Shown: positions 1 to 63,312 of the stretch, in pieces
Layout: every line of letters begins with the position of its first letter
Position numbering within the stretch: the first letter of the stretch is position 1
Assembly: GCA_963979435.1 (NCBI GenBank)
Contig: CAXBVE010000004.1
Span: 1 to 63,312, forward strand
Direction of reading: 5' to 3'
Length of the DNA stretch: 63,312 bases
Source of the DNA: an uncultured Candidatus Actinomarinales bacterium
Lineage (GTDB): Bacteria > Actinomycetota > Acidimicrobiia > Actinomarinales > Actinomarinaceae
Position numbers and translations under genes: made by a program
Notes under the pieces: model-generated
The model's database searches: none
Told to the model about the DNA's origin: nothing
The model's input: the letters and a program-made list of their open reading frames with translations, nothing else

Positions 1-662
1 TAGTAGTTAAAAAGCGGTTCTTCTAGATTCCAACCTGGTTTATTGCCCCAAGTATTTAAAAAAGTGACATCCTCTAAGGGATCTCTTTTAGCAACTCCCC
101 ACTTTCCCAGTGGGTAGCCAGCAGTAACAACTGCATTAATTCTCCACCCTTTATCAGTTGGGATATTTAAAGCATCGAAAGTTTTTTCCTGATTAAACAT
201 TCCAAGCACAGTAGTCAGACAAGTTCCGATACCATGTGCTCTTCCAGCTAACATAAGATTCCAAATAGCTGGGTAAATTGATGATCCTGATGGATCATTT
301 CTTGATAAAACTACAAACTGTGCTGGCACTTTGTGAAAATTTTCAGATAACCAAGTAGCAGACTTACTAATTCTCACTACTTGATCAGCTTTAGTTTCAT
401 CTAATACTTTTGATGCACCCATATCTGGATTATTTTCATAATACTCTTTGATATAAAAGTCCCAAGCTTCTCTATAGAGGTCTCCAAGTACATTTTTTAT
501 ATTTGAATCTGTGACTACAATAAATTTCCAACCCTGATTATTAGCTCCACTTGGAGCACGAACAGCTGCATCAACCATTTGTTTTAAAATTTCCTCAGGT
601 ATAGGTTCTTCAGTAACACGCCTCATAGCTCGAGTTGTATACAGTGCTTCAAATACATCCAT
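1..662 (-). CDS. Nitroreductase family protein (runs to window edge; not in ORF track)
   Basis: Manual translation from ATG at 662: MDVFEALYTTRAMRRVTEEPIPEEILKQMVDAAVRAPSGANNQGWKFIVV (R-x-x-R and APSxxNxQxW nitroreductase motifs). Ends ...EPLFNY then a partial TA codon at the edge. Confidence 0.85.
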   Translation of the reverse strand, partial: MDVFEALYTTRAMRRVTEEPIPEEILKQMVDAAVRAPSGANNQGWKFIVVTDSNIKNVLGDLYREAWDFYIKEYYENNPDMGASKVLDETKADQVVRISKSATWLSENFHKVPAQFVVLSRNDPSGSSIYPAIWNLMLAGRAHGIGTCLTTVLGMFNQEKTFDALNIPTDKGWRINAVVTAGYPLGKWGVAKRDPLEDVTFLNTWGNKPGWNLEEPLFNY

Positions 663-668
663 GAAAAG

Positions 669-681
669 ATCTTACTAAGAT
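669..681. promoter_or_regulatory. Palindromic bidirectional -10 element (ATCTTA-C-TAAGAT)
   Basis: TAAGAT reads on both strands, 6 nt before ATG 662(-) and 7 nt before ATG 689(+). Neither gene has a Shine-Dalgarno. Confidence 0.6.
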
Positions 682-688
682 TACATAT

Positions 689-1498
689 ATGGAACAGAAA
701 TTAATAAAAGAAATTACTAATGAAGTTGCTTATATATGGATTAATAGACCAGAAAAAAAGAATGCGATGGATTTTGATGTTTGGTTTGGGATTCCAGACT
801 TAGTAAAAGAAATAAATGAAAAAGAGGAAGCTAAGTGTATTCTTTTGCTGGGCAAAGGAGACTCTTTTTCAGCAGGAATTGACATTGCAACATTCATGGG
901 TGACATGAACTTAAATGAAAACCTCTCATCTACTGCAGACGACAGAAGAAAAACTATGAAATTAATAGATGACATGCAAGGTTCTTTTACAACAATTGCA
1001 AATTCTAAAGTTCCAGTGATTGCCCTTGCACATGGTTTCTGCATAGGAGGGGCAACTAGCATGATATCTGCATGTGACATTCGTTTATCGACAAAAGATA
1101 CAAAATTTTCTATCGGAGAAACAAAACTAGGATTAGTTGCCGATGTAGGAGCTTTACAGAGAATGCCTAGCATTATTTCAAAAGGAGACTTAAGAGAACT
1201 TGCATTTACAGGTCGACATTTTGATGGTCAGCACGCAGACAAAATACGTTTTGTCAATGCTATTTATGATAGCGTTGAAGAACTTCATGAAGCAGGTATT
1301 AAGTTAGCTGAAGAGATTGCATCAAATTCAAGACATATTGTTGGAGGCACAAAAAATGTACTTGATAAAGGAGAAGACCTAACTACGGATCAAGCGCTTG
1401 ATTATGTTAGGTTGTGGAATACTTCCTATTTAATATCTGATGACTTAAAAGAAGGAGTGACTGCATTTTTTGAAAAAAGAGATCCAGACTTTAAGTAA
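689..1498 (+). CDS. Enoyl-CoA hydratase/isomerase (crotonase; dienoyl-CoA isomerase-like)
   Basis: NRPEKKNAM, FSAGID, HGFCIGG, ACDIR, ETKLGLVADVG, C-terminal EGVTAFFEKRDPDF. Confidence 0.9.
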   Translation: MEQKLIKEITNEVAYIWINRPEKKNAMDFDVWFGIPDLVKEINEKEEAKCILLLGKGDSFSAGIDIATFMGDMNLNENLSSTADDRRKTMKLIDDMQGSFTTIANSKVPVIALAHGFCIGGATSMISACDIRLSTKDTKFSIGETKLGLVADVGALQRMPSIISKGDLRELAFTGRHFDGQHADKIRFVNAIYDSVEELHEAGIKLAEEIASNSRHIVGGTKNVLDKGEDLTTDQALDYVRLWNTSYLISDDLKEGVTAFFEKRDPDFK

Positions 1499-2471
1499 TT
1501 TTTTCGTAAGCAGACAAAGCAAACCTGTCTGTCATTCCGGCAACGTAGTCAATAGCATTTTCAATATCTGATTGATCCTGTCTATAGGATTCTGGTAGTT
1601 CATCTAAATTTTTTACAAAATATTCAACTAGCTTTATAACAATATTTTTACACTCAGCTCTTTGTACTTCAGTACCCTTTCTTAGGTAGACTTTTTCAAA
1701 CATAAAATTTCTGAGATCTTGCATAGTTTTTGCCACCTCGGGATCCATTTCAACCTTGCCACTAGATGAAGCTTTAAAAATGCCAGAGATTAGGCTATTA
1801 ATCCAATTTTTTCCTGGAGGTCCCAGGTCTTTAATGAAAGAGGTAGGAATATCTTTTTGATTCAAAACACCCGCCCTAATTGCATCTTCTACATCATGGG
1901 TTAGATAAGCTATTCGGTCAGCAAATCTGCAGATCATACCCTCTTGGGTGCTTGGTTCATCAGCATACTTCCATGGATGTATACGAATACCATCGAGAGT
2001 TTCAAACGAGAGATTGAGATTTTCTATACGATCCAGAACTTTGACAGAGTTTTCTGAGTGACTCCAACCACTTGGATGAAGTTCATCTAAGGCATCTTCG
2101 CCAGTATGACCAAAAGGAGAATGGCCCACATCATGACCCATACAAATTGCTTCAGTAAGGTCTGGATTTAGCCCCATCGTCTTTGCAATAGACCTTCCAA
2201 CTTGCGTGACCTGTAAAGTGTGAGTCATCCTTGTGATGAAGTGATCACCATCCGGATTGATAAATACTTGGGTTTTATGTTTTAACCTTCTAAAGGCTTT
2301 TGAATGGATAATGCGATCACGGTCTCTTTCATAAACGGTACGAAACATGTCTTGAGCTTCTGGGTTAGTTCTGCCTTTAGATTTTTCCGATAGGGCTGCA
2401 TAGCTCGACAGAGTAATTCTTTCATTCGCTTCTCTCCACAAGCGATCTCTCAGAATAAATGAATCATTCAT
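1491..2471 (-). CDS. dgt: dGTP triphosphohydrolase-like HD-domain protein
   Basis: RDRDRIIHSKAFRRLKHKTQVF, TRMTHTLQV, GHDVGHSPFGHTGE, DRIAYLTHD, DYVAGMTDRFA. Confidence 0.9.
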   Translation of the reverse strand: MNDSFILRDRLWREANERITLSSYAALSEKSKGRTNPEAQDMFRTVYERDRDRIIHSKAFRRLKHKTQVFINPDGDHFITRMTHTLQVTQVGRSIAKTMGLNPDLTEAICMGHDVGHSPFGHTGEDALDELHPSGWSHSENSVKVLDRIENLNLSFETLDGIRIHPWKYADEPSTQEGMICRFADRIAYLTHDVEDAIRAGVLNQKDIPTSFIKDLGPPGKNWINSLISGIFKASSSGKVEMDPEVAKTMQDLRNFMFEKVYLRKGTEVQRAECKNIVIKLVEYFVKNLDELPESYRQDQSDIENAIDYVAGMTDRFALSAYEKIT

Positions 2472-2487
2472 ATTTTTAGATTAAACA

Positions 2488-3033
2488 CTAAAAAGAGTTT
2501 AACAAAGGAATTAAATCAGACCATTCTTTAATGCTGTAAGTTCCTTCAGAATGAGAATTATATGGCCTCTCAAATCTTATAATTTTCTTCTCTGGCACTT
2601 TTTTAAGAAAATTTTCTAATTGATATGGAGCATCATCAAGATATGCATCACAATCTATTGTCCATTTATCTTCAATAAAATGAACTTCCTTTGTTGGAAT
2701 TCTATTCTCACCAAGCCACATGAGAGTGTCATGAATAGACCACCATGGTTTAGATGAAATGATGACTATTTCGTGACCCATCTTTGAGAGCTCTACTAGA
2801 GTCTCCTGTGAATTTTCATACAATTCTAAATGCCTAAATATCGATGAGCCATTTATATCCATAGCCCAATTCCAAAAATCTAAGTCTTTTTCAAAGTGAG
2901 TAAGAGGTTTAGAGAGACCCCAATCAGTTATTTCTTCCTCTGAAATCTCTTTTCCAAAGTCTAAAGCATACTGAGTAGTCCAGCCTTTTGTAAAATCTGC
3001 GACTACGCCATCCAAATCTACACCAATTCTCAT
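2488..3033 (-). CDS. 5'(3')-deoxyribonucleotidase (NT5C-like HAD)
   Basis: IGVDLDGVVADF HAD motif I and YLDDAP motif. Start placed at MRIGVD (3033), which has TAAACT 7 nt upstream; the track starts at 3084. Confidence 0.8.
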   Translation of the reverse strand: MRIGVDLDGVVADFTKGWTTQYALDFGKEISEEEITDWGLSKPLTHFEKDLDFWNWAMDINGSSIFRHLELYENSQETLVELSKMGHEIVIISSKPWWSIHDTLMWLGENRIPTKEVHFIEDKWTIDCDAYLDDAPYQLENFLKKVPEKKIIRFERPYNSHSEGTYSIKEWSDLIPLLNSF

Positions 3034-3092
3034 TTGACTAAGTTTAATTCTTTGGTGCATTATAGAAGAGAAATCTATTACCATTTAATAAT

Positions 3093-4628
3093 ATGCAACA
3101 AGCACTGTACAGAAAATATAGACCAGAGAAACTTAGCCAACTAGTAGGTCAAGAAGAAGCTGTCTCTTTAATAACTCAACAAATTAAAAAAGATAATTTA
3201 GGGCATGCCTATTTGTTTTCAGGTCCCCGCGGTGTTGGTAAGACATCTTTAGCAAGAATTATTGCAACTCAACTTGGATGCGATCCAATTTTCGACATTA
3301 CTGAAATTGATGCGGCTTCAAACAATAAAGTTGATGATATAAGAGACATGAATGAGAGTGTGAACTTTATTGCTAGTAGTCCTGGACAAAAAAGAGTGTA
3401 TATTCTAGATGAGGTGCATATGCTTTCAAATGCAGCATCCAACGCTTTTCTCAAAACATTAGAAGAGCCCCCAGAACATATTATCTTTATTCTGGCTACG
3501 ACAGAACCTGAAAGGGTACTGGAAACTGTGAAGAGCAGAACGACACATATTGTATTTAAGAAAATATCGGAAGAAGATATTGTTAAAACGATTCAGGAGA
3601 TCGGGAAAAAAGAAAAGATGATACTTGAGTTAGATGTGTTAAAAATCATCGCTACATTTTCTGATGGATCATTAAGAGATGGAATAAATCTTTTCGAGCA
3701 AACTTATAACACTTTTGGAAAAAAAACAACTGTTGACGATTTATATGGAATACTTGGAAAACTCAGCACAAAAGAATTCGAAACAATCATCAACTCAATT
3801 GAAACTCAGGACACAGCCGCAGTTCTTGCAGTGATAAGGGATGCTTATAAAAAAGGACTTCAGCCAAGCGATGTAATGGAGTCCATTTCAGAATTCTTCA
3901 GAAATATGTTTTACCTAAAATATCTTCCCAATGATGAAAAATTAGATAGCCTAACTCCAAATATAAAAAATTTATTGGAAACCGCTGATAAGAAAGTAAA
4001 TGCAAAACAATTAATCAGAATTCTTGACTTAATTGACGACCTAAATCAAAATCTTTCTAACAGCACATCACAACATCTCAAACTTGAGTTATTTTTAATG
4101 AAAGTTATTAAGCCTGAACTAGGATCAGATGTAAAAACTATCGGGTACAGAATAGACCTCCTCGAAGGAAAGCTTTCAAAAAATGAAGTTATGCCAACAA
4201 AAATGAATTCTCCTCAAGTAGAAAAAAAAGATACTCTATCTGAAACTAGTATTCCAAAAAATATCAGTAAAAAAAATTCGACACCTAAAAAAGAATCACT
4301 TGGAAATTTTGATGTTTTCTGGCCAAAAATTCTTGAAGAAATGAAACAAGAGTTAACTCCAAGAAAGTATTCCTACTTAACAGCAGTTAGAGCAGATGTT
4401 GAAGAAGAGGATGTTATTAATTTAATTGTTGATAAAGAAAATGAATTTTTGTTTGAAGAATTAAAGAAATCTGACGAAATTATTGATTTACTTAAATCTA
4501 TAATTGCCAAAATGATGGGTTTAGAGATTATAGTTAAAGTTACTCTCAGCTTGGACACAAAGAAAAACATTCAGGAAAAAGGTTTAAGCGTTGCACAGGA
4601 AATTTTTGATGTAGAGGATCTAACTTAA
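3093..4628 (+). CDS. dnaX: DNA polymerase III subunit gamma/tau
   Basis: ALYRKYRP, GPRGVGKTS Walker A, EIDAAS, LDEVHML, NAFLKTLEEPP, GSLRD. Confidence 0.95.
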   Translation: MQQALYRKYRPEKLSQLVGQEEAVSLITQQIKKDNLGHAYLFSGPRGVGKTSLARIIATQLGCDPIFDITEIDAASNNKVDDIRDMNESVNFIASSPGQKRVYILDEVHMLSNAASNAFLKTLEEPPEHIIFILATTEPERVLETVKSRTTHIVFKKISEEDIVKTIQEIGKKEKMILELDVLKIIATFSDGSLRDGINLFEQTYNTFGKKTTVDDLYGILGKLSTKEFETIINSIETQDTAAVLAVIRDAYKKGLQPSDVMESISEFFRNMFYLKYLPNDEKLDSLTPNIKNLLETADKKVNAKQLIRILDLIDDLNQNLSNSTSQHLKLELFLMKVIKPELGSDVKTIGYRIDLLEGKLSKNEVMPTKMNSPQVEKKDTLSETSIPKNISKKNSTPKKESLGNFDVFWPKILEEMKQELTPRKYSYLTAVRADVEEEDVINLIVDKENEFLFEELKKSDEIIDLLKSIIAKMMGLEIIVKVTLSLDTKKNIQEKGLSVAQEIFDVEDLT

Positions 4629-4966
4629 GTTTCTTTAAGATTCAATTCACTAAGTGCTACTGTAATTCTTCTTGAGCCCTGGTTTTGAGCACTTTTACAC
4701 AATTCTATAAAGCTTCTTAATTCACCGGTTCTAAATTTTTTAAGATCATCACCCGTTGAAATTGAACCACTTCTTTCTCTTTCAAGAAGTTTTATCTCTA
4801 TTTCTTTAGCTCTTGCTAAGTACGTACTACTAACTTCAAATAATGTGTCTATGCCATCTGAAATTGGTGGATTGATATGGCCCATTAGCACATCAATATA
4901 TTCGTTAATTTCTTCGTGTAGAGATTCAACACTTGATAAACCTTTTTTCAGTGGAAATTTTTGCAT
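4625..4966 (-). CDS. Hypothetical 113-aa protein
   Basis: Start overlaps the murJ stop (TAATG), stop overlaps the dnaX end; no family recognised. Confidence 0.7.
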   Translation of the reverse strand: MQKFPLKKGLSSVESLHEEINEYIDVLMGHINPPISDGIDTLFEVSSTYLARAKEIEIKLLERERSGSISTGDDLKKFRTGELRSFIELCKSAQNQGSRRITVALSELNLKET

Positions 4967-6462
4967 TAACGAGTCCTTTTCAGATTAATATATTTCATTT
5001 TAACGACAAGGAGAGACATCAATATAAGTAAAAAGATAAAAAATGTATCAAATATAAGCTCAAAAAATGGTCCACCAGAGTACAACCCAAAATTGATAAT
5101 TAAAAAATATCCCATTAAACCCACTAAAAATATTTTTAAGAAGTCCAATAATAGATTTCTATCAATAAGTCGATCATTTTTAATTTTAAGGAAAAAAGAT
5201 AAGATTAAAGTATTTACCCAAAGTGATGAAATAATGATTACTGCATAACTTTCCCCTGATGGATTGCTAAGTATTTTTAAAATAAGAATTGTAACAAGGG
5301 TAATAATTGTTCCAACCCAAACAGGGAACCAGTAATTTTTTTGCACATAGTAAGCTCTAGTGATAATTTGATTTAGAGACCATGGGATTAGTCCAAAGGC
5401 AACAAGCGTAAAAATTGATGATACTCTATTTGTATCTTCAGCAGAAAATAATCCGCGCTGATAAATAATCTCGATAATGTTTTCTGAGTTTGTTAAAAAA
5501 ATGATTAAAACAGCGGTATTAATTAGAGCTAAAGCTGATAACTGTTTCTTTATTAGCAACTTGAACTCATCTAATTTATTATCTACAAATAATTTTGATA
5601 AAGTAGGATAGCTAGCCACTCCAACAGCCTGTGCAATTACGCCTACAGGAATTAATGCCACTCTTCTTGCGTATCTAAAAGATGCTATTGATCCCGTTGA
5701 CAAGAGTGATCCAAAATATCTGAATAACTGTTCATCTACTACCGCAATGGACTGCCCAATGATTAATGGAAAAGAAATCTTTATGTACTGTGTAACATGT
5801 TCAATTTTTGGCCTTAAGGCTTTGAAGATAAGACCATTATTTTTTGCGCCCAATACTTGAAGAAAAAGATGTCCAATGATTGAACCAACTAGGCCTCCAA
5901 TAGCAAATCCATAAACTGTTGATTCAGGGGAGGTCGAGTAAAACCAACCAAACAAAATGATTGAAAGGTTATAAATAACTGGGGCTAGTGCTGCATACTT
6001 AAAATCATTTTTAAAATATTGGAATGACATTAAAATTGCACCAATAAAGAAAAAAGCCTGGCTAAAAACTATAGGTGTAAATAGTTTTATAAATAAATCT
6101 GGATTCTCAACATTCAATAAGCTTACAATTTGATATCTAAATAAGAAGAAAAGAAAAGAAATCGCAATAAATATCAATGATAATCCATAAAGAAGTGAGA
6201 CAAAGTAATCGTTAAGCTCAGATTCTTTATTTTTTGAGAGGTCACTGAGAATAGGTATTAAGGTAATGGCAAGATACCCACCTGCTGATAAATAAAATAA
6301 GAAATCAGGAATTATAAAAGCTAAATCTAAAGTATCTGAAGCACTAGTAACACCCGTCCACTGAGCAAGAAGAATTTCTCTAAAGAAACCTAGAATACGA
6401 CTCATTAAATAAGAAACTGTTATTAATGAAATTGAACCAAGGAGTTTTTTAGAGTTGTCCAT
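4966..6462 (-). CDS. murJ: Lipid II flippase MurJ
   Basis: SRILGFFRE, AFIIPD, YARRVALIPVGVIAQAV, QRGLF, multiple TM segments. Confidence 0.9.
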   Translation of the reverse strand: MDNSKKLLGSISLITVSYLMSRILGFFREILLAQWTGVTSASDTLDLAFIIPDFLFYLSAGGYLAITLIPILSDLSKNKESELNDYFVSLLYGLSLIFIAISFLFFLFRYQIVSLLNVENPDLFIKLFTPIVFSQAFFFIGAILMSFQYFKNDFKYAALAPVIYNLSIILFGWFYSTSPESTVYGFAIGGLVGSIIGHLFLQVLGAKNNGLIFKALRPKIEHVTQYIKISFPLIIGQSIAVVDEQLFRYFGSLLSTGSIASFRYARRVALIPVGVIAQAVGVASYPTLSKLFVDNKLDEFKLLIKKQLSALALINTAVLIIFLTNSENIIEIIYQRGLFSAEDTNRVSSIFTLVAFGLIPWSLNQIITRAYYVQKNYWFPVWVGTIITLVTILILKILSNPSGESYAVIIISSLWVNTLILSFFLKIKNDRLIDRNLLLDFLKIFLVGLMGYFLIINFGLYSGGPFFELIFDTFFIFLLILMSLLVVKMKYINLKRTR

Positions 6463-7327
6463 GTTTTTCCTTCATGTCATTTAAAAATTCATAAGGGACT
6501 TTAATTGGAGTGTTTTCATATCCATATCCCAAATTAATATTTGGTTTTATATCACCATGATAATCTGAGCCACCACATTCAAGTAGATTTAGTTTTTTTG
6601 CAACTTCAGAAATTTGATTGGTAACATTTTTGCTATAACTAGAGTAGGTCGCTTCTAAACCATTAATTCCAAACTCAGACAACTCTTTAACAAGTTCAAA
6701 AAAAGAGTCATTTATCCAGTTTTCTTTTTTTGAATACTTATCATTGCTCATCAATGTATGTGGATGAGCTAAAAACACTAAACATTTTGATTCCTGAGCA
6801 AGGTTAATTATTTTTTCAATATTAGGTTGATGAGATCGTGAATCTCCAATTTTTCCATTACCTAGATATTTTATAAAGGCCTCATTTATTGAACTAACAT
6901 GCCCTTTATCTTTTAGGATACTTGCGATATGAGGTCGTCCCGGAACTTGTGTTTTAAAGTTACTCAATTCAGATTTATTAATATCAAGACCTTCATTTTG
7001 TAAGTTCTCAATAATTTCATAGTTTCTAATATTTTTTAATATTCTTATTTCTTCCAAAAAACTATTTACCGGTGATTTCTCTTCAACAAAATATAAAAGT
7101 AAATGTATTCCAGCATAGGGATTAGATTTTTCTAACTTTTCCCAAGAAACGCTGACCTCGACTCCTTTAATGATTTCTATATTTTCACTTGTAGGCACAT
7201 TAGTAAGGTATTCATGATCTGTTATAGAGATAGCCTCAAGCTGTATCTCGATAGCTTTTTCGATGATACTTTCTGGACTATCTGTTCCATCAGAGTTCTC
7301 TGAATGTAAATGTAAGTCAATACTCAT
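6449..7327 (-). CDS. PHP-domain metal-dependent phosphoesterase (TrpH/RNase AM-like)
   Basis: DLHLHSENSDG, ITDHE, GRPHIA, LAHP, GGSDYHG. Confidence 0.88.
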   Translation of the reverse strand: MSIDLHLHSENSDGTDSPESIIEKAIEIQLEAISITDHEYLTNVPTSENIEIIKGVEVSVSWEKLEKSNPYAGIHLLLYFVEEKSPVNSFLEEIRILKNIRNYEIIENLQNEGLDINKSELSNFKTQVPGRPHIASILKDKGHVSSINEAFIKYLGNGKIGDSRSHQPNIEKIINLAQESKCLVFLAHPHTLMSNDKYSKKENWINDSFFELVKELSEFGINGLEATYSSYSKNVTNQISEVAKKLNLLECGGSDYHGDIKPNINLGYGYENTPIKVPYEFLNDMKEKHGQL

Positions 7328-7384
7328 TACAAACTAGAGTACTAGGTCTGTTATATCTTCAAATAGTTCATTAGAATGTTTCCA

Positions 7385-8593
7385 ATGAGTTTAATAGTTC
7401 AAAAGTATGGTGGAACAAGTGTAGCGAACCCCGATTCGCTTAAAATAGTTGCAGAAAAAATAATTAGTGCGAAAAAAGAGGGTAAACAAGTTGTAGTAGT
7501 AGTTTCTGCAATGGGTTCTAGTACAGATGAATTAATAGCCCTAGCTAATGAACTTTCGGAGACCCCTTCACCTCGTGAGATGGATATGCTACTTTCTGCT
7601 GGCGAAAGAATAACAATGTCACTACTCGCAATGCATTTAAATAGTCTTGGTTATGATTCCTACTCACTAACGGGTTCTCAAGCTGGAATTATCACAACTT
7701 CACGACACGGAAGAGCTGAAATCGAAAAAATTTCAGGTGAAAGAGTAAAAGAGGGTCTAGAGAAAGGAAGTATTGTTATCGTTGCTGGATTTCAGGGATT
7801 TAATCCAGACACTAGAGAGATAACAACCTTAGGTAGAGGAGGTTCTGATGCAACCGCAGTTGCTTTAGCAGCTTCCTTAGGAGCTGAAAAATGTGAGATA
7901 TATACAGATGTTGAGGGAGTATTTTCTGCAGATCCAAGAATTACTGATAAAGCAAAGCTATTAAAAGAAATAACTTATGATGAAATGCTTGAGATGGCCT
8001 CAACGGGTGCAAGAGTCTTAATGGCAAGGTCAGTTGAATTCGGCAGAAGGTATAATGTACCTATAATCGTGAGACCAACTTTTAGCGATGGTATGGGAAC
8101 AACAGTTAAGGAACAGGTAATGGAACAGGCAATTGTTAGTGGAGTAACCCACAACGACAAGGAAATAAAATTTACACTATTTGGTGTTCCAGATCAACCA
8201 GGTATTGCAGGAAGTGTTTTTGGTTACCTTTCTGATAAAGGTGTAAATGTCGACATGATTGTTCAAAACGTTTCTAAAGATTCAAAAACCGATATCAGCT
8301 TTACTGCCCCGGAGGAACAAAAAGACGAGGTTATGGACATACTTCTACATCTCAGTGAAGACCTAAAGGCTGAAGGTTCTGATAAAGATGAAAATATAGC
8401 AAGAGTTTCAATTATTGGTGCTGGTATGAAATCTGAATCTGGTGTGGCATCAAAAATGTTTAAGACACTAGGATCTAATGAAATAAATATAGGAATGATT
8501 TCGACTTCCCCAATAAGAATATCATGTGTAATTTCAAAAAATGATATGCAAAAAGCTATTGAAGTTCTACATGATGAATTTATCATAGATTAA
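7385..8593 (+). CDS. lysC: Aspartate kinase (alpha subunit)
   Basis: MSLIVQKYGGTSV, TTLGRGGSD, YTDVEGVFSADPR, two ACT domains. Start placed at 7385; the track starts at 7376. Confidence 0.95.
   Translation: MSLIVQKYGGTSVANPDSLKIVAEKIISAKKEGKQVVVVVSAMGSSTDELIALANELSETPSPREMDMLLSAGERITMSLLAMHLNSLGYDSYSLTGSQAGIITTSRHGRAEIEKISGERVKEGLEKGSIVIVAGFQGFNPDTREITTLGRGGSDATAVALAASLGAEKCEIYTDVEGVFSADPRITDKAKLLKEITYDEMLEMASTGARVLMARSVEFGRRYNVPIIVRPTFSDGMGTTVKEQVMEQAIVSGVTHNDKEIKFTLFGVPDQPGIAGSVFGYLSDKGVNVDMIVQNVSKDSKTDISFTAPEEQKDEVMDILLHLSEDLKAEGSDKDENIARVSIIGAGMKSESGVASKMFKTLGSNEINIGMISTSPIRISCVISKNDMQKAIEVLHDEFIID
8120..8593 (+). CDS. Probable aspartate kinase beta subunit from internal in-frame start
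   Basis: AAGGA at 8108-8112 before in-frame ATG 8120 (MEQAIVSGV), the position of the beta-subunit start in actinobacterial alpha2beta2 aspartokinases. Confidence 0.65.
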   Translation: MEQAIVSGVTHNDKEIKFTLFGVPDQPGIAGSVFGYLSDKGVNVDMIVQNVSKDSKTDISFTAPEEQKDEVMDILLHLSEDLKAEGSDKDENIARVSIIGAGMKSESGVASKMFKTLGSNEINIGMISTSPIRISCVISKNDMQKAIEVLHDEFIID

Positions 8594-9580
8594 ATGAAAA
8601 TAGCAATTGTAGGTGCGACTGGATTAGTCGGTAGAAATATTATTAAACAGTGTGAAAGACTTCTTCCTCAAGATATAGAGTTCCACTTATTTGCATCAAG
8701 TAAATCTGCAGGAGAAAAACTTACAGTTAACAATGAAGATTTAGTAATCAAAGAATTAAATTCTGAGAATATTGAAAAATATGACATTGCTTTATTTTCT
8801 GCTGGTGGGGAAAGGTCTAAAACTTTTGCCGAAAACTTTACATCCCAAGGAAGTTATGTAATTGATAATTCTTCTGCATTTCGGCTACACGAAGAAGTAC
8901 CACTTGTCGTTTATGGAATAAATCAAAATGAAATTACGTCAACTACCAAGTTAATTGCGAACCCAAACTGTACAACAATGGGGCTAGTAATGGCTTTAAA
9001 ACCCCTACATGATAAGTTTAGTTTGGTCAGCATGACGCCCGTTGCCTATCAAGCTGTATCTGGTTCTGGTTCTGAAGCTGTTGGTTCTTTAAGAAAAGAG
9101 GAATCTTTAGATGATAAATCTTTAGCAGAGTATAAAGATGGATATTATACAAGGCCAATAGCAAGAAACGTTATTCCTCTGGCTGGGAACCTATTAGACA
9201 ATGGATATTCTGATGAAGAGATGAAATTTGTTCATGAGTCAAAAAAAATATTAGGTATACCAGAACTAGTTGTTGAGCCATCAAATGCACGAGTAGGTGT
9301 TCTAACTGGTCATGGAGTCTTTTGTTCAGCAGTCTTTGAAAATGAAATTAACACAGATGAAGCAATACAAGAATTGAATAATTTTGAAGGAGTACAGTAT
9401 TGGTCGGAAACACTCGCAACACCTTTAGATGCTGAAAACAAGTATGATGTTCTAGTGTCAAGATTAAGAATGGGATTGTCTAGTTCAAAGATTATTAATT
9501 TTTGGTGTGTTTCGGATAATTTGTTAAAAGGTGCAGCACTAAATGCTGTTCAAATAGCTAAGCATCTGGTTCAGAAATGA
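8594..9580 (+). CDS. asd: Aspartate-semialdehyde dehydrogenase
   Basis: IAIVGATGLVG, IDNSSAFR, IANPNCTT, YQAVSGSG, DNLLKGAALNAVQIA. Confidence 0.95.
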   Translation: MKIAIVGATGLVGRNIIKQCERLLPQDIEFHLFASSKSAGEKLTVNNEDLVIKELNSENIEKYDIALFSAGGERSKTFAENFTSQGSYVIDNSSAFRLHEEVPLVVYGINQNEITSTTKLIANPNCTTMGLVMALKPLHDKFSLVSMTPVAYQAVSGSGSEAVGSLRKEESLDDKSLAEYKDGYYTRPIARNVIPLAGNLLDNGYSDEEMKFVHESKKILGIPELVVEPSNARVGVLTGHGVFCSAVFENEINTDEAIQELNNFEGVQYWSETLATPLDAENKYDVLVSRLRMGLSSSKIINFWCVSDNLLKGAALNAVQIAKHLVQK

Positions 9581-10239
9581 ATCCACTTCCTAGTAATGTA
9601 ATCGAAAAAAAGAGAAGAATCCTGGGTCCGACAGGAAGATTTATACTTAAAATCTCAAATTGGGATGTAAATGGTGAGATACCTAATTACAAAAAAATGG
9701 TTTTAGTAGGCGTACCTCACACTGCGATGAGAGATGCCTGGTATGGGCTACTTACAGTTCTAGCGCTAGATTTAAAAGTTAACTTTTTTGGTGCAAAGTG
9801 GGTTTTCACACGATTACCAAGTCCAATTACTTTTTCAAAAAACCTTGATCGTCTAGGAATACCATGGCCATTAGGTTGGTTTCAGAAAAGAATGTTGGTT
9901 AGGTTAGGTGGAATACCAGTTTATAGAACCGAAGCTAAAGGCCATATTGCGAGTGCAATAGAAGAATTTTCTAAATTAGAAAATTTTGTTTTAGTTTTGA
10001 CTCCGGAGGGAGGCACCTATGCGGTTTCTCAATTTAGAAGCGGTTTTTACTATATTGCAAAAGATATGAATATTCCATATGTTCCTATCGAAATCGATTT
10101 TAAAAACAGATCGTTCAACATTCAAGAGCCACATTTTGTTGTAGGAACATTTGAAGAGGAATCTCTAAAACTAGAAAAACTCTTTGAAGGAGTTGAAGGG
10201 GCTACAAGAACTTTTACAATGCTAAAAGAAAAGGAATAA
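9577..10239 (+). CDS. 1-acyl-sn-glycerol-3-phosphate acyltransferase-like protein
   Basis: PHTAMRD (H-x4-D), LGGIPVYR, LTPEG, FRSGFYYIA. Confidence 0.8.
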   Translation: MNPLPSNVIEKKRRILGPTGRFILKISNWDVNGEIPNYKKMVLVGVPHTAMRDAWYGLLTVLALDLKVNFFGAKWVFTRLPSPITFSKNLDRLGIPWPLGWFQKRMLVRLGGIPVYRTEAKGHIASAIEEFSKLENFVLVLTPEGGTYAVSQFRSGFYYIAKDMNIPYVPIEIDFKNRSFNIQEPHFVVGTFEEESLKLEKLFEGVEGATRTFTMLKEKE

Positions 10240-10930
10240 ACAAACTAAGCATGTAGTTCCCCACAGGGATTTTTTTTAAGCCTAACAAATTAATTCCAAC
10301 TCCAATTAAAAGAATTCCTCCTATACCTGCAATTGAGTCAGAGATAATTTGATCAATATTTGAATTTATAATGAAGGCACAAAGAGTAAAGAATCCTTGA
10401 TAAATCAATATTGATATCCCAGAATAGACCGCACCTTTACCCCCACTAGAAGTTATAAAAATAACTAAAAAACAATCTAAAACAGTCTTAATTAAAAGTA
10501 GTTCCAAATTAGATTCAACTACATCAAAGAAAGGACCAATTATTGCTAGTGGACCAGTGATCACTATCAGAGTTGTGGATATGTAGCTATCAATGAATTT
10601 ACTTTGATCTAATTGAGAATCTTCAAACTTGTTATAGAGATAGTCTCCAAATTTTTTAATTTGATTTTCAATTTGCAGATAGTTTCCTATTAATGCCCCA
10701 ATAATTACAGCAAAAATGGTAAATATAAAACCAGATACCTCAAAATTTATTAAACGAACATAATCAGGACTTTTAAGGGACTCCCTCAAACCTAAAGCTA
10801 AAACTAACAATCCTAGAGGAAGTAAGTTTTTTTCAAAATTTTTGATGCTCTTTTTGAAAAATAACCTTGAGAGAAGACCAACGACGAGTACGCCGACACC
10901 ATTTATTAACGTACCAACTCCTGGAAACAT
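10214..10930 (-). CDS. DUF554 family membrane protein
   Basis: GTLING, GPLAIIG, KTVLD, YQG, GGILLIGVGINLL motifs. Confidence 0.8.
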   Translation of the reverse strand: MFPGVGTLINGVGVLVVGLLSRLFFKKSIKNFEKNLLPLGLLVLALGLRESLKSPDYVRLINFEVSGFIFTIFAVIIGALIGNYLQIENQIKKFGDYLYNKFEDSQLDQSKFIDSYISTTLIVITGPLAIIGPFFDVVESNLELLLIKTVLDCFLVIFITSSGGKGAVYSGISILIYQGFFTLCAFIINSNIDQIISDSIAGIGGILLIGVGINLLGLKKIPVGNYMLSLFIPFLLAL

Positions 10931-11493
10931 TATTCTTTAAAGTCGTTGTGACTTCTGCTTGGAGTTGGACCTTCTTGTCCCTGATACTTACTTCCATATG
11001 CTTCAGACCCGTATGTTGACTCTGAAGGTGAATTTAAGTAATAGAAAGATATTTGTCCAATTTTCATTTCTGGGTAGATCATTATTGGTAAATTGGCTAC
11101 GTTAGATAGCTCTAGTGTTAAGTAACCTGAGAATCCAGGATCTACAAAACCTGCCGTAGAATGGATAAGTAATCCTATCCTGCCAAGTGAAGATTTTCCC
11201 TCTAATCTTGCTACAACCTTGTTGGACAAAGATACTTTCTCAAAAGTCGTACCTAGAACAAATTCCCCAGGATGTAAAACAAATGGCTCAGCTTCTGAAG
11301 CAGTTACTAAGCTAGTAAGATCTTGCTGCTCAGCTTTAGGGTCAATATGACTATATTTATGGTTTTCAAAAACTCTGAAATCAGCACCAACTTTTAAATC
11401 TATACTAGAAGGTTGTATATAGCTTTCTTCTAAAGGGTCAATTTGTATAAGTTTTTCTTCTAGAGCTTTTTTTATATCAACATCTGAAAGCAT
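10930..11493 (-). CDS. dcd: dCTP deaminase
   Basis: [41 protein letters not shown]. Confidence 0.95.
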
Positions 11494-11537
11494 GGTTCCC
11501 CTTTTCCTTGAATATACTAACCTACTTTTTGATTTTA

Positions 11538-11738
11538 TTAATTATTTACGATAGATGCAATAGTCCATAAAGTTATAAATAATCCTATGGTTCCAAGAAA
11601 AAGTGTACGTGGTGCATAAAACTCTTCCTCTCTAAAGTTCCTTCCAAAGTATGCGAATAGACTTCCTGCGAACATTGCTCCACCAAAACCAAGAAGAAGT
11701 AGATTTATTGTTAAATCAAGTGCAAAAGGATCATTCAT
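11538..11738 (-). CDS. Small two-TM membrane protein
   Basis: 66 aa with two hydrophobic segments; TAATAT 5 nt before ATG. Confidence 0.65.
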
Positions 11739-11748
11739 AACTTATATT

Positions 11749-12606
11749 ATGATAATGAATATGTTGGAAAGTAGTAAAGTTGTTGATATTTTTCTTAGAT
11801 ATGACGTATCTAAAACAAGTGATACAAGTAAGTATAAATTAACAGAGTTAAAAGGTATTACCAATTCCAGTTTTATAGTTGAAGTTGATAATAAAAAATT
11901 TGTACTAAGAATACCTGGTGAAAACCCAGATGTGATTAATAGACAATCTGAAAAACACAACACTCTACTAGTTCAAGAAGAGGGCTTAACCTTACCTTTT
12001 ATCATTTTTGACGAAGAAAACGGTATCAAGATTTCTGAATATTATGAGATATATACCTATAAAGATACAGACTTTAATGATTCTGTTTTAAGAAACAATG
12101 CATTTCAAGAGCTTAAGAAGCTTCATAATTCTGAGATTATTTTTCAAAATAACTTTAAACCAACTGAAGTGTTCATAAATATTGCAGATGAGTCAAACCC
12201 CCTTGAACAAGAAGCAAAAGAAGCCGGTCTGCAAGTAGTTAAAAAATTAAATGAAATAGGACTAGATGAGAAGCCTTGTCATCAAGATTTATACTCAGGA
12301 AATTTTGTTGTATTTAAAGATAAGACTCTCCTTATTGATTGGGAATACTCATCAATGGGAGATAGCTATTTTGATTATGCTGATTTATTCTGGCAAAACA
12401 ATTTTGAAACTAACAAAGATTTGAAAAATAAATCGTTAAACGAACTTGGAATCTCAACTACTGATGAGGTAGAAAAGTTCGAGTATTTTGAAATACTGTC
12501 AATGATTACATGGGGTTTATGGGCTATGCGTAGATCTCCAAATAATAATGATGGAGAAATGTCCATAAATAGCGCATTAAAAAAGGTGAACAATAAAAAA
12601 CCTTAA
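11749..12606 (+). CDS. Choline/ethanolamine kinase (APH-like phosphotransferase)
   Basis: GITN, VLRIPG, INRQSE, CHQDLYSGN (Brenner motif), IDWEYS. Exact start uncertain. Confidence 0.8.
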   Translation: MIMNMLESSKVVDIFLRYDVSKTSDTSKYKLTELKGITNSSFIVEVDNKKFVLRIPGENPDVINRQSEKHNTLLVQEEGLTLPFIIFDEENGIKISEYYEIYTYKDTDFNDSVLRNNAFQELKKLHNSEIIFQNNFKPTEVFINIADESNPLEQEAKEAGLQVVKKLNEIGLDEKPCHQDLYSGNFVVFKDKTLLIDWEYSSMGDSYFDYADLFWQNNFETNKDLKNKSLNELGISTTDEVEKFEYFEILSMITWGLWAMRRSPNNNDGEMSINSALKKVNNKKP

Positions 12607-12675
12607 AAGATTTTCAAATAATGACAGGAATGCGTTAGAATTTCGCAGTTAGGTAAAAAGGAAAAAATTTAATTT

Positions 12676-12771
12676 ATGGGATCTTTGATAAAGAAAAGAC
12701 GTAAAAAAATGTCTAAACATAAATATAGAAAACGTCGTAAGTCAAACAGACATAAGAAGAAAAGCGTCTAG
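12676..12771 (+). CDS. 30S ribosomal protein bS22 (AURKAIP1/COX24-like); not in ORF track
   Basis: Manual translation MGSLIKKRRKKMSKHKYRKRRKSNRHKKKSV*, matching the actinobacterial bS22 pattern MGSxIKKRRKxMxKxKxRK; AAGGA upstream. Confidence 0.88.
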   Translation: MGSLIKKRRKKMSKHKYRKRRKSNRHKKKSV

Positions 12772-13628
12772 ACTTCTCCAGACTCATTATTTAAAAACTC
12801 TTCAATTTGTTGAACAAGGCTATCATCTGAATCGTCTGAAAAGGTATCTTCTAGAGTTAACTCTGCATCCTCGAGTTTTGCTACATATTCAGCAAGATCT
12901 TCTGAGTTTTCCATAGCTTTTTTAATTTTTGTTTCAAATTGTTGTCCCTCAGATTGGATTCCAGTATCATCAATATCTATTTTTAATATCTCAGCTGATT
13001 TATTTAACAAAGCGCTTATTCCTTTAGGGTAACCACCAGAACTTAGGTAGTGGGGAACAGCAGCCCATAGACCAGAAGTCTCAATTCCACTATTTCTCAA
13101 TTCATGCCCAACCACACTTGTTATACCAGTAGGACCTGAATAGTTAGTTGGTAAAACATTATATCTTGAGTTAAATGTAGGATCATCACTAACACCAAAA
13201 ATCGGTACGGGCAGGGTGTGAGCGACTTGACCAAAGAAGGCTCCAAGCGTGACTGCTTTTTTAACACCAAGCTCAATCAATGTGTTAGCAATATGCTCTG
13301 AGTAAGTTTTCCATCTCATTGAAGGCTCTTCTCCAAAAACTAATATGATGTCATTTGTTGACTTATAATCTTCAATTGAATAAAAAGATGTTTGGGGCCA
13401 ATGAAAATTTCTTTCCCCAATCTCTTTAACGTCGACAATGGGTCTTCTCATTTGATAATTATAAAAATTTTCAGAGTTCACTTCTGCAAATGGATCAACA
13501 TCATGGTTATTACAGAGATTTTCAATACATCCACTTGCGGTATTACCCGCATCACTCCAACCTTCAAAAGCTAGAACTGCTACAGGTTCAGATAAAAGTG
13601 GTTTCCTGTGCCAAATTATATCATCCAT
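12768..13628 (-). CDS. PAC2 family (proteasome assembly chaperone-like) protein
   Basis: AFEGWSDAG, RRP, GEEPSMRW, HTLP, YSGPTGI, WAAVPHY, QIEEFL. Confidence 0.88.
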   Translation of the reverse strand: MDDIIWHRKPLLSEPVAVLAFEGWSDAGNTASGCIENLCNNHDVDPFAEVNSENFYNYQMRRPIVDVKEIGERNFHWPQTSFYSIEDYKSTNDIILVFGEEPSMRWKTYSEHIANTLIELGVKKAVTLGAFFGQVAHTLPVPIFGVSDDPTFNSRYNVLPTNYSGPTGITSVVGHELRNSGIETSGLWAAVPHYLSSGGYPKGISALLNKSAEILKIDIDDTGIQSEGQQFETKIKKAMENSEDLAEYVAKLEDAELTLEDTFSDDSDDSLVQQIEEFLNNESGEV

Positions 13629-13665
13629 AATAAAAGGTTAATCAATGTGAAGATTTATCTCGAAA

Positions 13666-15729
13666 CTATTTAGTTAGTTTTCTTGAAGAATTCAAAACCA
13701 CTGAGATACTAGACATAGCCATAGCTAATGCCCCTAATTTAGGTGAGATGTTTCCATAAACAGCAATTGGAATCATGAGACTGTTATATATAAATGCTAA
13801 AAATAAATTTTGTCTAACTCTTTTGTCGCTAACTAAAGCAAGCTTTCTAATACTCAGAATTTTTTCGATTCCTCCATCGTGAATAACAATATCACTAGAT
13901 GCTTGAGCAATTTGGCTGCTTACCGAGGTTGTAATAGAAACATCTGCCTGCTGCAAGGAAGGGGAGTCATTAACTCCATCGCCTATAAAAATAACACCTT
14001 CGGTTTTCTGTATATTTTTTACAAAAGCAAGCTTATCCTCTGGAGTTTGGTTACCTAGAGCATTTTTAATCCCCAATTTTTCTGCCAATGTTGAAACTTT
14101 GTCTGAACCATCACCTGATAAAATTGAAATATCATAATAATCATCTACCTTATCAATCAATTTTCCATCAATATTCAAATCCTCTTGTAGGTGAATATAA
14201 GCTTGTGCATCATCAATAGTTACTTCAAGAATATTCTCTAAATCTTTCTTCCTAAAGATAGAAACGGTAAGGTCATTTACTAATCCCTCAATACCCGATC
14301 CAATAATCTCTTTTACATTTTTTGAAGAGTACAAAGATAAGCTTCTTTTCTCAGCCTCTAGAAGTAAGCTTTTTGCAACAGGATGATTGGATTTAATTTC
14401 CAAGCTGGCTACATATGATAAAACTTCGTCTTCACTTAAACTTGAATTTCCAAGGTCTATTTTTTCTATATTAAAAATACCAGAAGTAAGAGTGCCTGTT
14501 TTATCAAATATAACTTTATTTATCTTTTTTAGGTTCTGTAATTTATCAAAATTCTTAAAGATAAAACCATCTTTATATCCCAATGTTGAAGCTCTATATA
14601 ACACTATAGGTGTGGCTAAACCCAGAGCACATGGACATGCAATTACTAGAACTGAGATTGCAATTTCAAGAGATCTTATTAATTCAGTACTCAGAATAAA
14701 ATATCTATACATAAATGTGGTAAAACTTAATATGAGTATTCCTGGAACAAAAAATTGGGTCACCTTATCTAGAGTTTTTTGAATAGAGGGGGTAGTTGAT
14801 TGTGCTTCGAGGATAAGTTTCTCTATAAAATCATAAGTCGAAGCTCCTTCACTCTTAACCTCAATTTCTAAGTAACCATCTAAGTTGATACTTCCAGCTA
14901 ATACGCTGTCACCAATATTTTTATTTATTGGTTTCGACTCACCGGTTAGAAAGTCCTCGTTAGTTGATGATGAACCAGAGATTATGACTCCATCAATTGG
15001 AATGATTTCACCTGGAGAAACACCGATAAGATCACCACCTGATAGATCTGAAACTAGCATTACTTCAATATTTCCACTAGTTAACAATTTAGCATTGTGA
15101 GGTCTTGAATTTTTTATTGCTTCAGAGACATCTATAGAGCTTTGAATTGATATCTCTTCGAATGCCTTTCCAAATAATACAAATGAAATTATATAAGCTC
15201 CAGCATCAAGGAACATATCACTGTTACTAGACGGCAAAAGAGAGACTGCAACTGAACTTAAGCTACCAAGCGAAATGAGTGTATCCATATTAAATTCAAA
15301 GTGTGATATCTTTTTGGCCGCTGAAATATGAAAACGCCTTCCAAATACAAATATAACCAAGAAGCCTAAGATATATGCCCTTAATGAATTATCTGTATTA
15401 AACGCTTGAGAGATACCTGCAGAAAAAACTAAAGATAGGAATGGAAGCCAAAAAATATTTCCACTACTTCTTTTGACTTCTTCTTTATCAGTAGCGACTG
15501 TGGCAGAGTAACCTATAGAGCTAATCTTCTTGATTAATACATCAATGTTAAGGTTTTTTTGATATTTGATGACTGCTTTTTTTAAAGGAAAATTAACAGA
15601 TACTGACTCGATAGATTCATTTTTAGAAATAACCCTCTCAATTCTTGCCGCACAAGCAGCACAGGTCATTCCTTCAAGGTCGAGGGTTACAGTTTCGTTA
15701 ACCTTGGACAACAGTGTAGCCTTGTTCAT
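13666..15729 (-). CDS. copA: Copper-translocating P1B-type ATPase
   Basis: GMTCAAC, TGES, CPCALGLATP, DKTGT, HP, GDGVND, YN and MAMSS. True start may be TTG at 15711. Confidence 0.92.
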   Translation of the reverse strand: MNKATLLSKVNETVTLDLEGMTCAACAARIERVISKNESIESVSVNFPLKKAVIKYQKNLNIDVLIKKISSIGYSATVATDKEEVKRSSGNIFWLPFLSLVFSAGISQAFNTDNSLRAYILGFLVIFVFGRRFHISAAKKISHFEFNMDTLISLGSLSSVAVSLLPSSNSDMFLDAGAYIISFVLFGKAFEEISIQSSIDVSEAIKNSRPHNAKLLTSGNIEVMLVSDLSGGDLIGVSPGEIIPIDGVIISGSSSTNEDFLTGESKPINKNIGDSVLAGSINLDGYLEIEVKSEGASTYDFIEKLILEAQSTTPSIQKTLDKVTQFFVPGILILSFTTFMYRYFILSTELIRSLEIAISVLVIACPCALGLATPIVLYRASTLGYKDGFIFKNFDKLQNLKKINKVIFDKTGTLTSGIFNIEKIDLGNSSLSEDEVLSYVASLEIKSNHPVAKSLLLEAEKRSLSLYSSKNVKEIIGSGIEGLVNDLTVSIFRKKDLENILEVTIDDAQAYIHLQEDLNIDGKLIDKVDDYYDISILSGDGSDKVSTLAEKLGIKNALGNQTPEDKLAFVKNIQKTEGVIFIGDGVNDSPSLQQADVSITTSVSSQIAQASSDIVIHDGGIEKILSIRKLALVSDKRVRQNLFLAFIYNSLMIPIAVYGNISPKLGALAMAMSSISVVLNSSRKLTK

Positions 15730-15901
15730 CGAGTAAGGATTCTACATCTGTCATTTCTACACCATCAGAGATATTTAAAGAAACAGCTTTAGTGTCTACA
15801 TCAACATTTACATTTGATACACCAGGTGTGTTTAACGTTTTCTCTATAGTCTCTTTACAGTGCCCACAGGTTATTTCTGGAACAGTAAAATTTATATCCA
15901 T
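15698..15901 (-). CDS. copZ: Copper chaperone (HMA domain)
   Basis: ITCGHC, C-terminal GY, directly upstream of copA; TAAAAT 6 nt before ATG. Confidence 0.88.
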   Translation of the reverse strand: MDINFTVPEITCGHCKETIEKTLNTPGVSNVNVDVDTKAVSLNISDGVEMTDVESLLDEQGYTVVQG

Positions 15902-15961
15902 AGGAGTATTTTAGTGTATATTTTTTTTTAGATTTAGACGATATGTCTAACTCTTAATTAA

Positions 15962-16156
15962 TTAAGCAGTTTCTTGTAAAATGCGGCCTCTTACACGAGG
16001 ATACTTAACAGGAGCGTGATTAAAACAATGATCTCTTTTGTTGTAGATACTTAATTTAGTGCTACATGATTCATCTTTACATACTCTGCCCTGGTCAAAA
16101 CTTTTTGAAGGCCTTATTCCGCCTTTAATTTGACTTGCTTTTAGTCCGTCAGTCAT
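15962..16156 (-). CDS. Small putative zinc-finger protein (C-x4-C-x12-C-x2-H), paralog 1
   Basis: AAGGA Shine-Dalgarno; 32/57 ungapped identities with ORF 39781-39984. Confidence 0.85.
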   Translation of the reverse strand: MTDGLKASQIKGGIRPSKSFDQGRVCKDESCSTKLSIYNKRDHCFNHAPVKYPRVRGRILQETA

Positions 16157-16172
16157 TTGATTCCTTTTTAGT

Positions 16173-16190
16173 TTGTGAATATATTCACAA
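16173..16190. promoter_or_regulatory. Perfect palindrome TTGTGAA-TATA-TTCACAA (Rex-box consensus; also fits CRP-type TGTGA-N6-TCACA)
   Basis: Exact 18-bp palindrome 16 nt upstream of the microprotein start. Confidence 0.75.
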
Positions 16191-16226
16191 GGGTAACAAC
16201 TTTACCCACAGGATGCAAGCTTTTCT

Positions 16227-18128
16227 TCAAGATTTACCTAATTTTTTTTGTTTCAAAAAAGCCTCGTCATTCCACTCTCTTCCTAGAAAGTCTTGAACCA
16301 TTTCTTCTGCATCTTTAGAACCACCAACCGAGAGAATTTTATTCTTATAGTCAATGCCAACCTCTTTTGATAAGATACCTTCATTTTCAAATCTACTAAA
16401 TAAATCATCACCAATTATGTCGGCCCACAAGTAACCGTAATAGGCCGCATCGTATCCTCCAAGTAAGTGTCCGAAAGCTCCAAGGTGATTAGTATCGTCA
16501 GGATAATTTATTGTTGTTACCTTTTGAGACTCTTGTTCAATTTGATCTAACGAATCATCAAAATTTATTCCATGTAAGTGTTGATCAGCTAGCCCAAATG
16601 ATACTTGACGAAGAGTTAGTAAGCTGATTCCTATATTTTTTGAAGAATTCAACCTCTCACAAAGATCGTGGGCTAGTGTTTCTCCAGTTTCAATATGTTT
16701 CGAAAATCTTCTCAAGCATTCACTCTTCCATACCCAGTGTTCCATGATTTGACTTGGTGCTTCAACAAAATCCCACTCAACATTTGCCCCTAAAAACCGA
16801 GCAAACTTTGACTTCCCAATTCCGTTATGAAGGACATGGCCAAATTCATGAAAAAGTGTTTCCACCTCATCAAAAGTCATGAGGCCATTACCAGTATTTG
16901 GATTTGGGAAGTTAGCAACCATTGAACAAACTGGAAGATTTGTTTCATCTGCACTACCTGGTGAAATATCAAAAACTGCTGCATGGGTGTATTTTCCATC
17001 TCTTGGGTACATATCTAAATAAAAATATGCAGTTTTTTTGTTATTGTGATCTGAGATCGACCAAAGTTCAACATCCTCATGCCAAGCTGTGCGAGAGTCT
17101 TCCCGATTAATAGAGATTTCAAAAACATCTTCACATATTGAGAACATGGCCTCTTTTACATTATGGATATAGAAATACTTTTTTATTTCATTATTATCAA
17201 CCTGACTCTGTTCATTTCTTTTTTTTGTAATAAAATACCTAATATCCCAAGGAGCTATATCTGAAGGTTCAATATTGTCAGTTGCTAGCTCAACTTTTTC
17301 ATTTTGTGCGGCCGTTTGTAATTTAGGAACTAAATTGTCATACATTTTTACAACATTTTGTGGACTTTTAGCCATTCTGTGTTGAAGCCTATATTCTCCC
17401 CAGGTGTTGAAACCAAATAGGTTTGCTTTTTCATTTCTCAAAGCAACCGCTTCTTTTAAAATAGGCGAATTTGATAATACTGCTCTATTATTAAATGCCT
17501 TCCACACTTTTTTTCTTGAATCACGAATCTCACAATTCTCTAAAACTGCATTTATATCAGGGTAAGCCATTGTCACAATGAAGTTTCCTTCTTCTTTTCT
17601 GAAATTATTCAGCTCATCAATGCTTAGACCCTTTAATTGAGATTGATTTAGTATTACCTCAGAATTATCGGCTGCAATATTTTTAGAGAAATTAATTTCA
17701 AGATCTATTAATTTTTTTTCTATTTCAATTAAGCGTGTTTTTTTATCATGATCTAATTCATGTCCAGCATCAATAAAGTCTCTAATAACCTCATCAAAGT
17801 ATTTGATAGACTCCTTATCTAAAGTATTTGTTTTGATTGATTTGAATTTTTCATAAAGTTTTTTATCTGTTGTAACCTCCAAAATAAAATTTTCAATAAT
17901 TGATTCCGCAACGTTACCATAATTTCTAATATCTTCTTCTTTGCTTACATCTGCCATGAAAGCTACTCTTCCAGACAAATCTGAAAGTGTTCTCTCAAAT
18001 AAATCAAACATATCTAGAGATGGTGTATCTTCATTTTTAATCTTCTGAATTTGTTCAAGACCTATGTTTAGAGTATTTTTTATATCATTTTCTAAATCTA
18101 ATTTTGTTATTGCTGAATAATCAAACAT
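16227..18128 (-). CDS. M3 family oligopeptidase (thimet/oligopeptidase A-like)
   Basis: FHEFGH, DFVEAPSQ, YLDMYPRDGKY, GYDAAYYGYLW, FLGR. Confidence 0.92.
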   Translation of the reverse strand: MFDYSAITKLDLENDIKNTLNIGLEQIQKIKNEDTPSLDMFDLFERTLSDLSGRVAFMADVSKEEDIRNYGNVAESIIENFILEVTTDKKLYEKFKSIKTNTLDKESIKYFDEVIRDFIDAGHELDHDKKTRLIEIEKKLIDLEINFSKNIAADNSEVILNQSQLKGLSIDELNNFRKEEGNFIVTMAYPDINAVLENCEIRDSRKKVWKAFNNRAVLSNSPILKEAVALRNEKANLFGFNTWGEYRLQHRMAKSPQNVVKMYDNLVPKLQTAAQNEKVELATDNIEPSDIAPWDIRYFITKKRNEQSQVDNNEIKKYFYIHNVKEAMFSICEDVFEISINREDSRTAWHEDVELWSISDHNNKKTAYFYLDMYPRDGKYTHAAVFDISPGSADETNLPVCSMVANFPNPNTGNGLMTFDEVETLFHEFGHVLHNGIGKSKFARFLGANVEWDFVEAPSQIMEHWVWKSECLRRFSKHIETGETLAHDLCERLNSSKNIGISLLTLRQVSFGLADQHLHGINFDDSLDQIEQESQKVTTINYPDDTNHLGAFGHLLGGYDAAYYGYLWADIIGDDLFSRFENEGILSKEVGIDYKNKILSVGGSKDAEEMVQDFLGREWNDEAFLKQKKLGKS

Positions 18129-18166
18129 TTATCTCCTTTTAAGTTTTTTATGATAGTATTTCTAAT

Positions 18167-18403
18167 ATGGATATCAAACTTGAATTTTGTGTAGTTTGAA
18201 ACTACACACCTCGTGCAGTTAGTACGATAGAAGACATTTTAGAAAAATACGGACAAAAAGTTAATTCAATAAATCTAATTCCCGGATCAGGTGGCGTCTT
18301 TGAATTTTATTTGAATGAAGAATTACTTTACTCAAAACTTGAAACTGGAAGACACACTGAAGAAGGAGAGATTCTAAATCTCATAGAAAAAGCACTTAGT
18401 TGA
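18167..18403 (+). CDS. SelW/SelT/SelH (Rdx family) selenoprotein, CxxU; not in ORF track
   Basis: MDIKLEFCVV(U)NYTPRAV...LIPGSGGVFEF...LLYSKLETGRH... (78 aa) with in-frame TGA at 18197-18199 completing CxxU; extended -10 TGaTAGTAT 7 nt before ATG. Confidence 0.9.
18202..18230 (+). other. Candidate SECIS hairpin of the Rdx selenoprotein
   Basis: TCGTGC-AGTTA-GTACGA stem-loop (18211-18227; loop starts at +18 from UGA with G then U) plus CTA/TAG lower pairs; folded by eye. Confidence 0.5.
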
Positions 18404-19134
18404 ACATTCCTTTCGATCTTTCAATTTTTGAACTAATTTTTATAGCACTTCTATTATTTATTTCTGCGTCTGTCCAAGGGGTCCTAGGATTTGGTTTCGC
18501 AGTCATTGCATCACCAATTATTGTTCAAATAGAACCTGCCTTAGTTCCTCAGCTGCTTTCTCTTTTGGGCCTTCCTTTAGCTTTAAGGGTCTTTATTAGA
18601 GAAAAATCTAAAGTTAACTGGAAACCTATGAAGTTTCTTATTGGTGGAAGAGTTATAGGTGGCCCAATTGGTTTGGTATTCTTAACAACCTTAGACCCTC
18701 ACTTATTATCGATTTCTGTGGGGGTAATAGTATTAAGTGCTGGACTCGGTTCATATTTTGGTTGGAATGTAAAAAGAAACTCTATCAACTCATTGCTTGC
18801 AGGTACTTTTTCAGGGATATTTGGGATGATTGCTGCAATTGGAGGCCCACCTGTCGCTATTTTATACAGAGGAACCAAGGGAAGTGAATTTAGACCATCT
18901 CTAAATGCTGTATTTACCTTAGGTATACTAATCACCCTTTCTCTGTTGGCTTTTACTGGAAATTTGCTACAAGACCACCTAGTTTTATTTCTCTACCTTG
19001 TTTTACCAGTTTTACTTGGGATAAGGTTTTCAAGCCTACTATTTTCCAGAGTATCGGATAAACTTATCGCCGATATGGTAACTTATTTTTCTATATTTTC
19101 AGGAGCAGTCGTGATCTATAGGGCATTATTTTAA
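18400..19134 (+). CDS. Sulfite exporter TauE/SafE family protein
   Basis: VQGVLGFGFAVIASP, GTFSGIFG, IGGPP; TTG start overlaps the selenoprotein stop (TTGA). Confidence 0.85.
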   Translation: MNIPFDLSIFELIFIALLLFISASVQGVLGFGFAVIASPIIVQIEPALVPQLLSLLGLPLALRVFIREKSKVNWKPMKFLIGGRVIGGPIGLVFLTTLDPHLLSISVGVIVLSAGLGSYFGWNVKRNSINSLLAGTFSGIFGMIAAIGGPPVAILYRGTKGSEFRPSLNAVFTLGILITLSLLAFTGNLLQDHLVLFLYLVLPVLLGIRFSSLLFSRVSDKLIADMVTYFSIFSGAVVIYRALF

Positions 19135-19171
19135 TTTATTTCATCGATACTAATTACTAAGATATGAACAT

Positions 19172-20683
19172 ATGTTAATCAAAGCACTATTCGCAGGGAT
19201 TCTATATTTTTTAAGCTTTCCTCCATTTGATTACTGGTATCTAATATTTCCTGCAATTTATTATTTCTACAGTTCGATAATTCAAGTTGAGAAAGTATTC
19301 ATGAAAGGGTTTATTTTTGGAAGTATTGCTTATGGGGTAATTTTATTTGGAATTCAATCAATTGGGTATGAGGCATGGATTCCTTTAACGATCCTTATGG
19401 GCTTATTGTACGGGTTATTCAGCAAGCTTTTTTCTTTTGTAGGCACAAGAACTGATAATAATTTATTCGCATTAATTGGAGTGATAAGTGGTTTTGGTTT
19501 ATTAAGATCTTACTTTCCTTTTGGAGGTTTTCCATGGGGGTACTCCTCAACAGTTTTATTAACTGGATATCAAGATAACATTTTCTTTTACTTGGTTCCA
19601 CAAATTTTTAAAACATTTGGACCTATTGGGTACTCTCTACTTATAGAGAGTCTGATATTGTTTTTATATCTTTTCATTAGTAATAGAAATAAGTCAGGTA
19701 ATGAATTAAAGAGCCTTGCTGTATTACTCACTTTCATAATTATTCCACTTGTTTTTTCAATAACTTCAACTGCTGATTCTGTAGTTGAAGAAATTCAAGT
19801 CTCAATTATTCAGGGCAATTCACCATGTCCTGGGGCAAAAAATAAATGCGAAAACGAAAGACAACGAATTTATGATAACCATCTTCTACTTACCAAGTCT
19901 CTAGACAGCGAACAGGGATTCAAAGATACTGGAACAGCAAGACTCATTCTTTGGGCAGAGAGCTCGAGTGGGTTTGGGAATGACCCAAAGAAAAATACTG
20001 AAACCTTAAAAGAGATTACTACAGAAGCACAAAGACTTGATGCTGCATTTTTGATTGGTGGAGACAGGCCTTCAAGTCCGGGAGAGTTTGAGAATTATGG
20101 AATCTTTATTGACGAAACAGGAGAAATCTCTGGAGAATATCTTAAGCAGCATCCAGTACCATTTGGAGAATATATACCTTTTCGAAAATACTTAGATTGG
20201 ATACCACCACTTTCTCTGGTCCCAAGGGATATGGTAAGAGGAACACAACAACAAGTATTTATGACAAACAAAAATGAAATTAAAATTTCTCCAGTTATTT
20301 CTTTTGAGGGTTCTTTTGATAGATATATAAGAAAAAGTGTTGTTCAGGGTGCAGAGGTTGTTGTAATTTTGACAAATCAAGCAAGTTATGGAGAGAGCGG
20401 TATGTCAGATCAATTCATATTGATGTCTAGAGCTAATGCTATATCGAATAATAGAGATATTGCTCATGCTGCAATAACAGGAAAATCAGCTTTCATAAGT
20501 GGTATTGATGGAGACATATACAGCTCATCAGGTCTCTTCACGGACGCAGTACTAATTGATGAGATTAAAACTTCAAACAAACTGACACTTTATACAAGAT
20601 GGGGAAACTATTTAAATTACCTAGTAATTCTTTTTGGAGTTATCAATCTTTTTTGGCCAAAGAATATTTTGAGGAAAATTTAG
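19172..20683 (+). CDS. lnt: Apolipoprotein N-acyltransferase
   Basis: LSFPP, PFGGFPW, IQGN, WAES, KQHPVPFGEYIP, TN. The nucleophile position reads ISFE rather than ICYE. Confidence 0.88.
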   Translation: MLIKALFAGILYFLSFPPFDYWYLIFPAIYYFYSSIIQVEKVFMKGFIFGSIAYGVILFGIQSIGYEAWIPLTILMGLLYGLFSKLFSFVGTRTDNNLFALIGVISGFGLLRSYFPFGGFPWGYSSTVLLTGYQDNIFFYLVPQIFKTFGPIGYSLLIESLILFLYLFISNRNKSGNELKSLAVLLTFIIIPLVFSITSTADSVVEEIQVSIIQGNSPCPGAKNKCENERQRIYDNHLLLTKSLDSEQGFKDTGTARLILWAESSSGFGNDPKKNTETLKEITTEAQRLDAAFLIGGDRPSSPGEFENYGIFIDETGEISGEYLKQHPVPFGEYIPFRKYLDWIPPLSLVPRDMVRGTQQQVFMTNKNEIKISPVISFEGSFDRYIRKSVVQGAEVVVILTNQASYGESGMSDQFILMSRANAISNNRDIAHAAITGKSAFISGIDGDIYSSSGLFTDAVLIDEIKTSNKLTLYTRWGNYLNYLVILFGVINLFWPKNILRKI

Positions 20684-20726
20684 AAAAGCTTACCTATAAA
20701 ATTTATGAAAGTTTCTGGGATACAAT

Positions 20727-21938
20727 TTATATTTCTAAATCAATTATTGGTAATCCTCTTGCAGCAGCAGCCTCCACTGTGCCGTCTTGAAAAGCTCTAA
20801 GTCCAAACTTTGGCAGTACGGCAAATATATGATCAAATATATCAGATTGTATACCTTCGTATTCAACCCAATCAATTGTATTTGTAAAAGTATATAACTC
20901 CAAAGGAACTCCTGTGGAAGTTGGCGAAAGTTGTCTTACCAGCAAAGTCATGGTTTCTGTATTGAGACCATCATGATTTTGTAAATACTTAACAAGATAT
21001 GCCCTAAAAGTTCCAAGGTTAGTGAGTTTTCTTTTTTCTTTTTCTTCATTCACTGAAGAGTTGAATTCTTCAATATCTTTTATTTTTTCAGAGAGATATT
21101 TATTTACAGTCGGGATTTTCATTAGCTTATCAATATCTTTTTGCTCCATAAACCTAACGCTTGATATATCTATAGAGATAGATCTTTTAATTCTTCTTCC
21201 TCCATACTCTGACATTCCTCGCCAGTTTTTTACAGACGTGGTTACGATTTTTGATGTAGGGATTGTTGTGATTGTTTTATCCCAGTTTTGCACTTTAACT
21301 GTATGTAAGGCAATATCTATTACATCGCCATCAGCGCCATACTCCGGTACCTCAATCCAGTCTCCATTGTTAATAATGTTGTTCTGACCAATTTGTACGG
21401 ATGCTATAAAAGATAAGATTGTGTCCTGGAAAACCAACAAGAGAACCGCTGTAAGGGCACCTAAACCACTTATATAATAACTAACTGGTTGGCCGGTCAT
21501 TATTGCAAAAATAATTATGAATATGAATGAGTTAACAACAATTTTAACAATCTGAACGTAGCCCTTTATTGGCCTATTTTTTAATGACTCAATATTTTCG
21601 GAAACTTTATTTAACACGTTTAACATTTCAAGAAGTGTAAGGCCAACAAATAATGTTAAAAGTGCACTAGTGACTCTTTTAGAAATTTCAGTATTAAATA
21701 TTTCTAAATTGAATTGGGGTGTTGCAACTAAAAAATTAAATAAAACAAAAACGAATACATATGAAACTCTATTTAAAAATTTTTTATCTAGAAATAGGTC
21801 GTCTATATATGTAGTTGTTTTACTTGCACCACGTTTAATTATTGGAAAAACTACTGATCTCAATAACAGGTAGGATGTAACAAGAATTCCAATTAAATAT
21901 GCTAGTGAAGGCAAATCTGATGCTGTTAAATTATTCAT
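20727..21938 (-). CDS. Small-conductance mechanosensitive channel (YbdG-like)
   Basis: LLLVFQDTIL, GDWIE, ADGDVIDI, KVQNWDKTITTIP, GGRRIKRSI, TNLGTFRAY. Confidence 0.92.
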   Translation of the reverse strand: MNNLTASDLPSLAYLIGILVTSYLLLRSVVFPIIKRGASKTTTYIDDLFLDKKFLNRVSYVFVFVLFNFLVATPQFNLEIFNTEISKRVTSALLTLFVGLTLLEMLNVLNKVSENIESLKNRPIKGYVQIVKIVVNSFIFIIIFAIMTGQPVSYYISGLGALTAVLLLVFQDTILSFIASVQIGQNNIINNGDWIEVPEYGADGDVIDIALHTVKVQNWDKTITTIPTSKIVTTSVKNWRGMSEYGGRRIKRSISIDISSVRFMEQKDIDKLMKIPTVNKYLSEKIKDIEEFNSSVNEEKEKRKLTNLGTFRAYLVKYLQNHDGLNTETMTLLVRQLSPTSTGVPLELYTFTNTIDWVEYEGIQSDIFDHIFAVLPKFGLRAFQDGTVEAAAARGLPIIDLEI

Positions 21939-21952
21939 ACGTTAATCCTACT

Positions 21953-22693
21953 CTAAAAACCTTTTTGTTGACTTTTCCATGGGGCTGGTATGTCATTAAT
22001 ATATTCATCAACACTTGGACCACCCAGAGACTGAAGTTTATTTTGTCCAACAATATAAGTAATGACCAACAAAATTAATGTCGTCTGATTTGAGGATAAA
22101 AGTTTAATTGTTACAAGGATTTCAGGGGAGTTGAAAAAGATTATTTGGAGACCGCCTTTCAAGAATAAGTATAAAGTCCAAATAACTGCAACCCTTGTGT
22201 ATGCGGGACGAACAAGTTCATGAAGGTACCACTCCTGAGGCCAATTCCTAATTGCCTTAGAACTATAAATAGTAAATGGTTTCTTAATTATTATTGAAAT
22301 AAAACCTACAACAGCAATTGAAATATCCCTAATGATTCCCGGAATAAAAAAACCAGAAGCACTTCCTTGAACTCTTGCCAGGAGAAGTGCTACTAAAGTT
22401 CCAACTAATCCATAGAATACAAATTTTAAATTTTGCTTTCTTAGAAGACGATATAGAAACAAAAGTATTAACAAAATACCCGTATATAAAATTGCTTGGT
22501 TAAGAGTTGTAAAATTATTGGTTACTACAAAAAAGAGTGGGGCTACTACGGAATCGAAAACACCTTCTTGATTAAAATTTAATTCTTTTAACTCTTCTTT
22601 TATCTCTAAATATTTTGTATAAAATTTTCTCAATTTATTTGAACTTATTATTAAAAGACTTTTCATCGTTTGAGAGTGAAGTTTCTTTTTCAA
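21953..22693 (-). CDS. DUF3159-like membrane protein
   Basis: DSVVAP, GSASGFFIPGI, WPQEWY, VRPAY. True start probably at 22666 or 22633. Confidence 0.7.
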   Translation of the reverse strand: MKKKLHSQTMKSLLIISSNKLRKFYTKYLEIKEELKELNFNQEGVFDSVVAPLFFVVTNNFTTLNQAILYTGILLILLFLYRLLRKQNLKFVFYGLVGTLVALLLARVQGSASGFFIPGIIRDISIAVVGFISIIIKKPFTIYSSKAIRNWPQEWYLHELVRPAYTRVAVIWTLYLFLKGGLQIIFFNSPEILVTIKLLSSNQTTLILLVITYIVGQNKLQSLGGPSVDEYINDIPAPWKSQQKGF

Positions 22694-23909
22694 TAAAATC
22701 TGAAATTAAATTTGAATCAATATTGAATTTTTCTGAGAGCTTTATAACAATCTCTTCAGTTGAAAAATTTTCAAATGTTAAATCTTGAACAGATCTATAA
22801 GCTTCATCCCTATCAATATCATTTTTTACTAAAGCTGAAAGAATTTTCTGGCTACTTAATTTATCTGCTGCATCACCAAGATTCTTTTCAATAGCTTTGT
22901 AGTTTATATGAAGACCTTCAAAAATTGCTACTAAATCTTTTGTGATAAAACAAAGTAAATTAAAAGCATCCGGAAGGATAATCCTTTCAACGGAGGAATT
23001 AGAAATATCTCGTTCATGCCAAAGAACTATGTTTTCCATACTGCTTAAAGCGTAACCCCGTACAACCCTCGCCAATCCTGTAATTCTTTCACTTGTTATG
23101 GGATTCTTTTTATGTGGCATAGCAGATGAACCTTTCTGGCCCTCTTTAAAAGGTTCACTTAGTTCCGAAACTTCTGATCGCTGGTAACCCCTAATATTTG
23201 TTGCAACTCTTTCAAAACTACTTGCAAGAATTGCAAGACTTGTGATAATTTCTGCATATCTATCTCTTGATACAATCTGGCTAGCGAAGATTTCAGCTTC
23301 TAGTCCAAGTTTATTCAGAGTTATTTTCTCAATATTTTCATCAACTACCGTATGGTTGCCAACGGGTCCACTGAGTTTTCCTACAGAAATCGTTTTTACA
23401 CACCCCTCTAAGCGTTCTTTGTTTCTTTTTATTTCTTGGTGCCAGTTACCGAAAATGTTTCCTAAAAAGGTTGTCTCTGCAAAAACACCATGAGTTCTAC
23501 CAACTACAGGGGTGTTCATCTCCTGTTTCGCTTTAGCCTCAATCTGTAATAAAAGTTCATCTAGTAATTCGATAGTTATAGATAAAGATTGTTTAATTAA
23601 TAAGCTGTTTGCTGTATCAACTACATCTGAGCTTGTAAGACCATAATGAATCCAATTTGAATTGTCACCAACTTTGGATTGAAGTACATCGACAAATGAA
23701 GCTAAATCGTGATTAGTGATTTTCTCTCTCTCGTATACTTCATCTTTTAAAACTTCAATTTTTCCAATGACCTCAGACACCCCACTTGGTGATATATTAT
23801 TTTCTTCTAAGGTTTCGAGGTATTTCTGTTCTACAAGTTTCCATGTATCAAATTTATTTTGATCATTCCAAATTTTTTCAATTTCGAGGTATTGGTATCT
23901 TTCAATCAT
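22635..23909 (-). CDS. purB: Adenylosuccinate lyase
   Basis: MIERY, HYGLTSSDVVDTA, GRTHG, QKGSSAMPHKKNP, WHERDISNSSVER. Confidence 0.96.
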   Translation of the reverse strand: MIERYQYLEIEKIWNDQNKFDTWKLVEQKYLETLEENNISPSGVSEVIGKIEVLKDEVYEREKITNHDLASFVDVLQSKVGDNSNWIHYGLTSSDVVDTANSLLIKQSLSITIELLDELLLQIEAKAKQEMNTPVVGRTHGVFAETTFLGNIFGNWHQEIKRNKERLEGCVKTISVGKLSGPVGNHTVVDENIEKITLNKLGLEAEIFASQIVSRDRYAEIITSLAILASSFERVATNIRGYQRSEVSELSEPFKEGQKGSSAMPHKKNPITSERITGLARVVRGYALSSMENIVLWHERDISNSSVERIILPDAFNLLCFITKDLVAIFEGLHINYKAIEKNLGDAADKLSSQKILSALVKNDIDRDEAYRSVQDLTFENFSTEEIVIKLSEKFNIDSNLISDFIEKETSLSNDEKSFNNKFK

Positions 23910-25182
23910 CAGCGATAACTATATTCTGGTTCCTTTCAGGCCCGACAGATATAAAAGTTATTGGAATCTCAATAAAGTCCTCAATAGCAGTTATATATTT
24001 TTTAGCATTCTCTGGTAAGTCATCAAAGCTCCTTACAGAAGTTATATCTTCAGACCAGCCCGCGTATGTCTCATATACTGGTTCAGCATCATAAAAAACA
24101 TTTTGTTGATATGGATAATCTGTAATTACTTTATCTCCAGTCATATATCCAACACCTAGCTTTATTTCTTCAAGACCAGATAAAACATCTAGTTTTGTTA
24201 TGAATAGTTCGGTTAAAGAGTTAACTCTTACTGAGTATTTTAAGGAAATTAGATCAAGCCACCCACACCTTCTTCTTCTACCAGTAACTACCCCAAATTC
24301 TGCACCCTTTTCAATTAAATAATCTCCAATATCATTTTTTTGCTCTGTTATAAAAGGACCGCTCCCAACTCGAGAAATGTAAGCTTTAGTAACACCGACG
24401 ATCTTATTTAGATTCAGCGGACCAATACCAGATCCAATAGCTGCATTTGCAGAAGAGGTATTTGAACTCGTTACAAATGGATATGTTCCATGGTCAATAT
24501 CAAGTAAAGTACCCTGAGCGCCTTCAAATAATATATTCTTACCTTCTTTAATTGCATTCGAGATCATCAAGGAAGTATCTTTTACATGATTATTTATAAT
24601 TTCTTTATAAGTTTTAAATTCATTAATAATCTCATTGGGGTCAATAGGATCCCGTCCGTAGATTTTGGTTAGAAGTTGATTCTTTTCCTCAACGTTAGTT
24701 TTGACTTTTTCTGCAAAAACTTCATCGTCAATTAAATCCTGTATTCTGATTCCACTTCTTTGAATTTTATCTGCGTAACAAGGTCCGATACCTTTTTTTG
24801 TTGTTCCAATTTTGTTTTCGCCTAAACTTTCTTCAATTAATTCATCAAGTAATTTGTGATAAGGCATAATCACATGGGCATTTGGAGAAATTGCTAGTTT
24901 TTTAGTACTCACATTCTTGGAATTTAACATTTCAAGTTCTTTTTTTAAAAAGGCAAGATCTACAACACATCCAGATCCAATTACGGGAACACAATCAGGG
25001 TAGAGTACACCAGAAGGTGTTAGTGATAATGCAAGTTTTTCATCGCCAACAACAATAGTGTGTCCAGCATTGTTGCCACCTTGAAATCTAACAACATAAT
25101 CGGCTGAGGAAGCAAAAAAATCTGTGACTTTACCCTTACCCTCATCTCCCCATTGGGCTCCGAGAACTACAGTGGCAGCCAT
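23902..25182 (-). CDS. purA: Adenylosuccinate synthase
   Basis: QWGDEGKGK, GGNNAGHT, EGAQG, GTYPFVTSS, TGRRRRCGW. Confidence 0.97.
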   Translation of the reverse strand: MAATVVLGAQWGDEGKGKVTDFFASSADYVVRFQGGNNAGHTIVVGDEKLALSLTPSGVLYPDCVPVIGSGCVVDLAFLKKELEMLNSKNVSTKKLAISPNAHVIMPYHKLLDELIEESLGENKIGTTKKGIGPCYADKIQRSGIRIQDLIDDEVFAEKVKTNVEEKNQLLTKIYGRDPIDPNEIINEFKTYKEIINNHVKDTSLMISNAIKEGKNILFEGAQGTLLDIDHGTYPFVTSSNTSSANAAIGSGIGPLNLNKIVGVTKAYISRVGSGPFITEQKNDIGDYLIEKGAEFGVVTGRRRRCGWLDLISLKYSVRVNSLTELFITKLDVLSGLEEIKLGVGYMTGDKVITDYPYQQNVFYDAEPVYETYAGWSEDITSVRSFDDLPENAKKYITAIEDFIEIPITFISVGPERNQNIVIADD

Positions 25183-25274
25183 TTGAACTCCTTGTGTACA
25201 ACTACAAATTTTAATGGTTATTTTTATTTATCTTTACCGATTTCTTAGCGAATTAGAAAATAATTGCAACTTTT

Positions 25275-25291
25275 TATTCATTAAATGAATA
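25275..25291. promoter_or_regulatory. Inverted repeat TATTCATT-A-AATGAATA in the purA/aapJ divergent spacer; candidate operator
   Basis: Perfect 8-1-8 dyad; AT-rich context lowers its significance. Confidence 0.35.
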
Positions 25292-25381
25292 TTTGTAGTT
25301 ATTAAGAGAAATTTCTATTACTATATTTAAATTAGATTACTTTGCAATGAAGTAGTCTACTTTTAATTAAAAGGAGAAACA

Positions 25382-26446
25382 TTGAATAAAAAAACAATCG
25401 TATCTCTGCTTGTACTCGCATTAGTAGCTGTAGCTTGCGCTACGGATACTACAGAAGATGCGGCAGTAGAAGTAGTTGTTGAAAAAACAACTCTTGAAAC
25501 AGTTACCGACAGAGGATTCCTCAAGTGTGGTGTTTCAGGTTCTGCTGTAGCGTTCTCAGAGACTCAAGCCGACGGTTCTGTAACCGGTATTGATGCAGAC
25601 TACTGTTATGCAGTAGCAGCAGCAGTATTCGGAGATTACAGTAAAGTTGAGTTCACTGCTTTGACAGCTGCTGAAAGATTTACAGCATTGTCAGCCGGTG
25701 AAGTTGACCTCTTAATAAGGAACACAACATGGACACAATCTCGTGATACCGATCTAGGTAACGATTTTGGACCAACAACTTATTATGATGGACAACAGTT
25801 AATGGGTAGAAATTCCGATGGACTTTCAGGCTCATCATCTCTTGCTGATATCGACGGTTTAAGAGTTTGTACAAATGCTGGAACAACAACAGAGAAAAAC
25901 ATTACTGAAGGAGCAGGTCTTGTAGGAGCATCTATAGAGCTTGTAACAGTTGAAGCATTCCCAGAAGCTATGGAGAAATTCAAAGCTGGAGAATGTGATC
26001 TTGTAACTACAGATGGTTCCGGTCTTGTTGGTAACAGAGCTAAAGAGGATAAGATGAATGACTGGGCAATTTTCCCAGCTACACCAATCTCTAAAGAACC
26101 TCTTGGACCTGTTTATCGTTCAAACGATAGCCAATGGGCAGACATTGTTAACTGGACAGTATATGCTACATTCATCGCTGATGAATATGGTGTAACACGT
26201 GCAAACATCGATTCATTTGACTATGAGGCTAATCCAGAAATGGGACGTCTTACAGGAAAAAATGATGGTGAACTTCAAACAAGCATGGGCTTAAGTGCAG
26301 ATGCTTACTATAACGTTATCAAGCAAGTTGGTAACTACGACGAGATTTATTCAAAGAACTTAAATCCAGTCGGACTTTATAGAGAAGGTTCAGCTAACGC
26401 ACCTTGGACAGATGGCGGATTAATTTACGCACCACCTGCAAGGTAA
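25382..26446 (+). CDS. aapJ: General L-amino acid ABC transporter substrate-binding lipoprotein (AapJ/BztA-like)
   Basis: Lipobox AVAC, RFTAL, RNTTWT, YYDGQ, ISKEPLGP, VGNYDEIY, GGLIYAPP; AAGGAG Shine-Dalgarno. Confidence 0.9.
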   Translation: MNKKTIVSLLVLALVAVACATDTTEDAAVEVVVEKTTLETVTDRGFLKCGVSGSAVAFSETQADGSVTGIDADYCYAVAAAVFGDYSKVEFTALTAAERFTALSAGEVDLLIRNTTWTQSRDTDLGNDFGPTTYYDGQQLMGRNSDGLSGSSSLADIDGLRVCTNAGTTTEKNITEGAGLVGASIELVTVEAFPEAMEKFKAGECDLVTTDGSGLVGNRAKEDKMNDWAIFPATPISKEPLGPVYRSNDSQWADIVNWTVYATFIADEYGVTRANIDSFDYEANPEMGRLTGKNDGELQTSMGLSADAYYNVIKQVGNYDEIYSKNLNPVGLYREGSANAPWTDGGLIYAPPAR

Positions 26447-26461
26447 AAACTTAAATGTTTT

Positions 26462-26492
26462 AAAAAAGGGGTCTCAGGACCCCTTTTTTTTT
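26462..26492 (+). terminator. Intrinsic terminator after aapJ
   Basis: A6-GGGGTC-TCAG-GACCCC-T9. Confidence 0.85.
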
Positions 26493-26566
26493 ATTCTTTG
26501 AAAACTGCCTAGAAATGTAGTTACTCGGGTGCTATCCTTTTCTAATACTGATGACTGAAAAAAAAT

Positions 26567-28105
26567 ATGAAATTTAACAAAGCTTTTTGGAGAGATGTAC
26601 GATTCCTTAAATGGGCAGGACAGATTGCTTTCTTGCTCTTTATTTTTAACTTAATTAGCAATTTTGTATCTCAAGCAATTGAAAACCTAAATGCAACTAA
26701 CTTACCCTTTTCTTGGAGATTTCTTGGTACTACTCCCGGCGTTCTTATTTCCGAAGGCTTTGTAACATACCCTGAGTCTGGTTTACAGGCTCTACAGGTT
26801 GGAATGGCTAATATGTTACGTATTGCTATATCCGGTATTTTTGTAGCAACCATACTAGGAACAGTAATTGGTGTTGCACGACTTTCTAAAAACTGGGTCG
26901 TACAAAGATCGTCTTCAGGCCTTGTAGAAACAGTCAGAAATATACCTTTGTTAGTCCAGATATTTTTCTGGCAAGCAGTCATTTTATCTTTTCCAAGACC
27001 AGAAGAGTATGACCGTGGAGAAATGATATTTGATATTAGTGCAAAGGGTATAGCTTTTCCTTGGCTGGATGCTCAGGAAACTAGCTGGCTATTTGGTGTT
27101 TGGTTTATTTTATCCTTCATTGCAGCTAGGAGAATTTTTAAATGGAGAGTTTCCGTAATGGAGTCTGAAGGTAGAGAAGCTTATCCAGGCATAGCCTCAT
27201 TTATAACATTTATCGTATGGAACGTTGGAGGATGGTTTGGTGGTTATAAAGCCGTAGGAGTTATAGGATTTGTAGCATCACTGTTATCCGATGGTTTTGA
27301 ATTATTACCCAGAATTGGAATACAGTCACTAATAATATTTATCGGCTTTTATTATTCATATAAATATATTTCAAAAGAAATTAAGAGAACTAGAAGTGCA
27401 GAAAATAGGGGAATTCTTACAGATGATGACATTTTTAAAATCATCATGGCGGGCCTACTGGTTCTAATCCTTGCAATAGGTTTATTCCTACCTTTCGGTA
27501 TTACAATTTCAGATTTTCTTGTAGGAGATGAACCTTTCTTTAAAGCAGATTGGGGAATACCACAGTTTTTAGATGGTGTTCAAAATAGACTTAACTGGGA
27601 ACTTACTGGAGAACCATTTACGTTAAGCTATCCAGAAATAATACAAGCTGGACAATCAAAATTTAGTAGATATTCACCCGATGTAGGAAAAGTGATGAGC
27701 GTGGGCTATTTTGCAACCTGGATGGGTGTAATTATCTATACTTCAGTTTTTATTTCAGAAGTTGTAAGATCTGGAATCATGGCAGTTGCAAAAGGGCAAT
27801 CAGAAGCTGGATTATCATTAGGTTTAAAAAGAAGCACACTTCTAAGGTTAATAGTATTACCTCAGGCACTCAGGATTATGTTGCCGCCAATGGGAAATCA
27901 ATACCTCAACCTAGCTAAGAATACATCATTAGGAATCGCTGTAGCATTTCCTGAGATTGTTGCTGTAGGGCAAACGATATACAACCAAGAAGGTCAAACA
28001 GTGGCTGTTTTCTTAATATGGATGGCATTCTATTCAACCGTAAGTCTTGTCTTGTCCTCAATAATTAATTATTACAATAGAAAAATGAAGATGGTGGAAA
28101 GGTAA
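26567..28105 (+). CDS. aapQ: Amino acid ABC permease (AapQ/BztB-like, enlarged)
   Basis: GVARLSKNW, RNIPLLVQIFFW, EVVRSGI, GQSEA, NQYLNLAKNTSL. Confidence 0.85.
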   Translation: MKFNKAFWRDVRFLKWAGQIAFLLFIFNLISNFVSQAIENLNATNLPFSWRFLGTTPGVLISEGFVTYPESGLQALQVGMANMLRIAISGIFVATILGTVIGVARLSKNWVVQRSSSGLVETVRNIPLLVQIFFWQAVILSFPRPEEYDRGEMIFDISAKGIAFPWLDAQETSWLFGVWFILSFIAARRIFKWRVSVMESEGREAYPGIASFITFIVWNVGGWFGGYKAVGVIGFVASLLSDGFELLPRIGIQSLIIFIGFYYSYKYISKEIKRTRSAENRGILTDDDIFKIIMAGLLVLILAIGLFLPFGITISDFLVGDEPFFKADWGIPQFLDGVQNRLNWELTGEPFTLSYPEIIQAGQSKFSRYSPDVGKVMSVGYFATWMGVIIYTSVFISEVVRSGIMAVAKGQSEAGLSLGLKRSTLLRLIVLPQALRIMLPPMGNQYLNLAKNTSLGIAVAFPEIVAVGQTIYNQEGQTVAVFLIWMAFYSTVSLVLSSIINYYNRKMKMVER

Positions 28106-29928
28106 TGCAAGATAACAAAACACTAGAAAGTCCACCAGAAGTACAGTTTGCTGGAGTATCAAGATGGCTTAAAGAAAATTTATTTTCAAGCCTAAGCTCA
28201 TCAATTTTGACTGTACTTTCCGTCGCTGCTGTAGTGAGTGTATTTCGAGCGATAATTGGATTTTTCATCTCTCCAGAGAGAGAGTGGACTGCAGTTACTT
28301 ATAATTTACAATTATATATGGTACAGGCGTATCCAGAATCAGACTTCATAAGGGTATGGATAACTGTTGGATTATTAATATTTTTATTAGGACTTAGTTG
28401 GGGGTTCAACTCTCTCAAAGAAAAAGTAATAATAAAAGAATGGTGTGATGGATTACTAAAAGGGATAAGTAGCTTCCTATTCATTGTCTTAATTGCACCA
28501 ACTTCCGTAGATGTTGAGGGAACTACGGTTGAAGTGTTTAGCAACAATACTAGATATATCTGTCTTGCTGTTGGTGTTGGTTTAATTCTTACCGTGTACT
28601 TATTAAGAAAAACCTATCCAAAAAATGAGATTGTAAGAGACAGAATTAGCTTTTTATACTTATCTTTGCTTGTCGGTTCAATTTGGATCATAAAAGTTCC
28701 AACTGTAACTTTTACATCATCAAACGAAAGAGTAGATCCAGACCCATTCCTACCGTTAGCCAATACAACAACCATTCCTTGGACAATTATTTTTGGCTTT
28801 ATGATTTTTGCATACCTAATTGGAAGCTTCTTAAAAGCAAAAGGCAAAGATTCTATGAGTAGATTAATTCTTTCCTCATGGGTTCTTGCTCCATTAGTAA
28901 TAGTGTCTTGGATATATAGAAAACCAGATTTTGGAATGTCAAACATCCTAACGCTCGATATACCTATTGCAGTGACATTCTCAATACTGGGAATTCTTGC
29001 AATAAGGACATTAAATAGTGAGAAAATAGTACCTTATCAAAAATATATCACTTATGGAATGTTGGTTCTATCAATAGTGATATTCTTTTTACCAGTACTA
29101 AGACAATTAAAAATATTATTTTTCATTACATGGCTTTTAGTTTCCGTAGCTCCAACAATTGCTAACTCCAAAGAGTCGGCAAAAAATCTTTCTATTGTAT
29201 GGAGCGTAACAGTCTTTATTCTCGTACTGTTAATGAGAGGAGCATCATCTGAATCGTTAATAGTAGTTCCGGGATCTTCAATCTATGGTGGATTTACACT
29301 GACGTGGTTAATAGCATTTTTCGGAATTGCTATCTCGTTTCCTTTTGGAGTTATTTTAGCTCTAGGAAGAACTTCCAAACTTCCCGTGATAAGAATAATC
29401 TGTACCGCAGTAATTGAATTAGTAAGATCCGTTCCGTTCATCACGTGGCTATTTTTTGGAAGCGTTATGCTCACACTCTTTCTACCTAAAGGAGTAGAGT
29501 TTGATGAAGTGTTAAGAGCAATAGTTGTTACCGCTATCTTTAGCTCAGCTTATTTAGCGGAGAATGTGAGAGGTGGACTACAGTCGATAAGTAATGGTCA
29601 ATTTGAAGCAGCTGATGCTGTGGGGTTAAGCACCCTACAGAGAATAACATTAATAATTATGCCACAAGCATTAAGAGCCGTTATCCCTCCAATTGTAAGC
29701 CAGGTTATAAGTCTTTTTAAAGATACAAGTTTGGTAGCTATCGTGGGATTATTTGACCTTCTATATATTGGATCAAAAGTTATTCCTAATCAATCACAAG
29801 GTGCCAACTTTTTAGGAACCATACAAGAGAATATACTTTTTTGTGCAATATTTTACTGGATATTTACATACAGCTTCGCAAGAAGAAGCATGAAAATTGA
29901 GAAACGATTAGGATTAGGAGAGAGATAA
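28105..29928 (+). CDS. aapM: Amino acid ABC permease (AapM/BztC-like, enlarged)
   Basis: [47 protein letters not shown]. Confidence 0.85.
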
Positions 29929-29930
29929 TT

Positions 29931-30659
29931 ATGAGCATAATCAAATCAGTTGACGTTAAAAAATGGTACGGTGACTTTCAAGCGCTTAAGGGTATAAGCA
30001 TGGATGTTGCTGAGGGAGAAGTTTTAGTTATTGCAGGACCTTCAGGCTCGGGTAAGTCAACTTTCATAAGGTGCATAAACAGACTCGAACAGCATCAAGA
30101 TGGGCAGATATTCGTTGATGGCATTGAGTTAACAAATGACTTAAAAAATATAGAAGCTATTCGTTCAGAGGTAGGAATGGTATTTCAGAGTTTTAACTTA
30201 TTCCCACACCTAACTGTTTTACAAAATATAACGCTTGCTCCTATTTGGGTAAGAAAAAAGAGCAAAACTGAAGCTGAAGAAAAAGCTATGGAATTGCTTG
30301 AACGCGTGGGGATTCCAGAACAAGCAGATAAGTTTCCAGGACAACTTTCAGGTGGACAGCAACAACGAGTAGCTATAGCAAGAGCTCTAGCTATGGAACC
30401 AAAGATAATGTTGTTTGATGAACCAACGTCAGCTTTAGATCCTGAGATGATTAAAGAAGTATTAGATGTTATGAAAGAATTGGCTAAATCAGGTATGACA
30501 ATGATTGTTGTTACTCATGAAATGGGTTTCGCAAAAGAGGTTGCTGATAGAGTAATGCTTTTTGATGATGGTCAGCTTGTTGAAGAAAACACACCAGAAG
30601 AGTTTTTCAACAATCCAAAGAGTGATAGAACAAAGCTATTCTTGAGCCAGATTCTTTAA
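29931..30659 (+). CDS. aapP: Amino acid ABC transporter ATP-binding protein
   Basis: [38 protein letters not shown]. Confidence 0.92.
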
Positions 30660-31798
30660 AGCTCACTCCAAAGATTTTTTTCAGCTAAGTCAATAATTGT
30701 TGAACCCATTGCGTATGCTCCATCATATATCGCTTTATGCCCTCCTGAGGTTAACGTAGCGGCTGCATACTCAGGTTGATGATTAACTGCATCACCAGAA
30801 TCTATTGATAGCATCGGATGGATAGATGGCATCGCTAAAGATATATTCCCCATATCTGTTGATCCAAGTCCCGGTCTAGACGCCTCACTTTGTAAGATCA
30901 TTTTTCTATCAACTGATAAAGAGTTTTCCTTGTACAGATCATACATGGTTTTATTATTATCAATTTCCGTATACCTATAATCTGGTGATTCTATCTTCAC
31001 CTCACACTTTGTAGACATCGCAGCTGCATTTACAAAGTTTTTAAAATCACTTTCGATTTTTAATAAATCATCTTCATTTAATGCTCTTAGATACCATTCT
31101 GAACTTGTGTATGAGGGGATAATATTTGGCTTAAAGCCCCCATTAGTAATCACACCGTGCATTCTATTTGTTGAAACCATTTGTTGTCTGTAGGTTGACG
31201 CATTGACAAAAAGTTGGATTTGAGCATCTAATGCATTTATACCCTGCTCAGGTGCTCCAGCGGCATGAGCATCTTTACCAAAAAATTCAACTTTGTATTG
31301 TTGTATTGTTGTAAAAGTAGGATTCACAACATCTTCAACTCCTGGATGTATCATCATAGAACATACAGCATCTTCAAAATTTCCATTTTCTAAGAGTATA
31401 ATTTTTCCTCCACCCCCTTCTTCTGCAGGTGTACCAAGTAATTTAACTCTGATACCTAACTCATCTACAAGTCCTTTTATAGCTAGACCAGCACCAATTG
31501 ATGCAGTTGCAATTATATTATGACCACATGCATGACCAATTTCGGGTAAAGCATCATACTCAACACAGAGAACGATAAGAGGCCCTTCGTTGCCGTATGT
31601 AACCTCAAAAGCAGTATCAAGACCTCCAGTAGGGTAGGCAACCTTTTCATCAAAAGACTCAATAAACTTAACTAAATATTCTGACGTTTTAAACTCTTTG
31701 AATCCGAGTTCAGGATTTTCGTACATCCAGTCGCTGACTTCTGTAAGTTGTTTATGTATGGAATCTAGATTTTTTTTAAAGGTATTTTTTAATGTCAT
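30656..31798 (-). CDS. M20 family amidohydrolase
   Basis: [37 protein letters not shown]. Confidence 0.9.
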
Positions 31799-33081
31799 TC
31801 ACTTAGTTTAGTAAATGAATCTAATTCATACACTGATAATATGTTCCAAATCAACCAGTCCATCTCCAGGTCTGAAGCAGCTTTAATATTGTTCCTTATA
31901 TCTTCGTTACTATGCCAAAAACCTTGCAAGAATGGCCTAATTTTATCCTTATCTACACCCCTATCCAAAGCATCTGTTAGAGCAGCTGTTATTACTTCAT
32001 AAGGATGCTCATTAGGATTCTGATAACCAAAGGAACCATTTGTATAGTGTGACGGGTAGACCATTGGAGAAATAAAATCTACATTTTCGACAATAGTTTC
32101 AAGATTCTGACCAATGCCTCCATCCTGCTTATTCGTAAGAATATAACCAAAAGTATCTGCTGAAAGTAAGCAACCCTCATTATGAAGAAGCTGCCTAGAT
32201 CTTGAGAGAAAAGAATTTATATTATTAACTCTGTTTTCAAAATCATTTTTAGTATCAAATTGCATAAATTTACTATTTGAATCTGGGTATCTGATGTAAT
32301 CATACTGTATTTCATCAAAACCAAGTCTGCATGATTCTATTGCAATATTGATAATGTAATCTTGAACTTTTTTGCTTGAGGGGTCTAAAAAGAATTGTCC
32401 ATTTTGCGAATATGGTTTATTTAATCGTGAGTCAAATACTGCTTCATCTGGAAATACTTTTACAAATAAAGGGTCTTGAAAAACAACTAATCGACCAACT
32501 AAATAAATGTCTTTAATTTCTCTAAGTTCTTGCAGGTCATTGTTAGTAAATTTAACTCGTTCATTATTTAAATATATAACTTCATCTATTTCAGTATCAA
32601 AAAGTATATGACCATTGTCTGTCTTCACATCAATTACAAGTGTATTTACATCAGTGTTGGTCAAAATCTTTTCTATACTCTCTCTTTTACTAGGGTTGTT
32701 AAATAAATATCCATTTAAGTAGATACCTCTAATTTGATCATTCTCTTTTTTAAATTTATTAATTTTCATAGATGCATATATTGTTGCATTTTTTAGAGCT
32801 ATTTCCTGCAACTGAACGTCTATACCACTTAAAAGAATTTCACTATATGCATCTAGATTTGATCGCAATACAGCCATATCATAATTTTCCATAACCTGCT
32901 TAATTGTATTTATATGATCTTTTTGAGAGAGGACGTAGATTGTTGTCTCTGTAGTCTTTAATTGAGATATTGCTACTTCTTCATTTTCCATCTCTTCACT
33001 CAATTTCTGAGGATATAAAAAAATTAGTAAGAATAACATGATTACAGTAACTAAAAATATATTAAAAAATATTTTCCTCAT
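31795..33081 (-). CDS. Putative glycoside hydrolase (DUF4015-like), N-terminal TM anchor
   Basis: RGIYL, VIDVKTDNG, VFQD, GFDEIQYDYIRYP, IGQ, SPMVYPSHY, RPFLQ. Confidence 0.8.
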   Translation of the reverse strand: MRKIFFNIFLVTVIMLFLLIFLYPQKLSEEMENEEVAISQLKTTETTIYVLSQKDHINTIKQVMENYDMAVLRSNLDAYSEILLSGIDVQLQEIALKNATIYASMKINKFKKENDQIRGIYLNGYLFNNPSKRESIEKILTNTDVNTLVIDVKTDNGHILFDTEIDEVIYLNNERVKFTNNDLQELREIKDIYLVGRLVVFQDPLFVKVFPDEAVFDSRLNKPYSQNGQFFLDPSSKKVQDYIINIAIESCRLGFDEIQYDYIRYPDSNSKFMQFDTKNDFENRVNNINSFLSRSRQLLHNEGCLLSADTFGYILTNKQDGGIGQNLETIVENVDFISPMVYPSHYTNGSFGYQNPNEHPYEVITAALTDALDRGVDKDKIRPFLQGFWHSNEDIRNNIKAASDLEMDWLIWNILSVYELDSFTKLSE

Positions 33082-33143
33082 GTAATCAATTTAAATAGAA
33101 CAGTTTCTTATTAAAAGCTTTTAAATTAGTTTTATAATGCTTT

Positions 33144-33893
33144 ATGTCTAATAGTTCATTCCAAAAAGCAGAAAAGTTTTTCGAAGTTCCTGTAATGATT
33201 TCTGTTTTAATGCTGATACCTGTTCTAGTAATTGAGTACACGCAACAGACCCTTGAGCCAGTAGCTTTATATTTAAACTGGGGAATATGGACTGTTTTTT
33301 TAGTCGAGTATGTCGTTTTATTCTATTTTTCTGAGAATAAGATAGATTTCATCAAATCTCACAAAATAGAGTTAATCATTGTTATTTTCTCATTTCCAAT
33401 TGTTCCAGAGGGGTTGGAGTCTTCTGGATTTTTAAGATTTGCTAGACTTCCAAGACTTTTAAATGCATTAAGATTTTTTAGATTAGCAGCCCTACTAAAC
33501 AGATTTGCAGCAACTGTTAAAGCTATATTTAATTCAAAAGGGTTGAGATTTATTGTATACGCAACCATAGCCATTGTTTTATTCTTTGGTTTTCTTTTTT
33601 ACATATCAGAACCAGATGTACAGACCTATAGTGATGGCTTATGGTGGGCTCTTGTAACTATAACTACAGTTGGTTATGGAGATATCACTCCACTCACAAA
33701 TCTTGGTCGCATTATTGCAAGCGCCTTGATGGTTATGGGCATAGGTTTCATTGCTACGATTACAGCAGCAGTTTCTTCCTACTTTATTTCAAGCTTTGGA
33801 GACAAAGATATAACCATGAAAGATTTAGCAAAAAAACTGGATAAACTAGAGGTAGAAATTCAAAATTTAAAAAGGGAAAACAATGGCAAGTGA
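33144..33893 (+). CDS. 6-TM potassium channel (KvAP-like)
   Basis: WWALVTITTVGYGD selectivity filter; Arg-periodic S4-like segment RFARLPRLLNALRFFRL. Confidence 0.9.
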   Translation: MSNSSFQKAEKFFEVPVMISVLMLIPVLVIEYTQQTLEPVALYLNWGIWTVFLVEYVVLFYFSENKIDFIKSHKIELIIVIFSFPIVPEGLESSGFLRFARLPRLLNALRFFRLAALLNRFAATVKAIFNSKGLRFIVYATIAIVLFFGFLFYISEPDVQTYSDGLWWALVTITTVGYGDITPLTNLGRIIASALMVMGIGFIATITAAVSSYFISSFGDKDITMKDLAKKLDKLEVEIQNLKRENNGK

Positions 33894-35574
33894 ACAGTTA
33901 GTAAAGTTATCAGATGATTTTTTTCAGCACTCTTTAGATTCTTCACCTACTTCAGCAATTATGCGAGGACACAAGAGCTATTTTGATAAAATTGAAGAAC
34001 TTACAGAAGAAAAATTTGACCAAGAATCACAATCGGTAAACGAAGCAACAGCTAGATTAACTGCAATTGATTTTGACTCTCTTACCGATAGAGAAAAAGT
34101 CACTCATGGAATGCTTGAGTTTGCACTTAGCTCACAAAAAGATTCTTTATTAGACAGGGGTTGGGAATTTTCTGCTGGTGTCGCAGGTTTCACTGGTTTT
34201 CTAATTGATTACAATCAGCAAATGTTCGTACCAGACCAAGAATCAGCAGATTTACTTTTAAAAAGATTAGAACTTTACAAGCGATTATTTAATCAAATAG
34301 CAGATGTTCAGAAATTAGGATTAGATAATAATAGAGTAGCTACCGAAAGAAATATTTTAAGAACTATCGATCAACTAGAAAACTACTTAGATACAAGTCT
34401 CGAAGCGGATCCATTACTTATGGTTAATTTTGCGCCATCGATTTCAGATTCTGAAGTATCTAGCTGGAAAGATAAAGCAAAGGGAATTATTGAAACCAAT
34501 ATAAGACCAAGTGTCTTAGCTTATTTAGAACTCTTAAAAACAGAGCATCTTCCAAGAGGTAGGTCTGATGACAAGTCAGGGATTATGTGGATTGAAGGAG
34601 GAGAAGACAGATATTTAAGGAGTCTAAGAAAATTTACAGGACATAAAGACATAACTGTAAAAGAAGTACATGAAGTTGGTATGTCTGAAATTGAAAGACT
34701 AAAAAAAGAGTTTTTTCAGATAGGAAAGGGTGTATTTGATGAAGTCAGTACACCAGAAGATGTCATCCATAAAATGCAAACTGACCCATCTATGAGATAT
34801 GAAAGTAAAGAACAAATGCTGAAACTCGCTGTTGATACCATAGAGAGGGCCTATAAACCATTAGGAGAATGGTTTACTGTGTTTCCAAAGTCTCCCTGCA
34901 AAGTCCTTCCGGTGCCTGCAGAGGCCGAACAACATGCCCCACCTGCTTATTACTATCCACCATTACCTGATGGATCCAGAGATGGAACTTACTTTCTAAA
35001 TACCTATAAAGCTGAAACTAAAAGTATTTTCGAAGCTGAATCTGTTGCTTTCCATGAAGCAATACCCGGACACCATTTGGACAGGACTATAGCTGTAGAG
35101 TTACAAGATGTTCCAAACTTTCAGAGATATGTTGCTTCAACTGCTTTTGTTGAAGGTTGGGGGTTATATTCGGAACAACTAGCTAATGAAATGGGCCTGT
35201 ACTCCAATGACGTACAACAACTAGGAAGACTTGGTAATGATGCCTGGAGGGCATGTCGTTTAGTACTAGACACAGGAATGCATGGTATGGGCTGGTCTAG
35301 AGACAAGGCTGTTGAATTCTTTAGAGCAAATTCACCCATAGAGGAGCTAAATGCGAATGTTGAAACCGACAGGTATATTGCTTGGCCGGGACAAGCTTGC
35401 TCTTATAAGATGGGTCAGTTAAAAATAGAAGAACAGAGAAGAAAAGCGGAAGACGCTCTAGGTGAAAATTTTGACATTAGATATTTTCATGATGAAGTTT
35501 TATGTGACGGAGGTATAACACTTCCAATTTTAGAAAATAAAATTGACGCTTTTATCACAAAGCATAAAAGCTAA
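33883..35574 (+). CDS. DUF885 family protein
   Basis: HEAIPGHH, EGWGLYSE, RACRLVLDTGMH, RYIAWPGQACSYKMG. Confidence 0.9.
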   Translation: MASEQLVKLSDDFFQHSLDSSPTSAIMRGHKSYFDKIEELTEEKFDQESQSVNEATARLTAIDFDSLTDREKVTHGMLEFALSSQKDSLLDRGWEFSAGVAGFTGFLIDYNQQMFVPDQESADLLLKRLELYKRLFNQIADVQKLGLDNNRVATERNILRTIDQLENYLDTSLEADPLLMVNFAPSISDSEVSSWKDKAKGIIETNIRPSVLAYLELLKTEHLPRGRSDDKSGIMWIEGGEDRYLRSLRKFTGHKDITVKEVHEVGMSEIERLKKEFFQIGKGVFDEVSTPEDVIHKMQTDPSMRYESKEQMLKLAVDTIERAYKPLGEWFTVFPKSPCKVLPVPAEAEQHAPPAYYYPPLPDGSRDGTYFLNTYKAETKSIFEAESVAFHEAIPGHHLDRTIAVELQDVPNFQRYVASTAFVEGWGLYSEQLANEMGLYSNDVQQLGRLGNDAWRACRLVLDTGMHGMGWSRDKAVEFFRANSPIEELNANVETDRYIAWPGQACSYKMGQLKIEEQRRKAEDALGENFDIRYFHDEVLCDGGITLPILENKIDAFITKHKS

Positions 35575-35728
35575 ATAAAAAGATAAGTAAGTTTTCAACA
35601 CCATAAGTAGGGTGATTAAATATAGCTGTAACAGGTAAACCAAATGATATTACATTTATTACAAGTATCTCAAGAACAGCAAAGCCCCTAATAAAGTCGA
35701 GGTTAGTAATTCTTTGAGAAGAATTCAT
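35555..35728 (-). pseudogene. N-terminal fragment of a DUF418/YeiB-like membrane protein
   Basis: Manual translation MNSSQRITNLDFIRGFAVLEILVINVISFGLP... (57 aa) resembles the family N-terminus RIxxLDxxRGFAxLGILxxN, then runs into the convergent DUF885 gene. Confidence 0.6.
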
Positions 35729-35944
35729 TTATTCTTCTTCGATATAACTTTTATTAAACATCCAAAGTATTGTGTAAGCCAGAGCAAGACCGAATATATA
35801 AAAATTAAAGTTAGACAGTTCATTGATTTCCAATGCAAAAATACCATCCACTATAGCAATTACAACTCTAAGAAATATTCCAGAAGCAATTAACCTACCG
35901 AAGCTAAATTTTTTTAAGAGTGAGATAAAGTTACCAGTGTCCAT
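35729..35944 (-). CDS. Small two-TM membrane protein
   Basis: 71 aa, hydrophobic, 8 nt downstream of hspR. Confidence 0.6.
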   Translation of the reverse strand: MDTGNFISLLKKFSFGRLIASGIFLRVVIAIVDGIFALEINELSNFNFYIFGLALAYTILWMFNKSYIEEE

Positions 35945-35952
35945 TGAGGTTA

Positions 35953-36342
35953 TTATATATTTTTCTTTATTGACTTGTTTGTTTCTTTAACAATTTCATT
36001 CTTGTAGCTTTGGTGAATATCTTTTTCATTTCTTGAATATTGAATTTTTTCTTGGCTCAATTCATCCTGCAACAAAACAATAGTTTCTTGCAACTCTTCA
36101 ATTTTATCTCTCATTTCATAAATTATTTTTATTCCGTCCAGATTGATTCCTCTTTGAGATAAATCCTGTATCTGAATTAGTTTATCTATATCACTTTGAG
36201 AATATCTTCTAGTTCCTCCACCTGTTCTGTATGGCTTGATGAGACCTTTTTCTTCATAACTTCTTATGGTTTGTTGATGTATGCCAGAAAGTGTAGAAGC
36301 TACAGAGATAAAATAAATCGCAGTAGAACTCTCTCTATTCAT
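35953..36342 (-). CDS. hspR: Heat-shock repressor HspR (MerR family)
   Basis: YFISVAS..GIHQQTIRSYE.KGLIKPYRTGGGTRRYS, located after dnaJ. Start placed at ATG 36342 overlapping the dnaJ end. Confidence 0.9.
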   Translation of the reverse strand: MNRESSTAIYFISVASTLSGIHQQTIRSYEEKGLIKPYRTGGGTRRYSQSDIDKLIQIQDLSQRGINLDGIKIIYEMRDKIEELQETIVLLQDELSQEKIQYSRNEKDIHQSYKNEIVKETNKSIKKNI

Positions 36343-37414
36343 ATAAATAATCTCTAGGGGTATCTCCAGATTCAAACTGATCCCTGAAGCTTTCCAAATG
36401 TTTTTTTGCTGACCTAGAAAGATTCTGTGGAGGATTTAAATAAACTTTTACATACAGGTCTCCAGATCTTCTCCCCTGAGGGGTTATCCCTTCACCCTTA
36501 ACTTTAAAAGTTTTACCGCTTGGTGTTCCTGAAGGAATTTTTAGTGATATTTGTTTTTCAAGTGTTGGAATTTTAATTGTTGCACCCAATGCAGCTTCTG
36601 TGAAAAGAAGAGGAACTTCCAATACTAGGTCACTACCGCTTCTTTTAAAGTATTGATGTGGCTCAACAGCTATTTGGACAAGTAAGTCTCCATCAGGTGC
36701 CCCATTGTCACCTGTACCCCCATACCCTCGGAGTCTGATAACCGTTCCATTGTCTACACCAGCAGGAATCTTTACCTTGATTGTTTCACTCTTGATTACA
36801 ACTCCTTGTGCTTTACAGGTCTTACACTGCTTGTCTATAACACTTCCTTGACCTCTACATGCTTGGCATGGTTGTGCAAAAGAGAAGAAACCTTGATTTG
36901 AAGCAGTTTGACCTGAGCCTCCACAAATATTACATGTATGGTATGCATTTCCATTTTCCGAACCATTCCCTCTGCAGTCTGAACATGAAACCTCTTTCCT
37001 TAATGGAACATTTGTTTCTAAACCTGAGGCAGATTCTACAAATGAAATAGTTAAATTAGTTTGGTAGCTCTGACCCTTCCTTCTTCCAGCTCCACCAAAA
37101 CCAAAAATATCTCCTAAATTACCAAATATATCTCCAAGATCTTCTGCATTAAATCCACCACCTTGACCACTAAAAGCAGATGGCCCCATGGCTCTTACTT
37201 GATCATATTCTTGTCGCTTTTTATCATCAGCAAGAACAGAACTAGCTTCGGATATATCTTTAAATCTTTTCTCAGCTTCTGGATCACCTGGATTAAGGTC
37301 CGGATGATTTTCCCTAGCAAGTTTTTTGTAGTTTTTCTTTATTTCATCTATTGATGCATTTTGAGACACACCAAGGACTTTATAAAAATCTTTTTCTAAC
37401 CAGTCCCTATTCAC
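36335..37414 (-). CDS. dnaJ: Chaperone DnaJ
   Basis: HPD J-domain, G/F region, four CxxC zinc-finger repeats. Confidence 0.96.
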   Translation of the reverse strand: MNRDWLEKDFYKVLGVSQNASIDEIKKNYKKLARENHPDLNPGDPEAEKRFKDISEASSVLADDKKRQEYDQVRAMGPSAFSGQGGGFNAEDLGDIFGNLGDIFGFGGAGRRKGQSYQTNLTISFVESASGLETNVPLRKEVSCSDCRGNGSENGNAYHTCNICGGSGQTASNQGFFSFAQPCQACRGQGSVIDKQCKTCKAQGVVIKSETIKVKIPAGVDNGTVIRLRGYGGTGDNGAPDGDLLVQIAVEPHQYFKRSGSDLVLEVPLLFTEAALGATIKIPTLEKQISLKIPSGTPSGKTFKVKGEGITPQGRRSGDLYVKVYLNPPQNLSRSAKKHLESFRDQFESGDTPRDYLYE

Positions 37415-37937
37415 TATGGACTTTTACCATAGCCGGTCGTAGTAATCGACCGTCTATTTCATAACCTTTTCTGAGGACTTCTCCAACCAATTCTTTATCA
37501 CCCTCACCTGATTGCTCAACAGCTTCATGATAGGAAGGGTCAAAAGGTTCCCCAATGCCAGGTACTTCTTTTACATTGAATGTATCTAGAAAGACTTGAG
37601 TCATTTTATAAAGAGCTTCTATTTCCGTTGGAGTGCCATCTTGGTTCATTGCAATCTCAAAATTATCTATTAGAGGTAGCAGTGTAGAGATGATCATTGA
37701 AAGAGAAGTAACAGTACTCATACTTTTTTCTTTTTCAGCTCTTTTTTTGAAATTCTCAAAGTCTGCTGCAAGTCTTAAGTAATCATCCTTAATTTTCTCA
37801 TACTGCTCAAGGGGAACTGAATGAGCTTCTTCATTATCGGAAGTCTCTTCAGGAACCTCTTCAGAAGTCTCTATATCTTCAGGAACCTCTTCAGAAGTCT
37901 CTATATCTTCAGGATCAGTACTTTCATTTTTATTCAT
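37407..37937 (-). CDS. grpE: Nucleotide exchange factor GrpE
   Basis: [40 protein letters not shown]. Start placed at 37937; the track starts at 37949. Confidence 0.95.
37846..37914. repeat. 30-bp tandem repeat (about 2.3 copies) in the grpE N-terminus
   Basis: TCTTCAGGAACCTCTTCAGAAGTCTCTATA repeated exactly; encodes [10 protein letters not shown] twice. Confidence 0.9.
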
Positions 37938-39747
37938 CTTCTTCCACAACTTCGCCGTCTACAACATCTTCACTTTCTGCATCATCAAAAGATGTGTTTT
38001 CTGCTTCTTGTTGGGCTTCAGCATATAGCTTCTCTGCGAATGATTGACTTGCTTTGGTTAGTTCCTCAATAGAATTTTTGATTTCATCGAGAGTGGCTTC
38101 ATCATTCTCAAGCACCTTAGAAAGTGCATCTTTTCCATCTGTCATAGCTGTAACTTCTTCTTCAGTAGCTTTATCTTTATTTTCTTCAAGCATTTTTTCA
38201 GTAGAAGTAACCATACCTTCAGCTAAATTCCTAGTTTCAATAAGTTCTTTCTTTTGAGCGTCTTCATTTGCATGAGTCTCAGCATCCTTGATCATTCTTT
38301 CTATTTCATCGTCCTCAAGGGCAGTTCCACCAGTGATAGTAATGTTCTGCTCTTTGCCGGTACCAAGGTCTTTTGCATTCACATTAACAATTCCATTTGC
38401 ATCAATATCAAATGTAACTTCAATTTGAGGAGTACCCTGTTTAGCAGACGGTATCTCAGTTAATTTAAATTTACCCAATGATTTATTACCTGAAGCCATC
38501 TCCCTTTCGCCTTGAAGAACATGGATTTCAACTTCTGTTTGACCATCTTCAGCTGTAGTAAACGTTTCAGATCTCTTAGTAGGAATAGTTGTATTCCTCT
38601 CAATCATCTTTGCAACGATTCCACCTTTAGTCTCAACTCCGAGGGTCAATGGAGTAACATCAAGAAGTAACACATCTTTTACATCACCTTTTAATACTCC
38701 AGCTTGAATAGCTGCCCCAGATGCGACAACTTCATCAGGATTAACTCCTTTGTGAGGATCTTTTCCAGTCATAGTTTTAACTAGAGCTTGGATTGAAGGT
38801 ATTCTTGTTGATCCACCAACTAAAATAATATGATCAATATCTGAAAATGAAAGACCTGCATCATCAATAGCTTTATTTACTGGTTCTTTTGTTCTATCAA
38901 CTAAATCAGAAGTAATTTTTTCAAATTCACTTCTAGATAACTTTTCTAGTAAATGCTGGGGGCCAGCATCATTTGCAGTAATGAATGGTAAATTGATTTC
39001 TGTCTCGCTAGTTGAGGAAAGTTCAATTTTTGCTTTCTCAGCACCCTCTTTTATTCTTTGCATAGCCATCTTGTCATTTGAGATATCAATACCAGTTGAT
39101 GATTTAAACTTTTCAACCAACCAGTCCATTACTTTCTCATCCCAATCATCCCCGCCAAGTTTAGAATCACCAGCTGTTGACTTAACTTCGAAAACACCTT
39201 CTGAAATTTCTAATACTGACACATCAAATGTTCCACCACCTAGGTCATAAACTAATATTTTCTGATCTTCGCTATTTTCTAAACCATAAGCTAAAGATGC
39301 AGCAGTAGGTTCATTGATAATTCTTAATACATTTAGGCCTGCTATTTTCCCAGCCTCTTTTGTAGCCTGACGTTCAGCATCATTAAAATATGCTGGAACA
39401 GTAATTACAGCTTCGGTTACATCTTCACCAAGATATGCTTCTGCATCTCGCTTTAGTTTCTGTAAAATTCTTGCTGATATTTCTTGGGGCGTATAATCAC
39501 TACCTTCAAATTTTTGCTTCCAGGTAGTTCCTATCTCTCTTTTAATTGATCTTATAGTGTTATCAGGATTTGTTATTGCCTGCCTTTTAGCAAGTTCACC
39601 AACAAGAACTTCTTCACCTTTAAAAGCTACTATTGATGGTGTAGTTCTATTTCCTTCTGCATTTGCGACTACGGCGGGTTCTCCACCTTCTAATACTGCA
39701 ACTACACTATTGGTTGTTCCTAGGTCAATTCCTACTGCTTTTCCCAT
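37930..39747 (-). CDS. dnaK: Chaperone DnaK
   Basis: [35 protein letters not shown]. Confidence 0.98.
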
Positions 39748-39780
39748 TTATATTTCCTTTCTAAAAAATATGTATATTAG

Positions 39781-39984
39781 TTAAATGTTTGGTTCTTGAT
39801 CTCTTGATAAATGTCCTCTAACCCTTGGATAGGAGACTGGTGAATGCAAGAAACAATACTTTTTCTTGTTGTAAATGCTTATTTGAGTCTCACAAGACGA
39901 AAACTCACAAACGCGACCAGATGTATATTTTTTTGATCGTCTAACTCCAGGTTTTACTGAAGAAGCTGTTAATGTACTACTCAT
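39781..39984 (-). CDS. Small putative zinc-finger protein (C-x4-C-x12-C-x2-H), paralog 2
   Basis: AAGGA Shine-Dalgarno; 33 nt upstream of dnaK on the same strand; paralog of 15962-16156. Confidence 0.85.
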   Translation of the reverse strand: MSSTLTASSVKPGVRRSKKYTSGRVCEFSSCETQISIYNKKKYCFLHSPVSYPRVRGHLSRDQEPNI

Positions 39985-40020
39985 TATTATCCTTTCTTAT
40001 CTATATCTTATTATATATAT

Positions 40021-40044
40021 AATCTAAGTATATACACTTAGATT
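40021..40044. promoter_or_regulatory. Inverted repeat AATCTAAGT-N6-ACTTAGATT; candidate HspR (HAIR-like) operator
   Basis: Perfect 9-bp arms enclosing a minus-strand TATACT -10. Loosely resembles HAIR (CTTGAGT-N7-ACTCAAG) but the spacer is 6 nt. Confidence 0.5.
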
Positions 40045-40147
40045 TATATAAAATATAATATAGTTATAAAATTATGCAAACTTTTCATTAATTTTTTCTA
40101 TAAATCATAGTGATATACATTTCTTCTAATAGTGATAATATTAAATA

Positions 40148-40927
40148 ATGGTTAATTTGGATATTCATATTGTTGGTGTTGGCAACCTTGGTTCATCATT
40201 ATCAAATGGTTTAAATAATCTTAAAAATGATTTAAACATATACCTTTATGATCAGAATCCGGAATCTTCCCCGTTAAAAAAATCACATATTATGAGTGAA
40301 ATTAACGATATTAATGAAGGTGTTTTAGTTCTCTGTATAAAGCCTAAAGATGTGGAACAATTTGTTTCATTAAACTCCCATAAAATTTCAGAGAATGTTC
40401 TTATATGTACAGTCTTAGCAGGTGTCGAAATGGCCTACTTCCAAAGGCACTTTAACAATAAAATAATTAGGTTGATGCCAAATCTATCAATTAAGGAAAA
40501 CAGTGGCTTTATTCCGTATACCAAAAATTATCAAGAAGATTATTTATCCTTTCTTGAAGTTCTGGGGGGTCTTGGGACTATTGCAGAATATGATGAAAGT
40601 CTTTTTCACATAATAACCTCAATTTTTGGAAGTGGTCCAGCTTGGTATTTGGAATTGTCATCAAAAATAGTTGAGGCAGCAGAGCTTTTAGGTTTAGAAA
40701 AATCAGAAGCAAATAAAATAATTAAAGAGTTAGTCAGATCACTCCCGTCATTTCTTTCTGATGATGAATTTAGTTCAACAGTAGATAAAATAAAGTCTCC
40801 AAATGGAACTACTGAAGCTGGCCTGAATTCGCTTGTTGAGGATTCTTTTGATAAAATTATTTACAATGCAATTGAGTCTGCCACAAATAAATCACAACAA
40901 ATCTCAAAAGAAATAAATAATGATTAG
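40148..40927 (+). CDS. proC: Pyrroline-5-carboxylate reductase
   Basis: GVGNLG, CIKP, IRLMPN, GSGPAW, SPNGTTEAGL. Confidence 0.9.
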   Translation: MVNLDIHIVGVGNLGSSLSNGLNNLKNDLNIYLYDQNPESSPLKKSHIMSEINDINEGVLVLCIKPKDVEQFVSLNSHKISENVLICTVLAGVEMAYFQRHFNNKIIRLMPNLSIKENSGFIPYTKNYQEDYLSFLEVLGGLGTIAEYDESLFHIITSIFGSGPAWYLELSSKIVEAAELLGLEKSEANKIIKELVRSLPSFLSDDEFSSTVDKIKSPNGTTEAGLNSLVEDSFDKIIYNAIESATNKSQQISKEINND

Positions 40928-43079
40928 TCAAAAAAAGCCAAAGCAAGTTAACGATTACGTCCTTTTATTTTCTGCTGGAAGTGCTGTTGGCACCTTATTC
41001 CTGTGGGCTGCAAGCTATCTATTCCCCGAAGGAGATATTGTTGAGGGAAGAAGAGTATTTGAGAATATTCCTAAATATTTACAATATGCTTTTTATCTAT
41101 TAAGTGCATCCTCCGTATTTATTAGTGGATATCTTTTTTCACTGAGAGCAAAAAATTGGACACGTGGCACAAGTGAAAAAAGAAAAACCACTCTTGTATC
41201 CAAACTTAAAAATTTCTTTGATGGAATACTTATGCGAACTGTTCTGAGATTCCGTGCAGCAGGACTAATGCACTCAATGATCTATGTTGGCTTTTTGGGT
41301 TTATTTGCAGGAACTATCACGCTAGAGATCCATCATTTAATGCCTCCCTCTATGAAGTTTTTACAAGGTACAACTTATTTTGTATATTCTTTTTCACTAG
41401 AGATAGCGTCTCTAATATATCTAGCTGGCATTGGTTGGGCTTTATTCAGAAGAATTTTTGGAACTGAATTCAGAATTAAAACTAAAACAAAAATGGATGA
41501 TTTTTTAACACTTGGTCTCCTAGGGTTTATGGGTATTTCTGGACTAACAACGGAAGCCGGGAGAATAATTGTTGAGGGTTTTCCTGAGTATGAAAAATGG
41601 AGCTTTGTTGGATACTTCATTGCTGATATTTTACCAATTGAAAATGGTGTTCTCTTTCACAGAACATCCTGGATACTTCATGTTATTTCATTCTTTGTCT
41701 TTTTAATATCCTTACCTCAATCAAAGCTCAGACATATCATTACTTCTCCTGTAAATATGTTCCTTAGTCCAAAAGATAGACCTAAAGGAGCAATGAAAGA
41801 CATAGGAAATCTTCTCGAGGCTGAGGATATAGATACGGTTGGTGTAGAAGTTATTGAAAACTTCTCGTGGAAGCAACTTGTTGATCTTGATGCTTGTACT
41901 GTCTGTGGAAGATGTACCTCTGTTTGTCCAGCGAACTTAACAGGGAAGCCTCTAGACCCCAGAGAAATTATTCTTAAAGTTGGACAGGTAATGTCTGAAT
42001 CTGGCTCTCCAGCCGTTCCAGCAACAGTGACAACACCTATTGATTTACAGGTTAAGACTTCAAATGTATTTGAAAGAATTACACCCGAAGAACTTTGGGC
42101 TTGTACGTCATGTCGAGCTTGCGACGAAGTCTGTCCTGTAAACATTGAAATCTTAGACAAAATACTTGATATGAGAAGACATCTTGCACTAATGGCTTCA
42201 GACTTTCCCTCAGAACTTGGAAAGGCTTATGTAGCAATGGAAAATTCATCTAATCCTTGGGGTGCATCTCAAAACGACAGAATGAAATGGTCTGAGGGTT
42301 TAGAATTTGAAGTTCCTATGTTGGAAGAAGAGAACAAAGAAGAAGTCGAATACCTGTACTGGGTTGGTTGCGCAGGAGCATTTGATGACAGAAATGTTCC
42401 AGTCACAAAGGCAGTTGCAACCTTGTTGAAACGAGCAGGTGTTTCCTATGCAGTCTTAGGGCCAAAAGAAGTGTGTACTGGGGATTCAGCCAGAAGAACT
42501 GGAAATGAATTTGTGTTTCAGCAATTAGCTATTCAAAATATTGAGAATATGAATAATCTAAATGTTAAAAAAGTTATTACACAATGCCCACATTGTTTTA
42601 ATACTATTGCTAATGAGTATCCTCAGCTCGGCGGTAATTTTGAAGTCATCCATCACAGTCAATTATTAACAGAACTCGTCCAGTCAGGAAAAATTGATGT
42701 TGGTACAAGTGAAGACCCTTATGTTATTACTTATCATGACTCTTGCTATCTGGGAAGACATAATGACATATACACTGCACCTAGGGAGATTCTTGGAGCA
42801 ATAGGGGGTATAGAAGTTCGTGAAATGAAACGACAGGGTACTAATAGTTTCTGTTGTGGAGCTGGTGGAGGAAGAATGTGGATGGAGGAGTCTACAGGAA
42901 AAAAAGTAAATATTGAGAGATCTGAAGAAGCGATAGAAACAGGAGCCGATGAAGTCGCCGTAGCTTGTCCATTTTGTTACATCATGATGGATGATGGAGT
43001 CAAAGAACTTGGTAGAGGCGAATCTATAAAAGTAAGAGACGTTTCCTTAATACTCTTAGATAATCTAAAAAAAGATTAA
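40920..43079 (+). CDS. Membrane Fe-S oxidoreductase with CCG domains (Rv0338c/EtfD/FadF-like)
   Basis: TM region with His residues, CTVCGRCTSVCP, CTSCRACDEVCP, WVGC, CPHC, HDSCYLGR, CCGAGGG, ACPFC. Confidence 0.88.
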   Translation: MISQKKPKQVNDYVLLFSAGSAVGTLFLWAASYLFPEGDIVEGRRVFENIPKYLQYAFYLLSASSVFISGYLFSLRAKNWTRGTSEKRKTTLVSKLKNFFDGILMRTVLRFRAAGLMHSMIYVGFLGLFAGTITLEIHHLMPPSMKFLQGTTYFVYSFSLEIASLIYLAGIGWALFRRIFGTEFRIKTKTKMDDFLTLGLLGFMGISGLTTEAGRIIVEGFPEYEKWSFVGYFIADILPIENGVLFHRTSWILHVISFFVFLISLPQSKLRHIITSPVNMFLSPKDRPKGAMKDIGNLLEAEDIDTVGVEVIENFSWKQLVDLDACTVCGRCTSVCPANLTGKPLDPREIILKVGQVMSESGSPAVPATVTTPIDLQVKTSNVFERITPEELWACTSCRACDEVCPVNIEILDKILDMRRHLALMASDFPSELGKAYVAMENSSNPWGASQNDRMKWSEGLEFEVPMLEEENKEEVEYLYWVGCAGAFDDRNVPVTKAVATLLKRAGVSYAVLGPKEVCTGDSARRTGNEFVFQQLAIQNIENMNNLNVKKVITQCPHCFNTIANEYPQLGGNFEVIHHSQLLTELVQSGKIDVGTSEDPYVITYHDSCYLGRHNDIYTAPREILGAIGGIEVREMKRQGTNSFCCGAGGGRMWMEESTGKKVNIERSEEAIETGADEVAVACPFCYIMMDDGVKELGRGESIKVRDVSLILLDNLKKD

Positions 43080-43393
43080 ATATTATCTCCCAAAAAGAAA
43101 ACTTTCATATCTCCGTTGGCTTGATTGATACTATAAATCACATAAAGAGCAGTTGTAAAATTCCCCAATACGATTAATCCAATAATCCAAAAAAATGTTT
43201 TTAACACAGTTTCTTTATAGGCAATCCATAAACCAAAAAGAGTAAATCCTGCGTAGAGATCTACCAGAGATACGACCCCCCAGGGAAGTTGAGGAATAGG
43301 GGAATCAAATAAAGATACTTGAGTTTGTGCCCAATAAATAACGATTGCCATTGCTACTGCAATACAATATGAAATTAACTTTGCTATAGTCAT
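43076..43393 (-). CDS. DUF1475-like membrane protein
   Basis: PWGVVSLVDLYAGF, WIAYKE, LGN. Confidence 0.7.
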   Translation of the reverse strand: MTIAKLISYCIAVAMAIVIYWAQTQVSLFDSPIPQLPWGVVSLVDLYAGFTLFGLWIAYKETVLKTFFWIIGLIVLGNFTTALYVIYSINQANGDMKVFFLGDNI

Positions 43394-43423
43394 ACACTGG
43401 ATTCTAAGGTATAAATAAATAAA

Positions 43424-44032
43424 ATGAGAAACAATACAATTTTTTATAGAGTGTTAAAACTTGATAAGTATATTTATGGTGAGCTTGTCACAGAAAAATC
43501 ATCACTTCAAAAAGGGATAGCTATTTGGCTCTCAGGCTCAATAATCAGTACTTTAGCGGTAACAACCTTTCTTAAGAATCTTGTAATTTATGTGAAGGAG
43601 ATTATTTCTGTATCTGGTGCTGAGCTTCCGCAAGAAGCTGTTTTAGAATTCCAGACACTAATAATTGAAATTGAAGAAAGTTTTGAGTCAATAAATAATG
43701 TAAGTACATTAATTTCAAGTCAACTCTTTGGTTTTATTAATGTATTTATTTCAGTAGCGATAATTTATGCAGCATTGAAGTACTTCTTCAAGAAAGAACC
43801 CAATCTAATTTTTATAGGGATTATTTATGGGTTCTCATCTGTTCCAATATTATTGAACATACCAATTCTGTTTTTTAATTCAATTGCGCTTCAGGGAATA
43901 GTTTTACTTGTAACAAGTATATTTTCATTAGTATGCTTGGGTTCAGGTTTAAAACAGGTTTATATGTTAAGAAATATAGAAGCGATTTTATTAATTCTTT
44001 TTTCAGGATTTTCTAGTCTGGTTGTTTTATGA
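43424..44032 (+). CDS. Yip1-like membrane protein
   Basis: About five TM segments; family call from topology only. Confidence 0.5.
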   Translation: MRNNTIFYRVLKLDKYIYGELVTEKSSLQKGIAIWLSGSIISTLAVTTFLKNLVIYVKEIISVSGAELPQEAVLEFQTLIIEIEESFESINNVSTLISSQLFGFINVFISVAIIYAALKYFFKKEPNLIFIGIIYGFSSVPILLNIPILFFNSIALQGIVLLVTSIFSLVCLGSGLKQVYMLRNIEAILLILFSGFSSLVVL

Positions 44033-44625
44033 ATGCTGCAATAATATTGGCTGCTGGTGAATCATTAAGAATGGGGTTTCCCAAACAACTTGCTGAGTAC
44101 AAGGGAAGTACAATTCTTGAAACAACAATCAAAACAGTTTCGACTTACTTTGAAGATGCTGTTGTAGTTCTGGGTTACGACAGTGAGACAATAATTGAAA
44201 AGGTTGATTTCAAATCATCAGCGATACTAATAAATGAAAACTGGAACGAGGGAATAATTTCTTCGATCAGAACTGGTTTACACCATTTGAATCAAAATAA
44301 AAATTTTGAGAATGTTTTTATCTTTCTCGGAGATCAACCATCTGTGGATGGTAAGGTAATTCAAAGGCTTCTAAATACAAAGCATGATTTTGACGAGGTA
44401 ATGATTCCAAAGTATAGGTACAAGTATGGCTATCCAGTAGTTGTACCAAAATATTTTTGGAATAAACTTGAAATGATCACCCAAGATGATTCCTCTGATG
44501 AGATTGATTCTGTCTTTGGAGAGTTTGATCTAATTAATTTTTTCGAATCCTCAGAATTCAAAACTAAAAGTATAAACTTCAATTTTTTAAGACCTACGGA
44601 TTTCGACGAACAGAAAGATTTTTAG
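44029..44625 (+). CDS. MocA/MobA-like nucleotidyltransferase
   Basis: IILAAGESLRMGFPKQL, NENWNEGIISSI, LGDQP, GYPV. Confidence 0.85.
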   Translation: MNAAIILAAGESLRMGFPKQLAEYKGSTILETTIKTVSTYFEDAVVVLGYDSETIIEKVDFKSSAILINENWNEGIISSIRTGLHHLNQNKNFENVFIFLGDQPSVDGKVIQRLLNTKHDFDEVMIPKYRYKYGYPVVVPKYFWNKLEMITQDDSSDEIDSVFGEFDLINFFESSEFKTKSINFNFLRPTDFDEQKDF

Positions 44626-44686
44626 AGTGGGAAAAACTCTTCAAATTTTTACTTAATTTATATTAATTTTTTTGTAAAATCTAATA

Positions 44687-45091
44687 ATGACTTCAATAGA
44701 TTCTATAAATGGGATGACACACATCGAGGCTACCAAGCTAAGAAGAGCCAGGGTTCGAACAACAGTAACTTTTTTACAAATCGCATCAACTAGGTCAGGA
44801 AGAGCCCTACTTACTAAGGAGACAGGTATAACATCTCCTAAACTTTTACACTGGGCTAAGAGAGCTGAGTTAATGAAAATAAATAATCTTGGACGAGACT
44901 ATGCTGACCTCTTAGAAGCAGCCGGTGTTGAAAGTATTGCTGAACTGAAAAGAAGAAATCCAGAATCTCTCCATGAAACAATGGATCTAATCAATAAAAA
45001 GAAAAAAATAGTAGATCGAATGCCATCCATTAAACGAGTTTCAAAGTGGATTGAAGAGTCGAAAGATATAAAAATTACAGTATCTTCTTAG
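44687..45091 (+). CDS. DUF4332 family protein
   Basis: GR..L.KETGI, ELMKINNLGRDYADLLEAAGVESIAELKRRNP, P....V..WI. Confidence 0.8.
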   Translation: MTSIDSINGMTHIEATKLRRARVRTTVTFLQIASTRSGRALLTKETGITSPKLLHWAKRAELMKINNLGRDYADLLEAAGVESIAELKRRNPESLHETMDLINKKKKIVDRMPSIKRVSKWIEESKDIKITVSS

Positions 45092-45116
45092 TTAATCAAC
45101 AATCTATCATTGTATT

Positions 45117-46826
45117 GTGAATACAAAAACCATAAGATTAACCGGTGCCCAACTTTCTTTCTCTGTGGGAGCTATTCAGGAAAACAAAGCCAAAATTCTA
45201 AATACTCTAGAGGAATCTGAAAAAATACAATCTGACATTGTTATTTTTCCCGAACTTTCAATAACTGGATATCCGCCTGAAGATTTACTTCTAAGAGAAA
45301 GTTTTGTGGGTAAAAACTTTGCAGTATTAGAAGAAATAGCAGAATTCTCAGGTGCTACCAGTGCAATAATAGGTTTTGTTGATAGAAGTTTAGATGAAAA
45401 TTCTACGGACAATTTTAAAAGAAAAATCTCAAATGCTGCGGCTATTGTTCAAAATGGAGATGTGAAAGGCATCTACCATAAGTGCTTTCTTCCAAATTAC
45501 TCAGTTTTTGATGAAGCAAGATATTTCTCAAAAGGAAGTAAACCAGCAGATTTATTTTGGTATGACGATGTAGCTATTGGAATTAATATTTGTGAAGATA
45601 TTTGGATTGATAATGGCCCAGCAGATCTTCAAGTGAATGCTGGTGCATCAATAATTGTCAATATTAATGCTTCACCATTCGATATTAATAAATCTAATTC
45701 ACGAAGAAAACAAGTAGCAGAAAAGGCCAAGAAGTTAAACGTTCCAATAATATACCTAAATATGGTTGGAGGACAAGATGAACTTGTTTTTGATGGTGGT
45801 TCTTTTGTTGTAAATGCATCAGGTGAAATCATTTATCAAGCGAGTCAATTTCAGGAAGAAGTGTTTTCATTCGATCTAGAAGTACAGGTTAAAGATATCA
45901 TTTCTGATTCAAAACTTACTTTGAACATAAAAAAAGACGCTATTCCAGAATTACAGTCTCATGAAACTTTTAATGAACTTGAGTCAATGTATGAGGCTCT
46001 TAAATTAGGTGTAGCTGATTATGTACAAAAAAATAACTTTCAAAAAGTTCTAGTTGGGCTTTCAGGAGGAATAGACTCGGCCCTTACAGCTACAATTGCG
46101 GTCGACGCACTGAGTTCAGAAAATGTTATAGGAATAGCAATGCCTTCAAAATATAATCCAGACAGCTCACTTGAGGATGCAAAAAATCTGGCTACAAACT
46201 TGGGTATAGAATTTAAAATTATTGAAATTGAGGATACTGTAGAAACACTAAGGACTCTTTTAAAAACTACACTTGAGGAACCACTCGCTGGTGTTACCGA
46301 TGAAAACATTCAATCAAGGATAAGAGGAAATATAATTATGGGTCTCTCAAATCAATTAGGGGCAATGGTATTATCAACTGGTAATAAATCTGAGATGGCT
46401 GTTGGGTATTCCACATTGTATGGTGACCTAGCAGGAGGATTTGCACTACTTAAAGATGTATATAAAACTGAAGTATATAAACTTTCCGAATTTCGAAATA
46501 AAGAATCAATCGTAATTCCAGTAAATTCTATTAGTAAAGAACCAAGCGCAGAACTAAGCGACAATCAATTTGATTCCGACTCCCTTCCTGACTATGAATT
46601 ACTGGACAAAATATTAAAAATGTATATTGAATCTGACTTTTCTTCTGAAAAAATAATCGCTTCAGGAATTGAAAGCAACATTGTATATGACGTGTTAGAA
46701 AAAGTTGACAAAAATGAATATAAAAGGAAACAAGTTGCACCTGGAGTAAAATTAACAGAAAGAGCTTTTGGCAAAGATAGAAGAATGCCAATTACTAATA
46801 CGTATATAAGAGAAAGATATTTATAA
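45117..46826 (+). CDS. nadE: Glutamine-dependent NAD+ synthetase
   Basis: Nitrilase domain (FPEL, LPNYSVFDE, ICEDIW) plus SGGIDS, TGNKSE, GYSTLYGD, PSAEL. Confidence 0.95.
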   Translation: MNTKTIRLTGAQLSFSVGAIQENKAKILNTLEESEKIQSDIVIFPELSITGYPPEDLLLRESFVGKNFAVLEEIAEFSGATSAIIGFVDRSLDENSTDNFKRKISNAAAIVQNGDVKGIYHKCFLPNYSVFDEARYFSKGSKPADLFWYDDVAIGINICEDIWIDNGPADLQVNAGASIIVNINASPFDINKSNSRRKQVAEKAKKLNVPIIYLNMVGGQDELVFDGGSFVVNASGEIIYQASQFQEEVFSFDLEVQVKDIISDSKLTLNIKKDAIPELQSHETFNELESMYEALKLGVADYVQKNNFQKVLVGLSGGIDSALTATIAVDALSSENVIGIAMPSKYNPDSSLEDAKNLATNLGIEFKIIEIEDTVETLRTLLKTTLEEPLAGVTDENIQSRIRGNIIMGLSNQLGAMVLSTGNKSEMAVGYSTLYGDLAGGFALLKDVYKTEVYKLSEFRNKESIVIPVNSISKEPSAELSDNQFDSDSLPDYELLDKILKMYIESDFSSEKIIASGIESNIVYDVLEKVDKNEYKRKQVAPGVKLTERAFGKDRRMPITNTYIRERYL

Positions 46827-46829
46827 AAA

Positions 46830-47657
46830 GTGTATCTAATTAATGGTATAGAAGTTAGTAAGGATAACTTTAATACGCCAATAGAAAGTCTCTCTTTTTG
46901 GAGAGGAGATGGTATTTTTGAAGCTATCCGTATTCATAATGGTTTTCTTTTTGCAGTAGACAGACACCTTAAACGTTTTGAAAGGTCCGCTAATAAGATG
47001 TTATTCAAGAATATTGATTTTAACTCTATAAAGAAAGATCTTATAAAATTAGCTTCAAACTTTACTGAGGGTTACGTAAGGGTAATAATAAGCCGATCTG
47101 AGACTGTTGAAAGTTATGATGTCTATATGTTCCATCAAAAACCAGTAGACATTCCAGAAAACTATTCTCTACAGACACAATTAAGCCCATGGCATCCTGG
47201 TGGTGATTTTCTACTAGAGGAAAATCAGATTATTGGCACAAAGTCAACTTCCTATGCTTTGAATGTTACTCAGACACGCTTAGCTGAACAAAATGGCTTT
47301 ACAGATGCCTTACTCTTAAATCGAAACAATATAATCCTTGAAGGCCCTACATTTTCTCTTGGGTGGATAAAGGATGATACAGTTTATATTCCTGATTTAG
47401 ACTTAGGAATACTTGATTCGATAACAAGACAATACATCAATCTTTTTGGAGCTAAAGGACAGTTAAACGTTATAGAAAGTCGGATAACTGCTGATGAGAT
47501 TTATGAAATGGATACAGTTTTTGTGTTGTCCACGGCTAAACATGGAAAATTTGTCAATAAAATCGATGAAAAAGTGTATGAACAAAGCCCGGTATTGAAA
47601 CTAATACAAGAATGTTTCATAGAAGAAATAGAAGCTGAAAAGCAAATTAATAATTAG
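46830..47657 (+). CDS. Class IV PLP aminotransferase / ADC-lyase-like
   Basis: RGDGIFE, HLKRF, KSTSYA, ILEGPT, GILDSITR. Confidence 0.85.
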   Translation: MYLINGIEVSKDNFNTPIESLSFWRGDGIFEAIRIHNGFLFAVDRHLKRFERSANKMLFKNIDFNSIKKDLIKLASNFTEGYVRVIISRSETVESYDVYMFHQKPVDIPENYSLQTQLSPWHPGGDFLLEENQIIGTKSTSYALNVTQTRLAEQNGFTDALLLNRNNIILEGPTFSLGWIKDDTVYIPDLDLGILDSITRQYINLFGAKGQLNVIESRITADEIYEMDTVFVLSTAKHGKFVNKIDEKVYEQSPVLKLIQECFIEEIEAEKQINN

Positions 47658-47669
47658 GTGGGAGGTGTG

Positions 47670-48698
47670 ATGAGACTGACTGAGTATTCTCGTGGATCTG
47701 GTTGAGCTTGTAAACTATCACCTAGTGAGCTTGCACAAGTTTTGTCGCAATTTAAAAATCATAAAGCCTTATCTGCCAGTAATGTATCTGTAGGTTTAAA
47801 CAACCCCGATGATGCTGGAGTCGTAAGAGCTAGTGGTGAAAATCTTATCCAATCTATAGATTTCTTTACTCCAATTTTAGATAATCCTTATGACTGGGGC
47901 AGAGTAGCAGCCGCAAATGCATTATCTGACATCTATGCCATGGGTGGAGAGCCTCTGTCGGCTTTACAGTTAGTTTGTTGGCCTAGAGACCATATTAGTT
48001 TTGATATTTTAGGAGAGGTTATTAGAGGTGGATTAGATGTCATGGAGCAAGCTAAATGCTCGGTGATAGGAGGACACAGCATTGATGATAATGAACCTAA
48101 GTATGGCTTTTCTGTAACAGGAGTAGCAAAAGAAGCAGTCTTTCTAAACAATACAATTAAAGATGGCGATAAGTTATTTTTATCTAAACCACTGGGTACT
48201 GGTGTAATATCAACCGCAATTAAAAAAGATAAAGCTAGCTCTGAGATAATTAATAAAGCTACAAACGTAATGACAACTTTGAACAATTCTGCTGCTGACG
48301 TTGCCCATAAATACAATGCAAATGCAGTAACTGATATTACAGGATTTGGGTTATTTGGTCATTTAAGTGAGATGTTAAAAAATACAAATCTTGGAGCAAA
48401 CATTTATAGTAAAAACATCCCTGCAATTGAAGGAGTTCATGAATTAATCTTGAACGGTTTCTTTTCATCAGGAAGCCAAAGAAACCTTGACCATGTTAAA
48501 GAGTTGATAATTGACAATTCATCAGACCAAAACCTTATAAAGCTTTGTTGTGATGCTCAGACAAGTGGAGGTTTACTTATTGCTATACCAAAAGACCAAA
48601 ATATTGACATTGTAGAGATTAAAGAAAGTATGGGTTTGGAACTTTGGGAAATAGGTGAAATAAATACTGACTATATCGAAAAGATAAATATTATTTAG
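47670..48698 (+). CDS. selD: Selenide, water dikinase (selenocysteine-containing)
   Basis: MRLTEYSRGSG(U)ACKLSP with TGA at 47703-47705 in frame with track ORF 47742; DDAGV, DFFTP, ANALSDIYAMGG, GGHS, TDITGFGL, DAQTSGGLL. Confidence 0.95.
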
Positions 48699-48703
48699 TA
48701 ATA

Positions 48704-49624
48704 ATGATTAAAAAATTAACAAAATATTTTGCTTTTGCTACTTTGTTGAAAAATTTAATTGGCACTAAAAAAGCCCAGACCGAGGGCTTAACTCAAATTC
48801 ATCCAACAAAAATACCCGGGAGAACAGTTTTTGTGCGTGAAAAAGAATACTTTATTCGTGAATCTTACGTAAACAACACAATCCCAATTATCTTTCTACA
48901 CAGTTGGGGCTCTGACTCACTAGGAAGTTGGTTTAAAATTCTCCCTTTCTATCAAGAAAAAAATTCTTTTGTGACAATCGATATGAAAAATCACGGAAAA
49001 TCCGACTCAAGTTGGATGAGATGGGATGTTGATGAAAACGCAGATATAGTAATCAGCATATTAGATCAACTAGACATAGAGAAATGCAATATAGTTGGAT
49101 GGTCAATGGGAAGTGCGGTAGCACTCAGCATCTCAAGGAAGAAGAGAGAGCTTGTAAATAAAATGGTTCTTATCACACCATTTAGCTGGCTCGGAGGTGC
49201 CGTATATAAAGATAAACCCCTCTTTAAATTTTTTGTAGCAACGGTGAGAATTAGAGAGAGATTATTTCCAAACATGAATCCAAAATCTAAATATTCACAT
49301 TTACGTAAAACTGGTGCATTGGGAAATGAATACACTGACTGGGCCTGGAATAATTTACATAAATCTAAAGACGATTTCATATACGAGGATGGTGGAAGGT
49401 ATGTTGTACCATACGACGCAAGACCCTGGTTAAATGAAATTAATACAGAGACATTAGTCATCACGGGTGGAAAAGATAATTTAGTACCTGAGGAGACTTC
49501 TCAAGAAGTTATAAAAGATCTAGCAAATGTAAATGAAATAATCTTTGATAATGCAGCTCACTCAATTCCATGGACACATGACGAACAATTATTAAACGAA
49601 TTAGACTCTTTTTTTAAAGAATGA
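48704..49624 (+). CDS. Alpha/beta hydrolase
   Basis: FLHSW, HGKS, GWSMG nucleophile elbow, GGKD, AAH. Confidence 0.85.
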   Translation: MIKKLTKYFAFATLLKNLIGTKKAQTEGLTQIHPTKIPGRTVFVREKEYFIRESYVNNTIPIIFLHSWGSDSLGSWFKILPFYQEKNSFVTIDMKNHGKSDSSWMRWDVDENADIVISILDQLDIEKCNIVGWSMGSAVALSISRKKRELVNKMVLITPFSWLGGAVYKDKPLFKFFVATVRIRERLFPNMNPKSKYSHLRKTGALGNEYTDWAWNNLHKSKDDFIYEDGGRYVVPYDARPWLNEINTETLVITGGKDNLVPEETSQEVIKDLANVNEIIFDNAAHSIPWTHDEQLLNELDSFFKE

Positions 49625-50751
49625 AGAATGTACTTTTCATAGCTCCTACAACTTACAAGCTTCCTCTTGATAAGAATATGCGTAAAAAATTTGAGTACTT
49701 GTCAGAAATTTCCAACCTAAATGTAATTGCATTTGCAAATGAAAAAAAAGAAATTAATTTGGAGAATGCGAACCTTTACTTTTTCAAGAAAACAAAAAGC
49801 CGATTTTATAATTATTTGAAGATAATGGTAGTTTCTTTGTTTTCTATGACGAAAATTATAAAAGATAACAATATAGAAATAGTCTGTTTTCAAGATCCAG
49901 TATCAAGCTTTCTTTCAATGCTGATTGTGAAAATGAGATATAAAAGCATAAAAGTAATTGTAGAAACACATGGAGACTTTATAGAAACTCTTGGCTTAGA
50001 AAAAAACTTATTATTCCCGAGTCTATACAAATATATCTTCCAAAGGTTGTCAAGATATACGATTCATAATGCAGATATTATTAGGGCAGTGTCATCCTCA
50101 ACTGAAGCTCAGGTAAGAAAAATAAATAAGTCAAAAACTATCGTACGCTTTCCGGCCTGGGTCGATTTTGATGACTTTAAAGATATTGAAATTAATAGAG
50201 ATAAAGATTCAAAATTTCGAATCTTATTCATAGGAAGTGTGACAGATAGAAAAAAGCCTCACTTAATTGTTGAAGCATTAAATTCTATTAAAAAAGAAAA
50301 TGTTGAACTTTTAATTGTAGGGCCAACACCTAATTCTAAATATTTAGAAACTTTAAAAAACTTAATAAGTGAATATGCCTTAGACGACAATGTTAAATTC
50401 TTTGGAGAAGTAGACAGGGAAAGGGTAAAAAGTTTTTATTCTGAAATTAACTTAATGATTTTACCATCTGTATCAGAGGGTCTTGCAAGGGTTATATTTG
50501 AATCACAAGCTACGGCCTGCCCTGTTCTAGTAACCGATGCACCTGGTATGGGGGATATTGTTATAGAAGGTCAGACTGGCTATATCTTTGAAAGCAATAG
50601 TATCGAAAGTTTAGCTACAAAGATAAACCAAGTCGAAGAAAATTATGAAGAGGCGATACACATAGGCACTAACGCAAAAGATTTTATTCTAAAAAACTAT
50701 TCAGCAGAAAACTTTAAGTTTAGTTTTAAAAAGATTTTCGATAGCGTTTAA
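49621..50751 (+). CDS. Glycosyltransferase family 4
   Basis: FIGSVTDRK, LPSVSEGLARVIFE (E-x7-E), TGYIF. Confidence 0.88.
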   Translation: MKNVLFIAPTTYKLPLDKNMRKKFEYLSEISNLNVIAFANEKKEINLENANLYFFKKTKSRFYNYLKIMVVSLFSMTKIIKDNNIEIVCFQDPVSSFLSMLIVKMRYKSIKVIVETHGDFIETLGLEKNLLFPSLYKYIFQRLSRYTIHNADIIRAVSSSTEAQVRKINKSKTIVRFPAWVDFDDFKDIEINRDKDSKFRILFIGSVTDRKKPHLIVEALNSIKKENVELLIVGPTPNSKYLETLKNLISEYALDDNVKFFGEVDRERVKSFYSEINLMILPSVSEGLARVIFESQATACPVLVTDAPGMGDIVIEGQTGYIFESNSIESLATKINQVEENYEEAIHIGTNAKDFILKNYSAENFKFSFKKIFDSV

Positions 50752-50807
50752 GACATCTAACAGCCAATTTTATAAAAATTGTCCACTGTTATTGCTATTC
50801 TTGAATC

Positions 50808-51830
50808 ATGGACATTGTGCTTTATATAGTAAATATTATTCTTATGGCTACGGTTGTGTATTTTGTTACACGAAAAGAAGAGGTGTCGGAAAAAGATGAT
50901 GAGTATCTAATAAAGGGAATAGTCAGTGAGTTAATTGAAAATGAAGAATCTCAGATTTATAAGCTGTTAGATAAATCAGATAAAACTGTAAAAGATTTTT
51001 TAGAAAAAACAGGTGAGATTAAAAGTTCAATATCTGGTGTTGATCAACAAACTAGAAACCTTATATCTGTACTAAATAACAACCAGAGCAGGGGACAGTG
51101 GGCTGAATTCCAAGTTGAAGACTTATTAGGAATCATGGAATATAAAGATGGAATACATTACGAATCCCAAAAAATTATGAATAGTGGAACAAAGCCGGAC
51201 TTCACATTTTATTTACCAGATAACAAAACAATCAATATGGATTCAAAGTTTCCATTAAATCTATACATGCAGCTCTCTAAGCTAAATTTAGATTTAGAAG
51301 ATGAGACCCTTGATGAGATATCACGCAAGCAAATCACTGAAAGCATAAAAACAAAAAACCGAGAATTTATTGATAAAGCAATTAAAACAAAAATTGATGA
51401 AACTTCAGGTAGAGAGGGATATATTTCAGCCGAAGAGGACACTGTTGACTTCGTCCTGATGTACATTCCTCTTGAAAACTTATACCACTTTTTACTTACT
51501 TCTGAAATCGGAGCAGCCAGAACTCCAGTCATACAATATGCCTTTTCAAAAAAAGTAATCCTAGTGAGCCCTCAAACACTCATGGCTTATCTAGAGACTA
51601 TTAGGCATTCGATGAAGCTATTCAGTCTTCAAACTGACACAAAAAATATCCTTCTTGCGCATGAAAAAGTTAAAAGTGAAGTCAATAAATTTATTGATTC
51701 ATTTGATGAAGTTACAAAACGGTTAGATCAAACAGTTGATTCATTTGAGAAACTAAAAACTACGAGGAAAAATAAATTAGAAAAATCTTTCGACGAATTA
51801 AATCAAGTTAATAAAAATAGCGAGGGCTAG
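50808..51830 (+). CDS. rmuC: DNA recombination protein RmuC
   Basis: RGQWAE, PDF..LP, DSKFPL, TVDFVLMYIP, SPQTL. Confidence 0.85.
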   Translation: MDIVLYIVNIILMATVVYFVTRKEEVSEKDDEYLIKGIVSELIENEESQIYKLLDKSDKTVKDFLEKTGEIKSSISGVDQQTRNLISVLNNNQSRGQWAEFQVEDLLGIMEYKDGIHYESQKIMNSGTKPDFTFYLPDNKTINMDSKFPLNLYMQLSKLNLDLEDETLDEISRKQITESIKTKNREFIDKAIKTKIDETSGREGYISAEEDTVDFVLMYIPLENLYHFLLTSEIGAARTPVIQYAFSKKVILVSPQTLMAYLETIRHSMKLFSLQTDTKNILLAHEKVKSEVNKFIDSFDEVTKRLDQTVDSFEKLKTTRKNKLEKSFDELNQVNKNSEG

Positions 51831-51838
51831 TAGAGCTA

Positions 51839-52231
51839 TTAGTACTTGTCTATTAAATTACTGACGACCATTATGCATTTATCATCAATGTAATTCTTTT
51901 TATTAGAATCTAAATATTCTGAAATTTCAGCACTTTCTGCTCCAGGTTGGTACCAAAAGTTATCATAACCCTTTTCAACCAAGTCCTTAGTAATTTCGAA
52001 TCCAATACTTGGAGGCACTACAAAATTTATAATTGAGGGACAGTCTGATATTTCCTGGACAGTTTTAAATACTTTTCTACCCTCTATTTCTACTTCTTTG
52101 TTGTTTACAGGGATTACGTCATAATCCTTACTAACAAGATCTATAAGTATTTTGTATCCGAACTTATTTTTATTTGTACTGGCACCAATTAGGGCAATGG
52201 AATTATTTTTATCTTTTAGAAGCTCAATCAA
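51839..52231 (-). CDS. CoA-binding protein (YccU-like)
   Basis: IALIGAS, IPVN, VVPP, WYQPGAE, C-terminal CI. Confidence 0.85.
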   Translation of the reverse strand: MIELLKDKNNSIALIGASTNKNKFGYKILIDLVSKDYDVIPVNNKEVEIEGRKVFKTVQEISDCPSIINFVVPPSIGFEITKDLVEKGYDNFWYQPGAESAEISEYLDSNKKNYIDDKCIMVVSNLIDKY

Positions 52232-54031
52232 TTAAAAGTTTTCAGATTTAATACTATAAAGAGTATCCTTGCCAGCTTTTACAGATGAAGTATACCCAGA
52301 TGCTAAAGGCAATAACTGTTCCATGTAAAACTTGGAGAGAGTAATCTTGTCAGCATAAAATTCATCTTTTGTTTCTTCCAATTTTTGTTTTGCCAATATT
52401 GCTGCTTTTGCCATGTAATATCCTCCAATTACCTGGCCAAACATTTTCATATAAGGTGTTGCTGCCGAGCTAGCGTCTACAAGCTCTCCCTCGAGCATTT
52501 TCCCACCAAGCCATAGTGTCACTTCAGATAGATTATTTACTTCAACCTCTAGCAATGATGCCATATTTTGTAATTCCTCATCGCCATTTTTCATCGTTTC
52601 AACGGTCTCATTTACCTCAGAGAGCAAACGCTGCATAGCTTGACCTCCATCTAAAGGTAATTTTCTAAACATTAAATCTAGTGCTTGAATTCCATTTGTA
52701 CCTTCATAGATAGGTGCAATTCTTGAATCTCTTAAGTATTGAGCAACTCCAGTCTCTTCCACATAGCCCATTCCACCATAGACTTGTATTGCTATAGAAC
52801 TTAGCTCAACTCCCAAATCTGAAACCCAGGCTTTAGTTACAGGAGTGAGAAGTCCACACCTTTCTTCACCAAAAGCTTTAGTTTCCTCATCCTCTGCAAA
52901 ATATTCTAAATCCATCATTAACTGGTTGTCATACATAAGGTATCTCATTGCATCGGTGTAGGACTTCATTGTCATTAACATTCTTCTAACATCTGCATGA
53001 TCAATAATTGTTGAATTTTTTGCATCTTCTTTACTCATCCCAACAGGACGGCCCTGTACTCGATCTCGAGCATATTGAGCAGCTCCCTGGAAGGCAGGTA
53101 CAGCACAAGATAAGCCTTGTCCACCCACCCAGACTCTTGCTTCATTCATCATTGTGAACATGTAAGTTAAACCTCTATTTTCTTCACCAACCAAGTAACC
53201 CACGGCACCTTCATTACCTCCATACTCCATAACACAGGTAGGGCTAGCGTGTATTCCTAGTTTTTCTTCGATTGAGAGACACTTAACTTCGTTTCTTTCT
53301 CCAAGTGAGCCATCATCATTTACTATGAACTTAGGAACAATAAACATTGAAATTCCCTTAGTTCCTTCTGGCGAACCGGGAGTCTTTGCAAGAACAAGAT
53401 GTATTATATTTTCAGTCATGTCATGCTCTCCAAAAGTAATCCATACTTTTGTACCTGTAATTCTATAGCTCCCATCTTCGCTTTTTTCCGCTTTAGTTGT
53501 AATAGTTCCAAGGTCTGAACCTGCTTGTGGTTCGCTGAGGTTCATTGTTCCAGTCCATTCACCAGAAACTAGTTTTGGAAGAAATTTATCTTTTTGTTCT
53601 TGGCTTCCATGAAAATTAAGAGCTGAAATTGCTCCTGCACTTAGTCCGGGAGCCAAGCCAAATGCCAAATTTGCAGAGCTTAGAATTTCTAGTGTTCCAC
53701 CAGATAGAACGACAGGCATACCACCACCACCTATCTCAGAAGGAAGTGAAATAGATGACCACCCTGCTTCAGCAAATTTCTTGTAGGCATCAACAAATCC
53801 TTCGGGCATAGTTACAACAGAATCTTTTATTGTTGCACCCTTTTCGTCGCCTACTGCATTAATTGGCGCTAAGACTTCTTCTGCAAACTTTCCACATTCT
53901 TCCATTGTTGGGATAACAATATCTTCTGAAAAATCGCTAAATTGACTAATTTTTGAAAGAACATCGTAGGAATTAATAACTTGATACCCAAATACGATAT
54001 CTTTTACCGGAGCTTTATAATTTACAGCCAT
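52232..54031 (-). CDS. Acyl-CoA dehydrogenase (about 600-aa, DmdC/FadE5-like type)
   Basis: GTMNLSEPQAGSDL, GTKGISMFIVPK, KLGIHASPTC, MFTMMNEAR, YEGTNGIQALDL. Confidence 0.9.
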   Translation of the reverse strand: MAVNYKAPVKDIVFGYQVINSYDVLSKISQFSDFSEDIVIPTMEECGKFAEEVLAPINAVGDEKGATIKDSVVTMPEGFVDAYKKFAEAGWSSISLPSEIGGGGMPVVLSGGTLEILSSANLAFGLAPGLSAGAISALNFHGSQEQKDKFLPKLVSGEWTGTMNLSEPQAGSDLGTITTKAEKSEDGSYRITGTKVWITFGEHDMTENIIHLVLAKTPGSPEGTKGISMFIVPKFIVNDDGSLGERNEVKCLSIEEKLGIHASPTCVMEYGGNEGAVGYLVGEENRGLTYMFTMMNEARVWVGGQGLSCAVPAFQGAAQYARDRVQGRPVGMSKEDAKNSTIIDHADVRRMLMTMKSYTDAMRYLMYDNQLMMDLEYFAEDEETKAFGEERCGLLTPVTKAWVSDLGVELSSIAIQVYGGMGYVEETGVAQYLRDSRIAPIYEGTNGIQALDLMFRKLPLDGGQAMQRLLSEVNETVETMKNGDEELQNMASLLEVEVNNLSEVTLWLGGKMLEGELVDASSAATPYMKMFGQVIGGYYMAKAAILAKQKLEETKDEFYADKITLSKFYMEQLLPLASGYTSSVKAGKDTLYSIKSENF

Positions 54032-54070
54032 TATTAAATTTTACTATAAAGCAAATAAAACGCCCAATTT

Positions 54071-54940
54071 TTATCTTGGACTAACATCTACAAGTTCTGA
54101 TATTTCAGCTATTTTTTCAAGAGTAGGTAGTTCACCGGTACCCGCTAAGATGGCCCCTGCAGCACATGCATTTTTTATAGTCGAAATGATATCCTCAACT
54201 CCATTTGCGGCAATATAAGCAGCTGTTACATCTCCCGCCCCTGTTGCATTAACAGTTTTAAAGTCAGGTGGCGTAATCTCTATAGCACCTTCAGAGCTGA
54301 TTAGTCTTGCAGGTAAGTTTGAGTGTGTTAACAATATTCTTGATACAAGTTCGTTATTCAATAAATTTTCAGCTTCTATTACGTCTATCTCATCTTTACT
54401 AACAACCAAAAAATCAATTTCATAATCGATTGGATATTCGTATCCTGCTTGGACAACGAAAACACCACTTTTTTTAATCTCAGTTATCGAGTTTTTAATA
54501 TTAGGTATGGAGTACCTGTCAACAAGAAGAGACTGAAAGTTTTTTACTTCAGAGAGCTTATTCCAGGTGCAGTTTGAATAACCCGAAGACACAATAGTTC
54601 TTTCACCATCTCTATCTACAAAGATAGAGCATGTCGGAGTTGGATTATCAGTCAAGATTATTTCTTCATGTAAAATATTTTTATCTTTTAGCTCACTCAG
54701 TAAATATTCACCTAGAGCATCTTTACCAATACTGTTACCTAGAACAGAAACAGACATTCCCCAGTTGGCAATATTTTCAGCACAGTTTATTGCAGTTCCT
54801 CCAGCTCTGATATTGTAATTATTACTTCTAATATCTCCTCCAGCCTCAGGGAGATCCTCAATAAAATATATAAGATCAGGATTTAAAGTTCCATAACATA
54901 AAGTTTTTTCATAAACCATAGCTCTTTTATAATATATCAA
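54071..54940 (-). CDS. PfkB family carbohydrate kinase
   Basis: GGTAIN, GERTIV, NATGAGD. True start may be 54919. Confidence 0.85.
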   Translation of the reverse strand: MIYYKRAMVYEKTLCYGTLNPDLIYFIEDLPEAGGDIRSNNYNIRAGGTAINCAENIANWGMSVSVLGNSIGKDALGEYLLSELKDKNILHEEIILTDNPTPTCSIFVDRDGERTIVSSGYSNCTWNKLSEVKNFQSLLVDRYSIPNIKNSITEIKKSGVFVVQAGYEYPIDYEIDFLVVSKDEIDVIEAENLLNNELVSRILLTHSNLPARLISSEGAIEITPPDFKTVNATGAGDVTAAYIAANGVEDIISTIKNACAAGAILAGTGELPTLEKIAEISELVDVSPR

Positions 54941-54962
54941 AACAATACGAAAGGTATTAAAA

Positions 54963-55328
54963 ATGAAAGTTGCTTACATTCTTAATTCTCCAAATGCGGC
55001 TAATTATAAAGTTGGAGAAATGATACTTCCACAATTAGAAGCTGATAACCATGGTGTTGAAGTAGTCGGTATTTTCTTTTTTGACGACAATACAATGTTG
55101 CTCCAAAAAGGAAATCCTAAAGGAGAAAGGCTAGCAAAAGTTGCTGCTGAAAAAGGAATGCTATTGATGATGTGTGATCAATGTGCAAACCAACGAGGTC
55201 TTGCATCTAAAAATGCAGAGGGTGGTTATACCCCTGAAGGAACAGTTGAGGGAGTAGCCGCAGGTTGTTTCCCAGACTTGTACCAAGCCTTATCTGGCAA
55301 CATGCCTGATCAAGTTATATCTTTATAA
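54963..55328 (+). CDS. DsrE-related protein (SaoD-like)
   Basis: MILPQLE..HG.EVVGIFFFDDN, CDQCA, GCFPDLY, DQVISL. Confidence 0.75.
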   Translation: MKVAYILNSPNAANYKVGEMILPQLEADNHGVEVVGIFFFDDNTMLLQKGNPKGERLAKVAAEKGMLLMMCDQCANQRGLASKNAEGGYTPEGTVEGVAAGCFPDLYQALSGNMPDQVISL

Positions 55329-57293
55329 CTAAACTAGACCACTTATAACAGCTGTAAGGATGAGGATTAGTAAGTAACTTATTAGTCCTCCTCCAATAGC
55401 TGCGTATTTCATTGTCTTCGATATAGAGCTTGGTCCAATCAAATGGTATGCAAGAACTCCAAAAAATGGTACTAAAAATACAACAGCTAACCATATATAT
55501 TTTTTTGCACCTTCAACTTGCTTGTTAGTGTTTAAATCATACAACGCAAGAGCTGTCCATGCTGAATAAAGCACAAACGGCATCAAGTATCCATACAACT
55601 GAAACAATAACTGCCAAATACTTGGACTTGAAATAGGCACTCCACTCATTATTATCTCCTTTTTTGCTTCATATAAATTATCTAAATTTTGGTCATCCAT
55701 TAAGTCATAGGGAAGTGTTATTGCCTCTAAATCTGGAACATAAAAAAGATTCACAGCTGGACTAGGTATATTGATATTCTGAAATGTCATGTTTGTTTGT
55801 TCTTTAGGCCACGGGTACTCTTTGTATCTATTTTTATCAAGTTCTTGATTTTGTGCATCTGCAAAAAATCCAGCAAGCATCATTAGCCCTGAAACATCAC
55901 CTTGAAGAGGAAATCTTGATAAAAGACCACCCTCTTCAATAGATGAACAATTATGTAGCTGTTCAAGAAGAGGTGGTGTCGAAGTTTGATAGACATTACC
56001 CTCATAGCAATTCCCCGGACCCCAAGGTCCTGCCAGTGCCAAATCTGTGTAGCCTGAATCAAGAACAACATTATCTTTTACTTGAACATGTTGCGAAAAA
56101 TATAATTTCGCATCAAGCATAGGACTAGCAACTATTCCATATTTATCATGATTAATGACAATATTCTTTTCTATAATGTCGCCAACTCTTCCAGGTACAA
56201 CTATTCCCATCCCTTTTGCTACTAAGCCGAAACGGTTAGTAGGAGCATTGTAATTATTATTATCGATAACTAAATTACCTATTATTGTTGTCTCTCTACC
56301 TGGAGGATTTAGTTCAGAATCTAATGTATTTGGTACAATTCCTGACATATTATTTTGCCAAATATTATTGTATAAATAAAGATGGCCTCCGGCGTTGGTT
56401 CCAGAGTACCCAAGAGCATTTCCTTCAATGACATTATCGTAAATTAATGAATTACAAGGATAACATTGTCCAATATAAATTCCACTGTCAGGGTGACCAG
56501 AAGCGTATATATTATCAAATATTCCATCTGTTGAGTCAAATGCATAAACGCCATAATCGCCATTATTGTAAACCGTTAAATATGATCCCTTGAAGCCTTC
56601 TGATCCATTCCAGTAAACACCATTCAGGGAAAAATTTCTCACTGATAGATTTTCAACACTTACACCGTCTGTGTCATAAATTTGAATTCCATTTTCCCTC
56701 ATAAATTCACCATCAATGATTACTGAGTTTCTATCAGTACCTCTAATTGTTAAATAAGGGGTCGTTACTGTGACACTTTCGTTATAAACACCTGGACTTA
56801 TCAGTATTAAATCTCCAGTAAAAGCAACATCTACTGCATCTTGGATAGTCTCAAAACTCTTATCTGCACCAACTTCTAATACATTTGTACTCATCACATA
56901 ATCAACTTCCTCAACAGGAGCTGTATATTCAACATCGCCTACAATTATTGTCCCAACCATACCTTTGTTATTTGTTCCATGATACGGGCAGTAGTATTCA
57001 TAAATACCTGGTTCATCAAATGTATATTCATATTGATCACCTTTGGTAATAATTCCGTATTCAAAATAATCTGAAGAGATTGCCTGCCAAGAACCATCAC
57101 TTGCGATTACATTATGATTATTAGAACCACCAGACTCCCAAACTACAGTTGAACCTACAGGTACATTGATGACTTTTGGCGAAAACTCATCATCAACGAT
57201 CCTAATTACTAGCGAACCCTCAGAAGACGCATCTCCATTGCCACAGGCAGCCAAAAAGATTATTAAAAGGGTTACTTTAAAATGCTTAATCAC
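55329..57293 (-). CDS. Lipoprotein with cupredoxin, right-handed beta-helix and C-terminal PLDc_N-like TM module
   Basis: LAAC lipobox; HNV...YYCPYH..KGM type-1 copper ligands; NGVYW/YGVYAF/DSGIYIGQC/LGYSGTN repeats; W..VVFLVPFFGVLAY. Confidence 0.75.
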   Translation of the reverse strand: MIKHFKVTLLIIFLAACGNGDASSEGSLVIRIVDDEFSPKVINVPVGSTVVWESGGSNNHNVIASDGSWQAISSDYFEYGIITKGDQYEYTFDEPGIYEYYCPYHGTNNKGMVGTIIVGDVEYTAPVEEVDYVMSTNVLEVGADKSFETIQDAVDVAFTGDLILISPGVYNESVTVTTPYLTIRGTDRNSVIIDGEFMRENGIQIYDTDGVSVENLSVRNFSLNGVYWNGSEGFKGSYLTVYNNGDYGVYAFDSTDGIFDNIYASGHPDSGIYIGQCYPCNSLIYDNVIEGNALGYSGTNAGGHLYLYNNIWQNNMSGIVPNTLDSELNPPGRETTIIGNLVIDNNNYNAPTNRFGLVAKGMGIVVPGRVGDIIEKNIVINHDKYGIVASPMLDAKLYFSQHVQVKDNVVLDSGYTDLALAGPWGPGNCYEGNVYQTSTPPLLEQLHNCSSIEEGGLLSRFPLQGDVSGLMMLAGFFADAQNQELDKNRYKEYPWPKEQTNMTFQNINIPSPAVNLFYVPDLEAITLPYDLMDDQNLDNLYEAKKEIIMSGVPISSPSIWQLLFQLYGYLMPFVLYSAWTALALYDLNTNKQVEGAKKYIWLAVVFLVPFFGVLAYHLIGPSSISKTMKYAAIGGGLISYLLILILTAVISGLV

Positions 57294-57322
57294 ATAACTA
57301 TTTTAGCAAGTAATATGTTGGC

Positions 57323-57586
57323 ATGAATAGTAAAGTATGGGTTTGCCCAAAATGTAGTACTTCTGGTTCAATTCAGGACAAGAAAGATAAAACACGCAAC
57401 AAAGAAGTTGTATCGATATCACACACAAGAGAGAAAGTCTCAATGACTAGTGGTGGTCTATCAAAATTTTTTAATGTTCAAAATCAGAAATTTTATGTAA
57501 TTACTTGCAGTAAATGTTCATATTCAGAGTTTTATAGAGCTGATGTAAAAGCTTGGGAAAATATTATCGACTTTTTTGGAAACTAG
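57323..57586 (+). CDS. Zinc-ribbon protein (DUF2082-like)
   Basis: CPKC...GGLSKFFNVQNQKF..ITCSKCSYSEFY. Confidence 0.75.
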   Translation: MNSKVWVCPKCSTSGSIQDKKDKTRNKEVVSISHTREKVSMTSGGLSKFFNVQNQKFYVITCSKCSYSEFYRADVKAWENIIDFFGN

Positions 57587-57648
57587 ATAGGTTTTAAATA
57601 AAAATCAAAAATATTTATAAAATATAACAACCCTATACTTACTTCCTT

Positions 57649-59472
57649 ATGGCAAAAGAAACAATTAGAAATATTGCAATCATCGCACACGTTGACCATG
57701 GAAAAACAACACTAGTCGATGGGCTCCTTCAGCAAAGTGGGACATTTAGCGATCATCAAGTATTAGAAGATAGAGTAATGGACTCTGGAGATCTTGAAAA
57801 AGAAAGAGGCATTACCATAACCTCAAAAAATACGGCAATTCACTATAACGATATAAAAATTAATATTGTAGACACCCCAGGCCATGCTGATTTTGGTGGA
57901 GAGGTCGAAAGAAGTCTCAATTTAGTAGATGGAGTACTTCTCTTGGTTGACTCCAGTGAAGGTCCGTTACCCCAAACAAGATTTGTTTTGAAAAAAGCTC
58001 TAGAAAGAGATTTACCTGTAATTTTGGTCATCAATAAAATTGACAGACCAGATGCTCGAATTGATGAGGTAGTAGAAGAAGTATATGATTTGTTTATCGA
58101 TTTAGACGCAAACGATAAACAGATAGAATTTCCAATCATCTACACGAATGCAAAAGATGGTATTGCTCATGAGTCTTTAGGTGATGAGTCAAACGATCTA
58201 ATTCCATTGTTAAATTTAATAACTACTTTTTTTAGTGGACCCAACACAGATGACTCCCTTAACCCACAATTTTTAGTAACTAACCTTTCTTATGACTCCT
58301 ATGTTGGTCAGGTGGCTATAGGGAGGTTAGACAACGGCATACTCGAGATGAATAAACAATACAGTTTGTGTGGAAAAGAGCAAACAGTAAATAATCAAAA
58401 GTTTTCAGCTATGTATACATTTAAAGGTCTTGAAAAGGTAAAAGTGGAAACACTTGAATCAGGAGACATTATTGCTATTGCTGGTATAGATAATGTACAG
58501 ATTGGTGATACCATTTCCAGTAATGAGAATCCAGATCCTCTTCCAAGAATTGAAATAGATGAACCAACAGTTTCAATTTTTTTCCATGTGAACAATGGAC
58601 CATTTGCGGGTAGAGAGGGTAAATATGTAACTTCAAGAAATATCAGTGATAGATTACAGAAAGAAATCTTAAGTAATGTATCTTTGCAAATTATCCCAAG
58701 TGAGAAAACAGATGTTTTTGAGGTTAGGGGTCGAGGAGAGCTTCAAATGGCAGTACTAATTGAAACCATGAGAAGAGAAGGGTATGAGTTTATGGTTTCT
58801 AGACCTGAAGTCATCGTTAAAGAAATTGACGGAAAAAAAAGCGAACCCATGGAAAAAGTTTTTATTGATACACCCGAAGACTATGTAGGCGTAATTACTG
58901 AAAAGCTGTCTAAGAGAAAAGGCAAAATGACAAATCTCATGAATAATGGTTTTGGAAGAGCAACTCTTGAATTCTCAATTCCCTCTAGGGGCTTAATTGG
59001 TTTTAGGAATCAATTCTTAACAGATACAAGAGGTTCAGGCATAATGAACTCTTTATTTGATGGATATGCACCATGGGCTGGTGAAATACCTCAAAGAACA
59101 AATGGAGTATTGATTTCTGATAGAAATGGAAAGGTCACCCCTTACGCAAGTCTTGCAATGGTTGACAGAGGTATTCTTTTCATCCCTCCAGGTACAGAAG
59201 TATTTGAGGGAATGATTATAGGAGAAAGAAATAATGAAGGCGATTTAGAGGTAAATATTACAAAAGAAAAGAAACTTACAAACCATCGCGCGTCAGGATC
59301 AGATGAAACAATCCCACTTAGACCCCCGCAACTAATGTCTTTAGATCAATGCATAGAATTTATTTCAGAGGGTGAGTTTGTAGAAGTCACACCAGAGTCA
59401 ATAAGGTTAAGAAAATCTGAACTTAATGCTACCCAACGTGCATTAAATAAAAAGAAAGAGAAAACCAGTTAG
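57649..59472 (+). CDS. typA: Translational GTPase TypA/BipA
   Basis: IAHVDHGKTTLVD, DTPGHADFGGEVER, GRGEL, EVTPESIRLRK. Confidence 0.97.
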   Translation: MAKETIRNIAIIAHVDHGKTTLVDGLLQQSGTFSDHQVLEDRVMDSGDLEKERGITITSKNTAIHYNDIKINIVDTPGHADFGGEVERSLNLVDGVLLLVDSSEGPLPQTRFVLKKALERDLPVILVINKIDRPDARIDEVVEEVYDLFIDLDANDKQIEFPIIYTNAKDGIAHESLGDESNDLIPLLNLITTFFSGPNTDDSLNPQFLVTNLSYDSYVGQVAIGRLDNGILEMNKQYSLCGKEQTVNNQKFSAMYTFKGLEKVKVETLESGDIIAIAGIDNVQIGDTISSNENPDPLPRIEIDEPTVSIFFHVNNGPFAGREGKYVTSRNISDRLQKEILSNVSLQIIPSEKTDVFEVRGRGELQMAVLIETMRREGYEFMVSRPEVIVKEIDGKKSEPMEKVFIDTPEDYVGVITEKLSKRKGKMTNLMNNGFGRATLEFSIPSRGLIGFRNQFLTDTRGSGIMNSLFDGYAPWAGEIPQRTNGVLISDRNGKVTPYASLAMVDRGILFIPPGTEVFEGMIIGERNNEGDLEVNITKEKKLTNHRASGSDETIPLRPPQLMSLDQCIEFISEGEFVEVTPESIRLRKSELNATQRALNKKKEKTS

Positions 59473-59535
59473 CTTAGTCGGTAGAGCCCTTATCTGAAAA
59501 ACAAGGGGTCGGCAGTTCGATTCTGCCTCTGGCCA
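59463..59535 (+). pseudogene. Degenerate tRNA-Phe(GAA)
   Basis: D arm GCTT-AGTCGGTA-GAGC, anticodon arm CTTAT-CTGAAAA-ACAAG (one A:C mismatch), T arm GGCAG-TTCGATT-CTGCC, 3' TCTGGCC-A. The 5' acceptor strand AACCAGT has three mismatches and overlaps the typA stop. Confidence 0.75.
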
Positions 59536-59626
59536 CAATAAATATAGGCTCTATTGTTCTTCACAAACAAACTTAATGATCTGACACGAATTCTGTTATT
59601 GCTGATGACTTATTATTATTGTCATT

Positions 59627-60256
59627 ATGGAAAGACAAAAACCATTACTTCGAGGCACTTTTCACCAGGCAATGTTTTTTATTGCTGTCGGGGCATGCCC
59701 ACCGCTAATTATTAAGAGTAGTAATGCATCTGAGTATGTTGCTACAGCAATTTATTCGGCTGCTGTAATGATGATGTTTGGATTTAGTGCCCTCTATCAC
59801 AAATTCGACTGGAATAAATTAACAAAAAAAAGAATGAGAAAGTTGGATCATATTGGAATCTTCATAATGATTGCTGGAACAGCAACACCTTTAGCTCTTT
59901 TAATGACTCCGTGGCCAGATGGATTATTCTTACTGATTTTAATTTGGTGTGTTGCTTTGTTGGGTGCTTTCCAAATTATTTATTTCCCAAATATTAATAC
60001 ATTTGTAAATGTAGCCGTATATATAGGTATGAGTCTTATCCTCCTACCTTATCTATTGAGGATATTTGATATGTTTACTACAGCTAACAGCATTCTGATG
60101 ATTTTAGGTATTTTACTTTACATTATTGGTGCAACTAGTTTCGGTCTACAGTATCCAAAACTAGCACCAAAAATTTTTGGATATCATGAAGTTTGGCATT
60201 CTTTTGTTTCAGTAGCTGCAATTCTGCATTTTATTGTTATCTATTCGATAATTTAA
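59627..60256 (+). CDS. Hemolysin III / PAQR family membrane protein
   Basis: KPLLRG, SALYH, RKLDHIGIFIMIAGT, FGYHEVWH. Confidence 0.9.
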   Translation: MERQKPLLRGTFHQAMFFIAVGACPPLIIKSSNASEYVATAIYSAAVMMMFGFSALYHKFDWNKLTKKRMRKLDHIGIFIMIAGTATPLALLMTPWPDGLFLLILIWCVALLGAFQIIYFPNINTFVNVAVYIGMSLILLPYLLRIFDMFTTANSILMILGILLYIIGATSFGLQYPKLAPKIFGYHEVWHSFVSVAAILHFIVIYSII

Positions 60257-60292
60257 TTATTCGGGATTCAAAATCTAGTAAAACATAAGTTT

Positions 60293-60330
60293 GCCCTTAT
60301 CTGAAAACAGGGGTGGGCAGTTTCATTCAG
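60293..60330 (+). repeat. Second, more decayed partial copy of the tRNA-Phe sequence (direct repeat)
   Basis: GCCCTTATCTGAAAA is identical at 59486-59500 and 60293-60307; similarity continues through CAGGGGTGGGCAGTTTCATTC. Confidence 0.75.
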
Positions 60331-60357
60331 GTTACCAAATATGCCTGAAAGACAATA

Positions 60358-61209
60358 CTATAAAGCTTGAATCCAATCTTCAGGATTATCATCAACAAAA
60401 AAGTCTGAAACAAGTGTCGCATCAGAATCAATGGCATATTGATCAAAATCTGTAATACCCTCTTCTTCTAAAATATCTTGGTCTAAAAAGAAATTTCCTG
60501 TACAGGTTGAAGAATCTCTTTTTAGTACTGCATATGCCGCATCTGCATATATAGATGGCTTTCTAGACCCTTTTACCAACTCTGCACCAATAACATTTCT
60601 AACAGCTGCTGTATCTAAAGATGTTCTTGGCCACAAGCAATTTGAAGCAATACCATCTTTTTGAAATTCTTCAGCAAGTCCGTGTGCTACCAAAGACATT
60701 CCATATTTAGCTGTTGTATAAGCCAAGGTAACCCCAAACCATTTTCTAGAAATATTCAAAGGTGGAGATAAAGTCAAAATATGAGCATTTTCACTTTTCT
60801 TTAAGTGAGGGATACACTGTTGGCTTAATAAGAATGTGCCTCGTACATTAATATTATGCATTAGGTCATATCTTTTCATAGGAGTGTTTACGGTATCAGA
60901 CAAGTGAATTGCACTTGCATTATTTATGCAAATATCGATTCCTCCAAATTTTTCTACACCTTGGGCAACAGCTGAAGCAACTTGTTCTTCGAATCTTATA
61001 TCACAAACCACAGGTAAGGCATTTCCTCCGACTGCCTCAATTTCTTCAGCAGCTGTGTAGATAGTTCCAGGTAAGGTTGGATGAGGTTCAGTAGTTTTTG
61101 CTAATATGATTACATTTGCTCCGTCTTTACCCAGTGTTTTTGCAATCTCTAGACCTACACCTCTAGAGCCACCACTCATGATTATTGTTTTATTTTTAAA
61201 ATTTTCCAT
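60358..61209 (-). CDS. Short-chain dehydrogenase (HSDL2-like)
   Basis: SGGSRGVG, AKTTEPHPTLPGTIYTAA, INNASAI, YTTAKYGMS. Confidence 0.9.
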   Translation of the reverse strand: MENFKNKTIIMSGGSRGVGLEIAKTLGKDGANVIILAKTTEPHPTLPGTIYTAAEEIEAVGGNALPVVCDIRFEEQVASAVAQGVEKFGGIDICINNASAIHLSDTVNTPMKRYDLMHNINVRGTFLLSQQCIPHLKKSENAHILTLSPPLNISRKWFGVTLAYTTAKYGMSLVAHGLAEEFQKDGIASNCLWPRTSLDTAAVRNVIGAELVKGSRKPSIYADAAYAVLKRDSSTCTGNFFLDQDILEEEGITDFDQYAIDSDATLVSDFFVDDNPEDWIQAL

Positions 61210-61221
61210 AGATGTATTCTA

Positions 61222-62484
61222 TTAAAATTGAGTCTCTTCTGTGGAGTTTTTCTTAGAAAGAAGATCTGAATCATTACCCATAACTATTTCCCCAATAGAT
61301 TCGAAATAATCCCCACCAACTTCTTGCTGGTGTTTAATAGCTGTATATCCTTCTTTGGAGAGTTCTAATTCATACTCTTGCAAGTCAACAATTGCCTTCA
61401 TGTTCCCACCTTTATAATTATTTGCCAGGTTATACATAGAGCTAGACATTGAATGAAAACCAGCTAAAGAAACAAATTGGAGTCTATAACCAAATTCAGA
61501 GAGATTTTTTTGAAAATTTGTTATCTCTATATCTGTAAATTTATCCGTCCAGTTAAAAGACGGAGAGCAGTTATAGGCAAGAATTTTGTCAGGGTAATGT
61601 TTTTTTATTTCTGATGCAAATTCTTGAGCAAATCCAAGATCAGGGGTGTTTGTTTCACACCAAATAACATCAGCATATTTTGCATAAGCTAAAGATTTTG
61701 TGATTGCCATTTCTTCATTTTTCTCAATTGGGTAATAACCATCAGATGATCTTTTATTGCTTAAAAAAGGTCTATCAGTTTCATCAAAATCAGAAGTCAT
61801 TAGTTTTGCATTTAATGAATCTGTTCTTGCTATAAGAACAATCGGAGATCCAAGAACATCTGAAGCAAGTCTTGCCGAAGTTAATTTGTTTATATATTCA
61901 TGGGTTGGAATCACTACTTTTCCACCCATGTGCCCACACTTTTTTTCAGAAGCTAGCTGGTCTTCAAAATGTAATCCCGCCACTCCTGATTTAATAAATT
62001 GAGACGTTAATTCAAAGACATTGTAGACGCCACCAAAACCTGATTCAGCGTCAGCGATAACTGGAGGTACAGCTTTTTTTTCTAATTCAACCATTTTTCT
62101 TAATAGCGTGTTGTTAATTTTTTCTACAAAATTTGGACCACTGTTTGAAGGGTATAAAGATAGATCAGGATATGTGTTCGTTCCGCCGTTACTTTCTGCA
62201 GCTACTTGCCACCCACTTACATAAATAAATTCATAATCTAGGTTGAACATTTGTAGTGCTTGTTGAGTTGTTATCGCACCTAGCCCAGAAATAAATTGAT
62301 CATCTCTGTTTAAAAGTGACCAGAGCTTTTCAGCTCCAGTTTTTGATATGGGACTAATTGTTTCAAAAGGAGCTCTTAATTTTTTTATGTCATTTGACGA
62401 ATATCTTCTAGAGATATTTTTCCAACGATCTGCTTCAATATAGCTCTCTATACTTTCAAGTTCATCAAAAGCTTCATTCATCAT
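61222..62484 (-). CDS. aceA: Isocitrate lyase
   Basis: SGWQVAA, DAESGFGG, EKKCGHMGGK, ARTD, YNCSPSFNW, HQQEVG, STEETQF. Confidence 0.95.
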   Translation of the reverse strand: MMNEAFDELESIESYIEADRWKNISRRYSSNDIKKLRAPFETISPISKTGAEKLWSLLNRDDQFISGLGAITTQQALQMFNLDYEFIYVSGWQVAAESNGGTNTYPDLSLYPSNSGPNFVEKINNTLLRKMVELEKKAVPPVIADAESGFGGVYNVFELTSQFIKSGVAGLHFEDQLASEKKCGHMGGKVVIPTHEYINKLTSARLASDVLGSPIVLIARTDSLNAKLMTSDFDETDRPFLSNKRSSDGYYPIEKNEEMAITKSLAYAKYADVIWCETNTPDLGFAQEFASEIKKHYPDKILAYNCSPSFNWTDKFTDIEITNFQKNLSEFGYRLQFVSLAGFHSMSSSMYNLANNYKGGNMKAIVDLQEYELELSKEGYTAIKHQQEVGGDYFESIGEIVMGNDSDLLSKKNSTEETQF

Positions 62485-62490
62485 AAAAAG

Positions 62491-63312
62491 TTAAAGTTGA
62501 CTAGCAGCAACAGAAGCGATAATAACCGTAAGTGTGATTATTCCAAGGGCAGTAATAAGTACTTCATTTTTTGTAATTTTTATTTTTGGACCAGCACTCA
62601 TCACAGCAGAAAATGTCAAGATTGTTGCTGAAATTATCAAGGCAAAGAGCGGTGCGTAATCATGAAAGTTTATGAAAACTTGTGCAATTAAAAATGCTAT
62701 TAAACCACCAACCATGATTGCGCTTAAAGGTATGACAGCAGAACCCGTAATTCTATTTCTTATAATTTGTGCTTCCTCTTCTTCAAAAACGTCAAGCCCT
62801 TTGGGTACTCCCAGAACCACTGAAAGCATGGAAATTAGAGCCTGAAATATAGTAGAAAGCAAAAGTATCCTCCAGAAGGAGCCGAAAACTGGTAATAGGA
62901 AAACAGTAGGATCTTCAGGAAGGATTGGTTCAATAGTTTGCCCAATCGAAGAAGTTATAAAGAATCCGGAGATGGATCCAAAAATAAGTCCCAAACCAAT
63001 TCCTTGAAAAATAGACTCTCTATCTGTTGTTTTTATCCCGTGTCCAATAAAATTTGACTCTAATAATTTTTTAATGTTTACAGTATTGAGAACTCCAAAA
63101 AATGTTGTTAATGCAGTAAGGGCAGCAATATAAGTAGTTCTTTGATAGTCGGTTATAAGGTTAAAAGTTTCGGATTCGAGGATTAGCCCATCATAAAGAT
63201 AAGTGCTAATGGCAATAGCTTGTATGAATCCAGTTACAATTCCAAAGAGAGAACCATATTGGACTGCACGGCCAATTTTTGAAAATAGGTCTGCAGGAGG
63301 TTCAATAGCTTC
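62491..63312 (-). CDS. Multi-pass membrane protein, 5'-truncated by window edge
   Basis: The frame of track ORF 62491-62994 stays open for 106 more codons to the window end; many hydrophobic segments. Confidence 0.7.
   Translation of the reverse strand, partial: EAIEPPADLFSKIGRAVQYGSLFGIVTGFIQAIAISTYLYDGLILESETFNLITDYQRTTYIAALTALTTFFGVLNTVNIKKLLESNFIGHGIKTTDRESIFQGIGLGLIFGSISGFFITSSIGQTIEPILPEDPTVFLLPVFGSFWRILLLSTIFQALISMLSVVLGVPKGLDVFEEEEAQIIRNRITGSAVIPLSAIMVGGLIAFLIAQVFINFHDYAPLFALIISATILTFSAVMSAGPKIKITKNEVLITALGIITLTVIIASVAASQL

Follow-up and report, generated by a model that had tools for sequence, protein, structure and literature searches.

Two very small genes in an Actinomarina genome, one directly 5' of the copper genes copZ and copA and the other directly 5' of dnaK, raise the question of what their products do and why both copies are kept. 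The Actinomarina genome is one of the smallest free-living genomes (~1 Mb; the assembly used here is 92% complete), and it retains two copies of the gene. A sequence-only reading of the stretch analysed here (the window, 63,312 nucleotides) had proposed that the two genes are paralogues belonging to an undescribed family of metal- or redox-sensing regulators, each wired to a different repressor. In what follows, the genes and their family, the predicted operators in front of them, and the surroundings of their homologues are examined, and the possible functions of the protein are weighed.

Two paralogous genes and their family

The two genes and their Shine-Dalgarno sequences, the latter read from the sequence, are located as follows.

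15962..16156, minus strand: ORF1 (copy 1), a predicted 64-aa Cys3His zinc-knuckle protein (ORF listing, purifying selection, family searches)
16162..16166, minus strand: Shine-Dalgarno sequence of ORF1, AAGGA (AAGGA or GGGGA across the genus)
39781..39984, minus strand: ORF2 (copy 2), a predicted 67-aa Cys3His zinc-knuckle protein (ORF listing, BLASTP to ORF1, genus presence)
39994-39990, minus strand: Shine-Dalgarno sequence of ORF2, AAGGA

BLASTP aligned the two proteins without gaps (32/59 identical, 43/59 similar, E 3e-25), which confirms the paralogy claimed earlier on a count of 32/57. The motif GRVC-x4-C-x-T-x-[LI]SIYNK-x3-CF-x-H-x-PV-x-YPRVRG is common to both as it had been described, and the AAGGA sequences that had been noted lie 5-6 nt before each ATG. 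Both copies occur across the Actinomarina genus. The codon differences are mostly synonymous for copy 1 (4570 synonymous versus 767 non-synonymous, 231 pairs of 22 genus orthologues) and for copy 2 (1166 versus 382, 52 equal-length genus pairs). ORF1 and ORF2 are real, expressed-looking genes under purifying selection.

The zinc-knuckle family to which they belong comprises 1140 clusters at 50% identity (E<=1e-3), the best 150 of which are all 47-133 aa long. Members are ~60-70 aa in length and strongly basic, with a median pI of 10.2 and a median net charge of +8 in 39 members. The core R-x-C-x4-C-x12-C-x2-H is invariant, and in an alignment of 39 diverse relatives the residues R24, C26, C31, Y38, C44, H47, and G57 do not vary, so that the proposed Cys and His ligands are conserved as the sequence-only reading had supposed. 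The tail that follows the PRVRG motif is ~5-15 residues long and varies between members. Of the 301 Actinomycetota genomes sampled, 85 have matches, with up to 7 per genome, and 36 viral contigs have them as well. The phage homologues adjoin HTH/excisionase-like and replication-initiator genes, and a relative of 198 aa has a possible HTH at its C-terminus that scores 20.5 bits, below the cut-off of 22.

The earlier view that the family lacks a characterised match also stood. Pfam and NCBIfam gave no match to ORF1 or ORF2 at E<=10, PHROGs gave no model matching the family, and a Pfam scan of 42 relatives returned no family above cut-off and no Whib match. No description of the family was found in the available portions of the literature on Actinomarina zinc proteins and on SigH/RshA small zinc-finger proteins. 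A search for fused forms yielded three longer proteins, and with this search a scarcity of fusions is weak evidence. P0188 looks like an N-terminal over-extension and P0189 like a HisKA fragment run into the gene, both being gene-call artefacts, and P0190, the sole such candidate among the three, may be a true fusion. "Long" open frames of up to 726 aa at high-GC homologues were rejected as stop-free artefacts, as the genes there encode ~60-90-aa proteins. Together, these results describe a large, widespread, and unnamed family of basic proteins, each with a single zinc site predicted from the ligand pattern.

Predicted operators of the two Actinomarina copies

The features of the copy 1 locus are given below in the direction of transcription.

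16227..18128, minus strand: M3 oligopeptidase gene, a conserved upstream neighbour (ORF listing)
16190..16218, minus strand: putative sigma-70-type promoter of ORF1 proposed from the sequence, TTGCAT (16218-16213), 17-nt spacer, TACCCT (16195-16190)
16191..16207: second palindrome, GGGTAA-N5-TTACCC, inside the ORF1 promoter spacer and unique in the genome
16173..16190, read 16190-16173: predicted Rex operator, TTGTGAATATATTCACAA, which overlaps the region where the ORF1 transcript would start
15902..15961, minus strand: ORF1-copZ spacer, 60 nt
15698..15901, minus strand: copZ, HMA copper chaperone (ORF listing; tblastn to orthologues matching Pfam HMA)
13666..15729, minus strand: copA, P-type copper ATPase (ORF listing; orthologues match E1-E2_ATPase, Hydrolase, and HMA)

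The palindrome in front of ORF1 is an exact match to the inverted repeat TTGTGAA-W4-TTCACAA, the Rex operator consensus given in the available portion of the source (PMC2883068), and it is a predicted operator for Rex with its sensing of NADH/NAD+. Five perfect Rex sites occur in the genome, all of them intergenic and the ORF1 site among them, and another Rex site lies 14 nt before nuoA-like genes, which are classical Rex targets. The likeness to the Rex regulon concerns the control of ORF1 and not the protein. A Rex gene is encoded in the genome (a Put_DNA-bind_N + CoA_binding protein at C2:8070-8714), and the operator is present at copy 1 in 80/80 genus loci. In the available portions of the Rex literature, no description of a small zinc-knuckle gene beside copZA as a Rex target was found. 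Throughout the genus, hexamers of the same kind as those of the ORF1 promoter recur, with the forms TTGC(A/C)(T/A) and TA(A/C)(G/C)CT; a simple consensus promoter scan did not include this promoter among its matches. Although no other copy of the second palindrome exists in the genome, the rest of the genus does not keep it, and it is probably not an operator.

A terminator scan of the ORF1-copZ spacer found no hairpin on the minus strand, which is the coding strand, and RNA-library contigs reach across the spacer from one gene to the other. One RNA-library contig over ORF1 begins inside the Rex operator. The mean word depth of the ORF1 contig was 118 in one RNA library and 72 in another, from a different study, versus <= ~10 on flanking genes; these values come from runs chosen for holding this stretch and cannot rank genes.

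The features of the copy 2 locus are as follows.

40052..40080, minus strand: promoter-like TTTGCA-17-TATATT just upstream of the ORF2 palindrome (consensus scan; conserved in the genus)
40021..40044, read 40044-40021: palindrome AATCTAAGT-N6-ACTTAGATT, probable HspR operator, unique in the genome at 0 mismatches
37930-39747, minus strand: dnaK (ORF listing)
37407-37949, minus strand: grpE (ORF listing)
36335-37414, minus strand: dnaJ (ORF listing)
35953-36375, minus strand: hspR-like MerR gene (ORF listing; MerR_1 match, 60.8 bits)

ORF2 heads an ORF2-dnaK-grpE-dnaJ-hspR operon in 21/21 genus loci, and in the same number of loci the arms of its palindrome (TCTAAGT/ACTTAGA) are conserved around a free 6-nt spacer. 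With hspR as the last gene of the operon at whose promoter it lies, this inverted repeat is probably an HspR-type operator. It is no exact match to the HAIR consensus CTTGAGT-N7-ACTCAAG (PMC6102357), and with up to 3 mismatches no HAIR site was found in the ORF2 upstream region among the matches listed, which at 3 mismatches were 25 out of 45. The known HspR-HAIR dnaK operon has the same dnaK-grpE-dnaJ-hspR order and an inverted repeat at its promoter, whereas in Actinomarina the repeat is a different one and ORF2 is an extra first cistron between the operator and dnaK. Five related Acidimicrobiia were examined; none has such a gene within 330 nt upstream of dnaK, and four of them have a HAIR-like site 70-92 nt before dnaK. 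The sequence-only reading was thus borne out in placing a palindrome directly upstream of both ORFs and a stress module downstream of each, and its suggestion that the copies sit behind two different repressors agrees with the predicted Rex and HspR-type sites.

Gene neighbourhoods in relatives

Homologues were sought in the wider phylum. The 80 named loci were found with the closer alignment A2, which biases the set towards Actinomarina and Acidimicrobiia. Kin among the loci are not independent: many loci come from few families, and the two Actinomarina locus sets may overlap. A small number of gene contexts recur among the 80 phylum loci fetched. Several Actinomycetota lineages other than Acidimicrobiia often have the gene in third place, behind sigH-rsrA. 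An ECF sigma gene is directly upstream on the same strand in 18/72 phylum loci scanned, and the best match of all 14 sigma genes tested is SigH_actino (TIGR02947), 12 of them above cut-off. Twelve small ORFs adjoining the sigma gene were tested for RsrA (TIGR03988), 10 of them between the sigma and zinc-knuckle genes and with locus L166 lacking a called sigma ORF; 11 matched, 7 above cut-off. RsrA, where present, is a separate gene upstream of the zinc-knuckle gene, and the family itself gave no NCBIfam match to this ZAS anti-sigma model and has no H-x3-C-x2-C in its alignment.

In Acidimicrobiia other than Actinomarina the gene is flanked by an M3 peptidase gene on one side and csoR-copZ-copA on the other, with Peptidase_M3 upstream in 11/13 Acidimicrobiia loci scanned. 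The pattern GGAAN-N16-19-GTTG is found ~100 nt upstream in 21/23 Acidimicrobiia loci versus 0.9% of random windows. The published SigH/SigR consensus is GGGAA(C/T)-N16-19-(C/G)GTTG in the available portion of its source (PMC3489674), and the predicted promoter in these organisms is of the textbook SigH/SigR type. Reading by eye of the sequences upstream of the Actinomarina copies found no such pattern, and no CsoR, RsrA, or SigH orthologue was found in the Actinomarina genome at its 92% completeness. The homologues therefore sit in non-random, stress-themed contexts, as the idea of a stress-linked family had called for. The stress and redox link is real, and the family belongs to stress regulons.

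Possible functions of the zinc-knuckle protein

Taken as a whole, these observations are best explained by a stress-regulon zinc-knuckle family that has been rewired in Actinomarina and whose binding partner is nucleic acid or the transcription machinery, an explanation to which we give an even chance of being right. Its molecular part is held tentatively, at somewhat under even: the protein may be a one-zinc protein whose basic arms bind nucleic acid, or DNA and the transcription machinery. Judging from the ligand pattern, the protein would bind one zinc ion, and the N- and C-terminal arms would contact either a nucleic acid or both DNA and the transcription machinery. The zinc-thiolate site may be purely structural or may also act as a thiol-oxidation switch. 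Synthesis of the protein would follow the release of Rex, HspR, or RsrA control under redox or heat stress, and the product would serve as a small regulator or protector. In Actinomarina, with no SigH orthologue, RsrA, or CsoR found, the two copies have been rewired, copy 1, which abuts copZ-copA, to a putative sigma-70-type promoter overlapped by the perfect Rex operator and copy 2 to the first position of the dnaK-grpE-dnaJ-hspR operon behind the probable HspR operator.

A role at nucleic acid is weakly suggested by several sequence features: a match to the SBP domain, Cys-motif matches, the phage contexts, the HTH relative, and the multiplicity of the family with its few recurring gene contexts. 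Among PDB sequences, the highest-ranking match (SPL5, E 0.12, 15.1 bits) falls on the first zinc site in the DNA-binding SBP domain and takes in the basic residues after the Tyr. SBP domains have a C-x4-C-x16-C-x2-H zinc site followed by a C2HC site. The ligand order R-x-C-x4-C...C-x2-H of the first site is the same in the family, as are an L-S/T and a Tyr with basic residues before the third Cys. The E-value of 0.12 is not significant, there is no Pfam SBP match, and the CxC6, EsV-1-7, and WRKY19 Cys motifs gave Pfam matches among relatives that score below the cut-offs; no DNA- or RNA-binding domain showed significant homology. The family further differs from SBP in having a spacer of 12 residues instead of 16, in lacking both a second zinc site and any other Cys/His cluster, and in being a bacterial and phage stand-alone protein of ~65 aa whereas SBP is a plant domain.

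Structural searches added little. An AlphaFold2 model is mostly coil (pLDDT 78.9, pTM 0.41), Foldseek against the PDB gave nothing at E<=1e-3 (only RBR/IBR zinc domains at E 4.7-8.3, probability <=0.02), and VIA-align against 48,161 chains gave nothing at Z>=2; these blanks say little because the model is mostly coil. No shared DNA motif that could be the protein's own target was found beside family members, and the upstream palindromes are not taken as such targets because they are explained by Rex and HspR.

The main rival, which we consider unlikely, is that the protein is a redox-activated holdase or DnaK co-chaperone like Ruc or Hsp33, in which oxidation would free the zinc and the exposed arms would hold unfolded clients for DnaK-DnaJ-GrpE. 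The available portion of the Ruc study (PMC7448276) describes the M. tuberculosis protein (Rv0991c) as a small zinc protein with an N-terminal four-Cys zinc site and a long disordered C-terminus that is co-regulated with chaperones and binds DnaK. As in Ruc, with Hsp33 as the paradigm, the family consists of small, predicted zinc-thiolate proteins that share their control with heat-shock and oxidative-stress genes: ORF2 stands in one operon with dnaK throughout the genus loci, and the family lies within SigH/RsrA thiol-oxidative and heat regulons. The apparent high RNA abundance of ORF1 weakly favours this rival as well; such a level would be no less expected, and perhaps more so, of an abundant protein with a chaperone-like or ribosome-associated role than of a classical regulator. 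However, dnaK or grpE lies within 4 kb of the gene in 0/80 phylum loci, so that the dnaK link is found only in Actinomarina. The site is Cys3His with other spacing and not Cys4, the short tail is no long disordered client-binding region, the protein is strongly basic rather than amphipathic, the phage copies sit in replication and regulation modules, and no sequence relation to Ruc was detected.

A second rival, which we regard as improbable, is a factor like Wbl or RbpA that would tune redox-stress transcription by docking on RNA polymerase or a sigma factor instead of nucleic acid. Wbl proteins are small, Cys-rich, and multi-copy in Actinomycetota and are also carried by phages, and RbpA of S. 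coelicolor is SigR-regulated and zinc-binding. The family is likewise small, Cys-rich, rich in paralogues, linked to redox and stress, and phage-borne, and two kinds of sigma genes adjoin it, the SigH type at 18 loci and genes with regions 2-3-4 at L130, L153, and L191. The ligand pattern differs, however, the four-Cys Fe-S motif of Wbl proteins being absent, and the Pfam Whib model gave no match to ORF1 or ORF2 at E<=10; Actinomarina keeps two copies though no SigH-RsrA pair was found. Kinship with RbpA (PF13397), suggested by a shared N-terminal "LRGSR" and by SigR control, was rejected, as hhalign of alignment A3 against RbpA gave a probability of 0.2 over 5 aligned columns. A complementary phyletic pattern was also rejected: 43/301 genomes match RbpA and 85/301 this family, with f21 matching both and at least 173 neither. 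A predicted complex of the primary sigma factor (residues 50-351) with ORF1 and a zinc ion scored 0.00 in two runs, with no controls folded, a result that speaks neither way on binding. A further reading, equally improbable in our view, would make the family a second Wbl-like class of small metal-thiolate stress factors in Actinomycetota and phages, through which the SigH-RsrA thiol-stress circuit would exert its effect directly at DNA or RNA polymerase; streamlined Actinomarina would have lost the sensor pair and re-plugged its two remaining copies into Rex and HspR, and copy 1 would couple redox to copper export in place of CsoR.

Copper or zinc handling, or replacement of CsoR by a copy 1 product that senses or buffers metal and controls copZ-copA, is very unlikely. 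ORF1 is directly 5' of copZ-copA in a genome where no CsoR was found, the RNA-library contigs span ORF1 and copZ, and cop genes adjoin throughout the Acidimicrobiia loci examined. In relatives, however, csoR is a separate gene that stands between the gene and copZ (L101, L104, L108, L112), the gene points the other way from the cop genes at L113 and L118, and it is kept where these are lost or decayed (L107, L102); the copper link is for these reasons mostly inherited synteny and not a family trait. No cop genes were found by tblastn in 75/80 other phylum loci, where the recurring contexts are not metal-related, the gene's predicted promoters are SigH-type or Rex-controlled and not metal-type, and ORF1 and ORF2 gave no Pfam match to CsoR (PF02583). 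A stress-specific ribosome accessory, hibernation-type factor, or other ribosome- or RNA-associated small zinc protein has a similarly slight probability, as size, basic charge, a single zinc knuckle, and an extended predicted conformation are a resemblance only to small zinc ribosomal proteins and the high apparent RNA level counts weakly in its favour, but Pfam and NCBIfam gave no ribosomal-protein match, no ribosomal-protein gene context was met in the loci scanned, and there are up to 7 matches per genome with differing C-terminal tails.

Of the sequence-only reading as a whole, then, the lack of a curated model, the invariant ligands, the stress contexts, and the two operators have held, and the copper and dnaK links did not extend to the whole family. 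The preferred explanation remains a stress-regulon zinc-knuckle family acting at nucleic acid or the transcription machinery. An important function can be argued because a ~1-Mb genome keeps two copies though no SigH orthologue, RsrA, or CsoR was found, and that function should be directly testable because expression, titration, and structure solution should be easy for a protein of 64 residues with probably one zinc ion. The family is very widespread, very conserved, and unnamed, and every placement that could be made for it was within the SigH/RsrA, HspR-DnaK, or Rex circuit, the actinobacterial stress controls studied best. The presence of a Rex operator in front of copy 1 also points to a link, not described before, by which NADH/NAD+ sensing would reach the copper-export locus of an abundant marine bacterium.

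Genes and protein family

The two copies of the Cys3His zinc-knuckle mini-protein gene (hereafter ZnF) in the window are real genes:

15962-16156, minus strand: ORF1 (copy 1), 64 aa
39781-39984, minus strand: ORF2 (copy 2), 67 aa

A pairwise alignment of the two proteins is gap-free, with 32/59 identical and 43/59 similar residues (E 3e-25), and they are the only two copies of the family in the genome assembly (989,695 bases in 59 contigs, 92% complete). Both genes have the ribosome-binding site AAGGA 5-6 nt 5' of the ATG and a palindrome immediately upstream. Along the coding strand, copZ begins 60 nt past ORF1, with copA next, and dnaK begins 33 nt past ORF2, with grpE, dnaJ and an hspR-like MerR gene (MerR_1 match, 60.8 bits) behind it. 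The sequence-only reading had described just such a pair of paralogs, each with a Shine-Dalgarno sequence and a palindrome and each 5' of a stress locus, and this description was borne out. Synonymous codon differences outnumber non-synonymous ones in copy 1 (4570 vs 767; 22 genus orthologs, 231 pairs) and in copy 2 (1166 vs 382; 52 equal-length pairs).

Even at E<=10, neither protein matches a model in Pfam or NCBIfam, and neither matches a PHROG, in support of the proposal of an undescribed family. A word-based search returned 44 close relatives. With an exhaustive profile search the number of clusters (50% identity) rose to 1140 at E<=1e-3, against 136 at the stricter E<=1e-10, and the 150 best-scoring of the 1140 all have lengths of 47-133 aa. 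Apparent long forms were rejected as artefacts, being stop-free frames in high-GC DNA. A dedicated search found three longer relatives, of which only P0190 (198 aa) has the appearance of a genuine fusion, with a sub-threshold HTH match in its C-terminal part (HTH_26, 20.5 bits vs 22).

Alignment of 39 diverse members shows R24, C26, C31, Y38, C44, H47 and G57 to be invariant and S36, N39 and R56 nearly so, resulting in the core R-x-C-x4-C-x-T-x-L-S-x-Y-N-x4-C-x2-H followed by P-R-x-R-G. The Cys and His residues proposed as ligands from the two copies are thus conserved throughout this set. The members are strongly basic (median pI 10.2, median net charge +8). None of 42 relatives reached a Pfam cut-off; the recurring sub-threshold matches were CxC6 (best score 21.3 bits vs a cut-off of 27.5), EsV_1_7_cys, Zf_WRKY19 and zf-CGNR. 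The top PDB sequence match, the first zinc site of the plant SBP domain, is not significant (E 0.12). An AlphaFold2 model built from the family alignment is mostly coil with one beta-hairpin (pLDDT 78.9, pTM 0.41), and no structural neighbors of it were found by Foldseek or VIA-align.

Promoters, operators and transcription

The ORF1 palindrome, TTGTGAATATATTCACAA, exactly matches the Rex operator TTGTGAA-W4-TTCACAA, the consensus given in PMC2883068. Each of the 80 Actinomarina copy-1 loci examined (78 plus 2 recovered separately; the two locus sets may overlap) has this operator 29-41 nt upstream of the start codon, and none of the 23 other Acidimicrobiia loci has it. In Actinomarina it is abutted by a conserved promoter-like pair, TTGC(A/C)(T/A)-N16/17-TA(A/C)(G/C)CT. 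Perfect TGTGA-N6-TCACA sites occur five times in the genome, all intergenic and all of the extended Rex form, where about one would be expected by chance according to our rough base-composition estimate.

The other four sites (TTGTGAA-N4-TTCACAA) are at C2:10149-10164, C3:51820-51835, C8:823-838 and C20:8678-8693 of this genome. One is immediately 5' of nuoA-like genes; the genes preceded by the other three encode a rhodopsin-like protein (221 aa; site 59 nt away), a WhiB-like protein (94 aa) and an unknown protein (157 aa). A gene with Rex architecture (Put_DNA-bind_N and CoA_binding) is located 1.4 kb from the nuoA-like genes. Taken together, the sites outline a limited set of putative Rex targets in this streamlined marine actinobacterium.

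The pattern GGAAN-N16-19-GTTG, which is the published SigH/SigR promoter consensus (PMC3489674), was found ~100 nt before the start codon in 21 of the 23 non-Actinomarina Acidimicrobiia loci, typically as GGGAACA-N16-CGTTGAA with a free spacer sequence. The background rate, taken from 4000 random 160-nt windows of these loci, was 0.9%. When the upstream regions were read by eye, no promoter of this type was present before the Actinomarina copies. The genome has two sigma-70-family genes, and its ECF sigma gene scores 76.5 bits vs the SigH_actino cut-off of 251.55; neither RsrA nor CsoR was found in the 92%-complete genome. This sole ECF sigma gene lies between rpmG and secE (locus L194, contig C2, 1402-2354). 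The 123-aa product of the ORF after it resembles a membrane-anchored ZAS-like anti-sigma factor, having an H-x3-C-x2-C motif and a hydrophobic segment near its C terminus.

ORF2 is preceded by AATCTAAGT-N6-ACTTAGATT, which is unique in the genome and has a TTTGCA-17-TATATT promoter just before it. The arms are kept in 21/21 genus loci and the spacer varies. This palindrome does not match the HAIR consensus, given as CTTGAGT-N7-ACTCAAG in PMC6102357. Of five related Acidimicrobiia, four have a HAIR-like site (2-4 mismatches) 70-92 nt upstream of dnaK, and none of the five has an intervening gene in the 330 nt read; on this basis we infer that the Actinomarina palindrome is a diverged HspR operator and ORF2 an inserted first cistron. 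In a quick tree, the dnaK-linked copy, on a long branch, is sister to the Actinomarina cop-linked copy (SH-aLRT 92), and both are inside the Acidimicrobiia cop-linked clade (SH-aLRT 88), which provisionally fits a lineage-specific duplication. Additionally, one Acidimicrobiia relative (L299, G039:C32) has a GC-rich palindrome, TATACCC-CCTG-GGGTATA, ~151 nt upstream of dnaK; it is of the TACCC...GGGTA type associated with CsoR-family operators.

The stretch 15600-16300 is present in twenty public runs from 12 studies, nine of them recorded as RNA, and Logan contigs from four RNA libraries were mapped on 13000-19000. In X11, a contig at 15957-16179 that begins inside the Rex operator and spans ORF1 and its leader has a mean word depth of 117.7, compared with 34.6 at the ORF1-copZ junction, 9.1 for copA and 9.0 for the peptidase gene. 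In X6, a contig at 15759-16224 (depth 72.3; neighboring contigs 3-10) bridges ORF1 and copZ, as do contigs in X2 and X3, and no terminator-like hairpin was found between the two genes on the coding strand. Contig depth cannot rank genes, the RNA libraries may hold DNA and the runs were chosen for containing 15600-16300, so these values are a weak hint that ORF1 is transcribed, probably well above its neighbors, with possible read-through into copZ. The earlier caution about co-transcription still applies.

Gene neighborhoods and distribution

Flanking ORFs (43) were scanned at 13 loci of non-Actinomarina Acidimicrobiia, where the gene order is M3 peptidase (11/13), ZnF, CsoR, CopZ, CopA and PAC2. 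CsoR lies between ZnF and CopZ in L101, L104, L108 and L112; ZnF is inverted and divergent from csoR-copZ-copA in L113 and L118; and it is retained between the peptidase and PAC2 genes in L107, where the cop genes are wholly absent, and L102, where only a decayed copA fragment is left. The copper neighborhood is therefore an old synteny with its own repressor and not an operon partnership. CsoR (PF02583) was not found in the 92%-complete genome, though copZ-copA is present, and the csoR position of the relatives is exactly where ORF1 now abuts copZ (13666-16156 for the whole locus).

Across the phylum, 80 loci were searched by tblastn with the window's DnaK, GrpE, CopA, CopZ, peptidase and PAC2 plus a CsoR; cop genes turned up in just 5 of them and DnaK or GrpE in none. 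Pfam scans of flanking ORFs covered 72 of the 80, leaving out four cop-linked loci and four more (L158, L159, L164 and L177) whose ORF sizes indicate the ECH/PabB pattern again. An ECF sigma gene lies directly upstream on the same strand in 18/72 loci, usually with a 76-110-aa ORF between. SigH_actino was the best NCBIfam match for 14/14 sigma genes tested (12 above cut-off), and the small ORF matched the anti-sigma factor RsrA in 11/12 tested (7 above cut-off). A sigma factor with regions 2-3-4 adjoins ZnF in three further loci (L130, L153, L191). In another context, mainly of family f29, ZnF comes after an enoyl-CoA hydratase gene and sometimes a GNAT gene, and faces a convergent PabB-like gene. 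In five f21 loci a divergent variant is flanked by guaB-like and guaA genes. A PIG-L deacetylase gene comes after ZnF in 4 loci, and a Ni-SOD gene is adjacent in 6. In f16, ZnF is followed by an unknown ORF, Zincin_2 and TilS, with MgtE and PhoU-TrkA_C genes divergent. The neighborhoods of homologs are non-random; random ones would have counted against the sequence-only reading. Mapped on the quick tree, the context groups need 14 changes vs a shuffled-label mean of 63, a far stronger clustering.

The 88-124-aa ORF between ZnF and the Zincin_2 metallopeptidase gene, ahead of tilS, is constant (L121-L128, L132 and L133 at ~3490-3920; L119:3670-3936). It has no Pfam or NCBIfam match and possibly encodes a partner protein.

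Within the genus, the family was found in 23/24 other genomes, mostly as two matches ~22 kb apart; the single genome without a match is 87% complete. In an even draw of Actinomycetota, 85/301 genomes had a match (1-7 per genome). Occurrence is uneven among families: near-constant presence in f16 (19/20), f21 (21/21), f29 (16/16) and f2 (3/3) contrasts with no match in f22 (0/12), f23 (0/10), f28 (0/20), f27 (0/9) or f7 (0/8). These tallies take in nine unpublished genomes (G152, G041, G270, G085, G057, G205, G257, G179, G123), seven of them f16, from which no loci were drawn. Among named records, the best 80 loci are from Ca. Actinomarina/OCS155 (57) and Acidimicrobiia MAGs (23; 54-68% identical).

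In f21, 20/21 genomes have only a partial RbpA match (e.g. G141:C212:16286-16453), which spans model positions ~19-70 (core domain) without the sigma-interaction part; these genomes have 2-7 ZnF matches each. Only Acidimicrobiia families carrying ZnF (f2, f10, f12, f15) have a primary sigma factor that shares 80-85% identity with the window's, and the best match in all other sampled Acidimicrobiia families is ~50% identical (L275-L282 versus L283-L296), which suggests two deep groups within the class.

Viral homologs (54-66 aa) on 36 IMG/VR contigs keep the zinc core and lack the PRVRG tail, and an unnamed ESM Atlas cluster is 75% viral. Low-GC (32-35%) marine phage contigs (L236, L258 and similar IMG/VR loci, ~3900-8600) have a common module of endolysin, exonuclease, (holin), ZnF homolog, divergent unknown gene, HTH/excisionase-like gene, replication initiator and HNH gene.

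Possible role of the protein

The protein is small and basic with a conserved zinc-ligand pattern, and its gene belongs, in different lineages, to SigH/RsrA, Rex or probable HspR control. The protein probably binds one zinc ion and may act on the transcription machinery or on nucleic acid. Pointing this way, though all weakly, are the basic charge, the SBP-like core, the phage copies beside HTH/excisionase-like and replication-initiator genes, the single HTH fusion, and multiple matches per genome with few recurring gene contexts. As the chief alternative, the protein may be a redox chaperone like Ruc (compared from PMC7448276) or Hsp33; the position of ORF2 in the dnaK operon fits such a role, but the short tails and basic charge do not, and dnaK linkage is absent elsewhere. 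A relation to RbpA was tested and rejected.

None of the defining features of SBP, Ruc, Wbl, RbpA, ZAS or CsoR is found in the ORF1/ORF2 family, and no description of it was found in the literature, going by titles and abstract openings. Since both copies are kept in Actinomarina, where no SigH-RsrA pair was found, the target of the protein, whatever its nature, must be something universal. The most fitting description of the family is a new, unnamed type of small zinc protein belonging to stress regulons.
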